Assembly: GCA_041569895.1 (NCBI GenBank)
Contig: JBFFXF010000003.1
Location: forward strand, 1 to 62,242
Length of the DNA stretch: 62,242 bases
Direction: 5' to 3'
DNA from: Planctomycetota bacterium
GTDB taxonomy: Bacteria > Planctomycetota > UBA8108 > JACQVS01
Shown: positions 1 to 62,242 of the stretch, piece after piece
Layout of the letters: each line of letters begins with the position of its first letter
Position numbering within the stretch: position 1 is the stretch's first letter
Notes under the pieces: generated by a model
What the model was told of the DNA's origin: nothing
Database searches by the model: none
Seen by the model: only the letters and a program-made list of their open reading frames with translations
Made by a program: the position numbers and the translations under genes

Positions 1-14
1 CCACGGTCCACGAT

Positions 15-247
15 ACCGAGTCCGACTCCGATTCCGATACCGATTCCGATTCCGAGACCCGATACCGAGATCCGACTCCGACTCCGAGATCCCACGCTCA
101 TCCAAATCCCCTCTGCGTAATCTGCGCAATCTGCGTTCCAGGCAGAGTATCGCCCGTGGAGCCGAGCTGATCGGGCACGGGCACGGGCACGGGCACGGGA
201 ACGGGAACGGGAACGGGAACGGGGACGGGAACGGGGACGGGAACGGG
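15..247. repeat. Modular microsatellite element, copy 1
   Basis: (CCGAYT/CCGAGA)n at about 15-90, AATCTGCG units at about 112-137, twelve GGGVAC hexamers at 173-244; abuts the stop codon of the 249..1865 gene. Confidence 0.9.
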
Positions 248-248
248 A

Positions 249-1865
249 TCAACTTCTGCGAAATCCCCGGACCGTCTCGTACCCCCACACCAAAAAGAAC
301 ACCCCGAACTCCAGGCTCACCAGCCATCGATCATGGAAGTCCACGCCGCGGTCGAAGCTCGCGAAGCCGTCGGGGAGGGTGTAGTCAAACCAGAATCGCA
401 GGTAGTACACGAAGACGAGGCCCGTCATCAGGTACCACGACTTGCGGCGGGCGAAGGGCAGGAACGGGACGCACCACGCGAAGTACCAGGGGAAACCGAC
501 CGGCGAGAGGATGAAGAGCGCGGCGAGCACTGAGAACACGCTCGCGAGCACGCCTCTCGAGCCGGGGACTCGCTCGGAGCTCTCGGTCCGGTTGTCGCTC
601 CGGTCGTCCGGCGCGCCGGGCGGGTCACTCCGCAGGCGCCGGATCTCGTGCGCCGTGAACGCGAGGACGATGGCGGTGAACGTCACCCCGACGATCCACC
701 GCGCCGCTCGATTCGCCCAGTCGGCGTCCCCGGCGAACGCGCTCCCGATGGCCGCGAGGGTTCCGCGGATCCACATGAAGACGGCGTCGTGGTTCTCCCA
801 GGTGATCAGGAAGTGGCCGGTGACCTCGCCGAGGCGTCCCGCCGTGGCCCGGCCGATGAGAAGCGTCGTGCCGACCGCGACCGCGACGGTCGTGAACGCC
901 ACGGCGGGCGCAGCCCACGCCGATCGCGCCGGCGGCCCGGGCTCGCCGGAGGCCAGTCGCGAGCGCGCCAGGAGGATGAGCACGAACGGGAGCGTCGCGA
1001 GCGCGTAGTACTTCGCCAGGATGGCCGCCGCGAGCGCGAGCCCGGTGACCGCCGCGCGCCCCCGAAGCGCGGTGAGCACGGCCAGCATGAGGAAGAACGC
1101 CGGCACGGCGTCGACGTGGGCGGAGTTCGCGAACTCCTTGATCACCAGCGGGCACCACCCGTGGGCGAGCGCGAGCCCGCGCGGCAGACCGGTGCATCCG
1201 AGAAGGACTACAAGGAGCAGGAGCGTGCCGAGATCGAAGAGCGTCATCAGGACGCGTACGGCGAGGACCTGCCGGTCGACGTCGAGGCGATCCGGAAGCA
1301 GCCAGCCGAGGAGCGCGAACACCCCCTGCGCGGCCGGTGGGTAGATCGTTCTCAGCCCGGGATGGTTGACGCGCTCGAGAATGACGCGGTTCGCCGGCGA
1401 GGCGTCGCGGATCGCGAGCAGTCGCTCGAGGTCGCGATCCGCGTCCGGGTCGCCCGTGTCCGGGCGCTCCCCGGCCGCAAATCTCGCGATCTCATGCGGG
1501 CTGAAGCCGTAGGGATCGACTCCGGAGGCGACCACCTTCCCGTCCCAGAGATACCGATAGAAGTCGTCCTCCTGGATCGGCGAGGAGAGCAGCATGGTCG
1601 CGCGCAGCGCCACCGCGCCGAGCACGACGAACCACGCGGGCGGCGCGCCGCGACGCGTCGCCAGCAGGACGCTCGCGAGGTAGACGGCCGAGGCGACGCC
1701 GAACCAGCCGACGACCTCCGGAATCGGCCTCCGCGCATGGCCGACGCCGTGGACGAAACCGTCGGAGAGCTGGACGATCGCGAGCACGCAGCCCTCGAGC
1801 GCCAGAAGAAGGACCACCCAGAGCGCCGGGATCCGCCATGCTCCCGGGGTTATCGGCCGTGCCAC
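249..1865 (-). CDS. Multi-pass membrane glycosyltransferase (GT87/DUF2029-like)
   Basis: DDFYRYLWDG, TIYPP, AHVDA and PWY motifs with many hydrophobic segments; GTG start. Confidence 0.75.
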   Translation of the reverse strand: MARPITPGAWRIPALWVVLLLALEGCVLAIVQLSDGFVHGVGHARRPIPEVVGWFGVASAVYLASVLLATRRGAPPAWFVVLGAVALRATMLLSSPIQEDDFYRYLWDGKVVASGVDPYGFSPHEIARFAAGERPDTGDPDADRDLERLLAIRDASPANRVILERVNHPGLRTIYPPAAQGVFALLGWLLPDRLDVDRQVLAVRVLMTLFDLGTLLLLVVLLGCTGLPRGLALAHGWCPLVIKEFANSAHVDAVPAFFLMLAVLTALRGRAAVTGLALAAAILAKYYALATLPFVLILLARSRLASGEPGPPARSAWAAPAVAFTTVAVAVGTTLLIGRATAGRLGEVTGHFLITWENHDAVFMWIRGTLAAIGSAFAGDADWANRAARWIVGVTFTAIVLAFTAHEIRRLRSDPPGAPDDRSDNRTESSERVPGSRGVLASVFSVLAALFILSPVGFPWYFAWCVPFLPFARRKSWYLMTGLVFVYYLRFWFDYTLPDGFASFDRGVDFHDRWLVSLEFGVFFLVWGYETVRGFRRS

Positions 1866-2022
1866 GGGTCAACTCCGTTCAGTGCTGTCTGCGCGGCTCG
1901 AAGATCTGAATCCACAAGGTATAATACAAATGTCGCCGAGGCTCGACACGAGCGATCAGTCGAGCGCCAGCCGGGCCCGGTTCGACCGAATCGAGAACTC
2001 CAGCGAAAGGCAGTGAAAGCTC

Positions 2023-3945
2023 ATGACGAGGCCGAAGACCGCGGACGGAGTACCGGATCGAAATGAGGCCATGGAGGTCGCGGAGGCGTCCCGCGAGACG
2101 GAGTGGTCGCATCCGAGCTTCGCGGCCGAGCTCTTCGCGGGCAGCTTCCGTCCCGATCTCCTGATTCCGTATCCCGAACAGCCGATGGACGACCGCCGGA
2201 TCGGCGACGAGTTCCTCGCGAAGCTGGAAGCGTTCCTCCGCGAGAACGTCCACCCGGACGAGATCGACCGCACCGGCGAGGTCCCCGATCACGTCGTCAA
2301 GGGCCTGGCCGAACTCGGCTGCTTCGGCATGAAGATCCCGAAGGAGTACGGCGGGCTCGGGTTCTCGCAGGTGAACTACAACCGGGCGATCCAGATGATC
2401 GCCAGCCACTGCGGCTCGACCGCCGTGTGGATCTCCGCGCACCAGTCGATCGGCGTGCCGCAGCCGCTGAAGCTGTTCGGCACTCCCGAGCAGAAGAAGA
2501 AGTACCTGCCGCGCCTCGCCAAGGGCGCCATCTCGGCGTTCGCGCTGACCGAGCCGGACGTCGGATCCGACCCGGCGCGGATGTCGACCCTCGCCGAGCC
2601 GACCGAGGACGGCGAGCACTATATACTCAACGGCGAGAAGCTCTGGTGCACCAACGGCCCGGTCGCCGAGATCATCGTCGTCATGGCGCGGACTCCGTCG
2701 ATCATGGTCGACGGCAAGGAGCGCAAGCAGATCACGGCCTTCATCGTCGAGACCGACACGCCCGGCTTCGAGGTCGTCCACCGCTGCGATTTCATGGGCA
2801 TCCGCGCGATCCAGAACGGCCTGCTGCGCTTCAACGACGTCAAGGTGCCGAAGGAGAACGTCATCTGGGGCCTCGGCAAGGGGCTGAAGCTGGCGCTCAT
2901 CACGCTGAACACCGGACGGCTCACCGTCCCGGCCGCGTGCACCGGCATGGCGCGCCAGTGCGTCCGCATCGTGCGTCGCTGGTGCAACCAGCGCGAGCAG
3001 TGGGGCGGGCCGATCGGCAAGCATGACGTGATGGCCGACAAGATCGCGTACATCACCTCGCACACCTTCGCCATGGACGCGGTGACGTGGTACACGAGCG
3101 GGCTCGCCGACCGCGGCGACGCGGACATCCGGATCGAGGCGGCGCTCGCGAAGCTCTTCTGCACCGAGACCGCCTGGACGATCGCCGATGAGACCGTGCA
3201 GGCGCGCGGCGGACGCGGCTACGAGACCGCCGAGTCGCTGCGCGCTCGCGGCGAGGAGGGCGTGCCGGTCGAGCGCATGCTCCGGGACACGCGAATCAAC
3301 CGGATCATCGAGGGGACCAGCGAGATCATGCGCCTCTTCATCGCGCGCGAGGCCCTCGACTTCCACATGCGCGACCTGCTGCCCCTGCTGAACCCGAGGA
3401 GCAAGCTCGGCGCCAAGCTCGGCGCCATGCTCTCGGTGATGCCGAAGTACACGGCGTGGTATCCGCGACGCTGGGTGCACTGGACGTTGCCGCCGAAGCA
3501 CGATCAGGTCGGCAGTCGCCTCGCGAAGCACCTCCGGTTCATCGATCGCCGCGGGCACAAGCTCGGCCGCACGATCTTTCACGCCATGGGCGTCCACCGG
3601 GCGCGGCTCGAAAAGCGCCAGCGCGTCCTGGCGCGCATCGTCGACATTGGCGTCGACCTCTTCGCCATGTCGGTGGCCTGCGCCTACGCGAGCCACCTCT
3701 CGCGCCAGAACCCCAAGAACCGGTCCCCGGAGGACCTCGCCGACCTCTTCTGCCGCACAGCGCGACGCCGCGTCGACCTCGCCTTCCGCCGCGTCTGGCG
3801 AAACGACGACAAGGTGTCGTACCGCCTGGCCCGTGACGTCCTCGAGGGCAAGCACCTCTGGCTCGAGGGCAGCGTCGTCACCCCGACCGAGGAAGTCGTC
3901 GAGGAAACCGAAGCGCTGGCGGCGCCGGTGCCGCAGGAGAAGTAG
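2023..3945 (+). CDS. Acyl-CoA dehydrogenase (long form)
   Basis: IPKEYGGLG, FALTEPDVGSD, NGEKLWCTNG, GGRGY and RIIEGTSEI motifs. Confidence 0.95.
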   Translation: MTRPKTADGVPDRNEAMEVAEASRETEWSHPSFAAELFAGSFRPDLLIPYPEQPMDDRRIGDEFLAKLEAFLRENVHPDEIDRTGEVPDHVVKGLAELGCFGMKIPKEYGGLGFSQVNYNRAIQMIASHCGSTAVWISAHQSIGVPQPLKLFGTPEQKKKYLPRLAKGAISAFALTEPDVGSDPARMSTLAEPTEDGEHYILNGEKLWCTNGPVAEIIVVMARTPSIMVDGKERKQITAFIVETDTPGFEVVHRCDFMGIRAIQNGLLRFNDVKVPKENVIWGLGKGLKLALITLNTGRLTVPAACTGMARQCVRIVRRWCNQREQWGGPIGKHDVMADKIAYITSHTFAMDAVTWYTSGLADRGDADIRIEAALAKLFCTETAWTIADETVQARGGRGYETAESLRARGEEGVPVERMLRDTRINRIIEGTSEIMRLFIAREALDFHMRDLLPLLNPRSKLGAKLGAMLSVMPKYTAWYPRRWVHWTLPPKHDQVGSRLAKHLRFIDRRGHKLGRTIFHAMGVHRARLEKRQRVLARIVDIGVDLFAMSVACAYASHLSRQNPKNRSPEDLADLFCRTARRRVDLAFRRVWRNDDKVSYRLARDVLEGKHLWLEGSVVTPTEEVVEETEALAAPVPQEK

Positions 3946-3979
3946 CGGGCGAAGGCGGCGACGCGAAAGGTCGGCGAAC

Positions 3980-4365
3980 AGTCCGCGGAGTGCGCAGATC
4001 GGTAAAACGGTCCGCAGATTACGCAGATAAAGAGATCAGCCCCCGTCCGGTCTCTGATCTCTGTCCTCGGATCTCTGTACTCGGATCTCGGATCTCTGAC
4101 TCGGATCTCGGTCTCGGAATCGGAGTCGGAATCGGAGTCGGTCATCGGAATCGGAATCGGAATCGGTCATCGGAGTCGGTATCGGAGTCGGCCATCCGAC
4201 TCCGCAACGAGAGCCTTCGAGGACGGGTACGGGCACGGGAACGGGGACGGGTACGGGAACGGGTTTTTGCAACGTTGGGGTCTCGGAGTCCCTATCGGTC
4301 TCCCTCCCCGGTCCCGGTCGACGGTGCCATTCGACGTCGCTCGAGGACGAGGGACGAGGACGAGC
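3980..4365 (-). repeat. Modular microsatellite element, copy 2
   Basis: On the minus strand: CGTTGCAAAAA, (CCCGTN)n, CCTCGAAGGCTC, (CCGAYT)n, GAGATCC/GAGATCA heptamers, ATCTGCG units; collinear with copy 3. Confidence 0.9.
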
Positions 4366-4568
4366 GAAGCGGCCGCCCTACCGTTCCCCAAACCGCCCCG
4401 ACCCGCTGCGCGATAATGAGCAATCGCATGCCTGTCAGGGCTCCCGATGCGCGCAGGCGTGCAATCACCGTCCGCGGGCCGTGCCAAGATTCTCTATGGT
4501 GCGGCCATCACCCTTGTTACAATTTTCGTTGTGGGGTACGAGGGCAGGCAGAACGGTGGGGTGTTCTC

Positions 4569-5057
4569 ATGAGCGAACAGGAGGCTTCGGCCGGCGGGTC
4601 GCGGTTCTTCGAAGACTACAGGATCGGAGAAAAAGTCCGCAGTGGCGAGCGCCGGATCTCGGCGAAGGAGCGGGAGAGCTATCTCTCGATCGCCGGGATC
4701 AACAGTCCGCTCTACAGGGACAGCTACCACGCGCGGGAGCATGGCCACCGGGATCGGGTCGTCCCGGAGCTGCTCGTCCTGTCGGTCGTCCAGTCGCTGC
4801 TCGAGCAGGAAAGCCTCATGGGAGGCTCGACCACGCTCGTCGGAATCGATGACTTGCTCTTCACGCACCCCGTGCACGACAATGACTCGATCCACGCCGA
4901 GCTGCGAATCGAGGAGCTCAAGCTGACCTCGGACCCCGCCCGTGGCATGGTCGCGGTCAGCGCGGCAGTCCTCAACCAGCACGGGCGGCAGGTCGTGCGC
5001 GCCACGATCAAGCTCCTCGTCGCGGTTCGCAATCGGCGACTCGAGCACACGAACTGA
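4569..5057 (+). CDS. MaoC/PaaZ-like hotdog-fold dehydratase
   Basis: FFEDYRIG N-terminus, LLFTHPVHDND and VLNQHG; start moved to ATG 4569 because the upstream ORF part is repeat DNA. Confidence 0.8.
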   Translation: MSEQEASAGGSRFFEDYRIGEKVRSGERRISAKERESYLSIAGINSPLYRDSYHAREHGHRDRVVPELLVLSVVQSLLEQESLMGGSTTLVGIDDLLFTHPVHDNDSIHAELRIEELKLTSDPARGMVAVSAAVLNQHGRQVVRATIKLLVAVRNRRLEHTN

Positions 5058-5111
5058 ACCCCGCTCCATACTCACGCGCATCGAGCACGGCAGCGACTCG
5101 AACGAGGAATC

Positions 5112-5906
5112 ATGAAGAAGAACTCCGTCCGACACGCGCTCCGGCGTGGTGACACGCAGGTCGGCACCTGGCTCTCACTCGCCAGTCCGCTCTCGGCGCG
5201 ATTCATGTCGCGCATCGGCTTTCACTGGCTGACCGTCGACATCGAGCACAGCCCGGTCAACTGGGAGAGCGCCGCGATGATGTTCGCGACCATCGCCGAC
5301 GCCGGCTGCGTGCCGCTGGCGCGGGTGCCCTGCAACGCGCACGACCACATCAAGCGCGCGCTCGATTCGGGCGCGCAGGGGATCGTCGTCCCGATGGTCT
5401 GCACGCCCGAGGAGGCGGAGCGGGCCGTGAAGGCGGCGCGCTATCACCCGCTCGGCAACCGCAGCGTCGGCGGCAGCCTGCACGCGCTGACCTTCGACTG
5501 CACCCCCGCCGAGTACTACGCGAACGCCAATGACGAGATCCTCGTCGTGTTGCAGGCGGAGCACGTCACGGCGGTCGAGAACGCCGAGAAGATCTACTCG
5601 ATCCCGGGAATCGACGCGATGTTCATCGGGCCGAACGACCTGCTGAGCTCGATGGGCAAGACCCCGCGCATGGAGAGTGACGACCGCGAGTTCGTCGACG
5701 CGCTGCGGCACCTGCGGGAGACCGCGGTCAGTCATGGCGTCGCCCCCGGACTCCACGTCGGCGACGCCGAGATGGCCCGGCGGCGCATCGACGAGGGCTG
5801 GCGCTTCATCGCCGTCCAGAGCGACCTGGCGCTGATGCTGACGGCGGCTCGCGGCGTGGTCAGCGACCTGGATCTCGGGGGCGGTCGGGAAGCGGCCCGG
5901 TATTGA
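5112..5906 (+). CDS. HpcH/HpaI family aldolase
   Basis: DIEHSP, KRALDSGAQGIVVPMV, PLGNRS and FIGPNDL motifs; GAGG upstream. Confidence 0.92.
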   Translation: MKKNSVRHALRRGDTQVGTWLSLASPLSARFMSRIGFHWLTVDIEHSPVNWESAAMMFATIADAGCVPLARVPCNAHDHIKRALDSGAQGIVVPMVCTPEEAERAVKAARYHPLGNRSVGGSLHALTFDCTPAEYYANANDEILVVLQAEHVTAVENAEKIYSIPGIDAMFIGPNDLLSSMGKTPRMESDDREFVDALRHLRETAVSHGVAPGLHVGDAEMARRRIDEGWRFIAVQSDLALMLTAARGVVSDLDLGGGREAARY

Positions 5907-7614
5907 CGGCGGGATCCCGGGCGAGGTTGGCGATGACGCGGAGACGCCGGCGCACGCGGTACTCGCCCAGATCCTGGAAGTGCTCCAGCCTGTCGACGAA
6001 CGCGTCCCCGTCGCGAGCCTTGTAGACGAGCACCACCGGTCGCGAGCGGTCGCGGAAGAGCTCGACCAGCCGGTCGATCGAGGTGACGTTCTCCAGACGT
6101 TCCTCGAGGTAGTACGAGATGGCGGCCTCCTCGCGCGCGACGGCGTCCTCGCTGGAGAGGGGGAAGTGCAGGAGGATCCCGTAGCCGTCGCGTCGAAGCG
6201 ACTCGAGCGCCCGGCAGAGGTCGATGTAGGACTCCCGGCCGTTGCGGGCGCGAAAGTAGACCCCGCTGACCGCGCCCAGCGCGCAGAGAAGCAGCGCGAG
6301 CGAGTACCACGCGGGACGCGCCGCATCGGGAGATTCGCCGCCGTTCCGCCTGCCGCGCACGAGGCGGTACGCCAGCGCGAGCGAGAGCAGCAGGAACAGC
6401 CACACGCTCGCCGGAAGCGGCGCGGCCCAGGCGCCTCCGAGCAACGCGGCGACCAGCACGGCGAGCGACGCCACCGCAGCGACGACGAACGAGATCACCC
6501 GCACCACGCGGTGCGAGAGCCGCGCGTCGAGCCAGAGCGCCGACGCCACCGCGACCGCTGGGGTGATGGGCAGCAGGTAGATCTCGCGCTTGGAGCCCGA
6601 CGCCAGTACCAGCGCGAACGGCAGGACGATCCACCAGAGCAGCCCCTCCTCGAGTCGAGAGCGCGCGGGCCGGTCCGCACCCGACCGGGCCCATCCCGCC
6701 CGCGCGCGCTGGATGAACGCGACCGCGGGCACCGGCAGCCACGGCAGCAGCACCGAGGGCCCGCGGTGGAGGAACTCCAGCACCGGCGGGTTGTGGATGT
6801 CGCGGCGCGTGAAGCGCCCGATGGTGTTGTCGAGGAGCAGCTCGCGGAGGAGCTCGGGATCGACCGACGCCAGCGCGATCGGCCACGGCGCCGCAACCAG
6901 CAAGGCAACCGCGAGCGCCACACCGGCTCGTGCCAGCGCGTGCACTCGGAGCAGCCTCGACGGGAAGCGGATCGCCAGCGCGACGACCACCAGGCCGACG
7001 TAGGCGGCGCCGACGAGGTTCTTGGCGAGGAACGAGCAGCCGATCGCCGCACCGAGCGCCACCGCGCTCCCCCACCGCATGCGTTCGCCGTCCGGCAGCG
7101 TCACGAAGTCGATGACACCGACCATCGCGAGGGTCACGAAGAAGGTAAGCGACGTGTCGACGATGGCGCGCTGGTGGCCCACGAAGAACTCGACGGTGGT
7201 CACGAGGAGCACGACGGCGAGCAGCGCGGCGCGCCTCCCCGCCCAGCGGGAGACCGTGGTGAACACCAGGGCCAGCGTGGCGAGGCCGAACGCGATCGAC
7301 GGCAGTCGCGGCACCCAGTCGTGCCCGTAACCGTGTCCGAGGACCGCCATGCTGGCGGCGATCAGCCACACCTGCAGCGGCGGCTGCTCGACGAACGGAT
7401 CGCCGTTGACGCGCGGGACGAGCCAGTCGCCGGTGACCAGCATCTCGCGGGCGACGTGGGCGAGCCGCGGCTCATCGGGATTCCACAGGTCGCGCGAGAA
7501 CGCCGGCAGGAGCAGCACGAGAATGACGAGAACGGAGAGCCCCAGCAGGGTGTCAGGCTGCACGGGACGCGCGGGCCCCGATCGGTCGACCGGGTCGTCC
7601 CGGTCCTCACGCAT
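5860..7614 (-). CDS. ArnT/GT39-family membrane glycosyltransferase
   Basis: PDEPR...AREM..GDWLVP..NG..F.EQPPL, RLPS and SKREIYLLP; ATG 7614 overlaps the upstream stop. Confidence 0.85.
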   Translation of the reverse strand: MREDRDDPVDRSGPARPVQPDTLLGLSVLVILVLLLPAFSRDLWNPDEPRLAHVAREMLVTGDWLVPRVNGDPFVEQPPLQVWLIAASMAVLGHGYGHDWVPRLPSIAFGLATLALVFTTVSRWAGRRAALLAVVLLVTTVEFFVGHQRAIVDTSLTFFVTLAMVGVIDFVTLPDGERMRWGSAVALGAAIGCSFLAKNLVGAAYVGLVVVALAIRFPSRLLRVHALARAGVALAVALLVAAPWPIALASVDPELLRELLLDNTIGRFTRRDIHNPPVLEFLHRGPSVLLPWLPVPAVAFIQRARAGWARSGADRPARSRLEEGLLWWIVLPFALVLASGSKREIYLLPITPAVAVASALWLDARLSHRVVRVISFVVAAVASLAVLVAALLGGAWAAPLPASVWLFLLLSLALAYRLVRGRRNGGESPDAARPAWYSLALLLCALGAVSGVYFRARNGRESYIDLCRALESLRRDGYGILLHFPLSSEDAVAREEAAISYYLEERLENVTSIDRLVELFRDRSRPVVLVYKARDGDAFVDRLEHFQDLGEYRVRRRLRVIANLARDPAVNTGPLPDRPRDPGR

Positions 7615-8776
7615 GCCAGTCGACGACGCGCCCCGTGTCGAGCGCCTCGAGGCAGAGCAGGGCGGACACCGTCGCCTCGAAGCCGACGTCGGCGCCGGCG
7701 CGTGACTCCTCGCCGCGCCGCACGTGGTCGACGAAGCTCTCGACCGCGATCCTCGTGTCGTTACCGCCCGGCGCCCCGAGCGAGACCGTCTTGCCGCTCC
7801 GGTCCCACGCGAGGCCGTTCCAGAGATCGATGCCAAGCCGCGTCCCGAAGACGAGCTCGTACACGCCCGAGAAGCGCCGGTCGGGAATCGCGTACGACAC
7901 CTGACTGTAGCTCACCTTGCCGCCGCAGGGGTACTCGAGCGTCAGTCCGTAGTGATCGCGGATGGTGCGGCCGGGCGGCTCGTCGACGAAACGGTTGGTG
8001 CCGCCGAAACCGCAGGCCCTCGCGGGGTGCGCGTCGAAGACCCAGTTGCAGACGTCGAGCTGGTGACAGGATTGCTCGAGGAGGAGGTCGCCCGATTTCT
8101 CGCGCTGGTAGTACCAGGCCTTCCGCCCCGCCGGATCGCCGAGGTTGTGCCACTGCGCGCGCACGAAGAGAATCTCTCCGGCGCGACCGCTGCGGATCGC
8201 CTCGATGCCGGCGAGGTACCGCGGGTTGTAGCGCCGCTGAAACCCGAGCTGGAACACCTGCCCGCGCTCGCGTCCGCGACGGGCCTCGTCGCGAATCTCC
8301 GTGCTCTCGGCGAGCGTCAGCCCCATCGGCTTCTCGAGATAGACGTGCGCGCCGGCGCGCAACGCGGCGACCGCGTGCTCCGCATGGCGGAACGGGGGCG
8401 TCGCGATCACGATGGCGTCGAGCGCTCCACGGTCGACGAGCTCGAGGAGCCGCTCGGCGCTCTCGGTCACGAGCGGCTGCGAGTCCGGCGCGCGCTGTCG
8501 GACGACGTCGAGCGCGCGTGCGCGGTTCGGTGGCGCGACGTCGGCGATCGCCGCCGCCCGGACCCCCTCGCAGCCGAGAAACGCCGGCAGGAGCTGCAGG
8601 CCGCGCTCGCCGACGCCGAGGAAGCCGACGCGCAGCTCCGCCGCCCCGTGCGCGGCGCCGCCACGAGAGACGCCGAGCCCGAAGGACGCTCCCGCGATGC
8701 CGGCGGAACGGACGAGGAACTGCCGGCGGGAGAGGTCGCTCTGCCTGGGGGCATCTGGCGTCATGTCGTCGGTCAT
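7607..8776 (-). CDS. Gfo/Idh/MocA oxidoreductase with Tat signal
   Basis: SRRQFL twin-arginine motif, GVGERG, IATP, EKPM, GFQRR, HQLD. Confidence 0.9.
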   Translation of the reverse strand: MTDDMTPDAPRQSDLSRRQFLVRSAGIAGASFGLGVSRGGAAHGAAELRVGFLGVGERGLQLLPAFLGCEGVRAAAIADVAPPNRARALDVVRQRAPDSQPLVTESAERLLELVDRGALDAIVIATPPFRHAEHAVAALRAGAHVYLEKPMGLTLAESTEIRDEARRGRERGQVFQLGFQRRYNPRYLAGIEAIRSGRAGEILFVRAQWHNLGDPAGRKAWYYQREKSGDLLLEQSCHQLDVCNWVFDAHPARACGFGGTNRFVDEPPGRTIRDHYGLTLEYPCGGKVSYSQVSYAIPDRRFSGVYELVFGTRLGIDLWNGLAWDRSGKTVSLGAPGGNDTRIAVESFVDHVRRGEESRAGADVGFEATVSALLCLEALDTGRVVDWHA

Positions 8777-8882
8777 TGCTCGCGATCAAACGGCTTCGTG
8801 AGAACAGCCCGAGTCCGGCTGGCGAACCGCCGCCACCCGGTCGAATCGTTATTCTTACCAGAGATTCCAGTACATTTCCATC

Positions 8883-9815
8883 GTGCTGACCCGATGCTCC
8901 CTCCCGACACGGCTGCTCGCCCTCGCCCTGCTCGCGGTCGTCGCGGCCTCGTGCAGCCGCGGGCCGTGGCGGCGGTCGCTCATCACATCGAGTGGCGGCA
9001 TGGCGCTCTACCGCGAGCGTCGCTTCGATGCCGAGGGCAAGCAGATGCCCCTGGGGCACGCTCACCCGATCGAGCTCAGCTCCGAGAACGTGCGCCGGAT
9101 CCTGTCGGGACTGACGTACTCGCGAGAGCGGCTGATCCTGGACGACGAGGCCGGCCCGGTTTTCAGCGCGCGCGAGCTCGCCCTCATCGCGACGCCGCTG
9201 GCGCTGGCGCTCCGCGAGCTCTCGAGCGACGAACGCCTGCGATTCCTGACGGTGACCGAGCGACGGAGTCTCGTGCTCGGAGGGCAGGTCGGCACGTCCG
9301 GCGTGATCTTCGCGGGCGCTCCCGGCGAGGTGAACATCGTCTTCGACATGCTCCGCGACGGCGTCAACGTCGGCGACGGGAACGCCGAACGGATCCGATT
9401 TCCGGACGATCCGGTCGAGGTGCGTGACCCGCCGTTTCGGCTCGTCGCGCTCCCCGAGGCGCCCGTGAGCGCGCAGCCACGGGCGAACTGGGTGGTGGTC
9501 GATCCCTCCGCCGCGCCGCGGCCGGTCGTCCAGAGGCCGCCGGAGACCGCCCCCGGGCCACCCCCGACGCCTGTCGCGGACCCGCCCGAGACGGCGCCGA
9601 CCACCGCGCCGCCAGCGGAAGACGCGGTGACGTTTCCCTACAAGGGGTTCACGGTGGTCCGGTACGCCGGGAGGTTCTACGGCATCGCGGCCTCCGAGGG
9701 GCCCTTCGATCCGGAGAAGCTCCGAAAAGGCGAGTACAAGACGCTCTTCGAGCGCGCCTCGATCGAGAAGGTGATCGAGAGCGTCGACGCCCTCATCGAC
9801 AGCGTCCGCGACTGA
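8883..9815 (+). CDS. Hypothetical lipoprotein
   Basis: Hydrophobic leader ending VAASC, Pro/Thr-rich linker, small C-terminal domain. Confidence 0.65.
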   Translation: MLTRCSLPTRLLALALLAVVAASCSRGPWRRSLITSSGGMALYRERRFDAEGKQMPLGHAHPIELSSENVRRILSGLTYSRERLILDDEAGPVFSARELALIATPLALALRELSSDERLRFLTVTERRSLVLGGQVGTSGVIFAGAPGEVNIVFDMLRDGVNVGDGNAERIRFPDDPVEVRDPPFRLVALPEAPVSAQPRANWVVVDPSAAPRPVVQRPPETAPGPPPTPVADPPETAPTTAPPAEDAVTFPYKGFTVVRYAGRFYGIAASEGPFDPEKLRKGEYKTLFERASIEKVIESVDALIDSVRD

Positions 9816-9894
9816 CCGAACAGCGCCGCGCGATCGACCCGACGAGCGCCCCGAGGCGTGGAGTTTCTGGAGTTACGGTGCCGATAGAAGGGTC

Positions 9895-11316
9895 ATGCGT
9901 GACCCGGAACCCGGCTCCATTATCGGAGGCTACGAGCTCGTCGACGAGATCGCCCGCGGCGGCATGGGCACGATCTATCGCGCGCGCCACGTGTCGCTCG
10001 GCTCCCAGGTCGCCGTCAAGGTGCTCAAGCGCGATCTCGCGTCCCGCCCGGACACCGTCAAGCGCTTCATCCGCGAGGGCAAGCTGATCGCGCGGCTCGA
10101 CCACCCCGGAATCATCAAGGTCTTCGACGTCGGGCGGCAGGGCGACTTCTATTACATCATCATGGAGCTCGTCGAGGGTCGCAATCTGCAGCAGGTCGTC
10201 GACCAGGACGGTCCGCTGCCGATCCGCAAGGCGCTCGACATCGCGCGCCAGGTCGCGCTCGCGCTGCACCACGCCCACAGGAACGGCGTCATCCACCGCG
10301 ACGTCAAGCCCTCGAACCTGATCCTGTCGAAGGACGGCACCGTCTACGTCACCGACTTCGGCATCGCGCGTCTCCTTGATCAGGACACCGCGCTGACGCG
10401 AGCAGGTTCGCTGATCGGCACGCCGTCGCACATGTCGCCAGAGCAGTGCCGCGGCTCCGGTGTCGACGAGCGCAGCGATATTTACAGTCTCGGGGCGACG
10501 CTCTACACCCTCGTCAGCGGCCGCCCGCCCTTCAAGAGCAAGTCGACGGCGCGCCTCGTGATCCAGCTCCTGCACGACAACCCGCCGCCGATCGAGACGC
10601 TCGTCGAGAGGCTGGAGCCGGAGGTGGCGCGGTGCATCAAGCGAATGATGGCGAAGCACCCGGCGGCGCGCTACCAGACGGCGAACGAGGTCGCCGACGC
10701 CATCGACGTCCTCAACGGCGAGGTGGGCGTGCGGCGCTCGGATATCGGACGGACCGAGTTCGTCCTCGGCGAGCGGCCGGCGCCGGCGAGAGGCTGGATG
10801 CTCGCGTCCGTGTGCGCGGTTGCCATCGCGATCTCGCTGATCTTCGTGTGGATGAACGGGGACGAGGGAGAGGCATCGACCGGACCGCCCGCCCCGGAGA
10901 ACGGCGAGAACCCGGACGGATCGGGGAACGTCGAGGTGACACGAAGGAGCACCGGCCGCCGCGGCGCGCGCGGTCTCCCCAGGAAATCGAGGAGAGAGCT
11001 CCGCCGGGAGCTCGAGCACCGCATCGCCGGCCTGCAGCGCGCGCTGATCACGGGAGAGACACGCGATATCTTCGAGTTCGTCGACCCCGAGATCCGCCGC
11101 CACCCCGACGTCCTGATCAGCCTCGGCAAGGTCGTCCAGTCGGTCGGCTCGCTCGGACCGGACCCCCTGCTCGAGCACACACTCTCGATGGACGACAGCC
11201 GCGCCGACGTTTTCTTCACCTTCGAGGGCCGCGAGTCGGCCTACACCGTCCAAGTCCCATCAACCTGGCGACTGCGAGAGGACGGCGTGTGGTACGTGCG
11301 GCCACCACCGGAATAG
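9895..11316 (+). CDS. Membrane-anchored Ser/Thr protein kinase
   Basis: RGGMG, VAVK, HRDVKPSN, TDFG, GTPSHMSPEQ; one TM helix followed by a C-terminal domain. Confidence 0.95.
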   Translation: MRDPEPGSIIGGYELVDEIARGGMGTIYRARHVSLGSQVAVKVLKRDLASRPDTVKRFIREGKLIARLDHPGIIKVFDVGRQGDFYYIIMELVEGRNLQQVVDQDGPLPIRKALDIARQVALALHHAHRNGVIHRDVKPSNLILSKDGTVYVTDFGIARLLDQDTALTRAGSLIGTPSHMSPEQCRGSGVDERSDIYSLGATLYTLVSGRPPFKSKSTARLVIQLLHDNPPPIETLVERLEPEVARCIKRMMAKHPAARYQTANEVADAIDVLNGEVGVRRSDIGRTEFVLGERPAPARGWMLASVCAVAIAISLIFVWMNGDEGEASTGPPAPENGENPDGSGNVEVTRRSTGRRGARGLPRKSRRELRRELEHRIAGLQRALITGETRDIFEFVDPEIRRHPDVLISLGKVVQSVGSLGPDPLLEHTLSMDDSRADVFFTFEGRESAYTVQVPSTWRLREDGVWYVRPPPE

Positions 11317-11336
11317 CGGCTTTCGGGACGGAATCA

Positions 11337-11640
11337 CCCGACTCCGATTCCGACCCCATCGTTGCAAAAACGTACCCGTCCCCGTCCCCGTTCCCGTTCC
11401 CGTTCCCGTTCCCGTGCCCGTCCTCGTCCTCGAAGGCTCCGGTATCGGAGTCCGATGACCGACTCCGATACCGATGGCCGATACCGACTCCGATTCCGAC
11501 TCCGACTTCCGATTCCGACTCCGACTCCGATTCCGATTCCGATGACCGATTCCGAGATCAGAGATCAGAAAGAGGCTTCAATCTGTGTAATCTGCGGACC
11601 GTTCCCCAATCTGCGGAATCTGCGGACCGTCCTCGTCGAC
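11337..11640 (+). repeat. Modular microsatellite element, copy 3
   Basis: CGTTGCAAAAA, (CCCGTN)n, CCTCGAAGGCTC, (CCGAYT)n, GAGATCA x2, AATCTGCG units; lies between convergent genes. Confidence 0.9.
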
Positions 11641-11674
11641 CGTCGATCGCGCTCTGCTCTGTACGCTTCGCGTC

Positions 11675-12166
11675 TCACCTGATGCGCATCGCGATCGACA
11701 GCGGTGTCGAGTACACCACCCGGCCGCTCGTCGATTCGTGCCGCGCGATCAACGTCACGTCATCCGGCAGCTCGCGCGCGTCCTTCCACGTGATGGCGAC
11801 GGTGTAGCCGATGCCGACAACCGAGCGGGTCGCGCGGCGGGCGAGGTCGGCCGCCTCGTGGCGGACGGCGATGCGCGGCTCGGTGTCTCCCGGTGGTCCG
11901 GCGAGGACGCCGTCGAAGAGCATCACCTCGAGGACGCCCGAGGTGATGGCCAGAGGCCTCGGCACGTCGCGGCTGAAGGCATAGATCTTTACCGCGAATC
12001 CGTCGACGCCGGGGCGCTGGTCGAAGTTGAGGGCGGTCGGCGACGTCAGGAGCACCAGCCGCTCGATCGGAGCCACGTCCGACGACACGGTGGACGGCGC
12101 GGCGCAGCCGGTGAGCGCGACGGCGACGAGGGAACCGAGGCGGACGGCGGCGGACGGCGGTGTCAC
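11675..12166 (-). CDS. Small lipoprotein, candidate secretin pilotin
   Basis: Lipobox LTG-C; GTG start overlaps the secretin TGA (GTGA); pilotin role is positional inference only. Confidence 0.7.
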   Translation of the reverse strand: MTPPSAAVRLGSLVAVALTGCAAPSTVSSDVAPIERLVLLTSPTALNFDQRPGVDGFAVKIYAFSRDVPRPLAITSGVLEVMLFDGVLAGPPGDTEPRIAVRHEAADLARRATRSVVGIGYTVAITWKDARELPDDVTLIARHESTSGRVVYSTPLSIAMRIR

Positions 12167-15100
12167 TGGTCAGACTTCTCGCCGGCTTCGGGCGACGGCT
12201 CGGCCGGCGCGTTGCCCTCCTTCTCCACGCCTGGCCGGTTGAGCTCCTCGAGGAGGGCCTTCTGCATCCGGTCGCCGCGAGTCTCCTGGATCCCCGACTT
12301 GCGGATGTTCTCCTGGGTGGCGCGGTCCGCGTCCTCCGACGTGCCGATGATGTACGGAGTCAGGATGATCAGCAGCTCCGTCCGCCTCTTGACCACCGTC
12401 CTGCTCCGGAACGCCGCGCCGAGCAGCGGGATGTCGCCGAGGATCGGCACCTTCGCGTCGCGCACGTCGTCGCTCGTGCTGATCAGCCCGCCGATGATGA
12501 TGGTGTGGCCGTCCTGTACGCTGATCGTCGTCCTCGCCCTGCGCTCGTTGAAGATCGGCGCCTCGCCGCCGCCGCCGAGGTTGACGGACGAGCTGCTGCG
12601 CGAGCTGAGCTCCGGCTCGACCTCGAGGCGCACGAACCCGTCCGGACTGATTCGCGGCGTGACGCGCAGGATGATGCCGACGTCACGATACTCGATGGTG
12701 TTGTTGATGTTGCCGAGCTCGGTCGTCTGGCTTCCGGTCACCTGCGGCACGCTCTCGCCGATGTTGATCTCCGCCTGCACGTTGTCGGCGGCGAGGATCT
12801 GGGGCCGGCTGAGCACCTCGAGGCGGCCATCGCTCCGCAGCGCTCGCAACAGCATGGTGATGTCGCCGCCGGTCACCGAGGCCGAGAGCCCGCCGAAGCG
12901 GGAGATGGCGTCCGCGAGACCGAAGTCGGAGGCGACCTCGAGCATCTGCCCCGCGATCGCGTCGTCGATGTATCCCCACTCGACGCCGAGCTCGGTGGTG
13001 TCGTCAAGCGTCACCTCCGCGAGCAACGCCTGGATCAGCACCTGGGGCTGTGGGCGATCGAGCTCCTCGATCAGCAGCGAGAGCTCCTCGAAGTACCTCG
13101 GGCTCGCCGACAGGAGCAGCGTGTTCGACTTCGGCTCACCGACGATGGCGACGTTCTCCTCGAGCTGCTGCTCGACCGACGTGCCGACAGCCTCGCCGGC
13201 GGCTCCCTGAACGGCTCCTCCAACCGGTTGCACGAAGCCCTCGCGGCTCTGGCGGAGAAACGTGTTGAGCGCGTTCTGGATGTCGGCCGCCTGCGCGTTG
13301 CGGAGCCTGTAGACCTGCGTTCTGCGCTCCCTCGCCGGACTGGCGTCGAGCTCGTGGATGATCTCGCCCGCAAGCGACACATAGTGCTCCGTGCCGCCGA
13401 CGATCAGGCTGTTGGTGCGCGGATCGACGGTGACGACGAGCGACGCCTGCTCGGCCGTCCCGATGGTGATGTCGGTCGCCGGGGTCTGCTCCTCGTCGCC
13501 GGTCTGCTCACCGCTCGCCGCCCCGTCGACCAGTCGATACCTCACCGCCTGTGCGTCCTGCTGCCCGCCGGGGAACGCGCTGCCGCCCGGAGCGCCGAAC
13601 GCCCCGCCGTCGAACCCGACGCGTCGCAGCCGGAAGAGATCCGAGAGGATGTCGACCATCTTGCGCGCGTCGGCGTTGATCAGCGTGAACACCTTGATCT
13701 GCGCGAGCTGCGGCGACGCCGTGTCGAGCTCCGCGATGATGCGCTCGATCAGCGAGAGGCTCTCGACCGGCCCGACCACGACGAGGGAGTTGGTGCGCGC
13801 GTCCGGAGTGATCAGCAGGTCCTCGCGGAGCGCCGACACGATGCGGCTCTCCTCGCCCTCGCCGCGAGCGGCGAACTTCAGGAGCGTCTGCCGCACCGCG
13901 CTCGCCGTGACCTGACCCGGGGGCGCATCGCCGGCGATCGCCTCCGTGAGGATGCGGGCGAGCTCGGTCGCCCGCGCGTGCTTGAGCGGGAAGACGCGGA
14001 TCTCGCTGACCCGCCCCACCTGACCGGAATCGAGCTTCTCGACGAGCTCGCGGATGCGCGCCATGTCGGCCTCGCCCGCCGAGACCACCAGCGCGTTCAT
14101 GCGGTCGTCGACGGTGAGGGTCACCGGATTCGCCGTGACCGTCGCGTCGGCGCTGTAGAGCGACTGGATCGTCGCGGCGACGCTGCGCGCGTTGCCCCTG
14201 GCGAGGGGGATCACCTCGACGCCGCTCTCGCCCTCGGCCAGCTCGCCGTCGAGGCGCTCGATCAGCGACGCGACCACGTCGAGGTCCTCCGGAAGCGCCG
14301 TGACGATCAGCGCGTTCGCGAACGAATCGGCGACGATGGTGATCGGCTGCGGCGCCGCGTCGCCCTCGCGTCGCGGACGGTTCTGGAAGAGTCGCAGCAG
14401 CGTGTCGCGAAGCTTCGTGGCGCTCTCGCGGCGAAGCTGGAAGATCCGGAACGACGCGTCGGCGTGGATCTCCGCCCGGTCGAGCCGCTCGATCATGCGT
14501 TCGATCAACGCGAAGGTCTCCCGGCTCGCGGAGACGATCAGCGTGTTCGTCCGCCCATCCGCCGTGACGTTGACCGGCACGAGGCCCTCGGGGTCGCCGA
14601 CGACGGCCTCGCCCGCGCGACGCGCCGCAAAGAACTGCTGCAGCACGAGCGCGAGGCGCAGCGCGGAGGCGTGCTCGAGCGTGTAAAGCTGGATGCCGCC
14701 GGCGCCGGCGTAGGTCTCGTCGTCGATCTGCGCCACAACCTCCTCGATCACGGCGAGGTTCTCGGGGCTCGCCGAGACGATGAGGGCGTTCGAGCGCGGG
14801 TCGATGACGATGGCGAGGCGCTCTCGAGCGGTGCCGAGCGCGCCGGCGGTCGCCAGGCCGGGCCGGTACAGCCCCTGCTGCACGAGCGAGCGCAGCATCG
14901 TCGCCGCTCGCTGCACGTCCGCATGCTCGAGGAGAAAGATCCGCAGGCGGCTCCCCTCGATCGTCGGCTCGGCGTCGATTCGCGCGAGCAGGTCGCGGAG
15001 GACCTCCAGGTTCGCCGCGTTCGCCGAGACGATCAGCGAGTTGGTCAGCGAGTCGATGCCGATCGCGACGATGTCCGCCGGCGACGGCGTCTGCCCCGAC

Positions 15101-18100
15101 GGCGTTGTCGCCTGCAGGCGCGCCGTGAAGAACTGCTGCAACGCCGGACCCACGATGCTCGCCTCGTTGTGCTCGAGCGGGATGACGGTGTGCTCGACGG
15201 CCGGACCGCCGGGGCGGTCGAGCTGGAATACGAGCGACGTCACGAAGGCGAAGGCGGTCTCGTTTCCGGCGACCACGAGCGCGTTCGTGCGCGTGTCGAC
15301 AGTGACGGTCGCGCGGTCCTCGAGCCGGATGAGCGTCGCGTTCGGCCCCGAGTAGAGGTTCGTGATGACGGTCTGGAGCGCGGTGGCGTTGGCGTGGTCG
15401 AGCGGGAAGATGCGCACGCTGCCGAGACCGGAGGCGGCGGGGATGTCCATCGTCGAGATGACGTCCGCGATCAGCGGCATGACGTCGGCGCGCGCCGCGA
15501 CGACGAGCGTGTTGGTGGTCTCGTCCGGCTGGATGGTGAGCGCCAGGCGGGCCTTCGCGAGCTCGGTCGACTGCGCGCCGCCGTCGGGAATCAGCGTTCT
15601 CAGCCGTGTCACCTGCGTGCTCAGCCCCTCGGCGCCCGGCACCGGCGTCGACTCGGCGAAGACGGCCTGCAGGATCGGAGCGAGTCGACTCGCCGAGGCG
15701 TGCCGCAGGCGAAAGAGACGCACCTCGGTGACCAGGTCGTCGCTCTCGGCGTCGAGATCCTGGATGACGCCGAGCGCGAGCGCCACCGTGGCCGGCTGGC
15801 CGCTGATGACCAGCGTGTTCGTCCGCCGGTCCGTCGACACGTTGAGCGGATTGACCAGCGCCCGGCCCGACTCGCCCTCCGGCTCGCCCTGGCCGCCGGG
15901 GCTGAGCCCGAGCCGTTGCCCCTGCAGGAAGATCTCGGTGAGCGTCGCCGCCACGGTGGTCGCGTCCGCGCGCTCGAGCCGCACCAGGCGAACGGTGATG
16001 CCCTCGACGACCGGCACCGTGTCCATCATCGCGATGACACTCTCGAGCGCCCGCAGGTTGTCCGGTGTCGAGGCCACGATCAGCCGATTGCCGCCGGTCG
16101 CTCCCGGCTGCACCGGATCGGCCAGCACGCGGATCGGCTGTGTCAGGTCGAGCCGCACCGGCAGGCCGTTCGCGCCGCGCACCTGGAGGAGACGGACCTG
16201 CTCCTGGAGCGCGAGCGCCTCCGGCGTGACCGTACCCGACGCGTCCGGCTGCAGCATGGCGCGCAGGACGCCGACCAGTTGCGGAGCGCTCGCCTTCTTG
16301 AGCGGGATGATGGCGACCTCGGTCTGCAGGAAGGCGGGTGGCGTGTCGAGGATGTCGAGGATCTCCCGAACGCTGTCGAACGACTCGACCGGCGCCGCGA
16401 CGATCAGAGCGCGGTTGCGCGCGTCCGCGGTGACCGTGATCGGATCGCCGGGGCGCGATTCTCGCAGCTGCGCCAGGAGCTGCTCGACGGCGGGCAGCAC
16501 GCGCGCCGGGGTGACATGTTGCAGCGGGAACGTCCGGAACTCGAGCACCGGCCGCAGCTCGGGCGCATCGAGCTGCCTGACGACCTGCTCGATGGCGATG
16601 AAGTCCTGCGGTCGCGCTCGCACGATGATGCTGCGCGCGCGCCGGTCGGTGACGGCCGCGATGGTCGGCGGTGGCAGGATCGGGTTTCCCTGCGCGTCGA
16701 CGCCCTCGGGCACCTTGACGTTGAAGAGTCCGTCGAGCGTCCGCGCCACCGCGAGCGGATCGGCCCGCTCGATCCTGAAGATGCGGAACTCCATCTCGCC
16801 CTCGACGTAACCGAAGGAGAGCTGTCGGATGAGCTCCTCGATCGCCTCGAGCTCGCGCCGTGGTCCGGAGAGCAGGAGCGAGTTGGTCTCCTTCTCGACG
16901 GCGATGACCACGGGCGGTGGGCCCACCGCCTCGGCGTCCGTCTCATCGGCGCCGGCGTTCTCCGCCTCCCGGGGCCGGGCGGGCTCCGCCGCCTCGCGAG
17001 GCTGTTCGCCCGGCGCTTCCTGATTCTGGCCGTAGACGACACCGGAATGGTGCGCCGGCCCGGGAGGCTCGTCGGCCTCGCCCTCCTTCCCGGTCTTCTC
17101 CGGAGGTGCGCTCTCCGACGGCGGACCTCTCTCCGGAGGGCTGCTCTCCTTCCGCGGCGTCCGCTCGGGCAGCGTCTCGCGAATCTCGACACGCGTCCCC
17201 GCCATCCGCGAGTAGACGCGCTGGATCAACTGCGCCATGCGCTCCGCCGACATGCGTGGCAGCGGAAGGACGCGCACCTCGACCTCGCTCTCCCTGGCGG
17301 CGGCGTCGAGCTTCGAGACGAGATCCTCGATGATGCGGATGTCCGCGCCGCGGGCGACGATGGTCAGCGAGTTGGTGAAGGGGTCGGTCTCGACGGAGGG
17401 CCGGTCGTCCGCGGGCCGTCCGGCGAACATCGCCTCGACCTGCGAGGCGACGCGGTAAGCCTCGGCGTTCTCGAGAGCGATGTTTCGAACGTCGCGCTCG
17501 GACTTCTCCGGAGCGCGGTCGAGGCTCTCGAGGAGCCTCTCGACGACCGCGAAGAAGGGCGGCGTCGTCGACACGAAGATGCTGCGCGTGCGCTCGTCGC
17601 CGACGACGGTCAGCGGCGGCCTCGCCGCCGGATCCGTGCGGGTCTCGATCAGCCGCTCGAGCAGCACCTGCAGCGTGCGCGAGACCTCCTGCACCTTGCC
17701 GTTCTCGACGCGGAAGATGCGCATCTCGAAGTCGCCGCCGCTCGCCTCCGCGTCGAGCTCGCCGATGAGCTCGAGCACCTCCCTGACCGCCTCCTCGGGA
17801 CCGTGGATCAGCAGACTGTTGGAGTTCGGCTCCGGCGTCACCGTCACCTGCCGCGCCGTGTCTCGCTGCCCGCGATCCCGGAGCGCGTCACGGATCGCCG
17901 TGGCGAGAGCCGAGGCCCGCGCGCGGTCGAGCTTGACCGTCCGCAGCACGGCCGCCCCGCCGCGCTCCGCGTCGAGCGTCCTGACGAGCTGCTCGACGCG
18001 CTCGAGGACGATACGCGGACCGTCGACGACGACCGTCCGGTCATCGGGTGATGCCGAGATCACCAGCCTCCGCCCGGCGCCGATGGCGCCGACGTCGCGC

Positions 18101-21100
18101 GCGAAGAGTTGCGAGACGATGCTGCTGATCGACGCAGCGGACGCGTTCTCCAGGGCGACAACACGCAGCTCGCGCGCATCCGCCGATCGTCCGCCGTCGA
18201 GCTCGCCGATGATCTTCTCGATCAACGCCATGTGCTCCGCCGTCGCGGTGACCACGAGGCGGTTGCCGGTGACGTCGCCAACGACCAGGGCGTCCGCCGC
18301 GCCGCTTCCGGGGGCGCCCTTCACCTGGCTCTGGTAGACCTGCTCGACCGTCCCGGCGAGCTGCGTGACGTCCGCCGCGCCGACGTCGAAAGCCCGCAGC
18401 ACGCGCGGTCGCGCGTCCTCGGCCCGGTCGAGCTGCTCGACGATCACCGCGGCCGCCTGGAGATCCCGCGGCTCGCCGGAAACGACGATGGTGTTGGTCT
18501 TCGGATCGGCGCCGACGCTGACCCGGGGTACCGCTCCGCTCGCGGTCCGGCGCACGAGCGCGTTCGACAGGATCGTCGAGACCTGCTGAGCGTCGGCGTT
18601 CTCGAGTCGGAGGACGCGCGTGTCGTCGGTCTGCGTGCTCGCGGCGTCCAGCATGCTGACGATCGCCTCGATCGCGGTCAGCTCCGAGCGCGGCGCGTTG
18701 ATGATGAGGCGATTCGCCGTTGAATCGGGGAGCACGAGGACGCGCTCCGTGCGCGCGCCGGGACGGCCGCGGGCGCGCTCGCGGTAGAGCCGGGAGACGG
18801 TCTCGGCGAGCTCCGTCGCGGAGCCGGTCCGCAGCTCGTAGACGCGGGTGTCGACCGCCTCCGGCGCGGCGCCCGCGTCGAGCGTCGCGGCGATCTCGTC
18901 GATGAGCGCGAGGTGATCGGGACGGGCGATGACGAGGCACCGCCCGGTGGTCGCGTCGCGAACGAACTCGGCGTCGGCGGGGCCGAGCTCCGGCCGGTCC
19001 TCGACACGCACGCGGTAGAGCTGCTCGAGGAGCGGCACGACGCGGGAGAGCTCCTCGGCGCTGCCCAGCGCGAGCACGCGCGTCTCGCGCGGCAGGCGGT
19101 TCGCCGGACTGCGCACGCGTTCGAGAATCGCCGCGATGCGCTCGAGGTGCGACCGGCGACCGGTGACGATGAACCGGCGGTTCGCCGAGTCCGCGATGAA
19201 CACGGCGTCCGCCGCCCCACCGGTTCGCCGCGAGACGCCCTCCTCGCGGTAGAGCTGCTGGACGATCGGCAGCAGTCGCTCGACCTCCGCGGCATCGGTG
19301 AGCTCGAAGATGCGCGTCTCTCGCTCGACGGCCTTCGGCGCGACATCGAGCGTGTCGACGATCTCCCGCACCGACTCGAAGTCGGCCTCGGTCGCGATGA
19401 CGATCAGCCGATTCGCGGTCGGATCGGCAGTGATCGACGGTTGCCTGCCCGCATCCTCGCGACCCCTGGCGCGCTCCTCGCGCGTGCGCGCGACCAGCGG
19501 CGCCAGCTCGTCGGCGCGACGGTGCTCGAGCTCGATCACTCGCAGGGCCCGCTCGGTGCGGCCCGGTTCGACGTCGAGCTCCGTGACGATGGACTGGACC
19601 GCCTCGACGTCCGCCGTGCGGCCGGCGACCACGACGACGTTGGTCGAGTCGTCCGGCGAGACACGGACACGCTCGATGACCTCGCCGCGCTCGTCGCGTG
19701 GATTCATCACCTTGGCAATCGCCTCGGCGACGCGCGCCGCGGGCGCCCTGGTGAGCTGGAAGACGCGCACGTCCTGCTCCTGTGGCGCCGTCTCGTTGAG
19801 CCGATCGACGATCTCGCCGACGACGTCGAGCTCGTCTCGCGGCGCGGTGACGATCAGCCGCGACGCGGAGTCGTCCGGAACGATCCTGGCGAGCGTGCGG
19901 TACGTCGGACCGCGCACCTGCCGCATCGACTCGACGAGCGTCTCGGTGACCCGGGGCGCGAGCACGCTCGCGCTCCCCGACCTCAGCTTGAAGACGCGCA
20001 GCTCACGCGGTTGACGGCTGGCATCCGTGTCGAGCTGATCGACTATGCCGGACGCCGCCTCGAGCGCGTCGGAGGGGCCGCGGAGCACCAGACTGTTGCT
20101 GCGCTCGTCGACGAGGATGCGAACGCGCGGGCGCTCCGGATCGGTGTTGATCACCTTGGCGAGGATTCCCTCGATTTCCGAGGCGATCGCCGTGGTGAGC
20201 CGCACCACCCGCGTCGAGTCGCTCGCCGGCCGCGATCCCTCCGGATCGAGCTTGCGAACGAGCTCCTCGACGCGCTCGATCTCCGCCGTCGGACCGGTGA
20301 CGATCAGACGATCGCCCTCGAGGCCGGCGGTCAGTCTCGCCGCCCCTCCGTCCGGATCGCGTCCGTCGATCTGGGCGCGGTAGATCTGCTCGACGAGCGG
20401 GAGCAGCTCGGACGCGCGCGCGCCGTGAAGCTCGATCGCCCGCGTATCGCGGCGGCGCGCTCCGGAGCTCTCGGACTCGAGCTGGCGGAGGACGGTCGCA
20501 ACCCGCGCGATCTCGTCCGGCGTGCCGGTGACCAGAATGCGGCGCGACGTCGGATCGGCGAGCAGCGTCGCGGGACCGCCCTCCGGCTGCGGCCGCCCGG
20601 CGAGCTGCGACTCGTACACCTGCCTGACGAGCGCGAGCATCGACTGCGCGTCTCCGGCGACCTCGAGCGGCATCGTCTGGCGCTCGGGCACCGACTGCTG
20701 ACCGCGGAGTTTTTCGAGCAGCGACGCGACGCGGTCGAGCTCCTCCGCCGGACCCACCGCGATGATCCGCCTCCCCGGAGCATCGGCCTGGATCGTGGCG
20801 CGACGTTCCCGTGGACCGGTGAGGCTCGCCGTCTCCGCCGCGTAAACGGTCTGGAGGAGCGCCGACAGCCGCTCGACCTCGGCCGAATCCGCCAGCGCGA
20901 AGACCCGCGTCTCGTGCCCGGCCAGCGGCCGCTCGTCGCCCTCGAGCCCAGCGATGATCGTGGCGATGCGATCGAGATGCTCGACGCGCCCGGTGACGAT
21001 GAGACGACGGTTCGCCGCGTCCGGCACGAACACCGCATCGGGCGGGCCGAGGGACGCGGGCTCGCCACGGAGCTGCTCCTCGTAGAGCTGCCGCGCCAGC

Positions 21101-28000: not shown

Positions 28001-29536
28001 TCAGCTCCCGTCATGCCGCTCCGCGTCGCCGCGCAGCGGGAAGGGCAGTCCGACGCGGGTAATGTCCCGCAGATACGTGATCCGGGGCCGGTCGCGTCCC
28101 GTGTCGATGACCGCCTCGACGACCCTGAAACGACCCGATGGTACACCAAAGCCGACCACCTGCACACGAAACTGGTACCCGCGCGCGACGAGCCACGGCG
28201 CGAGGCGCCGGAAGCGCTCGACGTCGACAAGCCCCTCCTCGAGCAGCCACGCCGTCGTCCGTCGTCGTGCCTCGTCGAGGTCCCGGCGCCTGGCGACGAT
28301 CGATGCCGCGAGCGCCCGGTCGATTCCGGGCACCAGCGCGAGCATATCGGCGGAGGCGGTGTTGACGTTGACGGTGCGAGCGATGAACCGGTGCCACGGA
28401 TGCGTGCGGGTCTTCTCGAGGAGCTCCCCGATCCGGTCGGGACCGACGCCGGACTCGATCCAGACCTTGCGCCCGTCCTCGTCGTCGATCTCGCGCCGCG
28501 CGAGGAGGAGATCGACCGGGTGACCGAACACCGCCGGTGGCTCGTGCGTTTGCCTCCGATCGTCGCCGCCCTCGGCGTCGCGATGGCGCTCCGCGTCACG
28601 CCTCGCCTGCCGCCGGACGGCCGCGATGTACTCGAGCGCGCGCTGCGAGAGATCGACCTCGGCGAGCCGCTCGATGTCGCGGTTGAGGTCGACCTGGAGG
28701 CGCTGCTCGTGATCGACCGACCACCCGATCCCCCACACGGTGAGACGGCCGCGCAGCCCGCCGTCGAGGACGCCGTCCGCATTGTCCGGCGGGAAGCTGT
28801 CGAGCTCGTCGTTCTCGAAACGGTCGAGCACATGGTTGAGGTTCGCGTCCTCGCCGTAGAGCGCGCGGGCATCGAGGCCGCGCACCAGGAGCAGCTCGTC
28901 GAGGCTGGCGAGGCGTCCGTTGCGGATGCGGTACGGCGCACCGGCCGCGCGATAGTCCTCCTGCTCCGCGCCCTCGCGGCGCCGGTCGTGGTCGTGATCG
29001 ATGTAATCGATGACCGCATCGGCAAGCGCCGGCGTCATGCCGGGCATGCGCGCGAGCAGCTCCGCGTCGACGGCGTTGACGTTGAAGCGCGACGACTCAT
29101 CGACGACGCCATACCGAACGCCGCCCGTGACGCCACTCGAGACGCCACTCGAGACGCCGGCCGAGTCCACGTCGGCCGGCGCGAAGACCGTGAAGTACCA
29201 GCGGTCGAGGCCGTCGTCGTGCACGAGGCGGTTGCGAAAGACCGCCGGGTTGTCGGTCCAGGCCTCCGGCCGGGAGCCATGGCGAAACACGACTTCGGCC
29301 GCCGCGTGCACGCCGCTCATCGCCGCGAGCCAGGCCTGCTCGCCACCACGTCCAGCGTCCGCGGCCGCGTGCTCGGCGCGCACGCGGTAGAGGAGACTGA
29401 TCGCCAGCATGCCGGCGAGCATGCTGACGACGAGGACCGCCACCAGCGCGAGGCCGGCGTCGGACGCGGTCGAACGGCGGTCTCGCGACGACCGCCACGA
29501 CCATGCCGGGGATCCCGTGCGCGTCGCGGGCATCAT
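28001..29536 (-). CDS. gspK: GspK-like minor pseudopilin
   Basis: G/LALVAVLVV prepilin without E5, DESSRFNVN, LDELLLVRG, VNVNTAS HhH-like motifs; ATGA overlap with the upstream gene. Confidence 0.85.
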   Translation of the reverse strand: MMPATRTGSPAWSWRSSRDRRSTASDAGLALVAVLVVSMLAGMLAISLLYRVRAEHAAADAGRGGEQAWLAAMSGVHAAAEVVFRHGSRPEAWTDNPAVFRNRLVHDDGLDRWYFTVFAPADVDSAGVSSGVSSGVTGGVRYGVVDESSRFNVNAVDAELLARMPGMTPALADAVIDYIDHDHDRRREGAEQEDYRAAGAPYRIRNGRLASLDELLLVRGLDARALYGEDANLNHVLDRFENDELDSFPPDNADGVLDGGLRGRLTVWGIGWSVDHEQRLQVDLNRDIERLAEVDLSQRALEYIAAVRRQARRDAERHRDAEGGDDRRQTHEPPAVFGHPVDLLLARREIDDEDGRKVWIESGVGPDRIGELLEKTRTHPWHRFIARTVNVNTASADMLALVPGIDRALAASIVARRRDLDEARRRTTAWLLEEGLVDVERFRRLAPWLVARGYQFRVQVVGFGVPSGRFRVVEAVIDTGRDRPRITYLRDITRVGLPFPLRGDAERHDGS

Positions 29537-30213
29537 CCCGACCTCCACTGCGTCGGACCGACTCGGGTCGCCGCCGGTATATGGATCACCCGGCGGAAGA
29601 GATCGGCCGGATACTCGTCGAGATCGCCGTCGTGCGCGAACGGCTCGGCGCCGAGGTTGACCTCGACGCCGCGGGGCAGGTGTCCGTGGCGCCACTCGTC
29701 CTGCCACTCGCGACCGTCGTGATAGCGGAGGCGGAGGAACTGCAGACGCGACGAGACCGGCTCGCGGAGCCGGCGACGGCCGTGGTCCTCGCCGGCCAGG
29801 AGGCGGAGCTCGCGGCGTTCGATGCCGCCCCGGTGGCCGCCCCGGTGGCCGCCCCGGCGATACTCGACCCAGCGCAGATCGGTCTGCGGCGCCGGCGTGG
29901 AGACGCCCGGCTCGCGCGCCCACGCCGACTCGTCGGGCAGGACGGTGGTCAGGAGCTCGATGCGGTCGCGGTGCCCCGTGATGCCGCGGCGGTGGCCGTG
30001 GTCGATGGTCACCGCCTGGAGCTCGCGCGTCAGTCGCTCCATCACCAGTCGCGCCGCCGAGACCACCTCGACTTCCCGATCCATCTGGTCTCGCACCGAC
30101 GCGGCGTGCCGGTAGAAGACCAGCACCGCGACGAGCAGACCCGACGCGATGGCGACGGCGACGAGGACCTCGATCAGCGAGAAGCCGCGGTCCCGGGGCG
30201 CGCGCCGATTCAT
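29533..30213 (-). CDS. Minor pseudopilin (GspJ position)
   Basis: RG/FSLIEVLVA prepilin motif; LRYHDGREWQDEW...LPRGVEV. Confidence 0.85.
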   Translation of the reverse strand: MNRRAPRDRGFSLIEVLVAVAIASGLLVAVLVFYRHAASVRDQMDREVEVVSAARLVMERLTRELQAVTIDHGHRRGITGHRDRIELLTTVLPDESAWAREPGVSTPAPQTDLRWVEYRRGGHRGGHRGGIERRELRLLAGEDHGRRRLREPVSSRLQFLRLRYHDGREWQDEWRHGHLPRGVEVNLGAEPFAHDGDLDEYPADLFRRVIHIPAATRVGPTQWRSG

Positions 30214-30776
30214 CGACCTGCCTCCCGGCGCCTCCGTTCGCGCTCTCCGATCTCCTCGGCGAAGATCTTCCTGACCAGCTCGAGCCGCGCCGGATCAACT
30301 TGCGGCTCCGGGCGCTCGACGCGCTCGGTGGAGTTGACCCTGACGAGCTGCGTCAGACGCCGGACGACGCCGGACGGGACGTGCCTGACGACGACCTCGA
30401 TGCGCTGCAGCGACATCGGCCGATGACGCGTGGGATCCGGAGGGGCGGCGATGGCGGTCTCGATGCCCGCGTCGGCGGGCGTCACCTCGATCTCGCGCGT
30501 CCAGCCGTCCTCTCGCATGTCCTCGATCGGCTCCTCGGGCAGCGAGACGGCCGGCAGCAGATCCATCTGGATCAGCGACATCGTCGTCACCGCGAGGTCG
30601 GCGGCGTGCGTCTCGTGGCGCAGGCGCTCCACGCCGCCGATCGACGAGCCGAGCCCGACCAGCACCGCCGTCGCCGCCGCGACGAAGAGCCCGAGCGCGA
30701 GGACCACCTCGAGGAGCACGGCTCCTCCGCATGGCGTCCCACGGGACTCCGGTACCGTGTCGCGCGGGGGGATCAC
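30210..30776 (-). CDS. Minor pseudopilin (GspI position)
   Basis: G/AVLLEVVLAL with E at +5; GTG 30776 overlaps the upstream TGA. Confidence 0.75.
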   Translation of the reverse strand: MIPPRDTVPESRGTPCGGAVLLEVVLALGLFVAAATAVLVGLGSSIGGVERLRHETHAADLAVTTMSLIQMDLLPAVSLPEEPIEDMREDGWTREIEVTPADAGIETAIAAPPDPTRHRPMSLQRIEVVVRHVPSGVVRRLTQLVRVNSTERVERPEPQVDPARLELVRKIFAEEIGERERRRREAGR

Positions 30777-31477
30777 CGTGACCTCCCCCGGCGATCGTGC
30801 CGTGTCCGCTCGCGGCGATTGCCGGTGTCGTCCCTCGCGCGGTCCGGATCGAAGCGCGACAGCGCCCCGGTGATGCCGTGGACGCGGATGCCGATGGTGC
30901 GCGGCTCCGGCTCGCGGGCGCCAGCCTCGGCGATGACGATCTGGACCGCATCGGCCGAGCCGTCCGGATGGAAGGTGACCGGGGCGACGGTCGCCGCGTC
31001 CTGACGCGGCCCGCCGTCTTTCCACGCCTCGCGCGATGACGGGCCCATGGCAGCCGGCTCGTTTTCGCCCTCGCCGGCGACGAGCTGGCGGAGCGGCGTC
31101 ACCGACACCACCTCGACCAGATCACCGAGCCCGCGCGCCGCCCACGCGGCGCCGGAGACGTCGTCGAACTCTCCGGGACGACCGAGCGGGTCGGTCTCGC
31201 GCTCGACGCGGACTCGATCGAGTGCTCCCTCGGCGGCTCCCTCGGCCGTGCTCTCCGCCGCGAGCATGACGCGCATCCGGCGGCCCGTGCGAGCCGCCTC
31301 GGCGCGCGCGAACCGCAGCAGCGTCTCGACGCGGCCAGCGCCCTCGTCGAGCCGCGAGCCTCGCCCGAGGTCGACGAAGTTGAAGACGAGCGCGCCGAGG
31401 AGCACGACGAGCAGCGCGAGGGCGATGGTGCCCTCGACCAGTGAGAAACCGCCGTCGCGGCCGGACGCCCGGATCAC
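30773..31477 (-). CDS. Minor pseudopilin (GspH position)
   Basis: G/FSLVEGTIAL, LLRFARAEA, VTFHPDGSA; GTG start just after the gspG stop. Confidence 0.8.
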   Translation of the reverse strand: MIRASGRDGGFSLVEGTIALALLVVLLGALVFNFVDLGRGSRLDEGAGRVETLLRFARAEAARTGRRMRVMLAAESTAEGAAEGALDRVRVERETDPLGRPGEFDDVSGAAWAARGLGDLVEVVSVTPLRQLVAGEGENEPAAMGPSSREAWKDGGPRQDAATVAPVTFHPDGSADAVQIVIAEAGAREPEPRTIGIRVHGITGALSRFDPDRARDDTGNRRERTRHDRRGRSR

Positions 31478-31478
31478 G

Positions 31479-32054
31479 TCAGCGCGTCCTGCCCGGTCCC
31501 GGAAGCGCCGGCACGCCACCGCCCGTTCCCGGGCCCACCGGCGGGGTGCCGATGTCGGCGGGAGTGCCCGCTCCACCCTCGATGCCCTCGACGTCGTAGA
31601 GGCGGATGTCGTCCTCCGTGTCCGGCTGCCCGTCCGGCCCGATCGAGTAGAGCTCGTACTCGGGGCCGGCGGTGTCGCCGGTCAGCGTCCGATCGCGCAT
31701 CTTGTAGACGATTGTGTTTCCCCACGCGTCGTCGAGAGTCGCGCCGCGCTTCAGATACGGTCCGGCCCAGCGCTCGCCGATCCGCGCGTTCTCGAAGTTC
31801 GGCTTCCTGACGAGCGCCGCGAGCCCTCCCTGCTCTTCCGACGGATACGTGCCGACGTTGGTCTTGTAGAGCTGCAGCGCCTGCTCGATCTGTTCGAGCT
31901 TCAGCCGCGTCGTGTTGCGCTGGGCGCCCTCCTGCTGCGGCAGCACGAAGATCACCAGCGCGCCGGCGAGCATCAGGATGATGACGATCACCAGCAGGAT
32001 CTCGACGAGCGAGAATCCGGCATTCGGTCGCGAACGAATCCATCGCATGGTCAT
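31479..32054 (-). CDS. gspG: Major pseudopilin GspG
   Basis: G/FSLVEILLV, YPSEEQGGLAAL, WAGPYL, DAWG, SIGPDGQPDTEDDI. Confidence 0.93.
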   Translation of the reverse strand: MTMRWIRSRPNAGFSLVEILLVIVIILMLAGALVIFVLPQQEGAQRNTTRLKLEQIEQALQLYKTNVGTYPSEEQGGLAALVRKPNFENARIGERWAGPYLKRGATLDDAWGNTIVYKMRDRTLTGDTAGPEYELYSIGPDGQPDTEDDIRLYDVEGIEGGAGTPADIGTPPVGPGTGGGVPALPGPGRTR

Positions 32055-32097
32055 GGGGCGTGTCTCCTTTCAGTCCTCGTTGTCGCTCTTGCTGGTC

Positions 32098-32170
32098 GCG
32101 TCCCCGTCCCCGTTCCCGTGCCCGTGCCCGTGCCCGTCTCCGCCTCGAACGCTTCGGGAACGGGTACGGC
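32098..32170 (-). repeat. Short GGGVAC array with upstream complementary arm, between gspF and gspG
   Basis: Minus strand reads CCGTACCCGTTCCCGAA, spacer, then GGGCAC x3, GGGAAC, GGGGAC, GGGGA. Confidence 0.8.
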
Positions 32171-32229
32171 TGCATGTCCGGGTGAGCCACTCATGATCAA
32201 CTCCGTGTATGAAGTCGTCGATCTCTCCA

Positions 32230-33426
32230 TCAGTTCCCGAGCGAGCCCGCGAGCGTGAAGATCGGCAGCAGAAGGCCCATGGCGAGAAACCCGATCGCCA
32301 CGGCGAGAAGGCAGAGGATCACGGGCTCGACGAGCCGCACGGCGTGATCGACTTGACGGTGCGTGCGACGATCGACCGTGTCGGCGATCTGGACCAGCAC
32401 CTTCTGGAGCTGGTTCGACTCCTCGGCGACGGTGATCATCGCGAGCACCTGCGGCGGTATGAAATCGCCCTGGCCGAGCGGTCCCGAGAGCGTCTCGCCC
32501 GCGCGGACGCTCTCGGCGGCCTCCGCGACGCGCGCCGCGAGGAGACGCGACCCGGTGGCGTCCTTGCTGATCGACAGCGCCTGGAGGAGCGGCACGCCGT
32601 TGGCGATCATCGTACCGAGGATGCGGCAGAACCGCGCGATCGCCACCATGCGCAGCGCCGGTCCGACGACGGGAACGCGCAGTCGAACTCTCTCGAAGAG
32701 ACTCCTGCCGGCGCCGCTGCGCAACGCCACCCCGACGCCGAGGCCCGCCGCGACCGCGCCGACGAGCAGCAGCGGCCAGTACGAGCGCACCAGCGTGCTG
32801 AGCCCGAAGACGACCGTCGTCGGCAGCGGCTTGTCGACACCCTCGAGCAACGGCTCGAACCGCGGCACGAAGAAGACCAGCGCGCCGAGCATGATCGACG
32901 TGCCGAGGAGCGTCAGCAACGCGGGATAGATCAGCGCGCCGCGCACCTTGCCGCGCAGGTCGTCGAGGCGCTCGATGAAGTCGGCGAGACTCGAGAGCAC
33001 CTCCTCGAGAAAGCTGGCGCGCTCGCCCGCCTGCACCATGGCGACGTGAAGCAGCGGGAAGGTCTCCGGATGGTCGCGCATCGCCTCGTGCAGCTCCTTG
33101 CCATCCGCGACCGCGTCGTGCACCTCACGCAGCAAATCTCGCAACCGGCGGCTGACCGACGAGCGCATGATCGATCGCAGCGCTCGAAGTAGCGGGACGC
33201 CCGAGCCGAGCAGGTCGCCGAGCTGCCCGTAGAACATGCCGAGATCCCGCGAGCGCACTCTCGAGGAGCGCTGCTCGCGCGAGCGGTCCCTGCGGCGCGA
33301 CACCTCGACCGGTAAGAGCCGGCGCTCGTCGAGGATCCTCAGCACCGCGGCCTCGGTGTCCGCCTCGATGACCCCCGAGGCGCGGTCGCCGGTCACGGTT
33401 CTTGCGATGTAGGTGAAATCGGGCAT
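32230..33426 (-). CDS. gspF: Type II secretion inner-membrane protein GspF
   Basis: MPDFTYIA, SGVPLLRAL, MVQAGE, ALIYP, NGVPLLQAL, LVEP. Confidence 0.93.
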   Translation of the reverse strand: MPDFTYIARTVTGDRASGVIEADTEAAVLRILDERRLLPVEVSRRRDRSREQRSSRVRSRDLGMFYGQLGDLLGSGVPLLRALRSIMRSSVSRRLRDLLREVHDAVADGKELHEAMRDHPETFPLLHVAMVQAGERASFLEEVLSSLADFIERLDDLRGKVRGALIYPALLTLLGTSIMLGALVFFVPRFEPLLEGVDKPLPTTVVFGLSTLVRSYWPLLLVGAVAAGLGVGVALRSGAGRSLFERVRLRVPVVGPALRMVAIARFCRILGTMIANGVPLLQALSISKDATGSRLLAARVAEAAESVRAGETLSGPLGQGDFIPPQVLAMITVAEESNQLQKVLVQIADTVDRRTHRQVDHAVRLVEPVILCLLAVAIGFLAMGLLLPIFTLAGSLGN

Positions 33427-33434
33427 GAGGAATC

Positions 33435-35105
33435 TCACTCCGCCGTCGACCGGAGGACCTCCTCCGGAGTCGTCACGCCCTCGCGGACCCGGAGCCAGCC
33501 GTCCTCGCGCAACAGCCGCAGACCCGACTCGCGCGCCATGCGGGCGAGAGCGCTCGCCGGAGCGCGCGACATGATCCCCTCGGCGACCTCGTCGGTGGTG
33601 GTCAGGAGCTCGAAGAGGCCGGTCCGGCCGCGGTACCCGGTGTTGCGGCACTGACGGCAGCCCTCGCCGCGCCAGAGGTTCGACCCCGACGCGAGCTCGA
33701 GATCGCGGGGGAGGTCCTCGGGCGCCGGCGTGTACTCGACCTTGCAGTGGGCGCAGATGCGCCGCACCAGCCGCTGGGCCATCGCGCCGGTGAGCGTGCT
33801 GGCGACCAGGAACGGCTCGACGCCCATGTCGATCAGTCGCGTCGCCACGGACGCCGCGTCGTTCGTGTGCAGCGTCGAGAGCACGAGGTGTCCGGTGAGC
33901 GCGGCCTGGATCGCCGCCTCGGCGGTCTCGAGATCGCGGATCTCGCCGATCATGATGACGTCCGGGTCGTGTCGCAGGATGGCGCGCAGGCCGCGCGCGA
34001 AGGTCATGCCGACCTTCGGGTGCACCGGGATCTGGTTGACGCCGTCGAGGTGGTACTCGACCGGGTCCTCGACCGTGATCAGCTTGATCCCGGGACTGAC
34101 GATGGCGTTGAGCGCCGCGTAGAGCGTCGTTGTCTTTCCGCTGCCCGTCGGCCCGGTCACGAGGATGACGCCATGCGGGCGCGCGATCATCGTCTGGAAG
34201 CGCGCGAAGGTGTCCTCGCCCATGCCGAGCTCCGGAAGCGCGTAGAGGATGGTCGCCTTGTCGAGAAGGCGCATCACGACGCCCTCGCCGAAGATCATCG
34301 GAATCACGCTGACGCGCACGTCGATCTGCCGCTCCCCGACCTGGAACTTGATGCGGCCGTCCTGCGGCAGCCGCTTCTCGGCGATGTTCATGCCGGCGAG
34401 GATCTTGATGCGGCTGACGATCGCCGCGCGAAAGCGGTGGATCTGCGAGGGCAGCGAGGCGTGCTGCAGGACGCCGTCGATGCGGTAGCGGATCGACAGC
34501 TCGTTCTCGAACGGCTCGACGTGAACGTCACTGGCGCGCTCGTTGATCGCCTCGAGGATGATCTCGTTGACGAGCTTGATGACGCTCGCCTCCTGCGCCA
34601 TGGCGAGGAGGTCCTGCGTGTCCTCGTCGTCGGTCGAGATCACGTCGACCGTGTCAGCGTCGACCATCTCGTCGATGGTGTCCCCGCCGACGCCGTAGTG
34701 CGCCTTGATCAGCTTGTCGATCTCTTCCTGCGGCGCGAGCACCGGCTCGACGGTGAGCCCGGTCATCAGGTGGATCTCGTCGAGCGAGTAGAGATCGTAG
34801 GCGTCGCTCGTCACGACGCGGAGGGTGCCGTTCTGCCTGGCGACCGGCACGATGCGCTTGCGGTGCACGAAGCGCGACGGGAGCAGCCGGAGGACCTGCG
34901 GGTCGATCGCCATCTCGCCGAGGTCGACCACCTCCAGGCAGAGCTGCTCGCCGAGGAGCTCGAGCAGGGCACGCTCCTCGACGTGGCCCAGCTGGATCAG
35001 GGCCCGATCGATCCGGATGCCATCGCGGTCCTGAAGCTCCTTCGCCTCGCGGAGCTTCTGCGGAGTGATCAGACCACGCTGGAGGAGTTCATCGGACAGG
35101 CTCAT
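33435..35105 (-). CDS. gspE: Type II secretion ATPase GspE
   Basis: ASDVHVEP, EKRLPQDG, GPTGSGKT, EDPVEY, LRHDPD, TGHLVLSTLH, two CxxC pairs. Confidence 0.96.
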   Translation of the reverse strand: MSLSDELLQRGLITPQKLREAKELQDRDGIRIDRALIQLGHVEERALLELLGEQLCLEVVDLGEMAIDPQVLRLLPSRFVHRKRIVPVARQNGTLRVVTSDAYDLYSLDEIHLMTGLTVEPVLAPQEEIDKLIKAHYGVGGDTIDEMVDADTVDVISTDDEDTQDLLAMAQEASVIKLVNEIILEAINERASDVHVEPFENELSIRYRIDGVLQHASLPSQIHRFRAAIVSRIKILAGMNIAEKRLPQDGRIKFQVGERQIDVRVSVIPMIFGEGVVMRLLDKATILYALPELGMGEDTFARFQTMIARPHGVILVTGPTGSGKTTTLYAALNAIVSPGIKLITVEDPVEYHLDGVNQIPVHPKVGMTFARGLRAILRHDPDVIMIGEIRDLETAEAAIQAALTGHLVLSTLHTNDAASVATRLIDMGVEPFLVASTLTGAMAQRLVRRICAHCKVEYTPAPEDLPRDLELASGSNLWRGEGCRQCRNTGYRGRTGLFELLTTTDEVAEGIMSRAPASALARMARESGLRLLREDGWLRVREGVTTPEEVLRSTAE

Positions 35106-35228
35106 GGGCCCGCTCCGCACTGCGTCAAGCCGTGGTGCCGCGAGGTCGGCTCGACTTGTGCACAGCAAGGCATTGTCCCGCAGGCCGATGCCCGAATCAA
35201 CGACAAAGCGGACTCGGGTCGGAGGCCG

Positions 35229-38200
35229 TCACCGGGGCGCGGTGAGCTGCACCGTCGCCGTCTCGCCGGCCCGGATCTCGACCGTACCGAGCTCGATCGT
35301 GTCGGCCCGCTCGGGATCGAACACGCGACGCTCGTTCGGCCGCATCGTGAGCAGCAGGATGGAGTACCGGCCGGGTCGCACGCTCCGCTTCGAGAATTCG
35401 CCGGTGTCGGGACTGACGTACGTCATCGGCGTGTCCGCAGGCGGCGCGACGCCCTCGCCTTCCGCGGGCGCCGGAGAGTCGCCCGGTATCGGCCGCAGCA
35501 CGACGAAGTGCCACGGATCCGATGGCTTGCGGCGGGTGAGGTCGGCGATGGTCCCCTCGAGCTGGCCTGCAGGCTCCATCCGGAAGCGCAGCTCCGGTTC
35601 GACCTCGGCGGGGAGCTCGACCTCGCGCGTGCTCTCCTCCGTCCAGTAAGCCGGGTGCTGGACGCCGATCGAGTGACTCCCCGCGGCGAGCCCCGACACG
35701 ACGGCGACGCCCCGATCATCGGTCTGGGGGATCGACGAGTGCGATCCGGCGTCGTCTCGCCGGTGCGCCTGCACGATCACGCCGGAGATGCCGACCCCGT
35801 CGCGGTCGACGACGACGACGGTGACGCTGAGCCCGCGATCGAGTCGCGCCGTCAGGTCGGTGACGCGACCATCGAGGACCTCGGCCTCGGCGACTCGCTG
35901 CGCGAATCCGTCCGCCTCGACGGTGACGCGGACGCGTCGCGGCGCGAGCCCCTCCCAGACGTGCCGCCCCTCGGCGTCCTCGACCTCGGTCACCCGTCCC
36001 CCGTACGCCGGCCACGCGCGCGGGCCCTCCCCGTCGCCGACCGCGTCCGTCACGAACGCACGGTACCGCTCGACGGGACGACCCGTCTCGGCCGCGACGA
36101 CCGTCAATCGGAGCCCGCCGAAGCGCCGTAGCACGATCTCCGGCAGGCGGTCGCCGGCCTCGAACGACGAGATCTCGACCGGCTCGAATCCCTCCGCGCG
36201 CGCGACCACGGAGAAGCGCCCGGGCGGCAAGTTCTCGATTCGGTAGCGGCCGTCCGCGCCCGTGCGTGCCGTCGCGACGCCACGACCGGCGAGTCGCCGG
36301 AAGAGCTGCGCCTCGCGACCGCCCGGCTCGTCGGCGGGCTGCCGATCGGCGGCGAGGAATGCGACCACCTCGATCCCCTCGAGCACGGCGGCGCTGCCAT
36401 CGACGACGCGTCCCTCGAGGACACCGCCGGCGCGCAGCACGACATCGAGAGTGACCGGCTCGTCCGCGACCTGAATCCCGGGGATGCGCTCGGGCGCGAA
36501 GCCGCGCATGGCGCCGACCTCGAGCACGTACTCGCCGGGCTCGACGCCGCGAATCCGGTAGCCGCCGTCCTTCCCCGCGTAGACCGTCTTGCCGCCGTCG
36601 CCACCGAGGAGCGCGACAATCATCGCCTCCTCGCCACCGAGCGACACCGGGCGGGCGAGATGCACCCGCGCTCCCGCCACTGGCGTCCCGTCGGGGCCAG
36701 TCACGCGGCCCGCGATCGAGGCGCCCGGCGCCAGCACGATCTCGATCAACACGTCGTCGCCCTCGGGGATGTCGGCGAGCGCGAGGCGCCCGCTCGCGTA
36801 CGCGGGATGCGCGCCGACGATCTCGACGCGCTCGAACATCGGACCGATGACACGACCGGGAGGCCGGAGCTCGAATCCTCCCTCCGCATCGGTGACGGCG
36901 GCCGTCCCACCGCCGGGCGAGAGCATCATCGCGAAGGCGGGCATGCCGGGGACCTCGAGGCGCACACGCGCGCGCGGGATCGGCTCGCCCTCCGGGTCGA
37001 TGACGCGGCCGTGCAGCACGCGAGTGCGCACCAGCCGGATCACTTTCGGATCGGCGGTATCGTCGGCCCCGACCGAGAGCTGCTCGAACGCCGTCGCGTA
37101 CTCGGGATGCTGGAATCGCGCGAACACGGACTGCCGCGCGCCGGGAGCGAGCGAGTGCCCCGACCCGGGCTCCGCCGCCAGCCCGCGGATGACGACGCGC
37201 CCGCCGGCGTCGCTCGAGGTCGGCGACTTCGAAACGCCGGGCGAGACTCCGGACACGCGCACGCCCTCGATCGGTGAGTCGTCCTCCGCGTCGACCACGC
37301 GCGCCACCGCCACGAGCCCTCGTTCGAGCTGCAGCCGAACGTCGAGCCGGTCAACCTCGACGTCGGCGACGCTCGCGGGCGCGAAGGTGTCCGCCGTCGC
37401 ATTGACGGTGTACCGGCCCGCGGGAATCGGCTCGAGCACGAAGCGGCCGCTCTCATCGGTCGACGTCTCGACGAGCACGGGCCCGGGCGTGACTCCCGGC
37501 AGCGCGGGATGTTTCTTCTCGATCCACACGCGGGCGTCCTCGACGGCCGCGCCGTCGGGAGAGAACACGGTCCCCGCGATGGCGTGCGGCGTCTCGAGGG
37601 CGAGCTCGCCGAGGTCGGTCTCCGGCGCGGCGATCTGCACCTCGAAGACCGTGATCGGGAAGCCGTCCTCGCGCACCTCGAGCTCGAACGGCCCGCGCGC
37701 GAGTCCATCGATCCGCAACCGGCCGTTCTCCGCGACGCCTCGCCGCACGTTCTCGCCGAGGACGTCGAAATCCATCTGCATCATCGCGACCGGATTGTCG
37801 AAATCGCGGCGCTGTTTCGGCTGCATGGTCCACCTCGCGCCATCGACCGGAGCTCCGTCCCGACCGACGACGGTGCCGGTGACGACGGCGCCCCGCTCGA
37901 GCGGGATCACGTGTCCTTCGGATCCGGCCGCGACGCGCTGCACGCGGCTCTCGAGGAAACCGGGCGCTCTCACCGTGAGGTCGTACAGCACCGGCTCCAG
38001 CGACCGCACGATGAACTCGCCATCGGGTCCGGAGTGGGACGACCGGTCGCCGATGACGATGTCGCCCTCGAGCAGACTCTGGATCGTCCCCATCAGCTTG
38101 CCCATCGCCGCGCCCGCGCTCCTCGAGCTCGGCTCCGCGCGCACGCGGGCATCCGCGATCGGATCGCCGCGCGCGTCGACGACCCGTCCCGAGATGGCGT

Positions 38201-38816
38201 GGCCGCGGACCAGAGTGACGTCCGCGGAGGCCGTGACCCCCTCCTCGACGACCGCCCACGTGCCGGTCTCGGGGAGATGGTCGTCGTGCCGGACGTACAG
38301 CCGGTAGTCCCCGCCCGGCAGGCCGTGGATCGCGTAGCGGCCCTCGGTGTCGGTGCGCGACCGCGAGACCGTGTCGAGGCGCGCCTCGTACCGGCTGCGC
38401 AGCAACTGCACCGCCGTGGCGGGATCCCCGGATTCCGAGAGCTCCGACTCGGCCGCCGTGAGCACCGCCTGCCACTCGTCGATGTCGACCGCCGCGACCT
38501 CCGCGTCCGGGATCCCGACGCCGTCGACGTCGGAGACGATGCCGGTGATCGAGGGCGGGTGGTCGGGCAGGGCCGGCCCGGGTTCGTCGTCCCCGGTCGT
38601 CGAGCCCGCACCCGCGGGGAGCGATGGGTCCCCCGGCGCGCCGGCAGAGCCCTCGCCGGCGTCGACGGGAGCACCCGCCACCGGCGTCGTGTCGCTCGAC
38701 TCGCGCTCCGGATCGCCGCGCTCACCGGGACGGAGGAAGTAGAGGAACGCGAGAATCGCCACCGCGGCAAAGACGCCGAGCGAGATCATCAGACTCGCGA
38801 AAAGCCCACGGTTCAT
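35229..38816 (-). CDS. Membrane-anchored protein with about 11 carboxypeptidase-regulatory-like beta-sandwich repeats
   Basis: N-terminal hydrophobic anchor; repeated 'I.GRVVD..G.PI..ARV...TD..GRF....L.PG.Y'. Confidence 0.85.
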   Translation of the reverse strand: MNRGLFASLMISLGVFAAVAILAFLYFLRPGERGDPERESSDTTPVAGAPVDAGEGSAGAPGDPSLPAGAGSTTGDDEPGPALPDHPPSITGIVSDVDGVGIPDAEVAAVDIDEWQAVLTAAESELSESGDPATAVQLLRSRYEARLDTVSRSRTDTEGRYAIHGLPGGDYRLYVRHDDHLPETGTWAVVEEGVTASADVTLVRGHAISGRVVDARGDPIADARVRAEPSSRSAGAAMGKLMGTIQSLLEGDIVIGDRSSHSGPDGEFIVRSLEPVLYDLTVRAPGFLESRVQRVAAGSEGHVIPLERGAVVTGTVVGRDGAPVDGARWTMQPKQRRDFDNPVAMMQMDFDVLGENVRRGVAENGRLRIDGLARGPFELEVREDGFPITVFEVQIAAPETDLGELALETPHAIAGTVFSPDGAAVEDARVWIEKKHPALPGVTPGPVLVETSTDESGRFVLEPIPAGRYTVNATADTFAPASVADVEVDRLDVRLQLERGLVAVARVVDAEDDSPIEGVRVSGVSPGVSKSPTSSDAGGRVVIRGLAAEPGSGHSLAPGARQSVFARFQHPEYATAFEQLSVGADDTADPKVIRLVRTRVLHGRVIDPEGEPIPRARVRLEVPGMPAFAMMLSPGGGTAAVTDAEGGFELRPPGRVIGPMFERVEIVGAHPAYASGRLALADIPEGDDVLIEIVLAPGASIAGRVTGPDGTPVAGARVHLARPVSLGGEEAMIVALLGGDGGKTVYAGKDGGYRIRGVEPGEYVLEVGAMRGFAPERIPGIQVADEPVTLDVVLRAGGVLEGRVVDGSAAVLEGIEVVAFLAADRQPADEPGGREAQLFRRLAGRGVATARTGADGRYRIENLPPGRFSVVARAEGFEPVEISSFEAGDRLPEIVLRRFGGLRLTVVAAETGRPVERYRAFVTDAVGDGEGPRAWPAYGGRVTEVEDAEGRHVWEGLAPRRVRVTVEADGFAQRVAEAEVLDGRVTDLTARLDRGLSVTVVVVDRDGVGISGVIVQAHRRDDAGSHSSIPQTDDRGVAVVSGLAAGSHSIGVQHPAYWTEESTREVELPAEVEPELRFRMEPAGQLEGTIADLTRRKPSDPWHFVVLRPIPGDSPAPAEGEGVAPPADTPMTYVSPDTGEFSKRSVRPGRYSILLLTMRPNERRVFDPERADTIELGTVEIRAGETATVQLTAPR

Positions 38817-38878
38817 CGGCTGCACGCTCTCATCAAAAGGTCCCCCGCCGGTCCACCAGTGTCCTTCCACGAGTCTAA

Positions 38879-38940
38879 CCCCCACGTTGCAAAAATCCGG
38901 TTCCGTTCCCGGTCCCGGACCCGGAACCCGGTCCCGACCC
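38879..38940 (+). repeat. Truncated modular element (head plus hexamers) in a divergent intergenic region
   Basis: CCCCCACGTTGCAAAAA followed by CCGGTT/CCCGGT/CCCGGA units. Confidence 0.7.
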
Positions 38941-39090
38941 GCCCGCGCGGCCTGCTTTCGGTTCTCGGCGAACCTCACTCGCGGTGCGATCTGCCGAGAG
39001 CACCGCGAGGGCCGGCGTGGGAAAACCGTGGTCCCCGGACGGGTCGATTGCTACGATGAGCCGGGTCACGTCAATGCGAGAGGGAGTCCC

Positions 39091-41019
39091 ATGAAAGCGA
39101 AAGTCTCGATCACAGGCCGTCTTGCCACCTGTGTGCCGGCGGCGCTCGGCCTTCTCGTCGCGAGCGGTGCGGCGGCGCACGACACCGTGACGTTCGACCG
39201 CGACATCAAGCCGATCATCCAGCGCACGTGCGGCGGGGCGACGTGCCACGTCAACCGGAGGGAGAGCGGCGTCGACCTGACGTCGCACCAGAGCACGATC
39301 GAGAGCGTCGGCACGCAGTACCGCGGTCCGATCGTCATTCCGGGCGACCCCGACGCAAGCCCTCTGATGGACAAGATCAACTCGCAGCGGCCGCGCTTCG
39401 GCGCTCGCATGCCGCGAGGCCAGACGCCGCTCACGGACATCGAGATCAACCTGTTCCGGCGGTGGATCCGCGAGGGCGCGCTCAACCGCCACATCCCGCA
39501 GCACGGCGACGCCAACAACGACGATGACCTCGACGTCACCGACGCGGTCTTCATCCTGAGTTTCCTCTTCCAGCGCGGCGAGGCGCCGGATTGCCTCGCG
39601 CTCGCCGACGCCAACCGCGACGGGGCGGTCAACGTCAGCGACGCGGTCTTCCTGCTGGTGCACCTCTTCGTCGGCGGCAAGGCGCCGGCCGAGCTCACCG
39701 CGGCGGAAGAGGAGTCCTGCGAGAAAGCGCAGGAGCTGACCTTCGAGAGCATCTACACCAAGGTCTTCCGCGCCAGCTGCGCCTTCTCATCGTGCCACGC
39801 GAGCGAGGGCGGCAAGGGTGGCCTGTCGCTCGGTACGATCGACGAGGCGTACGAGCAACTCGTCGGCGTCGAGCCGCAGAACGAGGCCGCGAGGGCGCAG
39901 GGCCTGCTCCGCGTCGACGCCGGCAAGCCCGACAACAGCTTCCTCCTCCGCAAGCTCGGGCAGCCCGGTCCGGGCGAGGGGAGCCGCATGCCGGCCAGCT
40001 CGGCGGAGCCGCTGCCCGCGGACGTCGTCAACGCCATCCGCGAGTGGATCCTCGCCGGCGCGCCGCGGACGGAATCGGTGCCCGGTGTGCCGGACATCGG
40101 CGAGATCCCGCCGCCGACTCTCGGCGAGCTGACCCCGCCTCCCGTTCCAGAGAACGGCGTCCAGTTGCACCTGCCGCCCTTCTCCGTGGCGCCCAGGACC
40201 GAGCGCGAGATCTTCTTCTTCGCCGAGCGCCCGTTCGCCGACGTCGGGACGGATGAGATCTTCGTCGAGCGGATCGACATCCACATGCTCGACAGCAGCC
40301 ACCACTTCATCATCTACGAGTGGCTCGGGCGAACGAATCCCGGCCCGGGGCTGCGTCCGCTGCCGGGCGTCGTCGATATCCTGAACTCGCGACGGTTCGT
40401 CGTCGGCTCGCAGCAGTCGTTCTTCACCCTCGCGTTTCCCGAGGGCGTCGGCCTGCGTTTCACCAAGGACACGAACTTCGACCTCAACTCGCACTACCTG
40501 AACCTGAACGGCACCGAGACGCTGAGGGCCGAGGTCTACATCAACTTCTTCTTCGCCGAGCCCGGAGAGATCACCACGGTCGTCAAGCCGATCTTCGAGA
40601 TCAATCCGGTGATCAACGTGCCGCCGAACCAGACGAGAACGACCGAATGGCGTTTCCCCGGCCCGGTCGGCATCCAGCTCGACCCGGCGCTCGGCGCGCT
40701 CGGACGCGTCACGCGGGAGACGCACATCTATACGCTCTCCTCGCACATGCACCGCCACGGCGTGCGTTTCAGCGCGTTCCACACCCGCAACGGCCGCGAC
40801 TTCGACCCTCCTGCGAGGATCTACGACAACTTCGACTGGGACGATCCGGTCTACACCGTCTACGACCCGCCGTTCGTGCTCAGCCCCGGCGACGGCATCC
40901 GCTTCACGACAACGCACACGTACCACGACCCGCCATCGCCGAACGCCCCACCACTGACCTTCGACATCACGTCGGAGGACGAGATGGCGATTCTGCTGGG
41001 GTATTACGCGATCCCGTAA
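39091..41019 (+). CDS. Exported cytochrome c / dockerin-like / cytochrome c / copper monooxygenase-like fusion
   Basis: Signal peptide; CGGATCH..RMP and CAFSSCH..RMP; GDANNDDDLDVTD and DANRDGAVNVSD; SHH, NSHY, HMH and EDEM; GGAG upstream of ATG 39091. Confidence 0.85.
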   Translation: MKAKVSITGRLATCVPAALGLLVASGAAAHDTVTFDRDIKPIIQRTCGGATCHVNRRESGVDLTSHQSTIESVGTQYRGPIVIPGDPDASPLMDKINSQRPRFGARMPRGQTPLTDIEINLFRRWIREGALNRHIPQHGDANNDDDLDVTDAVFILSFLFQRGEAPDCLALADANRDGAVNVSDAVFLLVHLFVGGKAPAELTAAEEESCEKAQELTFESIYTKVFRASCAFSSCHASEGGKGGLSLGTIDEAYEQLVGVEPQNEAARAQGLLRVDAGKPDNSFLLRKLGQPGPGEGSRMPASSAEPLPADVVNAIREWILAGAPRTESVPGVPDIGEIPPPTLGELTPPPVPENGVQLHLPPFSVAPRTEREIFFFAERPFADVGTDEIFVERIDIHMLDSSHHFIIYEWLGRTNPGPGLRPLPGVVDILNSRRFVVGSQQSFFTLAFPEGVGLRFTKDTNFDLNSHYLNLNGTETLRAEVYINFFFAEPGEITTVVKPIFEINPVINVPPNQTRTTEWRFPGPVGIQLDPALGALGRVTRETHIYTLSSHMHRHGVRFSAFHTRNGRDFDPPARIYDNFDWDDPVYTVYDPPFVLSPGDGIRFTTTHTYHDPPSPNAPPLTFDITSEDEMAILLGYYAIP

Positions 41020-41073
41020 TCCCGGTCCCGGACCCGGTCCCGAAATCTGCTCGACGCCGCTGGCGGGACTCTG

Positions 41074-41300
41074 CGACGGATTTAGAAGGAATACACGAAG
41101 AGCAGGAAAGTAGGAAAAGAAGGATAGGGGAGTAGGTTCTCAAAGCAGTCTCTGTGGGTCCTCAGTGTTCTCTGTGTCTCTGTGGTTCACAGATGAGGAC
41201 CCTCTCGTTTCTCGGCCCCTTTCTCGAAGTCGAATAGAACGGTCAAAGCACGACCCGTTTCCTGGCTTCCTGAGTTTCCTACCTTCCTTCTAAGTCGTCG
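41074..41300. mobile_element. Possible MITE-like element with imperfect terminal inverted repeats
   Basis: CGACGGATTTAGAAGGAA at 41074-41091 versus TTCCTTCTAAGTCGTCG at 41284-41300; visibly lower GC than the flanks; no ORF. Confidence 0.4.
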
Positions 41301-41312
41301 TGCGGGAGCGCC

Positions 41313-42470
41313 TCAACCGAACACCGAGAACTCGCCCACGTCACGCCCCACGAGTCTCCCCGCGATGAGATCCGCGTCGCGCGGGCCGAGCAGTATGCCG
41401 CTGCGGTAGTGACCCGCGACCACCCACACGTCCCCCTCGGCGAGGATGGGGCCGCCGCGGCGGAGGACCTTCGGTCTGAGGCCCGCCCAGTGGCGGAGGA
41501 CGTCGGTCGGTTGGAGCGACGGCAGCGCGGCGCGGGCGCGGTCGAGGAGCTCCTCGGCTCCCGTCGCGGTCGTGCTGTCGTCGAAGCCGACCTCCTCGAC
41601 GGTGGCTCCCACCCACAGCGTGCCGTCCGGACGCGGGATCAGATAGACGCCGCCGATGTCGAGCATGCACGGCGGCGGTTCCGCGCACCGCAGCGCGAGC
41701 ATCTGCCCCCGGACCGGCACGATCGGCGCCTCGAGGGGCAATCCCGCGCGCTCGAGGAGCTCGGTGGTCCACGCGCCCGCGCAGACGACCACGCTGTACC
41801 GCGTGACGCTAGGCCCCGTGACGCGAGGCCCCGCGAGCCGCTCGACGTCGCCGGAGCGCTCGAGCAGCACGTCGACCCCCTTCTCGGCGCCGTCGCTCAC
41901 GCGCTCGAGGCGCACGTCGTCGAATCCCTCGCGCAGGTCGACTCCTCGCGCTGAAGCCGAGCGGCGCAGCGCGGCCAGGAGATCGGGCGGGTGAACGCGA
42001 GCCGTGCGTTCGAGGAAGAGCCCGCCGCGGAGGGCCGGCGACAGTCCCGCGAACTCGCGCGCGAGCTCGCGGGCGTCGTACCACCGGCCGGGACACGTCG
42101 CGACGTCGGCGCGCGCGAACGTGCCCGCCAGGTCCGCGGCGTCGTCGTCGGTCTCGGCGAGGTAGAGCATGCCGCTCTCGATCGACTCGATCGCGACGCC
42201 GGTCTCGGCCTGCAATTCGTCGAGGAAGGCGCTGTACCCGTCGTAGCTCGCCCCACACGCGCGCTGGTACGCCGAGCGACGCCACATCGGCGCCGGCAGG
42301 ATGCCCGCGGCGGCGCCCGAGGCTCCCGCGCCGACGCGGTGGCGCTCGACGAGGATCACCGACACGCCGAGCCCCGCCAGCCGTCGCGCCAGGCAGAGCC
42401 CGACGATGCCGCCACCGAGGATGACGACTCGCTCGCACTCGCTTCGCTGATCCGGCTTCCGTGCGCTCAT
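41313..42470 (-). CDS. FAD-dependent oxidoreductase, glycine oxidase ThiO/DAO-like
   Basis: GGGIVG, ASGAAAGIL, PVRGQ, YLIPR, WAGLRP, GHYRSGILL. Confidence 0.88.
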   Translation of the reverse strand: MSARKPDQRSECERVVILGGGIVGLCLARRLAGLGVSVILVERHRVGAGASGAAAGILPAPMWRRSAYQRACGASYDGYSAFLDELQAETGVAIESIESGMLYLAETDDDAADLAGTFARADVATCPGRWYDARELAREFAGLSPALRGGLFLERTARVHPPDLLAALRRSASARGVDLREGFDDVRLERVSDGAEKGVDVLLERSGDVERLAGPRVTGPSVTRYSVVVCAGAWTTELLERAGLPLEAPIVPVRGQMLALRCAEPPPCMLDIGGVYLIPRPDGTLWVGATVEEVGFDDSTTATGAEELLDRARAALPSLQPTDVLRHWAGLRPKVLRRGGPILAEGDVWVVAGHYRSGILLGPRDADLIAGRLVGRDVGEFSVFG

Positions 42471-42565
42471 CAACGACCAGAGTACACTCCGATCCCGGTC
42501 CACTGGAAGCGCGATGGCGTTGCAGCGGTAGCGGGCGAATGAGCGAACGGATATCATTCGCCAGC

Positions 42566-43687
42566 ATGCCAGCGAAGGACGGAGACTACGGATCGATCGC
42601 GATCGTCGGCGTCGGTCTCATCGGCGGATCGCTCGCGATGGCGCTCAGGCGAGCCGGCCACGACGGCGAGATCGTCGGCGTCAGCGGTCCGACGACGATC
42701 CGCGAGGCGCTCGAGCGGCGCGTCATCGACCGGGGTGCCAGCTATGGCGACCTCGTCGACGTCGCATCGTCGGTCGACCTCGTTGTCCTGGCAACGCCGA
42801 TCCGCGCCATCCTCGAGCACCTCGAGACACTCGGCCGCGCGGGCGCCTCGCTCCGCGACGGGCTGGTGGTGACCGACGTGGGCAGCACCATGGCGACGAT
42901 TCTCGAGCGCGCCGCCAGGACGCTGCCCGACCGCGTGCACTTCATCGGCGGCCACCCGATGGCGGGCTCGGAACGGCGCGGCCTCGCGGCGGCCGATCCG
43001 TTCCTCTTCCAGAACGCGTACTACGTCCTGACGCCGGCGAGGGGAGTCCCCGTCGCCCAGGTCACGCGGCTCGAACGGCTCCTGAGCCGGACCGGCGCGC
43101 GCGTCATGGTGCTGGACGCCGCCGACCACGACCGGACGGCGGCGTCCGTCAGCCACGTCCCACAGCTCCTCGCCGTCGCGCTGGTGAACTTCATCGACGA
43201 CCATCCCGACGACCGCGACGTGGCGCTCCGACTCGCGGCCGGCGGCTTCCGCGACATGACGCGCATCGCGGCGAGCCCGTTCACCATGTGGCGAGACATC
43301 TACGCCACCAACTCGAAGGAGGTGCGCGAGGCCGTCGAGCGGTTCTGCAATCGACTGAAGGAGCTCGCGGCGCTGGTGGGCGACGAGAGACTCGGCGCCC
43401 TGTTCGATCACGCCGCGACGACGCGCGCGACGATTCCGCGCGACTCGAAGGGCTTTCTGCGGCCGCTCTGGGAGGTCCTCGTCGAGGTCGAGGATCGGCC
43501 CGGGATCATCTCGACGATCGCGTCCACGCTGGCGGACGCGAAGATCAACATCAAGGACATCGAGGTGGTCAAGGTGCGTGAGGACGAGGGCGGCACGTTG
43601 CGGCTCGCGTTCTCGACCGAGGAGGTGGCGCGCGAGGCGATCGAGCTCCTCGCCGGCGTCGGATTCACGGCGCGGCTGCGCGACTGA
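42566..43687 (+). CDS. tyrA: Prephenate/arogenate dehydrogenase with C-terminal ACT domain
   Basis: GVGLIGGS, TDVGS, GGHPMAGSE, HD...SHVP, GFRDMTRIA, EDRPG; start codon uncertain. Confidence 0.92.
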   Translation: MPAKDGDYGSIAIVGVGLIGGSLAMALRRAGHDGEIVGVSGPTTIREALERRVIDRGASYGDLVDVASSVDLVVLATPIRAILEHLETLGRAGASLRDGLVVTDVGSTMATILERAARTLPDRVHFIGGHPMAGSERRGLAAADPFLFQNAYYVLTPARGVPVAQVTRLERLLSRTGARVMVLDAADHDRTAASVSHVPQLLAVALVNFIDDHPDDRDVALRLAAGGFRDMTRIAASPFTMWRDIYATNSKEVREAVERFCNRLKELAALVGDERLGALFDHAATTRATIPRDSKGFLRPLWEVLVEVEDRPGIISTIASTLADAKINIKDIEVVKVREDEGGTLRLAFSTEEVAREAIELLAGVGFTARLRD

Positions 43688-43716
43688 TCTCTCGAGGATC
43701 GCTCCGCACGGGGAGC

Positions 43717-45804
43717 CTACCTGGTGAGGTCGATCTGCACGACCGGCGACATGCGGTCCTCGAGCCCCTCGACGGTCTTGCCGGCGAACCCGAGCTTCTG
43801 CACGTACACGGCCTGCCCGCGGCCGAAGCGGACGGTGATCCACTGGGGCGTGACGCCGCGCGGTATGTTGTCGACGAAGATGGTCGCGCCGGCGGGGCTG
43901 CTGCGGATCAGGAACGGCATGCGGAGGCCCTCCGCGCCTTCACGGAAGTTGTCGGCGATCTCGCGGCAGAGACGGAAGGCCGGCTCGTAACGTTCCGCGT
44001 CGACCAGCCGCGAGGCCCGCTGTCGGATCTCGGTCCAGTGGCGCACGTACTTCTCGGCCTCCTCCGCGCCTTTCCGACCGCGCTCCACCTGCGACTCGAT
44101 CAGAGCCGCGCCCTCGACCTTGCGGTAGAGGTCATGCGCCTGCGAGCCCCACCCCTCCGAACGCAACCGCGATGCCTCCTCGAGGTCGGCCTCGAGCTTC
44201 TCGTACGTCTCGTGGAACACCTTCTTCTCCAGTCCCACGAGGCGATCGGACACCAGGCTCCCCGGGTAGCTGTTGTTGAAAGTCCGGAGCGTCTGCAGTG
44301 CGCGGCGAGGCTCTCTCGATTCGACGGCGTCGGCGACGACGCTGCTCGTCTCCGCCCAGGCGGCGCGGGAGAGCGCCTCGATCGACACCCACCCAGCGAG
44401 CAGCAGAACGGCAGCGGCGGCGCTCAGCCGATGCAGCCAGATGGCTCGCTTGCCGGCCTGACGCTTCTTCTCGTGCGTGAGCCCCTCGCGCGCCTCCTTG
44501 TTGACCGGATCGAGCGCCAGGACCTTGAGGTAGAGCTCCTCGATCCCCTCGACCGCTCCGAGGCGCGCCTTCTCGGCCGCGATCCCGAGATACTCCGCGA
44601 CCGCCTCCTGCACCTTGCCGATCTTGACGAGCGCGTCCGCGAACAGCGTGCGCACGTCGAAGCGCTCCGGGATCTTGGGCACCACCGCGCGCAGGGTGTC
44701 GCAGGCGCGATGGAGAAAGCCGAAGTTGAGGAACTTCTTCGCCAGCGAAACCAGCTCGTCGAGCGCTTTCGACTCCTGGCCTCCGTCCTGCAGTCGAGTG
44801 ATGAGGCTCTCGTGCGCGCGGATGTTCTCCGGCGACACGTTGACCGCGTGCCGGTAGCTCTCCACGGCGCGCTCCACCTCACCGTGCGTCGTGTGGATGT
44901 TCCCGATCGACTCGTAGTGCTCGGAGGCCCGGTCCTTCTGGCCGAGCCGCTCGTAGTTGTTCGCGATCCGCTTGTGAATCAGGATGGTGTTGATCGCGCG
45001 ATCGAGCGCCTCCTCGAGCCGCTCCACTTCGTCGAGCACCTCGATCTGCGTCTCGGCCTTCTTCTGCGGCACCAGCGTGCCCGTCAGCCAGCCGTTCTCC
45101 ATGCCGGTCTGGATGATCCGCGCGACATTGGGGAAATCCAGCCCTGTCGTCCGGGAGATCTCTCGCAACGTCCGCTTGCCGTCGATCAGCTTGTAGATGC
45201 GCTTCTCTTCGGTCCCGATCTCCGTCGTCTCCGCCACCCACGCCGGTCCGACGGCCAGCTGCGGGCAGAGGCGCTCGGAGTAGAGCCGCGACTTCAGCTT
45301 TGACCACTCCTGGTTCCAGTTCTTGATGCGCTCTGCGAGCTCCTTGACGTCGAGGCCGGCGAACAGCGCCGGGTGGTCCTCGTCGAAGATCTCGGGCGGC
45401 GGGTTGCCCTGGTAGAACTCGAAGATGGCGTTCTCCCAGGTCACCAGATCGCACAACTCCAGGAAGATCAGCTCCGCCGTGAGCTGGTGGAACCGCTCCC
45501 GCGGCAGGTACTCCATGCGCTCGAGCACCGCCGCGAGGTCCTCCTGGCGGCTCTGCCGGACCTGCTGCCGGGCGACGTCGAGCGTCTCCGGCGGGACGAT
45601 CTGGCGCTTCACGAGCAACGATTCGAGGTCGGCGACCTGACGTCCGGGGCTGGTGTAGAGCCGGATGCCGCCGGTCGAGAAGTAGACCACCTTCTCGTTC
45701 TCGCCATCCGAGATCAGCCAGGTCGACGCGGGGTTCTTCGACAGGATGATCTGGGCGATCTTGCTGACGGCGGTGGAGCTCAGAGTGCCTTCGAGGCTCG
45801 ACAT
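43717..45804 (-). CDS. DUF4388-like, TPR, TM and PEGA domain protein
   Basis: LEGTL...VYFSTG...WENAIFEF, LIDGKRTLREI, TPR-like helices, TM segment, SSPAGATIFVD..RGVTP. Confidence 0.8.
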   Translation of the reverse strand: MSSLEGTLSSTAVSKIAQIILSKNPASTWLISDGENEKVVYFSTGGIRLYTSPGRQVADLESLLVKRQIVPPETLDVARQQVRQSRQEDLAAVLERMEYLPRERFHQLTAELIFLELCDLVTWENAIFEFYQGNPPPEIFDEDHPALFAGLDVKELAERIKNWNQEWSKLKSRLYSERLCPQLAVGPAWVAETTEIGTEEKRIYKLIDGKRTLREISRTTGLDFPNVARIIQTGMENGWLTGTLVPQKKAETQIEVLDEVERLEEALDRAINTILIHKRIANNYERLGQKDRASEHYESIGNIHTTHGEVERAVESYRHAVNVSPENIRAHESLITRLQDGGQESKALDELVSLAKKFLNFGFLHRACDTLRAVVPKIPERFDVRTLFADALVKIGKVQEAVAEYLGIAAEKARLGAVEGIEELYLKVLALDPVNKEAREGLTHEKKRQAGKRAIWLHRLSAAAAVLLLAGWVSIEALSRAAWAETSSVVADAVESREPRRALQTLRTFNNSYPGSLVSDRLVGLEKKVFHETYEKLEADLEEASRLRSEGWGSQAHDLYRKVEGAALIESQVERGRKGAEEAEKYVRHWTEIRQRASRLVDAERYEPAFRLCREIADNFREGAEGLRMPFLIRSSPAGATIFVDNIPRGVTPQWITVRFGRGQAVYVQKLGFAGKTVEGLEDRMSPVVQIDLTR

Positions 45805-46036
45805 CGATTCGACTTCCGTGGGAGCCTTTCGTGGGAGCGCTGACAGGGAAACAGACCTGGCGATACGCTGTCCGAGGAGAATACCATCCGTGCCGTCTGC
45901 GAGCCCGCCGCAGCCGATAACTCCTCACACCTCCCTGTTCATGAGCGTCTGTCGGCGATGTTGTATACTCCTCCGGCCGAGCATCGGACAGTCCGAAACT
46001 GTCCTGCATGCGTGGGCATAACCATGAGTGGTCCCT

Positions 46037-46132
46037 CCCGTACACGTACACGGACCCGTACCCGTTCCCGAAACTTCGGAAACGGAAACGGAAACGGGCA
46101 CGGGAACGGGAACGGGAACGGGAACGGGAACG
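46037..46132 (+). repeat. GGGVAC array with upstream complementary arm, 5' of the pseudokinase
   Basis: CCCGTACCCGTTCCCGAA, GGAAAC x3, GGGCAC, GGGAAC x5. Confidence 0.85.
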
Positions 46133-46190
46133 ACGGCGGCGGCCACTCCGAGTGGTCCCGTCTCGCACGAGACCGGTAAACCATCTCGCC

Positions 46191-47918
46191 ATGTCGACGA
46201 ACGTCAGCAGGCAGAGGGAGGCGACGCACCTCCAGGCGCTGATCTTCTCGGAGATCGCGATCCGAGAGAACATCATCGACGCCGAGGTCATCGAGCGCGG
46301 CTGGACGGTGTTCGAGGAGATGGTGCAGCACGACATCTCCCGGTCGCTCGCCTCGATCCTGCTCGACCGCAAGCTGATCGACAAGGACCTCGAGCGGCGC
46401 GTGTGCGCGGCCGTCGAGCGCCTGACGGTGACGTGCGAACGCTGTCGCGGAGCCGCCCCGCTTCGCGGCATCACATCCGAGGGGCGAATCCGGTGCTCAT
46501 CGTGCGACGGCGTCCTCGAGCTCAGTCTCCGCGACGATGACGAGGCGGTCGAGCTCCCGCTCGAGGAGCGAATCAAGGCCTCTCTCGTGGGCGTCGACTC
46601 CGACGAGTCGCCGACCAGGCCTCGGTCGTCCGTCGCCGGCGCGGTGGACGAGACGCTGCGCCCGCAGAAGTCATCTACACGCTCGCGACACTCGATCCGC
46701 GGGAGCATCACACGCTTCGAGGTCCGCCAGATCCTGCACAGCGGGCCCTTCGGTCGGCTCTATCTGGCGTCCACGACCGGCGTGAAGAAGGCGCCTCCCG
46801 TCGCGGTGAAGGTCCTGTCGCCCGACATCCTCGCCGACCCGGAGAGCACGGCGCGGCTGAAGAAGGCGCTGGACGAGTGGAACGCCAACTGGCGGGACAA
46901 GGGCCGGGCGCAACACGTGCTCCACGAGGAGAACGAGCACGTCTATGTCGCCCGGAACTTCCTCAAGAAACCCCACGTGTCGCTCGCCGACCTGCGGTTG
47001 CGAGATGACATGAAGAGGCCGCTGATCCGCCGCGTCGCCACGCTCGTCGCGGACCTCCACCGCGAGGGACTCGTTCACGGCAACATCAAGCCGTCGAATA
47101 TCATCGTTCGCACCGACGACAACTTCGAAACGGCCTACCTCATCGATCCGTGCCTCTCCCGGCTTCTGCCCCCGAAAAACGAGCTCGGCCGCTGGAACCT
47201 GCTCGTCAAGGCGCCGCGCTACTGCGCGCCGGAGGTGATCGCCGGCAAGGCGGTGACGGCGGCCTCCGATATCTACGCGCTCGGCTGGGTCTTCTTCGCG
47301 ATCCTCGCGGGCTCGCCCCCGTTCGTCGGCCTCCCCGCGCCCGAGGTGCTCCGCCGCCACCGCGAGGGACCGGTGCCGCAGCTTCCCGAGGACGTCGAGG
47401 ACTGGAAGGGCGTCATCGCCCACATGACCGCCGTCAAGCCGGAGCAGCGGCCTCGCAACGGCGGCAAGGTGGAGGACATCGTCGAGACCTTCGTCGCCGG
47501 AAAGAAGTACCGGCCGCCGGAGGTCGCGCCGAGACAGACCCCGCGCCAGATCGAGGAGCATCTCGTCGGACGCACCAAGGGTTTCCAGCTCCGCTACCTG
47601 ATCGGACCGGTCGCTCTGCTGATCGTCCTCGCGTGGGTCGGCTTGTGCGGCCTCAACTGGTACCGCACCGAATCCGCGCTCGGCTCGGAGACCCGCTACG
47701 CCGAGTTCGAAAGACGGATCATCGAGCTCGAGTACCAGAAGACCGACGCCGTCGCGAAGTCGAACCCGGAAAACGGCCGCGAGGCGTGGAGACGATTCAT
47801 CGAGAAGTTCCCCGCCAGCAGCCTCCGGAAAGACGCCGAGGCGCAGATGCAGCGGTACCGGAAAAACGAGCGCATCGATGTCCTCGAGCTCTACTCGGAA
47901 CTGAAGGGCGACGACTGA
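46191..47918 (+). CDS. Zn-ribbon plus degenerate Ser/Thr kinase (probable pseudokinase) with TM helix
   Basis: CERC/CSSC; VAVK, HGNIKPSN, IDPC, YCAPE, SDIYALG. Confidence 0.85.
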   Translation: MSTNVSRQREATHLQALIFSEIAIRENIIDAEVIERGWTVFEEMVQHDISRSLASILLDRKLIDKDLERRVCAAVERLTVTCERCRGAAPLRGITSEGRIRCSSCDGVLELSLRDDDEAVELPLEERIKASLVGVDSDESPTRPRSSVAGAVDETLRPQKSSTRSRHSIRGSITRFEVRQILHSGPFGRLYLASTTGVKKAPPVAVKVLSPDILADPESTARLKKALDEWNANWRDKGRAQHVLHEENEHVYVARNFLKKPHVSLADLRLRDDMKRPLIRRVATLVADLHREGLVHGNIKPSNIIVRTDDNFETAYLIDPCLSRLLPPKNELGRWNLLVKAPRYCAPEVIAGKAVTAASDIYALGWVFFAILAGSPPFVGLPAPEVLRRHREGPVPQLPEDVEDWKGVIAHMTAVKPEQRPRNGGKVEDIVETFVAGKKYRPPEVAPRQTPRQIEEHLVGRTKGFQLRYLIGPVALLIVLAWVGLCGLNWYRTESALGSETRYAEFERRIIELEYQKTDAVAKSNPENGREAWRRFIEKFPASSLRKDAEAQMQRYRKNERIDVLELYSELKGDD

Positions 47919-47929
47919 TTCTCCGTCGG

Positions 47930-48292
<363 letters not shown>

Positions 48293-48323
48293 GCCGGCGT
48301 GAGGGAGGGTAGTCTTCGCCGGT

Positions 48324-49709
48324 TTACTGCGCCCCGACCACGCCCATCAAAACATCCGGCCGATCCGAGATGATCGCATCCACCCCCGCCTCCACGAGCG
48401 CTCTCATCTCGACCGGATCGTTCACCGTCCAGACGAAGACCGTGAAGCCGCATTCGTGGGCGAGGCGGACGAAGTCGGGGTAGATCTGGTCTCTCGCGAA
48501 GCCGATGCCCGACGCGCGGATGCGGAGGGCGTCGCGGATAATCTCGCGGCGGTCGTCGAGGCCTGTCGGGGGGTCCGCGATGAGCCATGCCGTCGGCAGG
48601 AGCGGCTCGATCTCGGCGATGGTCTTCACGGTGGCGTGGTCGAACGAGAAGATCATCAGGTCGATCGGATCGACACCGGCGGCGCGGATGGCGTCGACCA
48701 CCTCGCGCTCCATGCCGGTGTCCTTGATCTCGATCACCAGGCGGAGCTTGCCGTGAACGAGGCGGAGCGCCTGCTCGAGCGTCGGGATCGGCTCGCCGGC
48801 GAACGCCTCGTCCTTCCAGCGGCCCGCGTCGAGCGCGCCGAGCTCGGCGGCGGTGAGCTCCGCGACCTTTCGGTCGACGCCGGCCGTGCGCTTCAGGTCG
48901 TCGTCATGGATGAGTACGGGAACGCGGTCGGAGCTCAGGCGCACGTCGCACTCGGCGAGCTCGGCGCCGATCTCGATGGCGAGGCGGTACGCCGCGAGGG
49001 TGTTCTCCGGCGCCCTCGACGAGAACCCCCGGTGCGCGATGACGATCGGACGGCTCCTGAGCTCGTGCTTCTCTCGGGAATCGAGTGGCTTCATGGGAAT
49101 CAGCCTGACACTGTGCACCCGGACCGAGGTCTCGCCGACCGCGAGTCCGACCTGTCCGCGGGCCGGGACCGACGATCGCCGGAAGCCGAGGACCCGCTCG
49201 CCGTCGAGGTGCGCGAGGATCCAGTCCCCGCGCGCCTCGAGCCGGGCGACGTGCCGTGCACCGACCTCCCGGCCCGTGGGCGCGCGCGCGACCTGACGGC
49301 GATCGGCGACCGACAGCTCGAGCGCGTTCCGCGACTTCGCGTCTCGTCGCACGAGGAACCGGACGGGACGCGTCTCGGCGACGCCGTCGCGGACGAGGAG
49401 CGCGAGCCAGCCGGCAGATCCCGCGCCGGCGTCGAACGAGAACGCCACCTCGAGACCGACGTCGCCGGGGCGCGAGTCGCCGAAGTGGATGGTCGCGGGG
49501 CGATCGCCGGCGTCGCCGCGCAGCGCGCCTCCGGAGACTCGCCAGGACCCGCCGCCACTCGCGCGCCACCCGTCGGGCAGACCGCCGTCGGGGATCGACT
49601 GAAAGCTCTCGACGAGGGTCGGGGCGTCGACGGCGGCGCAGCCGCACCCGACCAGCAGCATCGCCGCGGCGAGCGCCGGCGCCGGGAGGATCTCACTTCG
49701 ACGACCCAT
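48324..49709 (-). CDS. Glycerophosphodiester phosphodiesterase with an N-terminal beta-sandwich domain; probable lipoprotein
   Basis: IAHRG..PENT, ECDV, IHD, IEIK, VWTVND, IISDRP; LLVGC lipobox. Confidence 0.9.
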   Translation of the reverse strand: MGRRSEILPAPALAAAMLLVGCGCAAVDAPTLVESFQSIPDGGLPDGWRASGGGSWRVSGGALRGDAGDRPATIHFGDSRPGDVGLEVAFSFDAGAGSAGWLALLVRDGVAETRPVRFLVRRDAKSRNALELSVADRRQVARAPTGREVGARHVARLEARGDWILAHLDGERVLGFRRSSVPARGQVGLAVGETSVRVHSVRLIPMKPLDSREKHELRSRPIVIAHRGFSSRAPENTLAAYRLAIEIGAELAECDVRLSSDRVPVLIHDDDLKRTAGVDRKVAELTAAELGALDAGRWKDEAFAGEPIPTLEQALRLVHGKLRLVIEIKDTGMEREVVDAIRAAGVDPIDLMIFSFDHATVKTIAEIEPLLPTAWLIADPPTGLDDRREIIRDALRIRASGIGFARDQIYPDFVRLAHECGFTVFVWTVNDPVEMRALVEAGVDAIISDRPDVLMGVVGAQ

Positions 49710-49965
49710 CCGCCAGTCCGGCCGGCCCCTTCCCGGCGGTCTTCTCGTAGTATCCCTTCCCCTTGCGGGTGTACTGCGTGAAGCCGTGCGCCTCGAGGTT
49801 CTTCTTGCTGAGGAGGCTCTTCTCCTTGCCGCCGACGGCGAAGCTGGAGTACACGCGCCGGCACGCGCCGTCGCACGTCGGGCACTTCTCGAGCGGCTCG
49901 TCGCTCGCCTTGCGAAAGACCTCGAAGGGTCCGCACTTCTCGCAGTCGTACTCGAAGATCGGCAT
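49693..49965 (-). CDS. FmdB-family zinc ribbon protein
   Basis: MPIFEYDCEKCG...CPTC. Confidence 0.88.
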   Translation of the reverse strand: MPIFEYDCEKCGPFEVFRKASDEPLEKCPTCDGACRRVYSSFAVGGKEKSLLSKKNLEAHGFTQYTRKGKGYYEKTAGKGPAGLADGSSK

Positions 49966-49988
49966 CGTCTCGATTGTACCCGGGAGGG

Positions 49989-52900
49989 TCACTTCTTGCG
50001 AACCGCGACGGTGATGGACTCGCCGTCGCCGAGGCTGATCTCGGCGGACCGGTCCCCCGCCGGGCGCTTGACACGGCGGACGCTCTCCGCGAGCGCCTCC
50101 CGCTTGATGAACTCCTCGTGCTCCTCCATCGTCCGGATCACCTCCTCGCTCTCGCTGGCCCACTTGACCTGGATGCGGTCGGCGACGTCGTAGCCCGCCT
50201 CCTTCCTGAGGTTGTTGATCGCGCGGCTGACGTCGCGCGCCATCCCCTCGCGACGGAGCTCCGGCGTGACGTCGGTCGAGAGCGCGACGAGATAGCCCCC
50301 CTCCTCGGCCACCGCCAGTCCCGGCGCGGCGGTCATCTGCACCTCCACCTCCTCCGCGGAGAGCGACACCTCCTCGCCGTCGACGGAGAGCTCGACGCCC
50401 TCACCCGAGCGCACGCGGGAAGCCACCTCGCGGGCCGGCAGCCTGGCGAGGGCGGCGGCCACACGCGGCATCCGCTTGCCGAGCTTCGGCCCGAGCAGGC
50501 GGAAGTTCGGCTTGATCGTGTACGAGACGAGGTCGGACGGATCGTCGATGAACGCGATCTCCTTGACGTTCAGCTCGTCGAGGATCTGGTCCTCGAACTC
50601 CTCGAGCCAGACACGCTCCTCGTCGAGCCGGAGCGCGACGGAGAGGCGGGCCAGCGGCTGGCGGACGCGCAGCTTGTTCTCCTTGCGAATGGCGCGGCCG
50701 AGCTCGACGATCCGCACGACGACGTCCATGCGGCGCAGCAGGTCGCGATCGAGCAGACTCTCGTCGACGCGCGGGAAGTCGCAGAGGTGGATGCTCGACG
50801 GCGCATCCGGGTCGACGGAGACGACGAGGTTCTGGTAGACCGACTCGGTGATGAACGGGATGATCGGCGCCACCACTCTCGAGAGGGTCACCAGCGTCTC
50901 GTGGAGCGTCCGGAACGCGGCGTCCTTCTCCGGGTCGTCGCCCTCGCGCCAGAACCGCTCGCGGCTGCGCCGGAGGTACCAGTTCGAGAGACGGTCCATG
51001 AAGCGCTCCGCCTCGCGGACGAGCTGCATCACGGAGAAGGTCGAGTACGCCTCGTGCGCGACGCCGATCAGCTCCTGCAGGCTGGCGATGATCCACCGAT
51101 CGAGCGGCGGCCGATCGGCGACCGGCGCGGCGCCCTTTCCCGGATCGAACTCGTCGACGCGCGCGTAGGTCACGAAGAACGAGTACGTGTTCCAGAAGGT
51201 CAGCAGCTTGCGCCGCACCTCGGCGCCGGGCCCGTACCCGAAGTTGAGGTTGATCACCGGATTCTGCCCGGCGTACAGCCACCGCATGACGTCGGCGCCG
51301 AGCTTCTCGGCCGCCGCGTTGAACTCGATGGCGTTGCCGAGCGACTTGTGCATCTCCTTGCCGTTCTCATCGCGCACGAGCGCGTGGCCGAGCAGCGTCT
51401 TGAACGGCGGCCGGTTCTCGAGCGCCGTGGACATCGCCAGCAGGGCGTAGAACCAGTTGCGGAACTGGCCCGGGAAGCACTCGGTGACGAAGTCGGCCGG
51501 GAACCACTTCTCCCAGTACTTGCGGTCGGTGCGATAGCCCATCGTCGAGTACGGGACGATGCCCGCGTCGAGCCACGGGTTGCCGACGTCCTTGACGCGG
51601 CTCGCCGTCTCGTCGCACTTCTCGCAGCGGATCTTGACGTGGTCGATCCACGGCCGGTGCGGCGTGTGCCCCTCGAACTTCTCCCAGCCCTCGACGGCGC
51701 GCTCTCGCAGCTCCTCGCGACTGCCGACGACGGTGAACCAGTCGCAGGACGAGCACTTCCAGATCGGCAGCGCCAGGCCCCAGAAGCGCTTCTTCGAGAT
51801 CATCCAGTCGTGCATGTTGCGCAGCCAGTCGAGCTCCCGCTCGAGGCCGTACGACGGGATCCAGTTGATCTGGCGCGACACGTCCATGATGCGCTCGCGC
51901 CACGGGTCCATGGCGATATACCACTCGTCGACGAGTCGGAAGAGAAGCTCCGTGCGGCACCGCCAGCAGTGCGGGTAGCGGTGCGCATACTTCTCCTTCT
52001 TGTAGCGGAGGCCCTTCTGCCGCAGGTCCTCGATCACCTCGTCCGAGACCGAGCCCGCGAACTTGCCGCTGAACGGCCCGAAGCCGTCGACGTAGAAGCC
52101 CTCCTCGTCGATCGGCGCGATCGCCGGGATGTCGTGCTCCTTGCCGAGCGCGAAGTCCTCCTTGCCGCAGCCCGGCGCGATGTGGACGATCCCCGTGCCC
52201 TCGTCCTCGCTCACCTCGCTCCACGGGATGACGCGGTGCGCTCCATCGCTCCGCGACAGCTCTCGCTCGACCGCGGGGAGCTCGTCGTAGGGTCCGCTGT
52301 ACCGCATGCCGATGAGACGCTCGCCGGGAAGCTCCTCGAGCACCTTCGCCTTCTTGTCCTTGAGGACGCGGAGGCACCCCTTCGCGAGGTAGAGCACCTC
52401 ATCGCCCTCCTGCACCTTGACGTAGGTGAGCTCCGGATGGACGGCGAGCGCGACGTTGGAGGTCAGCGTCCACGGCGTGGTGGTCCAGACGAGAAACGAC
52501 TCCTTCTCGTGCCCCTCGATCGGGAATCGCACGGAGACCGCCGTGTGGGCGACGTCGGCGTATCCCTCGTTCATCTCGTGCTCCGAGATGCCCGTGCCGC
52601 AGCGCGGACACCACGGCATGACGTCGATGCCCTTGTAGATCCATCCGCGATCGTGGCAGGTGCGGAGGAACTGCCAGATCATGTAGTTGTTCTCGTCGGA
52701 CATCGTGTAGTAGGAGTTGTCCCAGTCCATCCAGTAGCCGAGGCGGATCGACTGCTCGGACTGGACGGCCGCGCACCGGCGCACGCGCTCCTTGCAGCGC
52801 TCGACGAAGCGATCGATGCCGTAGCGGACGATGTCCTTCTTCGACTCGAACCGGATCACCTCATCCGGCGAGGCGCCGTCGGCGATCTGCTGCTCGGCCT

Positions 52901-53207
52901 CGGCGCGGAGCTCCTTCTCGACCTCGACCTCGACCCACAGCCCCTGGCAGTCGAAGCCGTTCTGGTAACGGAGCTCGTGCCCCGTCATGGCGTGGTAGCG
53001 CTGGTAGATGTCCTTGTAGGTGCGCCCCCACGCGTGGTGGACGCCCATCGGGTTGTTCGCCGTTATCGGTCCGTCGAGGAACGACCAGCGAGGTTTCCCT
53101 TTGTTTTTCTCGCGGAGTCTGGAGAATGTCCCGTCTCGGTCCCAGAGCTCGAGGATCTCCCGTTCGAGCGCCGGAAAGTCGAGCGGGTTCTGCACGTCCC
53201 TGTACAT
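49989..53207 (-). CDS. ileS: Isoleucine--tRNA ligase (type 2)
   Basis: FLDGPITAN, WTTTPWTL, GTGIVHIAP, YPHCWRC, LSNWY and the long type 2 C-terminus; signature motifs are GVHH and EMHKS. Confidence 0.95.
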   Translation of the reverse strand: MYRDVQNPLDFPALEREILELWDRDGTFSRLREKNKGKPRWSFLDGPITANNPMGVHHAWGRTYKDIYQRYHAMTGHELRYQNGFDCQGLWVEVEVEKELRAEAEQQIADGASPDEVIRFESKKDIVRYGIDRFVERCKERVRRCAAVQSEQSIRLGYWMDWDNSYYTMSDENNYMIWQFLRTCHDRGWIYKGIDVMPWCPRCGTGISEHEMNEGYADVAHTAVSVRFPIEGHEKESFLVWTTTPWTLTSNVALAVHPELTYVKVQEGDEVLYLAKGCLRVLKDKKAKVLEELPGERLIGMRYSGPYDELPAVERELSRSDGAHRVIPWSEVSEDEGTGIVHIAPGCGKEDFALGKEHDIPAIAPIDEEGFYVDGFGPFSGKFAGSVSDEVIEDLRQKGLRYKKEKYAHRYPHCWRCRTELLFRLVDEWYIAMDPWRERIMDVSRQINWIPSYGLERELDWLRNMHDWMISKKRFWGLALPIWKCSSCDWFTVVGSREELRERAVEGWEKFEGHTPHRPWIDHVKIRCEKCDETASRVKDVGNPWLDAGIVPYSTMGYRTDRKYWEKWFPADFVTECFPGQFRNWFYALLAMSTALENRPPFKTLLGHALVRDENGKEMHKSLGNAIEFNAAAEKLGADVMRWLYAGQNPVINLNFGYGPGAEVRRKLLTFWNTYSFFVTYARVDEFDPGKGAAPVADRPPLDRWIIASLQELIGVAHEAYSTFSVMQLVREAERFMDRLSNWYLRRSRERFWREGDDPEKDAAFRTLHETLVTLSRVVAPIIPFITESVYQNLVVSVDPDAPSSIHLCDFPRVDESLLDRDLLRRMDVVVRIVELGRAIRKENKLRVRQPLARLSVALRLDEERVWLEEFEDQILDELNVKEIAFIDDPSDLVSYTIKPNFRLLGPKLGKRMPRVAAALARLPAREVASRVRSGEGVELSVDGEEVSLSAEEVEVQMTAAPGLAVAEEGGYLVALSTDVTPELRREGMARDVSRAINNLRKEAGYDVADRIQVKWASESEEVIRTMEEHEEFIKREALAESVRRVKRPAGDRSAEISLGDGESITVAVRKK

Positions 53208-53359
53208 GGTCACGTTATCGGCTCGAGTCGGCGATTCCTGTATGCTGTCGCTGTCGGCCCGGATCCCGACGGAGGTCCCGGCGCCGTGTCGGCGATTGCG
53301 AAAGCGGGCCATTGTGGACGAAGCCTCCCGGTCGAACAAGAGGAAACGACACGACGCTG

Positions 53360-54880
53360 ATGCGCCTCGCTGACTGGTTCGATGAGCTCGACCGGAGCGC
53401 GGCCGGCAACGCCGCGCTGCTCGCGGCGATGCGAGCGGAACGCGTCGTCTTCGACCCCGGGAACGAGGACGACCTCGACGACCTGCGCGAGGACGCCGAG
53501 AGGATCGCCCGCGGCATGGACTCTCCCCAGCATCCGCCGGCGATGCTCTGGAGCGGCATCCCCGCGCCTCCCCCGGCCGACGAGGTGACCTGCGACTACC
53601 ACCTCGTCGTCTCGGTCGGCGGAACGAAGACCGAGTTCGCGATGCTTCGTCTCGAGCGCGGCGAGCTCGTCGGGCTCGATCTGCAGAGCGGCCGCGAGGT
53701 CTCGGGCGCCGAGGAGATCGAGCGCCTCAAGGACGATCTCAGGATGGCGACGCCGGTCCACGGACCGGAATGCCCGGACGGGCTCGAGATGGTGCGCCAG
53801 ATCGTCGCCCACATGAGCGACCACCTCCGCCCGCACCGCGACACCGCGCTGGCGCGGTGCCCGGGCGTGCTTCTCAGCTTCGGCTTCGCGACCCGCACGG
53901 TGCGCACCGGACCCCGCCTCCTCGGCGGTCTGGCGGCGATCGTCACCAGGATGACCAAGGACCAGCAGCCGTTCACCGAGGACCTCCGCGGACGGAACAT
54001 CGGCGAGCTCTTCTCGGAAAGCTTCGGCGAGCAGCTCGGCTGGACGCCGGCAGTCGCCGTGGCGAACGACACGGTGATGGCGCTGGCCTACTTCCTCGGC
54101 CCCCGCTGGAGGCCGCGGTTCCATCGCGTCGGCCTCTTCATCAACGGCACCGGGACCAACTTCGCCATCGCCGAGCCGTACGCCGTCCGCGCCGACGGCT
54201 TCGTCAGCGCGCCCGGTGAGGAGTACCGTCCCGACCGGCTCTGCCACGGGCGCGACCTGCGCGCGGGAGAAACGGCGGTCGACTTCTTCGTCAATTACGA
54301 GTCCGGCGGCATCGAGCTGATCGCGACGCGCACGCGGTTCGATCTCTCCGAGGAGTACCAGATCGAGCGCAACGCCCTCGCGGGGGGCAACGCCTTCGGG
54401 CAGCAACTCCGCGAGCTGACGCGCGAGCTGGTCTCGCCCGAGCTCTGGGATCGTCTTCGCGACGGCTGGTCGCGAACCGGCGCCTCCGAGGCGCCCGGCG
54501 GACCGGAGGTCGGCCGTCTCTCCGAGAGCGACGGAAGCGTCGCCGCGGTGTCGGCGATCCTCGGCGGCATCGAGCTCGAGCCGGGCGAGGCCGCGGCGCT
54601 GCGGCTGATCGCCCGCGCCATCGTCGGCCGCTCCGCCCTCCACGCCGCCCTCGTCCTCGCGGCCATCACCCGCCGCATCGGCTACGGCCGCGGCGACAGC
54701 GGCCGCCCGGATCTCGTCGCCGTCGAGGGGAGCGTCTGGAAGAACGCCGGCTACATCGACCTCGTCCGCGCCTGGTGGCGGACTATCACCGGGGAAAAGC
54801 TCGAGGTCGAATTCGCGCACGAACCGTCATTCAACGCGAGCTTGCCGGGGCCGTTGTATCTGGCGGCGTTGTGTGGGTGA
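53360..54880 (+). CDS. Hexokinase-family (eukaryote-type) homologue
   Basis: SVGGTK, LSFGF, RMTK, NDTV, NGTGTN, VNYE, VEGSV, in the order of the hexokinase motifs. Confidence 0.7.
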   Translation: MRLADWFDELDRSAAGNAALLAAMRAERVVFDPGNEDDLDDLREDAERIARGMDSPQHPPAMLWSGIPAPPPADEVTCDYHLVVSVGGTKTEFAMLRLERGELVGLDLQSGREVSGAEEIERLKDDLRMATPVHGPECPDGLEMVRQIVAHMSDHLRPHRDTALARCPGVLLSFGFATRTVRTGPRLLGGLAAIVTRMTKDQQPFTEDLRGRNIGELFSESFGEQLGWTPAVAVANDTVMALAYFLGPRWRPRFHRVGLFINGTGTNFAIAEPYAVRADGFVSAPGEEYRPDRLCHGRDLRAGETAVDFFVNYESGGIELIATRTRFDLSEEYQIERNALAGGNAFGQQLRELTRELVSPELWDRLRDGWSRTGASEAPGGPEVGRLSESDGSVAAVSAILGGIELEPGEAAALRLIARAIVGRSALHAALVLAAITRRIGYGRGDSGRPDLVAVEGSVWKNAGYIDLVRAWWRTITGEKLEVEFAHEPSFNASLPGPLYLAALCG

Positions 54881-54901
54881 GGTTGCCGCCGATTTCGATG
54901 A

Positions 54902-55150
54902 CTCGTCGTCCTCGTCCTCGTCCTCGTCGTCGAGAGACAGAGACAGACATCAGAGGTCCGAGACGGAGATCAGAGGACGGAGATCGGAGGACAGAGGTCC
55001 GAGACCGATTCCGACTTCCGATTCCGATTCCGATTCCGATTCCGATTCCGACTCCGACTCCGAGATCCGACTCCGATCGCCGCGTCCCTGAGCGGCGCCT
55101 GGAAGGACTGGAGAGCCACTCTGCGTAATCTGCGTAATCTGCGGACCGTC
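54902..55150 (+). repeat. Modular microsatellite element between convergent genes
   Basis: (CTCGTC)n, (GAGACA)n, heptamers, (CCGAYT)n, TCTGCGTAA units. Confidence 0.9.
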
Positions 55151-55180
55151 TTCTCCGAGCTTCGCGAGCCCCCCGCGCCC

Positions 55181-56350
55181 CTAATGGCGGCGGAGGGCTT
55201 CCACCGGGTTCATTCTCGATGCCCTCCACGCCGGCCATGCGCCGCCGAGGAGGCCGAGGATGAGGGCGAAGCTGATGGCGGTGGTGAGGACCTCCGGTGT
55301 GACGCGGAAGGCGAAGGCGATCTCGGTGAAGGTGGCGAAGTTGGTCGTGCCCGTCTCGATGCCGTTGAGCGGCAGGGTCAGGACCGCGCCGACCGCGCCG
55401 CCGGCGAGGCCGAGGATCAGTGATTCGAGCAGGAACGACGCGAAGATCGACAGCGGGCGGAACCCGATCGACTTCAGAATGCCGATCTCCTGCGTGCGCG
55501 CCTCGATCACCGAGAGCATGGTGTTCGTCGCCGTGAACACCGCGGCGATGCCCATGATCACCGCCAGGAAGTTGCCGAGGAGCTTGAGCGTGATCGACAG
55601 CATCGTCGTCTGCGCCGTCAGGTACTCGCGCTCGCTGAGCACCTTCGCAGGCGCCTGCTGATCGTCCGCGACGCGCTCGGCGAACGCCTCGAACGAGACA
55701 CCGTCCTTCACTTTCGCGATGACGCGGTTGAAGCCGGGACGCTCGAGCGCCTCCATCAGCCGCTCGACGTCACCCCAGATCTCGGAGCCGAAGGGGCCGT
55801 CGTACTCGAAGACGCCGACGACGCGAAACGGCGTCGTATTGAGGACGATGACGTCGTCGACGCGGCAGTCGCGGACGCGTCCCGGCAGCTTTGCGCCGAC
55901 GATCACCTCGTCCGATCCCGGCGTGAAGCGCCTGCCCTCGATGATCCGCAGCCGATCACCGGCGAGGTCGAAGCTCGCGGTCTGCACGCCGCGAATCGAC
56001 ACGTTGGTCTCGCCGCCGTCGAGCTTGAAACGGCGCACGGCGAGGTAGCTCTCCCGCGAGGCGAGCGGCCTCCCCTCGTCGTCGACGGCGATCTCCGGGC
56101 TCGACTTGACCAGGACGTCCGCCCGCTCCCGCGAGAACGCGCTCTCTCCCTCGCTGCCCGCACCCGGGCGCAGCATGACGGCGACCCGCTCGCGACCGCT
56201 CTCGGTGAAGATGGTGCGGAAGCCCTGCTCGAGGGCGAGCACGCCCGAGAGCATGGCGACCGTCGCGCCGATGCCGAGCACGGTGAGCGTCGTGGCGCCC
56301 TTGCGGACGAAGAGGCTGCGCAGGTTGTAGGAGAACGGGACCAGTTTCAT
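55181..56350 (-). CDS. ABC transporter permease (MacB/FtsX-like)
   Basis: N-terminal TM, periplasmic domain, RTQEIGILKSIGF, three C-terminal TMs, PVEALR. Confidence 0.92.
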   Translation of the reverse strand: MKLVPFSYNLRSLFVRKGATTLTVLGIGATVAMLSGVLALEQGFRTIFTESGRERVAVMLRPGAGSEGESAFSRERADVLVKSSPEIAVDDEGRPLASRESYLAVRRFKLDGGETNVSIRGVQTASFDLAGDRLRIIEGRRFTPGSDEVIVGAKLPGRVRDCRVDDVIVLNTTPFRVVGVFEYDGPFGSEIWGDVERLMEALERPGFNRVIAKVKDGVSFEAFAERVADDQQAPAKVLSEREYLTAQTTMLSITLKLLGNFLAVIMGIAAVFTATNTMLSVIEARTQEIGILKSIGFRPLSIFASFLLESLILGLAGGAVGAVLTLPLNGIETGTTNFATFTEIAFAFRVTPEVLTTAISFALILGLLGGAWPAWRASRMNPVEALRRH

Positions 56351-56391
56351 GTCGAGCTCACACCGGCGTTCGCGCCGGCGTCATCCGGGTG

Positions 56392-57579
56392 TCATTTCTC
56401 CAGTCGCAGGGCCGCGACGCACGAGAGCCTCCCGAGGCGCAGCGCGGGGACGAGGCCGGCGACCAGCCCGAGCACCACCGCGCCGATCAGTCCGGCGACG
56501 GTCGTCTCCGTCGTCACCTCGTAGAGCGGAAACATCGAGCCGAGCGCATGCCGGATTCCCGCCGAGCTGCCGACCGCGGCGAGCACGCCGAGGCCGCCGC
56601 CGACGACACTGAGCGCGAGGCTCTGCAGCATCAGCACGAGAAACACCGTGCGGCCCCCGAAGCCGAGCGCCTTGAGGATACCCGCGTCGTGCGTCTGCTC
56701 GCGCGCCGCCATCAGCATGGTGTTGAGCACGGCGAGCAGGATGGCGAAGAAGACCGCCATGCCGATCGACGACACGAAGAAGGGGATGTTCCCGACCATC
56801 GACACGAACTGCGCCTGGAACTCCGCCTCGGTTGTCGTCTGCACGCGTTGTGGACCCTTCGCGAAGAGGCCGTCGATGCGCGACATCACCGACTGCACGT
56901 CGGCGCCGTCCTTCACCTTGACGACGTAGACCCCCACCCCGTCCGGCCCATTGGCGGCGCCGTCCTCGAGACTCTTCGAGAGGTACTCGTGGTGAAAGAA
57001 CATCGTCCGGTTGTCGACGGAGGCGGCGCTCGACCGATAGATCCCCGCGATGCGAAAGTTCCACGTCGAGCCGTCGGTGCGCGGGAAGATCGTGCCGATC
57101 AGCGGCACCGTGTCCCCGACTTTCCAGCGGTACACGGCCGCCAGCTCCTCGCCGACGAGGCAGGAGCTGCGATCGGACATGAAGCGCTCCGCGCTGCCCT
57201 CGACAATCGACAGCTCCGGATAGATCGAGAACAGCGTCTGCTCGCTGGTCGCAAACTGCGCGAAGAAGTTCGACGGATTCTGGTAGTAGCCGCCGAACCA
57301 GGTCCACCGGCACGTGCCCTCGACCCCCTCGACCGACCGGATCTTGGCGTCGTAGCTCTCCGGCAGGATGACGTAGAGGCTGACCGCCGACTGGACGACG
57401 AGCCGATCGGACTTGGCGTCCTCGACGCCGGCGTCGAGCGTCACCACGAGGGATTGCAGCGTGCAGAGCAAGAAGAATGCCACCGTCAGTGACGCGGCGG
57501 TGAGCGCCGACCGCACCGGGTGCCGGAAGAGGTTCTTGAAGACGAGACGGAGCGGCAGCGCTCCTGCCATGCCGATCAC
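56392..57579 (-). CDS. ABC transporter permease (MacB/FtsX-like)
   Basis: KNLFRHPVRSALT, REQTHDAGILKALGF; GTG 57579 overlaps the ATPase stop, ATG 57570 is an alternative. Confidence 0.9.
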   Translation of the reverse strand: MIGMAGALPLRLVFKNLFRHPVRSALTAASLTVAFFLLCTLQSLVVTLDAGVEDAKSDRLVVQSAVSLYVILPESYDAKIRSVEGVEGTCRWTWFGGYYQNPSNFFAQFATSEQTLFSIYPELSIVEGSAERFMSDRSSCLVGEELAAVYRWKVGDTVPLIGTIFPRTDGSTWNFRIAGIYRSSAASVDNRTMFFHHEYLSKSLEDGAANGPDGVGVYVVKVKDGADVQSVMSRIDGLFAKGPQRVQTTTEAEFQAQFVSMVGNIPFFVSSIGMAVFFAILLAVLNTMLMAAREQTHDAGILKALGFGGRTVFLVLMLQSLALSVVGGGLGVLAAVGSSAGIRHALGSMFPLYEVTTETTVAGLIGAVVLGLVAGLVPALRLGRLSCVAALRLEK

Positions 57580-58262
57580 TCGCCGTTCTCCGGAGGTCGG
57601 TCGGCGAGCTTGCCCTTGTCGAGGTGGACGACACGCCCCGCGCGCCGAGCAGCGAGCGCATCGTGCGTCACCATGACGACGGTCTTGCCGATCTCGCGGT
57701 TGAGCCTCGCGAGGATGTCGAGGACCTGATCGGCCGAGTCGCGATCGAGGTCGCCGGTCGGCTCGTCGGCCAGGATCAGCGCGGGGTCCGTGACCACCGC
57801 GCGGGCGATCGCGACGCGCTGCTCCTGACCTCCGGAGAGCTGCGACGGCCGGTGGTGCGCGCGATCGGCCAGCCCGACGAGCTCGAGCGCGTGCAGCGCG
57901 TGCTCGCGACGCTGCCTGCGACCGAGAGGCGCCAGCAGCAGCGGCAGCTCGAGGTTCTCGAGCGCGCTGAGGACGGGGATGAGGTTGAACGCCTGGAACA
58001 CGAAACCGACGGTCTCCGCTCGCCAGGACGCGAGCGCCGAGTCCGGGATGTCCGAGATGAACTCGCCCGCGACGCACACCTCGCCGGAGTCGGGATAGTC
58101 GAGTCCGCCGACGAGGTTCAGGAGGGTGCTCTTGCCGGACCCCGACGGCCCCATCAGCGCGCAAAACTCGCCGTCCCTGACCTCGAGGTCGAGCTCGTCG
58201 AGGACGGTGAGGTGCTGGCCGCCGCGCCAGTACCGCTTGGTGACGTGTCTGAGGGAGATCAT
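57576..58262 (-). CDS. ABC transporter ATP-binding protein (LolD/MacB-like)
   Basis: [25 protein letters not shown]. Confidence 0.96.
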
Positions 58263-58275
58263 CGGGCCGGGTCGC

Positions 58276-59697
58276 TCACGGCTTTCGCACCTGCACCCGG
58301 TCGCCGTCCTCGAGCCGCGTCGGTGGCAGGCGGATGACGCTCTCGCCGCCCTCGAGCCCGGCGGCGACCACGACCCGGTCGGCGCGGCTCCCGCCGAGCT
58401 CGACCGCGCGCGCGAGGGCGACGTCGCGCTCCACGACGAAGACGAATGTGCGACCGCTCGAGCGCACCACCGCGTCGGTGGGAATCAGCACCACCTCCTG
58501 GCGCTCCGACGCGTCGGTCTCGGCGAAGGGGGCGGCCTCGCTCTCGAACACGACACGCACGCCCATCTCGGGGCGCAACCGCCGGTCGGGGTCCTCGATG
58601 ACGACGCGCACCTCGACGGTCGCCTTCTGGCGATTCGCCGTCGGCCAGATCCGATCGACGCGGCCGCGATAGGGCCGATCCGGGAAGGCGTCGAGAAAGA
58701 TGCGCGCCGGCGCGTTCAGCTTCACCGAGGCGAGGCTGGCCTCCGGGACCTCGGCCTGCACCTCGAGCGAGTCGAAATCGACCATCGTCACCACCGAGCC
58801 GCGCGCGTTGCTTCCGGCGGTCGAGTTGGGAGAGACCACCTCGCCGACCTCCGCGTCCTTGAGCACGACGACCCCGTCGAAGGGAGCGCGGACCTCGGTC
58901 TTCTCGAGCGTCGCCCGCGCCAGATCGCGCGCCGCCTCGAGCGATGCGATCCGGGCCACGGCCTCCTGGACCGCCGCTTGCGCGAGGTCGCGACGCGCCG
59001 CGCCCTCGGCGACCTCCGCCTCGGCAGCAGCGCGGGCGGACTCGGCCGACGCGACGCGCGCCCGCGCGCCGTCGAGCTGCGCGCGGCGCTCATCGAGCAG
59101 CTGCGGTGACTCCGTGCCGCTCTCGACGAGCTCGCGCGTGCGCTCGTGGCTACGCGCGGCGAGGACCTCGCCGGCCCTCGCCTCCTCGAGGTTCGACTCC
59201 GTGACCTTGAGGCCCGCCTGGAGGCGCTTCAGCTCGGCGCCGCGCATCGTCAGGTCGCTGCGCGAGCGCTCGAGCGCGGCGCGACCGACCTCGAGGTCGG
59301 CCTCCGTCCGGCGCAGAGACGCCGAGTACTCGTCCGCGTAGAGCCGCGCCACCACGAAGCCCTTCTCGACGAACTGTCCCTCGGTGACGTTGAGCTCGAC
59401 GATCCGTCCCGGCGTGTCGGCCGAGAGCGCCGCCCGCGTCCTGGCGACTATGTAGCCGTTGGCGGCCGCGCCCGCGATGGCCGCGGCCTCCACGGGACGG
59501 CGCATCTGCGCCTGGGCGACGTCGACCTCGGGAAGCCGGAAGCGATCGACCCACGACGTGATCGGCTCGCGGAAGACATAGATCGCCCCTCCGAGCAGGG
59601 CGAGCACGACGAGCCTCGCGATCCATCGGCCGGCACGGCCACGGCGGACCGCCTTGCGGGGGCGCGAACGATCGATTTTGAGGCGTTCGAGGTCCAT
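58276..59697 (-). CDS. Efflux periplasmic adaptor (membrane fusion protein)
   Basis: N-terminal TM, lipoyl halves (GRIVELNVTEG, VRAPFDG), long coiled coil, LRPEM. Confidence 0.92.
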   Translation of the reverse strand: MDLERLKIDRSRPRKAVRRGRAGRWIARLVVLALLGGAIYVFREPITSWVDRFRLPEVDVAQAQMRRPVEAAAIAGAAANGYIVARTRAALSADTPGRIVELNVTEGQFVEKGFVVARLYADEYSASLRRTEADLEVGRAALERSRSDLTMRGAELKRLQAGLKVTESNLEEARAGEVLAARSHERTRELVESGTESPQLLDERRAQLDGARARVASAESARAAAEAEVAEGAARRDLAQAAVQEAVARIASLEAARDLARATLEKTEVRAPFDGVVVLKDAEVGEVVSPNSTAGSNARGSVVTMVDFDSLEVQAEVPEASLASVKLNAPARIFLDAFPDRPYRGRVDRIWPTANRQKATVEVRVVIEDPDRRLRPEMGVRVVFESEAAPFAETDASERQEVVLIPTDAVVRSSGRTFVFVVERDVALARAVELGGSRADRVVVAAGLEGGESVIRLPPTRLEDGDRVQVRKP

Positions 59698-59844
59698 CGG
59701 CTTTCGGGATCGGGGCGGACACGGGCACGGCGCGATCCGGCGCGCCTCGCCTGGCGAGAAAACCAGCGGCTGCCGGTTCGATTGTGGTTTGCGTGCGGGC
59801 GGATTTCAATCGGAAAGGAGCGACGTCGCGTACGCCGGGCGGCG

Positions 59845-60660
59845 TCAGTAGCCGAGCGCGTCCATCATCGGACCCGCGACGCCCCGGAGGGCCTCGTTCT
59901 GGTCGTCCGACCACTCGGCGACGTCGGGAAAGGTGCGCCGGCGCTGGTAGTTCGCCTTGGTGCCGAGGACCTTGGCGACCCGCTTCGGCTTCGGCGCCTC
60001 GAGCTCGAGGAAGTCGAACACCGCCGCGACGGTCTCCGGGTTGCCGGCGAACAGGTCCTCGGCGCGGACCGTCATGGCGCGGCCGGGCTCGAGCGAGTCG
60101 GTGAACTCGCGAGCGAAGCGATTGGTCTCGTACCAGAACCACGCGCAGCGCTCGAAGAGGCTCATCTCGTCCCACCGGTCGTGGTAGGGGTCGCCGGTGC
60201 GCGGCACGATGCGGCCCTCGTCCCACTTGTTGGTGTCGTACCAGCCGCGATCCATGCCGGATCGCACCACGTGCCGCGGATCACGCACCAGGTGAAGGAA
60301 CTTCGAGTTGGTGAACACCTCGCGGATCGCCGGCGCGAAGTAGGTCAGCCGGTTCGCCGTCTCCCCGTAGGCCTGACCGTCCTCGTAGGCCTTGTAGACG
60401 ACGTCCTCGCGACAGGCCTCGATCAGGAGACGGTAGGGCTCGGGCCGCGTCGCCCACTGCTCGTAGACCTCGCGACACTGCCGGTTCAAACGCGGCAACG
60501 GCTCATGCTCGACCGTCGCGCCGTCGGCGAGGTCGAGAAGATGGGCCAGCGTCCGCGTCCCACACCGGCCGGTGGACAGCACCCAGAACGCGCGCGCGTC
60601 CTTCCAGCCACGCTCACGCAACTCGGAACGGGCAATCGGCTCGAACTTTGGTTGTGACAT
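59845..60660 (-). CDS. Sulfotransferase-family protein
   Basis: GRCGT P-loop-like motif, HEP, LHLVRDPR...S; start uncertain. Confidence 0.8.
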   Translation of the reverse strand: MSQPKFEPIARSELRERGWKDARAFWVLSTGRCGTRTLAHLLDLADGATVEHEPLPRLNRQCREVYEQWATRPEPYRLLIEACREDVVYKAYEDGQAYGETANRLTYFAPAIREVFTNSKFLHLVRDPRHVVRSGMDRGWYDTNKWDEGRIVPRTGDPYHDRWDEMSLFERCAWFWYETNRFAREFTDSLEPGRAMTVRAEDLFAGNPETVAAVFDFLELEAPKPKRVAKVLGTKANYQRRRTFPDVAEWSDDQNEALRGVAGPMMDALGY

Positions 60661-60737
60661 GCCTGACACGGTAGTGGGCGACGGGGTTTGGTTCAAGTAC
60701 GGATCGACGGCGCTGCCGACGAACGACGGAGACGGGA

Positions 60738-61071
60738 ACGCAGATTACGCAGATTGCGCAGATTACGCAGATTACGCAGATCGAGGTCTCGCGTTTCGGC
60801 GGCTCGGGGATCGGAGTCGGGATCGGAGTCGGGATCGGAGTCGGGATCGGAGTCGGTCATCGGAATCGGTCATCGGAATCGGAATCGGAATCGGAGTCGG
60901 AATCGGTGTCGGGTCTCTGGTTCTCTGTCCTCAGTCTCCGCCCTCCGTCCTCTGTCTCGGTCTCCAACCCCGCCCGCTCGGCCCCGACGGTGCCAGGCCA
61001 CCCGACCACGAGAGCTCCCGGGCACGAGAACGGGCACGAGAACGGGCACGGGAACGGGGACGGGGACGGGA
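60738..61071 (-). repeat. Modular microsatellite element
   Basis: On the plus strand: CGCAGATTR units, (GGATCGGAGTCG)n, (CGGAAT)n, heptamers, GGGVAC units; roughly the reverse complement of the 54902-55150 layout. Confidence 0.9.
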
Positions 61072-61075
61072 CCGA

Positions 61076-61333
61076 TCACACCATCGCAAACGTCCCCTCC
61101 GCGGGGACCTCGACGTCCGTGCGGAGGTCCTCGTCGTCGGTATCGTCGATCTCAGCCTCGCCGGCGTCATCACCCGGCACCAGGCGCCGGAGTCCCGCGA
61201 TGAGCTCGCGAATCTCCTCGTCGGTGAGCACGCCCTGGGCGTACTGCACGATCTCCGCGACGCCGATGCCGGCGTCCTCCATCTCGAGGACGAGATCACA
61301 GTCGACGAGTCGCGTGCTGTTGAGCGAATCCAT
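61076..61333 (-). CDS. Small acidic hypothetical protein (85 aa)
   Basis: GAGAGG a few nt before ATG 61333; helical amphipathic core and Asp/Glu-rich tail. Confidence 0.6.
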   Translation of the reverse strand: MDSLNSTRLVDCDLVLEMEDAGIGVAEIVQYAQGVLTDEEIRELIAGLRRLVPGDDAGEAEIDDTDDEDLRTDVEVPAEGTFAMV

Positions 61334-61355
61334 CGGTCGCCTCTCTTTGTTCTTA

Positions 61356-61396
61356 CCCGTTCCCGGCCCCGGACCCGGTCCCGGCCCCGAACCGGG
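61356..61396. repeat. Short CCCGGN hexamer array
   Basis: CCCGTT CCCGGC CCCGGA CCCGGT CCCGGC CCCGAA. Confidence 0.7.
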
Positions 61397-61686
61397 CCGG
61401 CCGCCGTCGCCTCCGGGCGCCATGAATGCCTTCTCAGAAACGATCTCTCCAAACCTTCGGTCGCTGCGCGCGCCGGGTGAAGGCGGAAGCGCCCCGGCGG
61501 GGCGCCGGGCCCTGCGCGAGCCCGGTCGATCGGACCCAATCGACGGTGAGGGCGCAGCTTAGAGCCTATCGCCAGAAAAATCCGGAATCGTTGTCAAGAT
61601 CCGCCCCACCTGATACGTCTTGGGATGTATTCCGGAGGGGCCGGGTCTCGCTCGCGGGGCTCGGCCCGAGGTCTCAGGAGGCGACG

Positions 61687-62187
61687 GTGCAGCTCAGCGA
61701 CACGTTTCTCAACGACCTGACGGCGAAGCTCGCTCGAGTCATCAACGGGTGCGGCTCGCTGCCCGTATCTCGCGATGACCTGATCAGCGAGGTCATCCTG
61801 CGGCTTCTCGCGGTCGAGGATCGCGAGGTCCGGAACCCGTACGCCTACGCTCGAACGATTCTCCGGAACCTCATTCGCGATCACCTGCGCCGGGCGGAGC
61901 GCGCCCAGAGGGCGCTCGAGGAGATCGCGGCGAGGACCGCCGACAGTGTCTCCGGACATGAGGAGGCTGCACGGTTCGACGAGAGCGAGCTGGTGGGCTA
62001 TCTGCTCGACCAGACCGCGCTCTCGCCCCTCCAGAACAGGGTAATCCGCATGTTTTACCTCAATGGCATGACCCTCACGGAGATCGCGCGTGAGCTCTCC
62101 CGCAATCCCGGCACGATTCTCAGGCACCTCCGTCGCGCGATCGACAAGCTCGCGAGCCGGGCTGCCGAGCTGGAGCTCCAGCCATGA
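61687..62187 (+). CDS. ECF-type sigma-70 factor
   Basis: DDLISEV..RL, YARTILRNLIRDHLRR, LSPLQ...MTLTEIAREL; AGGAGG before GTG 61687. Confidence 0.88.
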   Translation: MQLSDTFLNDLTAKLARVINGCGSLPVSRDDLISEVILRLLAVEDREVRNPYAYARTILRNLIRDHLRRAERAQRALEEIAARTADSVSGHEEAARFDESELVGYLLDQTALSPLQNRVIRMFYLNGMTLTEIARELSRNPGTILRHLRRAIDKLASRAAELELQP

Positions 62188-62242
62188 AGCACCGAAGGCC
62201 TTCAACCAGAAAACGATTGCGTGATGAGCTGAACAGCCGCGG
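62184..62242 (+). CDS. 5' end of a probable gene coupled to the sigma factor (truncated by window)
   Basis: ATGA overlap with the sigma stop; frame MKHRRPSTRKRLRDELNSR stays open to the window edge. Confidence 0.45.
   Translation, partial: MKHRRPSTRKRLRDELNSR

Follow-up and report, generated by a model that had tools for sequence, protein, structure and literature searches.

Does a bacterial protein that joins a PHM-like copper core to two cytochrome c domains draw its electrons from its own haems in place of ascorbate? PHM (peptidylglycine alpha-hydroxylating monooxygenase, EC 1.14.17.3) and DBH (dopamine beta-hydroxylase) are textbook animal enzymes that make amidated hormones and noradrenaline, and there is still debate about the route by which electrons travel to and between their two widely separated coppers. 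A cytochrome wired to a PHM-like core would give a natural, spectroscopically visible donor for the study of electron transfer and an ascorbate-independent route to extracellular C–H hydroxylation. Moreover, such proteins would make up a group of oxidative enzymes acting outside the cell that has so far gone unrecognised in marine Planctomycetota, Poribacteria, and other phyla. We examined this question for one gene of a marine planctomycete; the window is the whole stretch of 62,242 nucleotides analysed here.

Reading frame and export signal

The gene is a single open frame, and the features at its 5' end are as follows.

39091..41019, plus strand: open frame of 642 residues plus stop, from translation of the window
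39080..39086, plus strand: Shine-Dalgarno-like GAGGGAG, purine-rich and read directly, 4 nt 5' of the ATG
39091..39177, plus strand: predicted signal peptide, residues 1-29, whose basic n-region is followed by a hydrophobic stretch and a predicted AxA-type cleavage site, AAA/H
39178..39180, plus strand: His30, predicted first mature residue, invariant in 46/46 orthologues

Codon-position GC values of 0.65/0.48/0.89 single out the frame at 39091..41019 as coding among the overlapping ORFs, and the start at M1 is shared by nearly all sequences in an orthologue alignment comprising the query protein and 45 full-length relatives of 46–65% identity (n = 46). The initial annotation had read the protein as a copper monooxygenase fused to two CX4CH cytochrome domains and a dockerin-like module; every part of this architecture and every motif it listed is present, and the key Cys, His and Met residues are conserved across the 46 orthologues beyond chance. 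The sequence has five DNA holders (marine metagenomes, from two studies) and no listed RNA holder, which is uninformative on expression.

The cleavage site of the signal peptide was assigned by eye from the residue pattern, and position −1 is occupied by a small residue throughout the alignment (Ala in 35, Gly in 8, and Ser in 3 of the 46 orthologues). In addition, a type IX secretion tail occurs in 24 of 104 relatives, which we counted as supporting export. Judged from its sequence, the protein is probably a Sec-exported enzyme that resides at or outside the cell surface. The invariant His30 is missing from the paralogous cassette of contig C97 and from single-haem relatives. We considered a His-brace copper site at this residue, but besides the haem ligand H53 the first domain has no further invariant histidine; the option is therefore kept only within the more elaborate reading given below.

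Predicted structure and ligands of the copper core

The C-terminal half of the protein contains the putative catalytic region.

40156..40566, plus strand: PHM-like N-subdomain, residues 356-492, with CuH-type H404/H405/H468, from the model, VIA-align and the profile
40567..41016, plus strand: PHM-like C-subdomain, residues 493-642, with CuM-type H552/H554/M632, from the model, Foldseek, VIA-align and the profile
Plus strand, from the translation: core motifs SHH (residues 403-405), NSHY (466-469), HMH (552-554) and EDEM (629-632)

The AlphaFold model of residues 341–642 has a pLDDT of 95.5 and a pTM of 0.91, and a Foldseek search with this core model returned DBH (4zel, E = 5e-13) together with about 30 PHM entries at the top. 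VIA-align superimposed the core on PHM (6ala_A) with a Z-score of 22.7 and an RMSD of 2.7 Å over 256 residues, and on DBH with a Z-score of 21.6; sequence identity in the structural alignments with PHM is about 14–16%. The best unrelated fold is PNGase, with a Z-score of 9.5. The structure prediction thus bears out the PHM/DBH-like fold that had been proposed from the letters of the sequence.

The same relationship emerged from a family profile built from 104 members and searched against the PDB, with E = 3e-18 for PHM chains and E = 1e-15 for DBH. In the profile alignment, H404, H405, and H468 fall on the CuH-type ligands H107, H108, and H172 of PHM, and H552, H554, and M632 fall on the CuM-type ligands H242, H244, and M314. 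An invariant asparagine, N466, is aligned with Q170 of PHM. All six residues are invariant in the 46 orthologues. Across the 104 diverse family sequences, which share roughly 23–63% identity with the query core, H404, H405, H468, and H554 remain invariant, and at H552 and M632 conservation is 90% or higher. The kinship with PHM and DBH claimed in the initial annotation is therefore upheld by both the fold and the six aligned ligand positions. The Pfam route that it had suggested failed, as neither PF01082 nor PF03712 matched the query even at E ≤ 1, and the link needs the family profile or the structure; PF03712 (Cu2_monoox_C) matches one of the 46 orthologues but 58 of the 104 family members.

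It is conceivable that the C-terminal double jelly-roll is instead a non-catalytic binding module, carbohydrate-binding or PNGase F-like, carried on a surface cytochrome: the fold is common to PNGase F and double jelly-roll proteins (Z 7–9.5), Pfam makes no call on the core domain, and there are sulfatases near some Planctomycetota relatives. We regard this as highly improbable, because the core scores Z 22.7 against PHM versus at most 9.5 against PNGases and because a binding module would not need its six metal-ligand positions conserved over 104 sequences of such divergence. On the strength of sequence and model, the core probably works as a PHM/DBH-type monooxygenase with two predicted, non-coupled copper sites.

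The substrate pocket appears to differ from that of PHM. R240, N316, and Y318 of PHM, which we take to be the anchors of the peptidyl-glycine carboxylate, are replaced in the profile alignment by S550, I634, and L636, of which I634 is invariant across the orthologues. Because these peptide-anchoring residues, with the roles we ascribe to them, are replaced, the protein is not a PHM orthologue; and since the carboxylate anchors have given way to Ser, Ile, and Leu, its substrate is predicted not to be a glycine-extended peptide.

Two predicted PSCyt1-type haem domains

Upstream of the core lie two cytochrome domains.

39178..39489, plus strand: haem domain 1, PSCyt1-type cytochrome c, residues 30-133, PF07635 match
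39229-39249, plus strand: CGGATCH, residues 47-53, haem motif of domain 1
39406-39414, plus strand: RMP, residues 106-108, in haem domain 1
39730..40068, plus strand: haem domain 2, residues 214-326, by homology to haem domain 1
39778-39798, plus strand: CAFSSCH, residues 230-236, haem motif of domain 2
39985-39993, plus strand: RMP, residues 299-301, in haem domain 2

PF07635 matches the query over residues 52–101 with 32.6 bits, above its cut-off of 22 (E = 1.3e-7), as the initial annotation had anticipated, and it also matches 45 of the 46 orthologues. The two haem domains are homologous, with HMM cross-hits of 1.6e-8 and 2.8e-7, and it is solely through these cross-hits to domain 1 that domain 2 is tied to PSCyt1. 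We observed C47, C52, and H53 of domain 1 and C230, C235, H236, M300, and P301 of domain 2 to be invariant in 46/46 orthologues. M300 is thus present throughout as the candidate distal methionine of haem 2, and M107, the candidate for haem 1, is found in 40 of the 46, with Glu in the remaining six (REP for RMP). The SO2930-family dihaem cytochrome c (TIGR03806) was rejected as an identity for this region, as its score of 30.1 bits lies below the cut-off of 313.3 and its C-terminal 94 positions alone match. All hits listed by a Foldseek search with the full-length model were PHM/DBH or jelly-roll proteins, which left the N-terminal domains without a fold assignment.

Both haem motifs are CX4CH and not the canonical CXXCH, and the same genome has CX2CH in 24 of its 29 PSCyt1-like domain hits. 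These features raise the question of whether the domains are degenerate PSCyt1 modules devoid of haem, structural or metal-binding in role, with a small molecule or another protein as the reductant of the copper. The distal methionine of domain 1 that is missing in 6/46 orthologues fits this idea, as do the pLDDT below 50 at residues 231–242 of the full-length model, around the haem-2 motif, and the search for ResB (PF05140), which found no match in the genome; at 89.8% completeness, we do not take this as absence. The model was built without cofactor, however, and low confidence near a haem site is expected. The invariance of the C/C/H triad in both domains and of Met-Pro in domain 2 argues for haem binding. 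Among the relatives that bear a cytochrome (57/103), the motif histidine occupies a single alignment column in which CX2CH (24), CX3CH (5), and CX4CH (28) are found; this interchange supports CX4CH as a real haem site, and the canonical form in 24 relatives speaks against degeneration. Likewise, CX4CH is listed among described haem c motifs in PMC11492766. A haem-less pair of domains is therefore very unlikely. The genome contains a CcsA-type cytochrome c assembly gene, and it carries the cytochrome domain in 28 ORFs. As far as the sequence can tell, each PSCyt1-type domain probably carries one covalent haem c on its CX4CH motif.

Dockerin-like module and linker

A dockerin-like module separates the two haem domains, and a proline-rich linker leads to the core.

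39499..39690, plus strand: dockerin-like Ca-binding module, residues 137-200, PF00404 just under cut-off
Residues 140-151: dockerin-type loop DANNDDDLDVTD, DxNxDxxxxxxD pattern
Residues 173-184: dockerin-type loop DANRDGAVNVSD, DxNxDxxxxxxD pattern
40069..40155, plus strand: Pro-rich linker, residues about 327-355, from reading of the sequence

The paired calcium-binding loops expected here are present, although the Pfam score falls just under the threshold, with PF00404 reaching 22.5 bits against a cut-off of 22.9 (0.4 bits short). The same profile matches 20 of the 46 orthologues at E ≤ 1e-3, and PDB dockerins match the module weakly (E = 0.015–0.9). C168 is invariant and lies inside the module; C210 is located just beyond its end. 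Dockerin-like modules occur in 345 ORFs of the genome, which also has five cohesin matches; three of these exceed the cut-off, and four sit within a pair of giant open frames (8790 and 11316 aa) on contigs C40 and C9. The module would probably tether the enzyme to a cohesin-bearing partner. Within the linker, the block-mean pLDDT of the full-length model drops to 64 over residues 341–350.

Family distribution and genome neighbourhood

The bacterial PHM-like family is large and unstudied, with members in other phyla besides marine Planctomycetota and Poribacteria. In public annotation, the relatives appear as hypothetical or as 'cytochrome c domain protein', and a literature search on bacterial cytochrome-fused PHM-like enzymes found no paper. 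The cytochrome domain is absent from 46 of 103 relatives, which implies that a donor on another protein or molecule can also serve the core.

Type II secretion systems in Shewanella export folded, cofactor-loaded cytochromes, and one such system is encoded close to the gene.

26231-35168, minus strand: type II secretion cluster (PilM-like, GspK, J, H, G, F, E), one gene away

The initial annotation had suggested that the enzyme could be cargo of this cluster. If the protein were dedicated cargo of the adjacent system and the position of its gene functional, the arrangement should recur; however, a GspE/GspF homologue or any other window neighbour was found within 8 kb at 0/80 related loci, and the gene shares its orientation with neither flanking gene, diverging from the upstream one and converging with the downstream one. 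The proposed link to the cluster is thus not sustained and dedicated cargo is quite unlikely, although export by a type II system is not in itself excluded by these counts. A lone weak kinase hit in related locus L003 was disregarded in the synteny comparison.

The related loci contain no conserved neighbour that would indicate a donor or a substrate. A conserved Poribacteria neighbourhood (SDR, GT2, homocysteine S-methyltransferase/MTHFR, and DUF6785) was considered as a partner set and set aside, as it looks like one-clade housekeeping synteny. Sulfatases are found close by in some Planctomycetota relatives.

Proposed direction of electron flow

We favour, with a probability of roughly two in three (0.68), the reading that the protein is an exported PHM/DBH-type dicopper monooxygenase with two PSCyt1 haem domains and a dockerin-like module, in which the haems replace ascorbate. 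In this mechanism, the haems would be reduced by an extracytoplasmic donor and would hand single electrons to the copper core in the role of ascorbate, which is probably not available to the enzyme. The two haems would be able to hold both electrons required per turnover; CuM would activate O2, and a C–H bond of the bound substrate would be hydroxylated. The term 'self-sufficient' that had been applied to the enzyme is too strong, because c-type haems merely relay electrons and an outside donor is still required.

Electrons might also run in the opposite direction, such that a substrate, or else Fe(II)/Cu(I), would be oxidised at the copper core and the electrons would leave through the haems to the respiratory chain or an outside acceptor; the protein would then be an oxidoreductase or an electron conduit and have no oxygenase activity. 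In line with this, the haem domains have their nearest relative of solved structure in FoxE (profile E = 3.5e-6), a dihaem cytochrome that oxidises Fe(II). Moreover, the paralogous cytochrome and dockerin cassette on contig C97 stands at the start of a protein that also has a cytochrome c3/c7-like multihaem region, and this suggests a network for electron transfer outside the cytoplasm. Against reverse flow, every ligand of the PHM/DBH site that activates O2 is conserved, the CuM methionine included, and we know of no member of the PHM/DBH fold that acts as a dehydrogenase. We consider reverse flow unlikely and retain the haem-fed monooxygenase as the preferred reading.

The full-length model has a pTM of 0.57, so the mutual placement of the domains is not fixed; given this and the pLDDT below 50 around haem 2, a haem–copper distance cannot be given. 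A complex prediction of haem domain 2 (residues 205–330) and the core (residues 341–642) with haem scored 0.00 in two runs with no controls and speaks neither for nor against docking.

A more elaborate version of the monooxygenase reading is tentative and, taken as a whole, rather doubtful. Here, a single chain bearing two haems and two coppers would be docked at the cell surface as an oxygenase, and the haems would be recharged by a cytochrome network or by Fe(II), direct recharging by Fe(II) being considered because the haem domains resemble FoxE. His30 would serve as the distal ligand of haem 1, N-terminal haem ligation being as in cytochrome f, or as a third metal site, and the substrate hydroxylated would be extracellular, non-peptide, and probably hydrophobic or polymeric. 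If this is true, the pair of c haems would have a storage capacity of exactly two electrons, the number that PHM draws from two ascorbates.

Comparison with known systems

PHM, the catalytic core of PAM (1PHM, 1SDW, and 6ALA), and the query share two jelly-roll subdomains and six aligned copper-ligand positions. However, the query is bacterial, is predicted to be exported, and carries a dockerin-like module as well as two cytochrome c domains in the same chain. DBH (4ZEL; relatives TBM and MOXD1/2) has the same catalytic fold, and in both proteins an extra N-terminal module precedes the core. In DBH, this module is presumably a DOMON domain, whereas a Pfam search gave no DOMON match in the query and only PSCyt1 and Dockerin_1 upstream of the core; the query thus has PSCyt1 cytochrome c domains and a dockerin-like module where DBH has DOMON.

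Comparing the N-terminal modules with their own relatives, FoxE (5MAB), the dihaem Fe(II) oxidoreductase of Rhodobacter ferrooxidans SW2, carries the RMP...(E/R)WI..GAP motif of the haem domains in both of its repeats but lacks a copper domain; its matches in single-sequence PDB searches are weak (E = 0.009–0.3, and 0.13–0.3 for each haem domain alone). The planctomycete multidomain PSCyt1 (PF07635) proteins are likewise related through the Pfam match above cut-off, although the query has CX4CH and not CX2CH. The query also has a duplicated loop-helix pattern resembling that of type I dockerins (PF00404); its score lies under the cut-off, and the organism is not cellulosomal.

Cytochromes joined to copper enzymes are also found in the cytochrome c-fused copper nitrite reductases of, for example, Ralstonia pickettii and Pseudoalteromonas haloplanktis, in which a class I cytochrome c is the built-in donor. 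However, these nitrite-reducing enzymes are built on a cupredoxin fold with T1/T2 copper, and they are not jelly-roll oxygenases. A precedent for the proposed electron supply is CjX183, the c-type cytochrome domain of Cbp2D from Cellvibrio japonicus, which reduces LPMOs according to PMC8981238, so that a secreted c-type cytochrome module feeds a secreted copper oxygenase and replaces ascorbate. In that system, the donor and the mononuclear His-brace LPMO are separate proteins, whereas in the query the predicted donor and the PHM-type dicopper core are combined in one chain.

Gene and orthologues

The open frame at window 39091-41019 on the plus strand comprises 642 codons and a stop codon in translation. 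The window DNA is 70% GC and many overlapping ORFs lie around this frame, which we take to be the real one because its codon-position GC is 0.65/0.48/0.89. In the orthologue alignment, the start M1 is nearly invariant among relatives. The gene is solitary, divergent from its upstream neighbor and convergent with its downstream neighbor.

Features around the gene
26231-35168, minus strand: type II secretion cluster (PilM-like, GspK, J, H, G, F, and E), one gene away
35229-38978, minus strand: upstream neighbor, a 1249-aa CarboxypepD_reg repeat protein
4 nt 5' of the ATG, plus strand: GAGGGAG box, from reading the sequence
41313-42557, minus strand: downstream neighbor, a DAO-family flavoprotein gene

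Directly 3' of the stop codon, GC-rich short tandem units (tcccggtcccggacccggtcccg) begin at 41020-41045, and a Pro-Gly-rich reading of 38890-38950 points to similar units 5' of the gene. The secretion cluster is adjoined by an open frame of 4307 aa (12163-25086, minus strand) whose codon-position GC is of the coding type.

Every motif named in the initial annotation was found in the translated protein at the position assigned to it. A search of a 5.8-billion-protein set returned 95 matches, of which 45, mostly from Planctomycetota MAGs, were full-length relatives with identities of 46-65% and a coverage of at least 95%. These were aligned with the query, excluding P0032, P0040, and P0048 (matches with 79-84% coverage) and all lower matches. 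Both Cys-X4-Cys-His triads, M300-P301, C168, C210, H404, H405, H468, H552, H554, H556, and M632 are invariant in all 46 sequences.

The PHM/DBH-type core

The copper monooxygenase HMMs proposed for checking the core, PF01082 and PF03712, do not match the studied protein in the Pfam search even at E ≤ 1, and PF03712 matches only 1 of the 46 orthologues. We scanned the core (residues 341-642) with HMMER against all 1.84 billion cluster representatives, which defined a family of 762 clusters at E ≤ 1e-3, 206 of which reach E ≤ 1e-10. A 104-sequence alignment was built from the query and 103 of the 150 matches listed, after 47 short fragments or partial matches were dropped; among these listed matches, PF03712 recognizes 58 of the 104 sequences and PF01082 one. 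Compared with the PDB, this profile retrieved PHM chains (E 3e-18) and DBH (E 1e-15), and the HH, H, HxH, and DEM columns of the family align with H107/H108, H172, H242/H244, and M314 of PHM, whose numbering was confirmed by a residue-by-residue count of the chain (offset 44). Again among the matches listed, H404, H405, H468, and H554 are invariant (104/104), and conservation reaches at least 90% at H552 and M632.

The AlphaFold model of the core (pLDDT 95.5, pTM 0.91) retrieved DBH first in Foldseek, followed by about 30 PHM entries (E 5e-13 to 7e-9). In VIA-align, it superimposed on PHM with Z = 22.7 (rmsd 2.7 Å, 256 residues) and on DBH with Z = 21.6, the next fold being the PNGases with Z at most 9.5. 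The family survey, the profile comparison, and the structure model identify the C-terminal core as a PHM/DBH-type domain.

The substrate side of the pocket is different. In PHM, R240, N316, and Y318 grip the carboxylate of the glycine-extended peptide. The profile alignment places S550, I634, and L636 at these positions, so the substrate would therefore differ from that of PHM, and the pocket looks less polar. PHM Q170 corresponds to N466, which is invariant, and no DOMON domain was matched by Pfam in the studied protein. Judged from its sequence, the protein is not a PHM orthologue.

The haem domains

The first haem domain matches PSCyt1 (PF07635) with 32.6 bits against a Pfam cut-off of 22, as anticipated, and a PSCyt1 match occurs in 45 of the 46 orthologues. 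The second domain receives no Pfam call. HMMs built per domain from the orthologue alignment match the other haem domain (E 1.6e-8 and 2.8e-7), and the two are therefore homologous. Their nearest solved relative is FoxE, a dihaem Fe(II) oxidoreductase (profile E 3.5e-6; single-sequence matches E 0.009-0.3), which has the RMP...WI..GAP motif in common with them.

Among the matches listed, a cytochrome domain lies immediately upstream of the core in 57 of 103 relatives. The haem-motif His occupies one alignment column in all 57, with a Cys spacing of 2 in 24, 3 in 5, and 4 in 28, and 62 of the 103 have the distal "MP" in a single shared column. The 29 PSCyt1-like domain matches in the organism's own genome comprise 24 CX2CH, 4 CX4CH, and 1 partial motif. 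Both CX4CH and CX3CH are listed among described haem c motifs (PMC11492766). A CcsA-type assembly gene is present in the genome, and ResB was not found in the 89.8% complete assembly. The full-length model is unsure near residues 231-242, as expected of a model built without haem. We consider it likely that the CX4CH domains bind haem.

His30 is invariant in 46/46 orthologues and always preceded by a small residue (A 35, G 8, S 3), and on this basis is predicted to begin the mature protein. In 6 of the 46, REP replaces RMP in haem domain 1, so that the expected distal Met of haem 1 is not universal, whereas His30 is. No counterpart of His30 was found in the paralogous cassette on contig C97 or in single-haem relatives, many of which begin near "STW/STF/STY". 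His30 may ligate haem 1 or a different metal.

Architectures among relatives

Cytochrome domains number none in 46, one in 56, and two in 1 of the 103 relatives among the matches listed, and the sole two-cytochrome relative belongs to the query's own orthologue group. The Poribacteria form is dockerin-cytochrome-core (about 496 aa). Among these relatives, the two-haem form is thus specific to the query's Planctomycetota group. A type IX secretion tail is present on 24 of the 104 aligned core sequences among the matches listed. Of 20 genomes sampled from the organism's own family or order, 11 contain the core at E ≤ 1e-10; of 20 sampled from other orders of its class, 0 do, although a sample of this kind does not prove that the core is absent there. 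No second close copy was found in the organism's own genome, which encodes three ORFs of related composition.

Related ORFs in the organism's own assembly
C76, 512-3724: distant cytochrome-PHM-like ORF
C165, 7992-10574: distant cytochrome-PHM-like ORF with a Redoxin/AhpC-TSA domain
C97, 18954-22934: 1327-aa ORF with an N-terminal CX4CH PSCyt1 (CGGASCH) and dockerin cassette

The C76 and C165 ORFs carry CXXCH, VVHH, (Q)VHY or (Q)LHY, PHMHLRG, and EEMM or EEML motifs; Pfam matched no copper-monooxygenase domain in either, and they form a distant second type of cytochrome c-PHM-like fusion. The C97 cassette is 47% identical to the studied protein over residues 11-214 and is followed by Ig-like domains (Big_9, He_PIG, and cadherin-like) and, near residue 1011-1057, by a region resembling cytochrome c3/c7.

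The dockerin-like module

The module, described earlier as dockerin-like, scores 22.5 bits with PF00404, just below the cut-off of 22.9; PF00404 matches 20 of the 46 orthologues at E ≤ 1e-3. The 7.37-Mb assembly has 36,899 six-frame ORFs of 100 aa or longer; an HMM of the module (window 39499-39690) built from the orthologues matches 345 of these (367 domains), for example on contigs C10, C46, and C81. The organism therefore makes wide use of the module as a tag. Cohesin (PF00963) has five matches in the genome, three above cut-off, and two open frames, one of 8790 aa on C40 and one of 11,316 aa on C9, hold four of the five. The module plausibly docks to giant surface proteins. Taken together, the 345 ORFs and the giant Cohesin frames could represent a surface system of the cohesin-dockerin type, very large and non-cellulosomal.

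Genomic context

The nearby secretion cluster had suggested that the protein could be its cargo. By tblastn against 80 related loci (flanks up to 8 kb per side), GspE, GspF, and six other window neighbors were not found, save one weak kinase match; the adjacency is not conserved. Type II export is possible, but gene position gives no indication of it.

Near orthologues at 12 Planctomycetota loci (e.g., L004, L005, and L006), sulfatase genes occur in 7, an alpha/beta-hydrolase/esterase directly downstream in 6, and a PQQ-like propeller (PQQ_2) in 4 (9 of 80 loci overall), with one example of each checked in Pfam. None of the three is present in the window, and they are weak leads. At L019, L022, and some 45-50 further loci, chiefly from Poribacteria, a conserved neighborhood surrounds the match at 8001-9485, a dockerin-cytochrome-PHM-like gene, and includes SDR (51 of 80 loci), GT2 glycosyltransferase (48), homocysteine S-methyltransferase/MTHFR fusion (49), and DUF6785/DUF6784 (46) genes. 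This is probably synteny within a clade and not a functional grouping.

Proposed mechanism and comparison with known systems

We regard the architecture, predicted fold, ligand set, homology of the haem domains, and interchange of haem motifs as established, and the initial interpretation of the protein is largely borne out. In the mechanism proposed, haem loading would take place in the periplasm, and an external donor would reduce the haems, which would pass electrons one at a time to the coppers, replacing ascorbate; O2 would be activated at CuM and a non-peptide substrate hydroxylated. The main rival is reverse electron flow, in which the protein would be an oxidoreductase supplying a cytochrome network.

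In the full-text literature searched, which excludes subscription journals, no bacterial cytochrome-fused PHM-like enzyme was found. The new elements are the two-haem Planctomycetota form, the invariant N-terminal His, the common cytochrome and dockerin cassette, and the motif-interchange count. Cytochrome c-fused copper nitrite reductases are a precedent for a built-in haem donor. A wide distribution is described for PHM-family proteins among eukaryotes and for PNGase F among bacteria (PMC8812541). A further precedent is CjX183, a c-type cytochrome domain that is secreted and acts as a reductant of LPMOs (PMC8981238).
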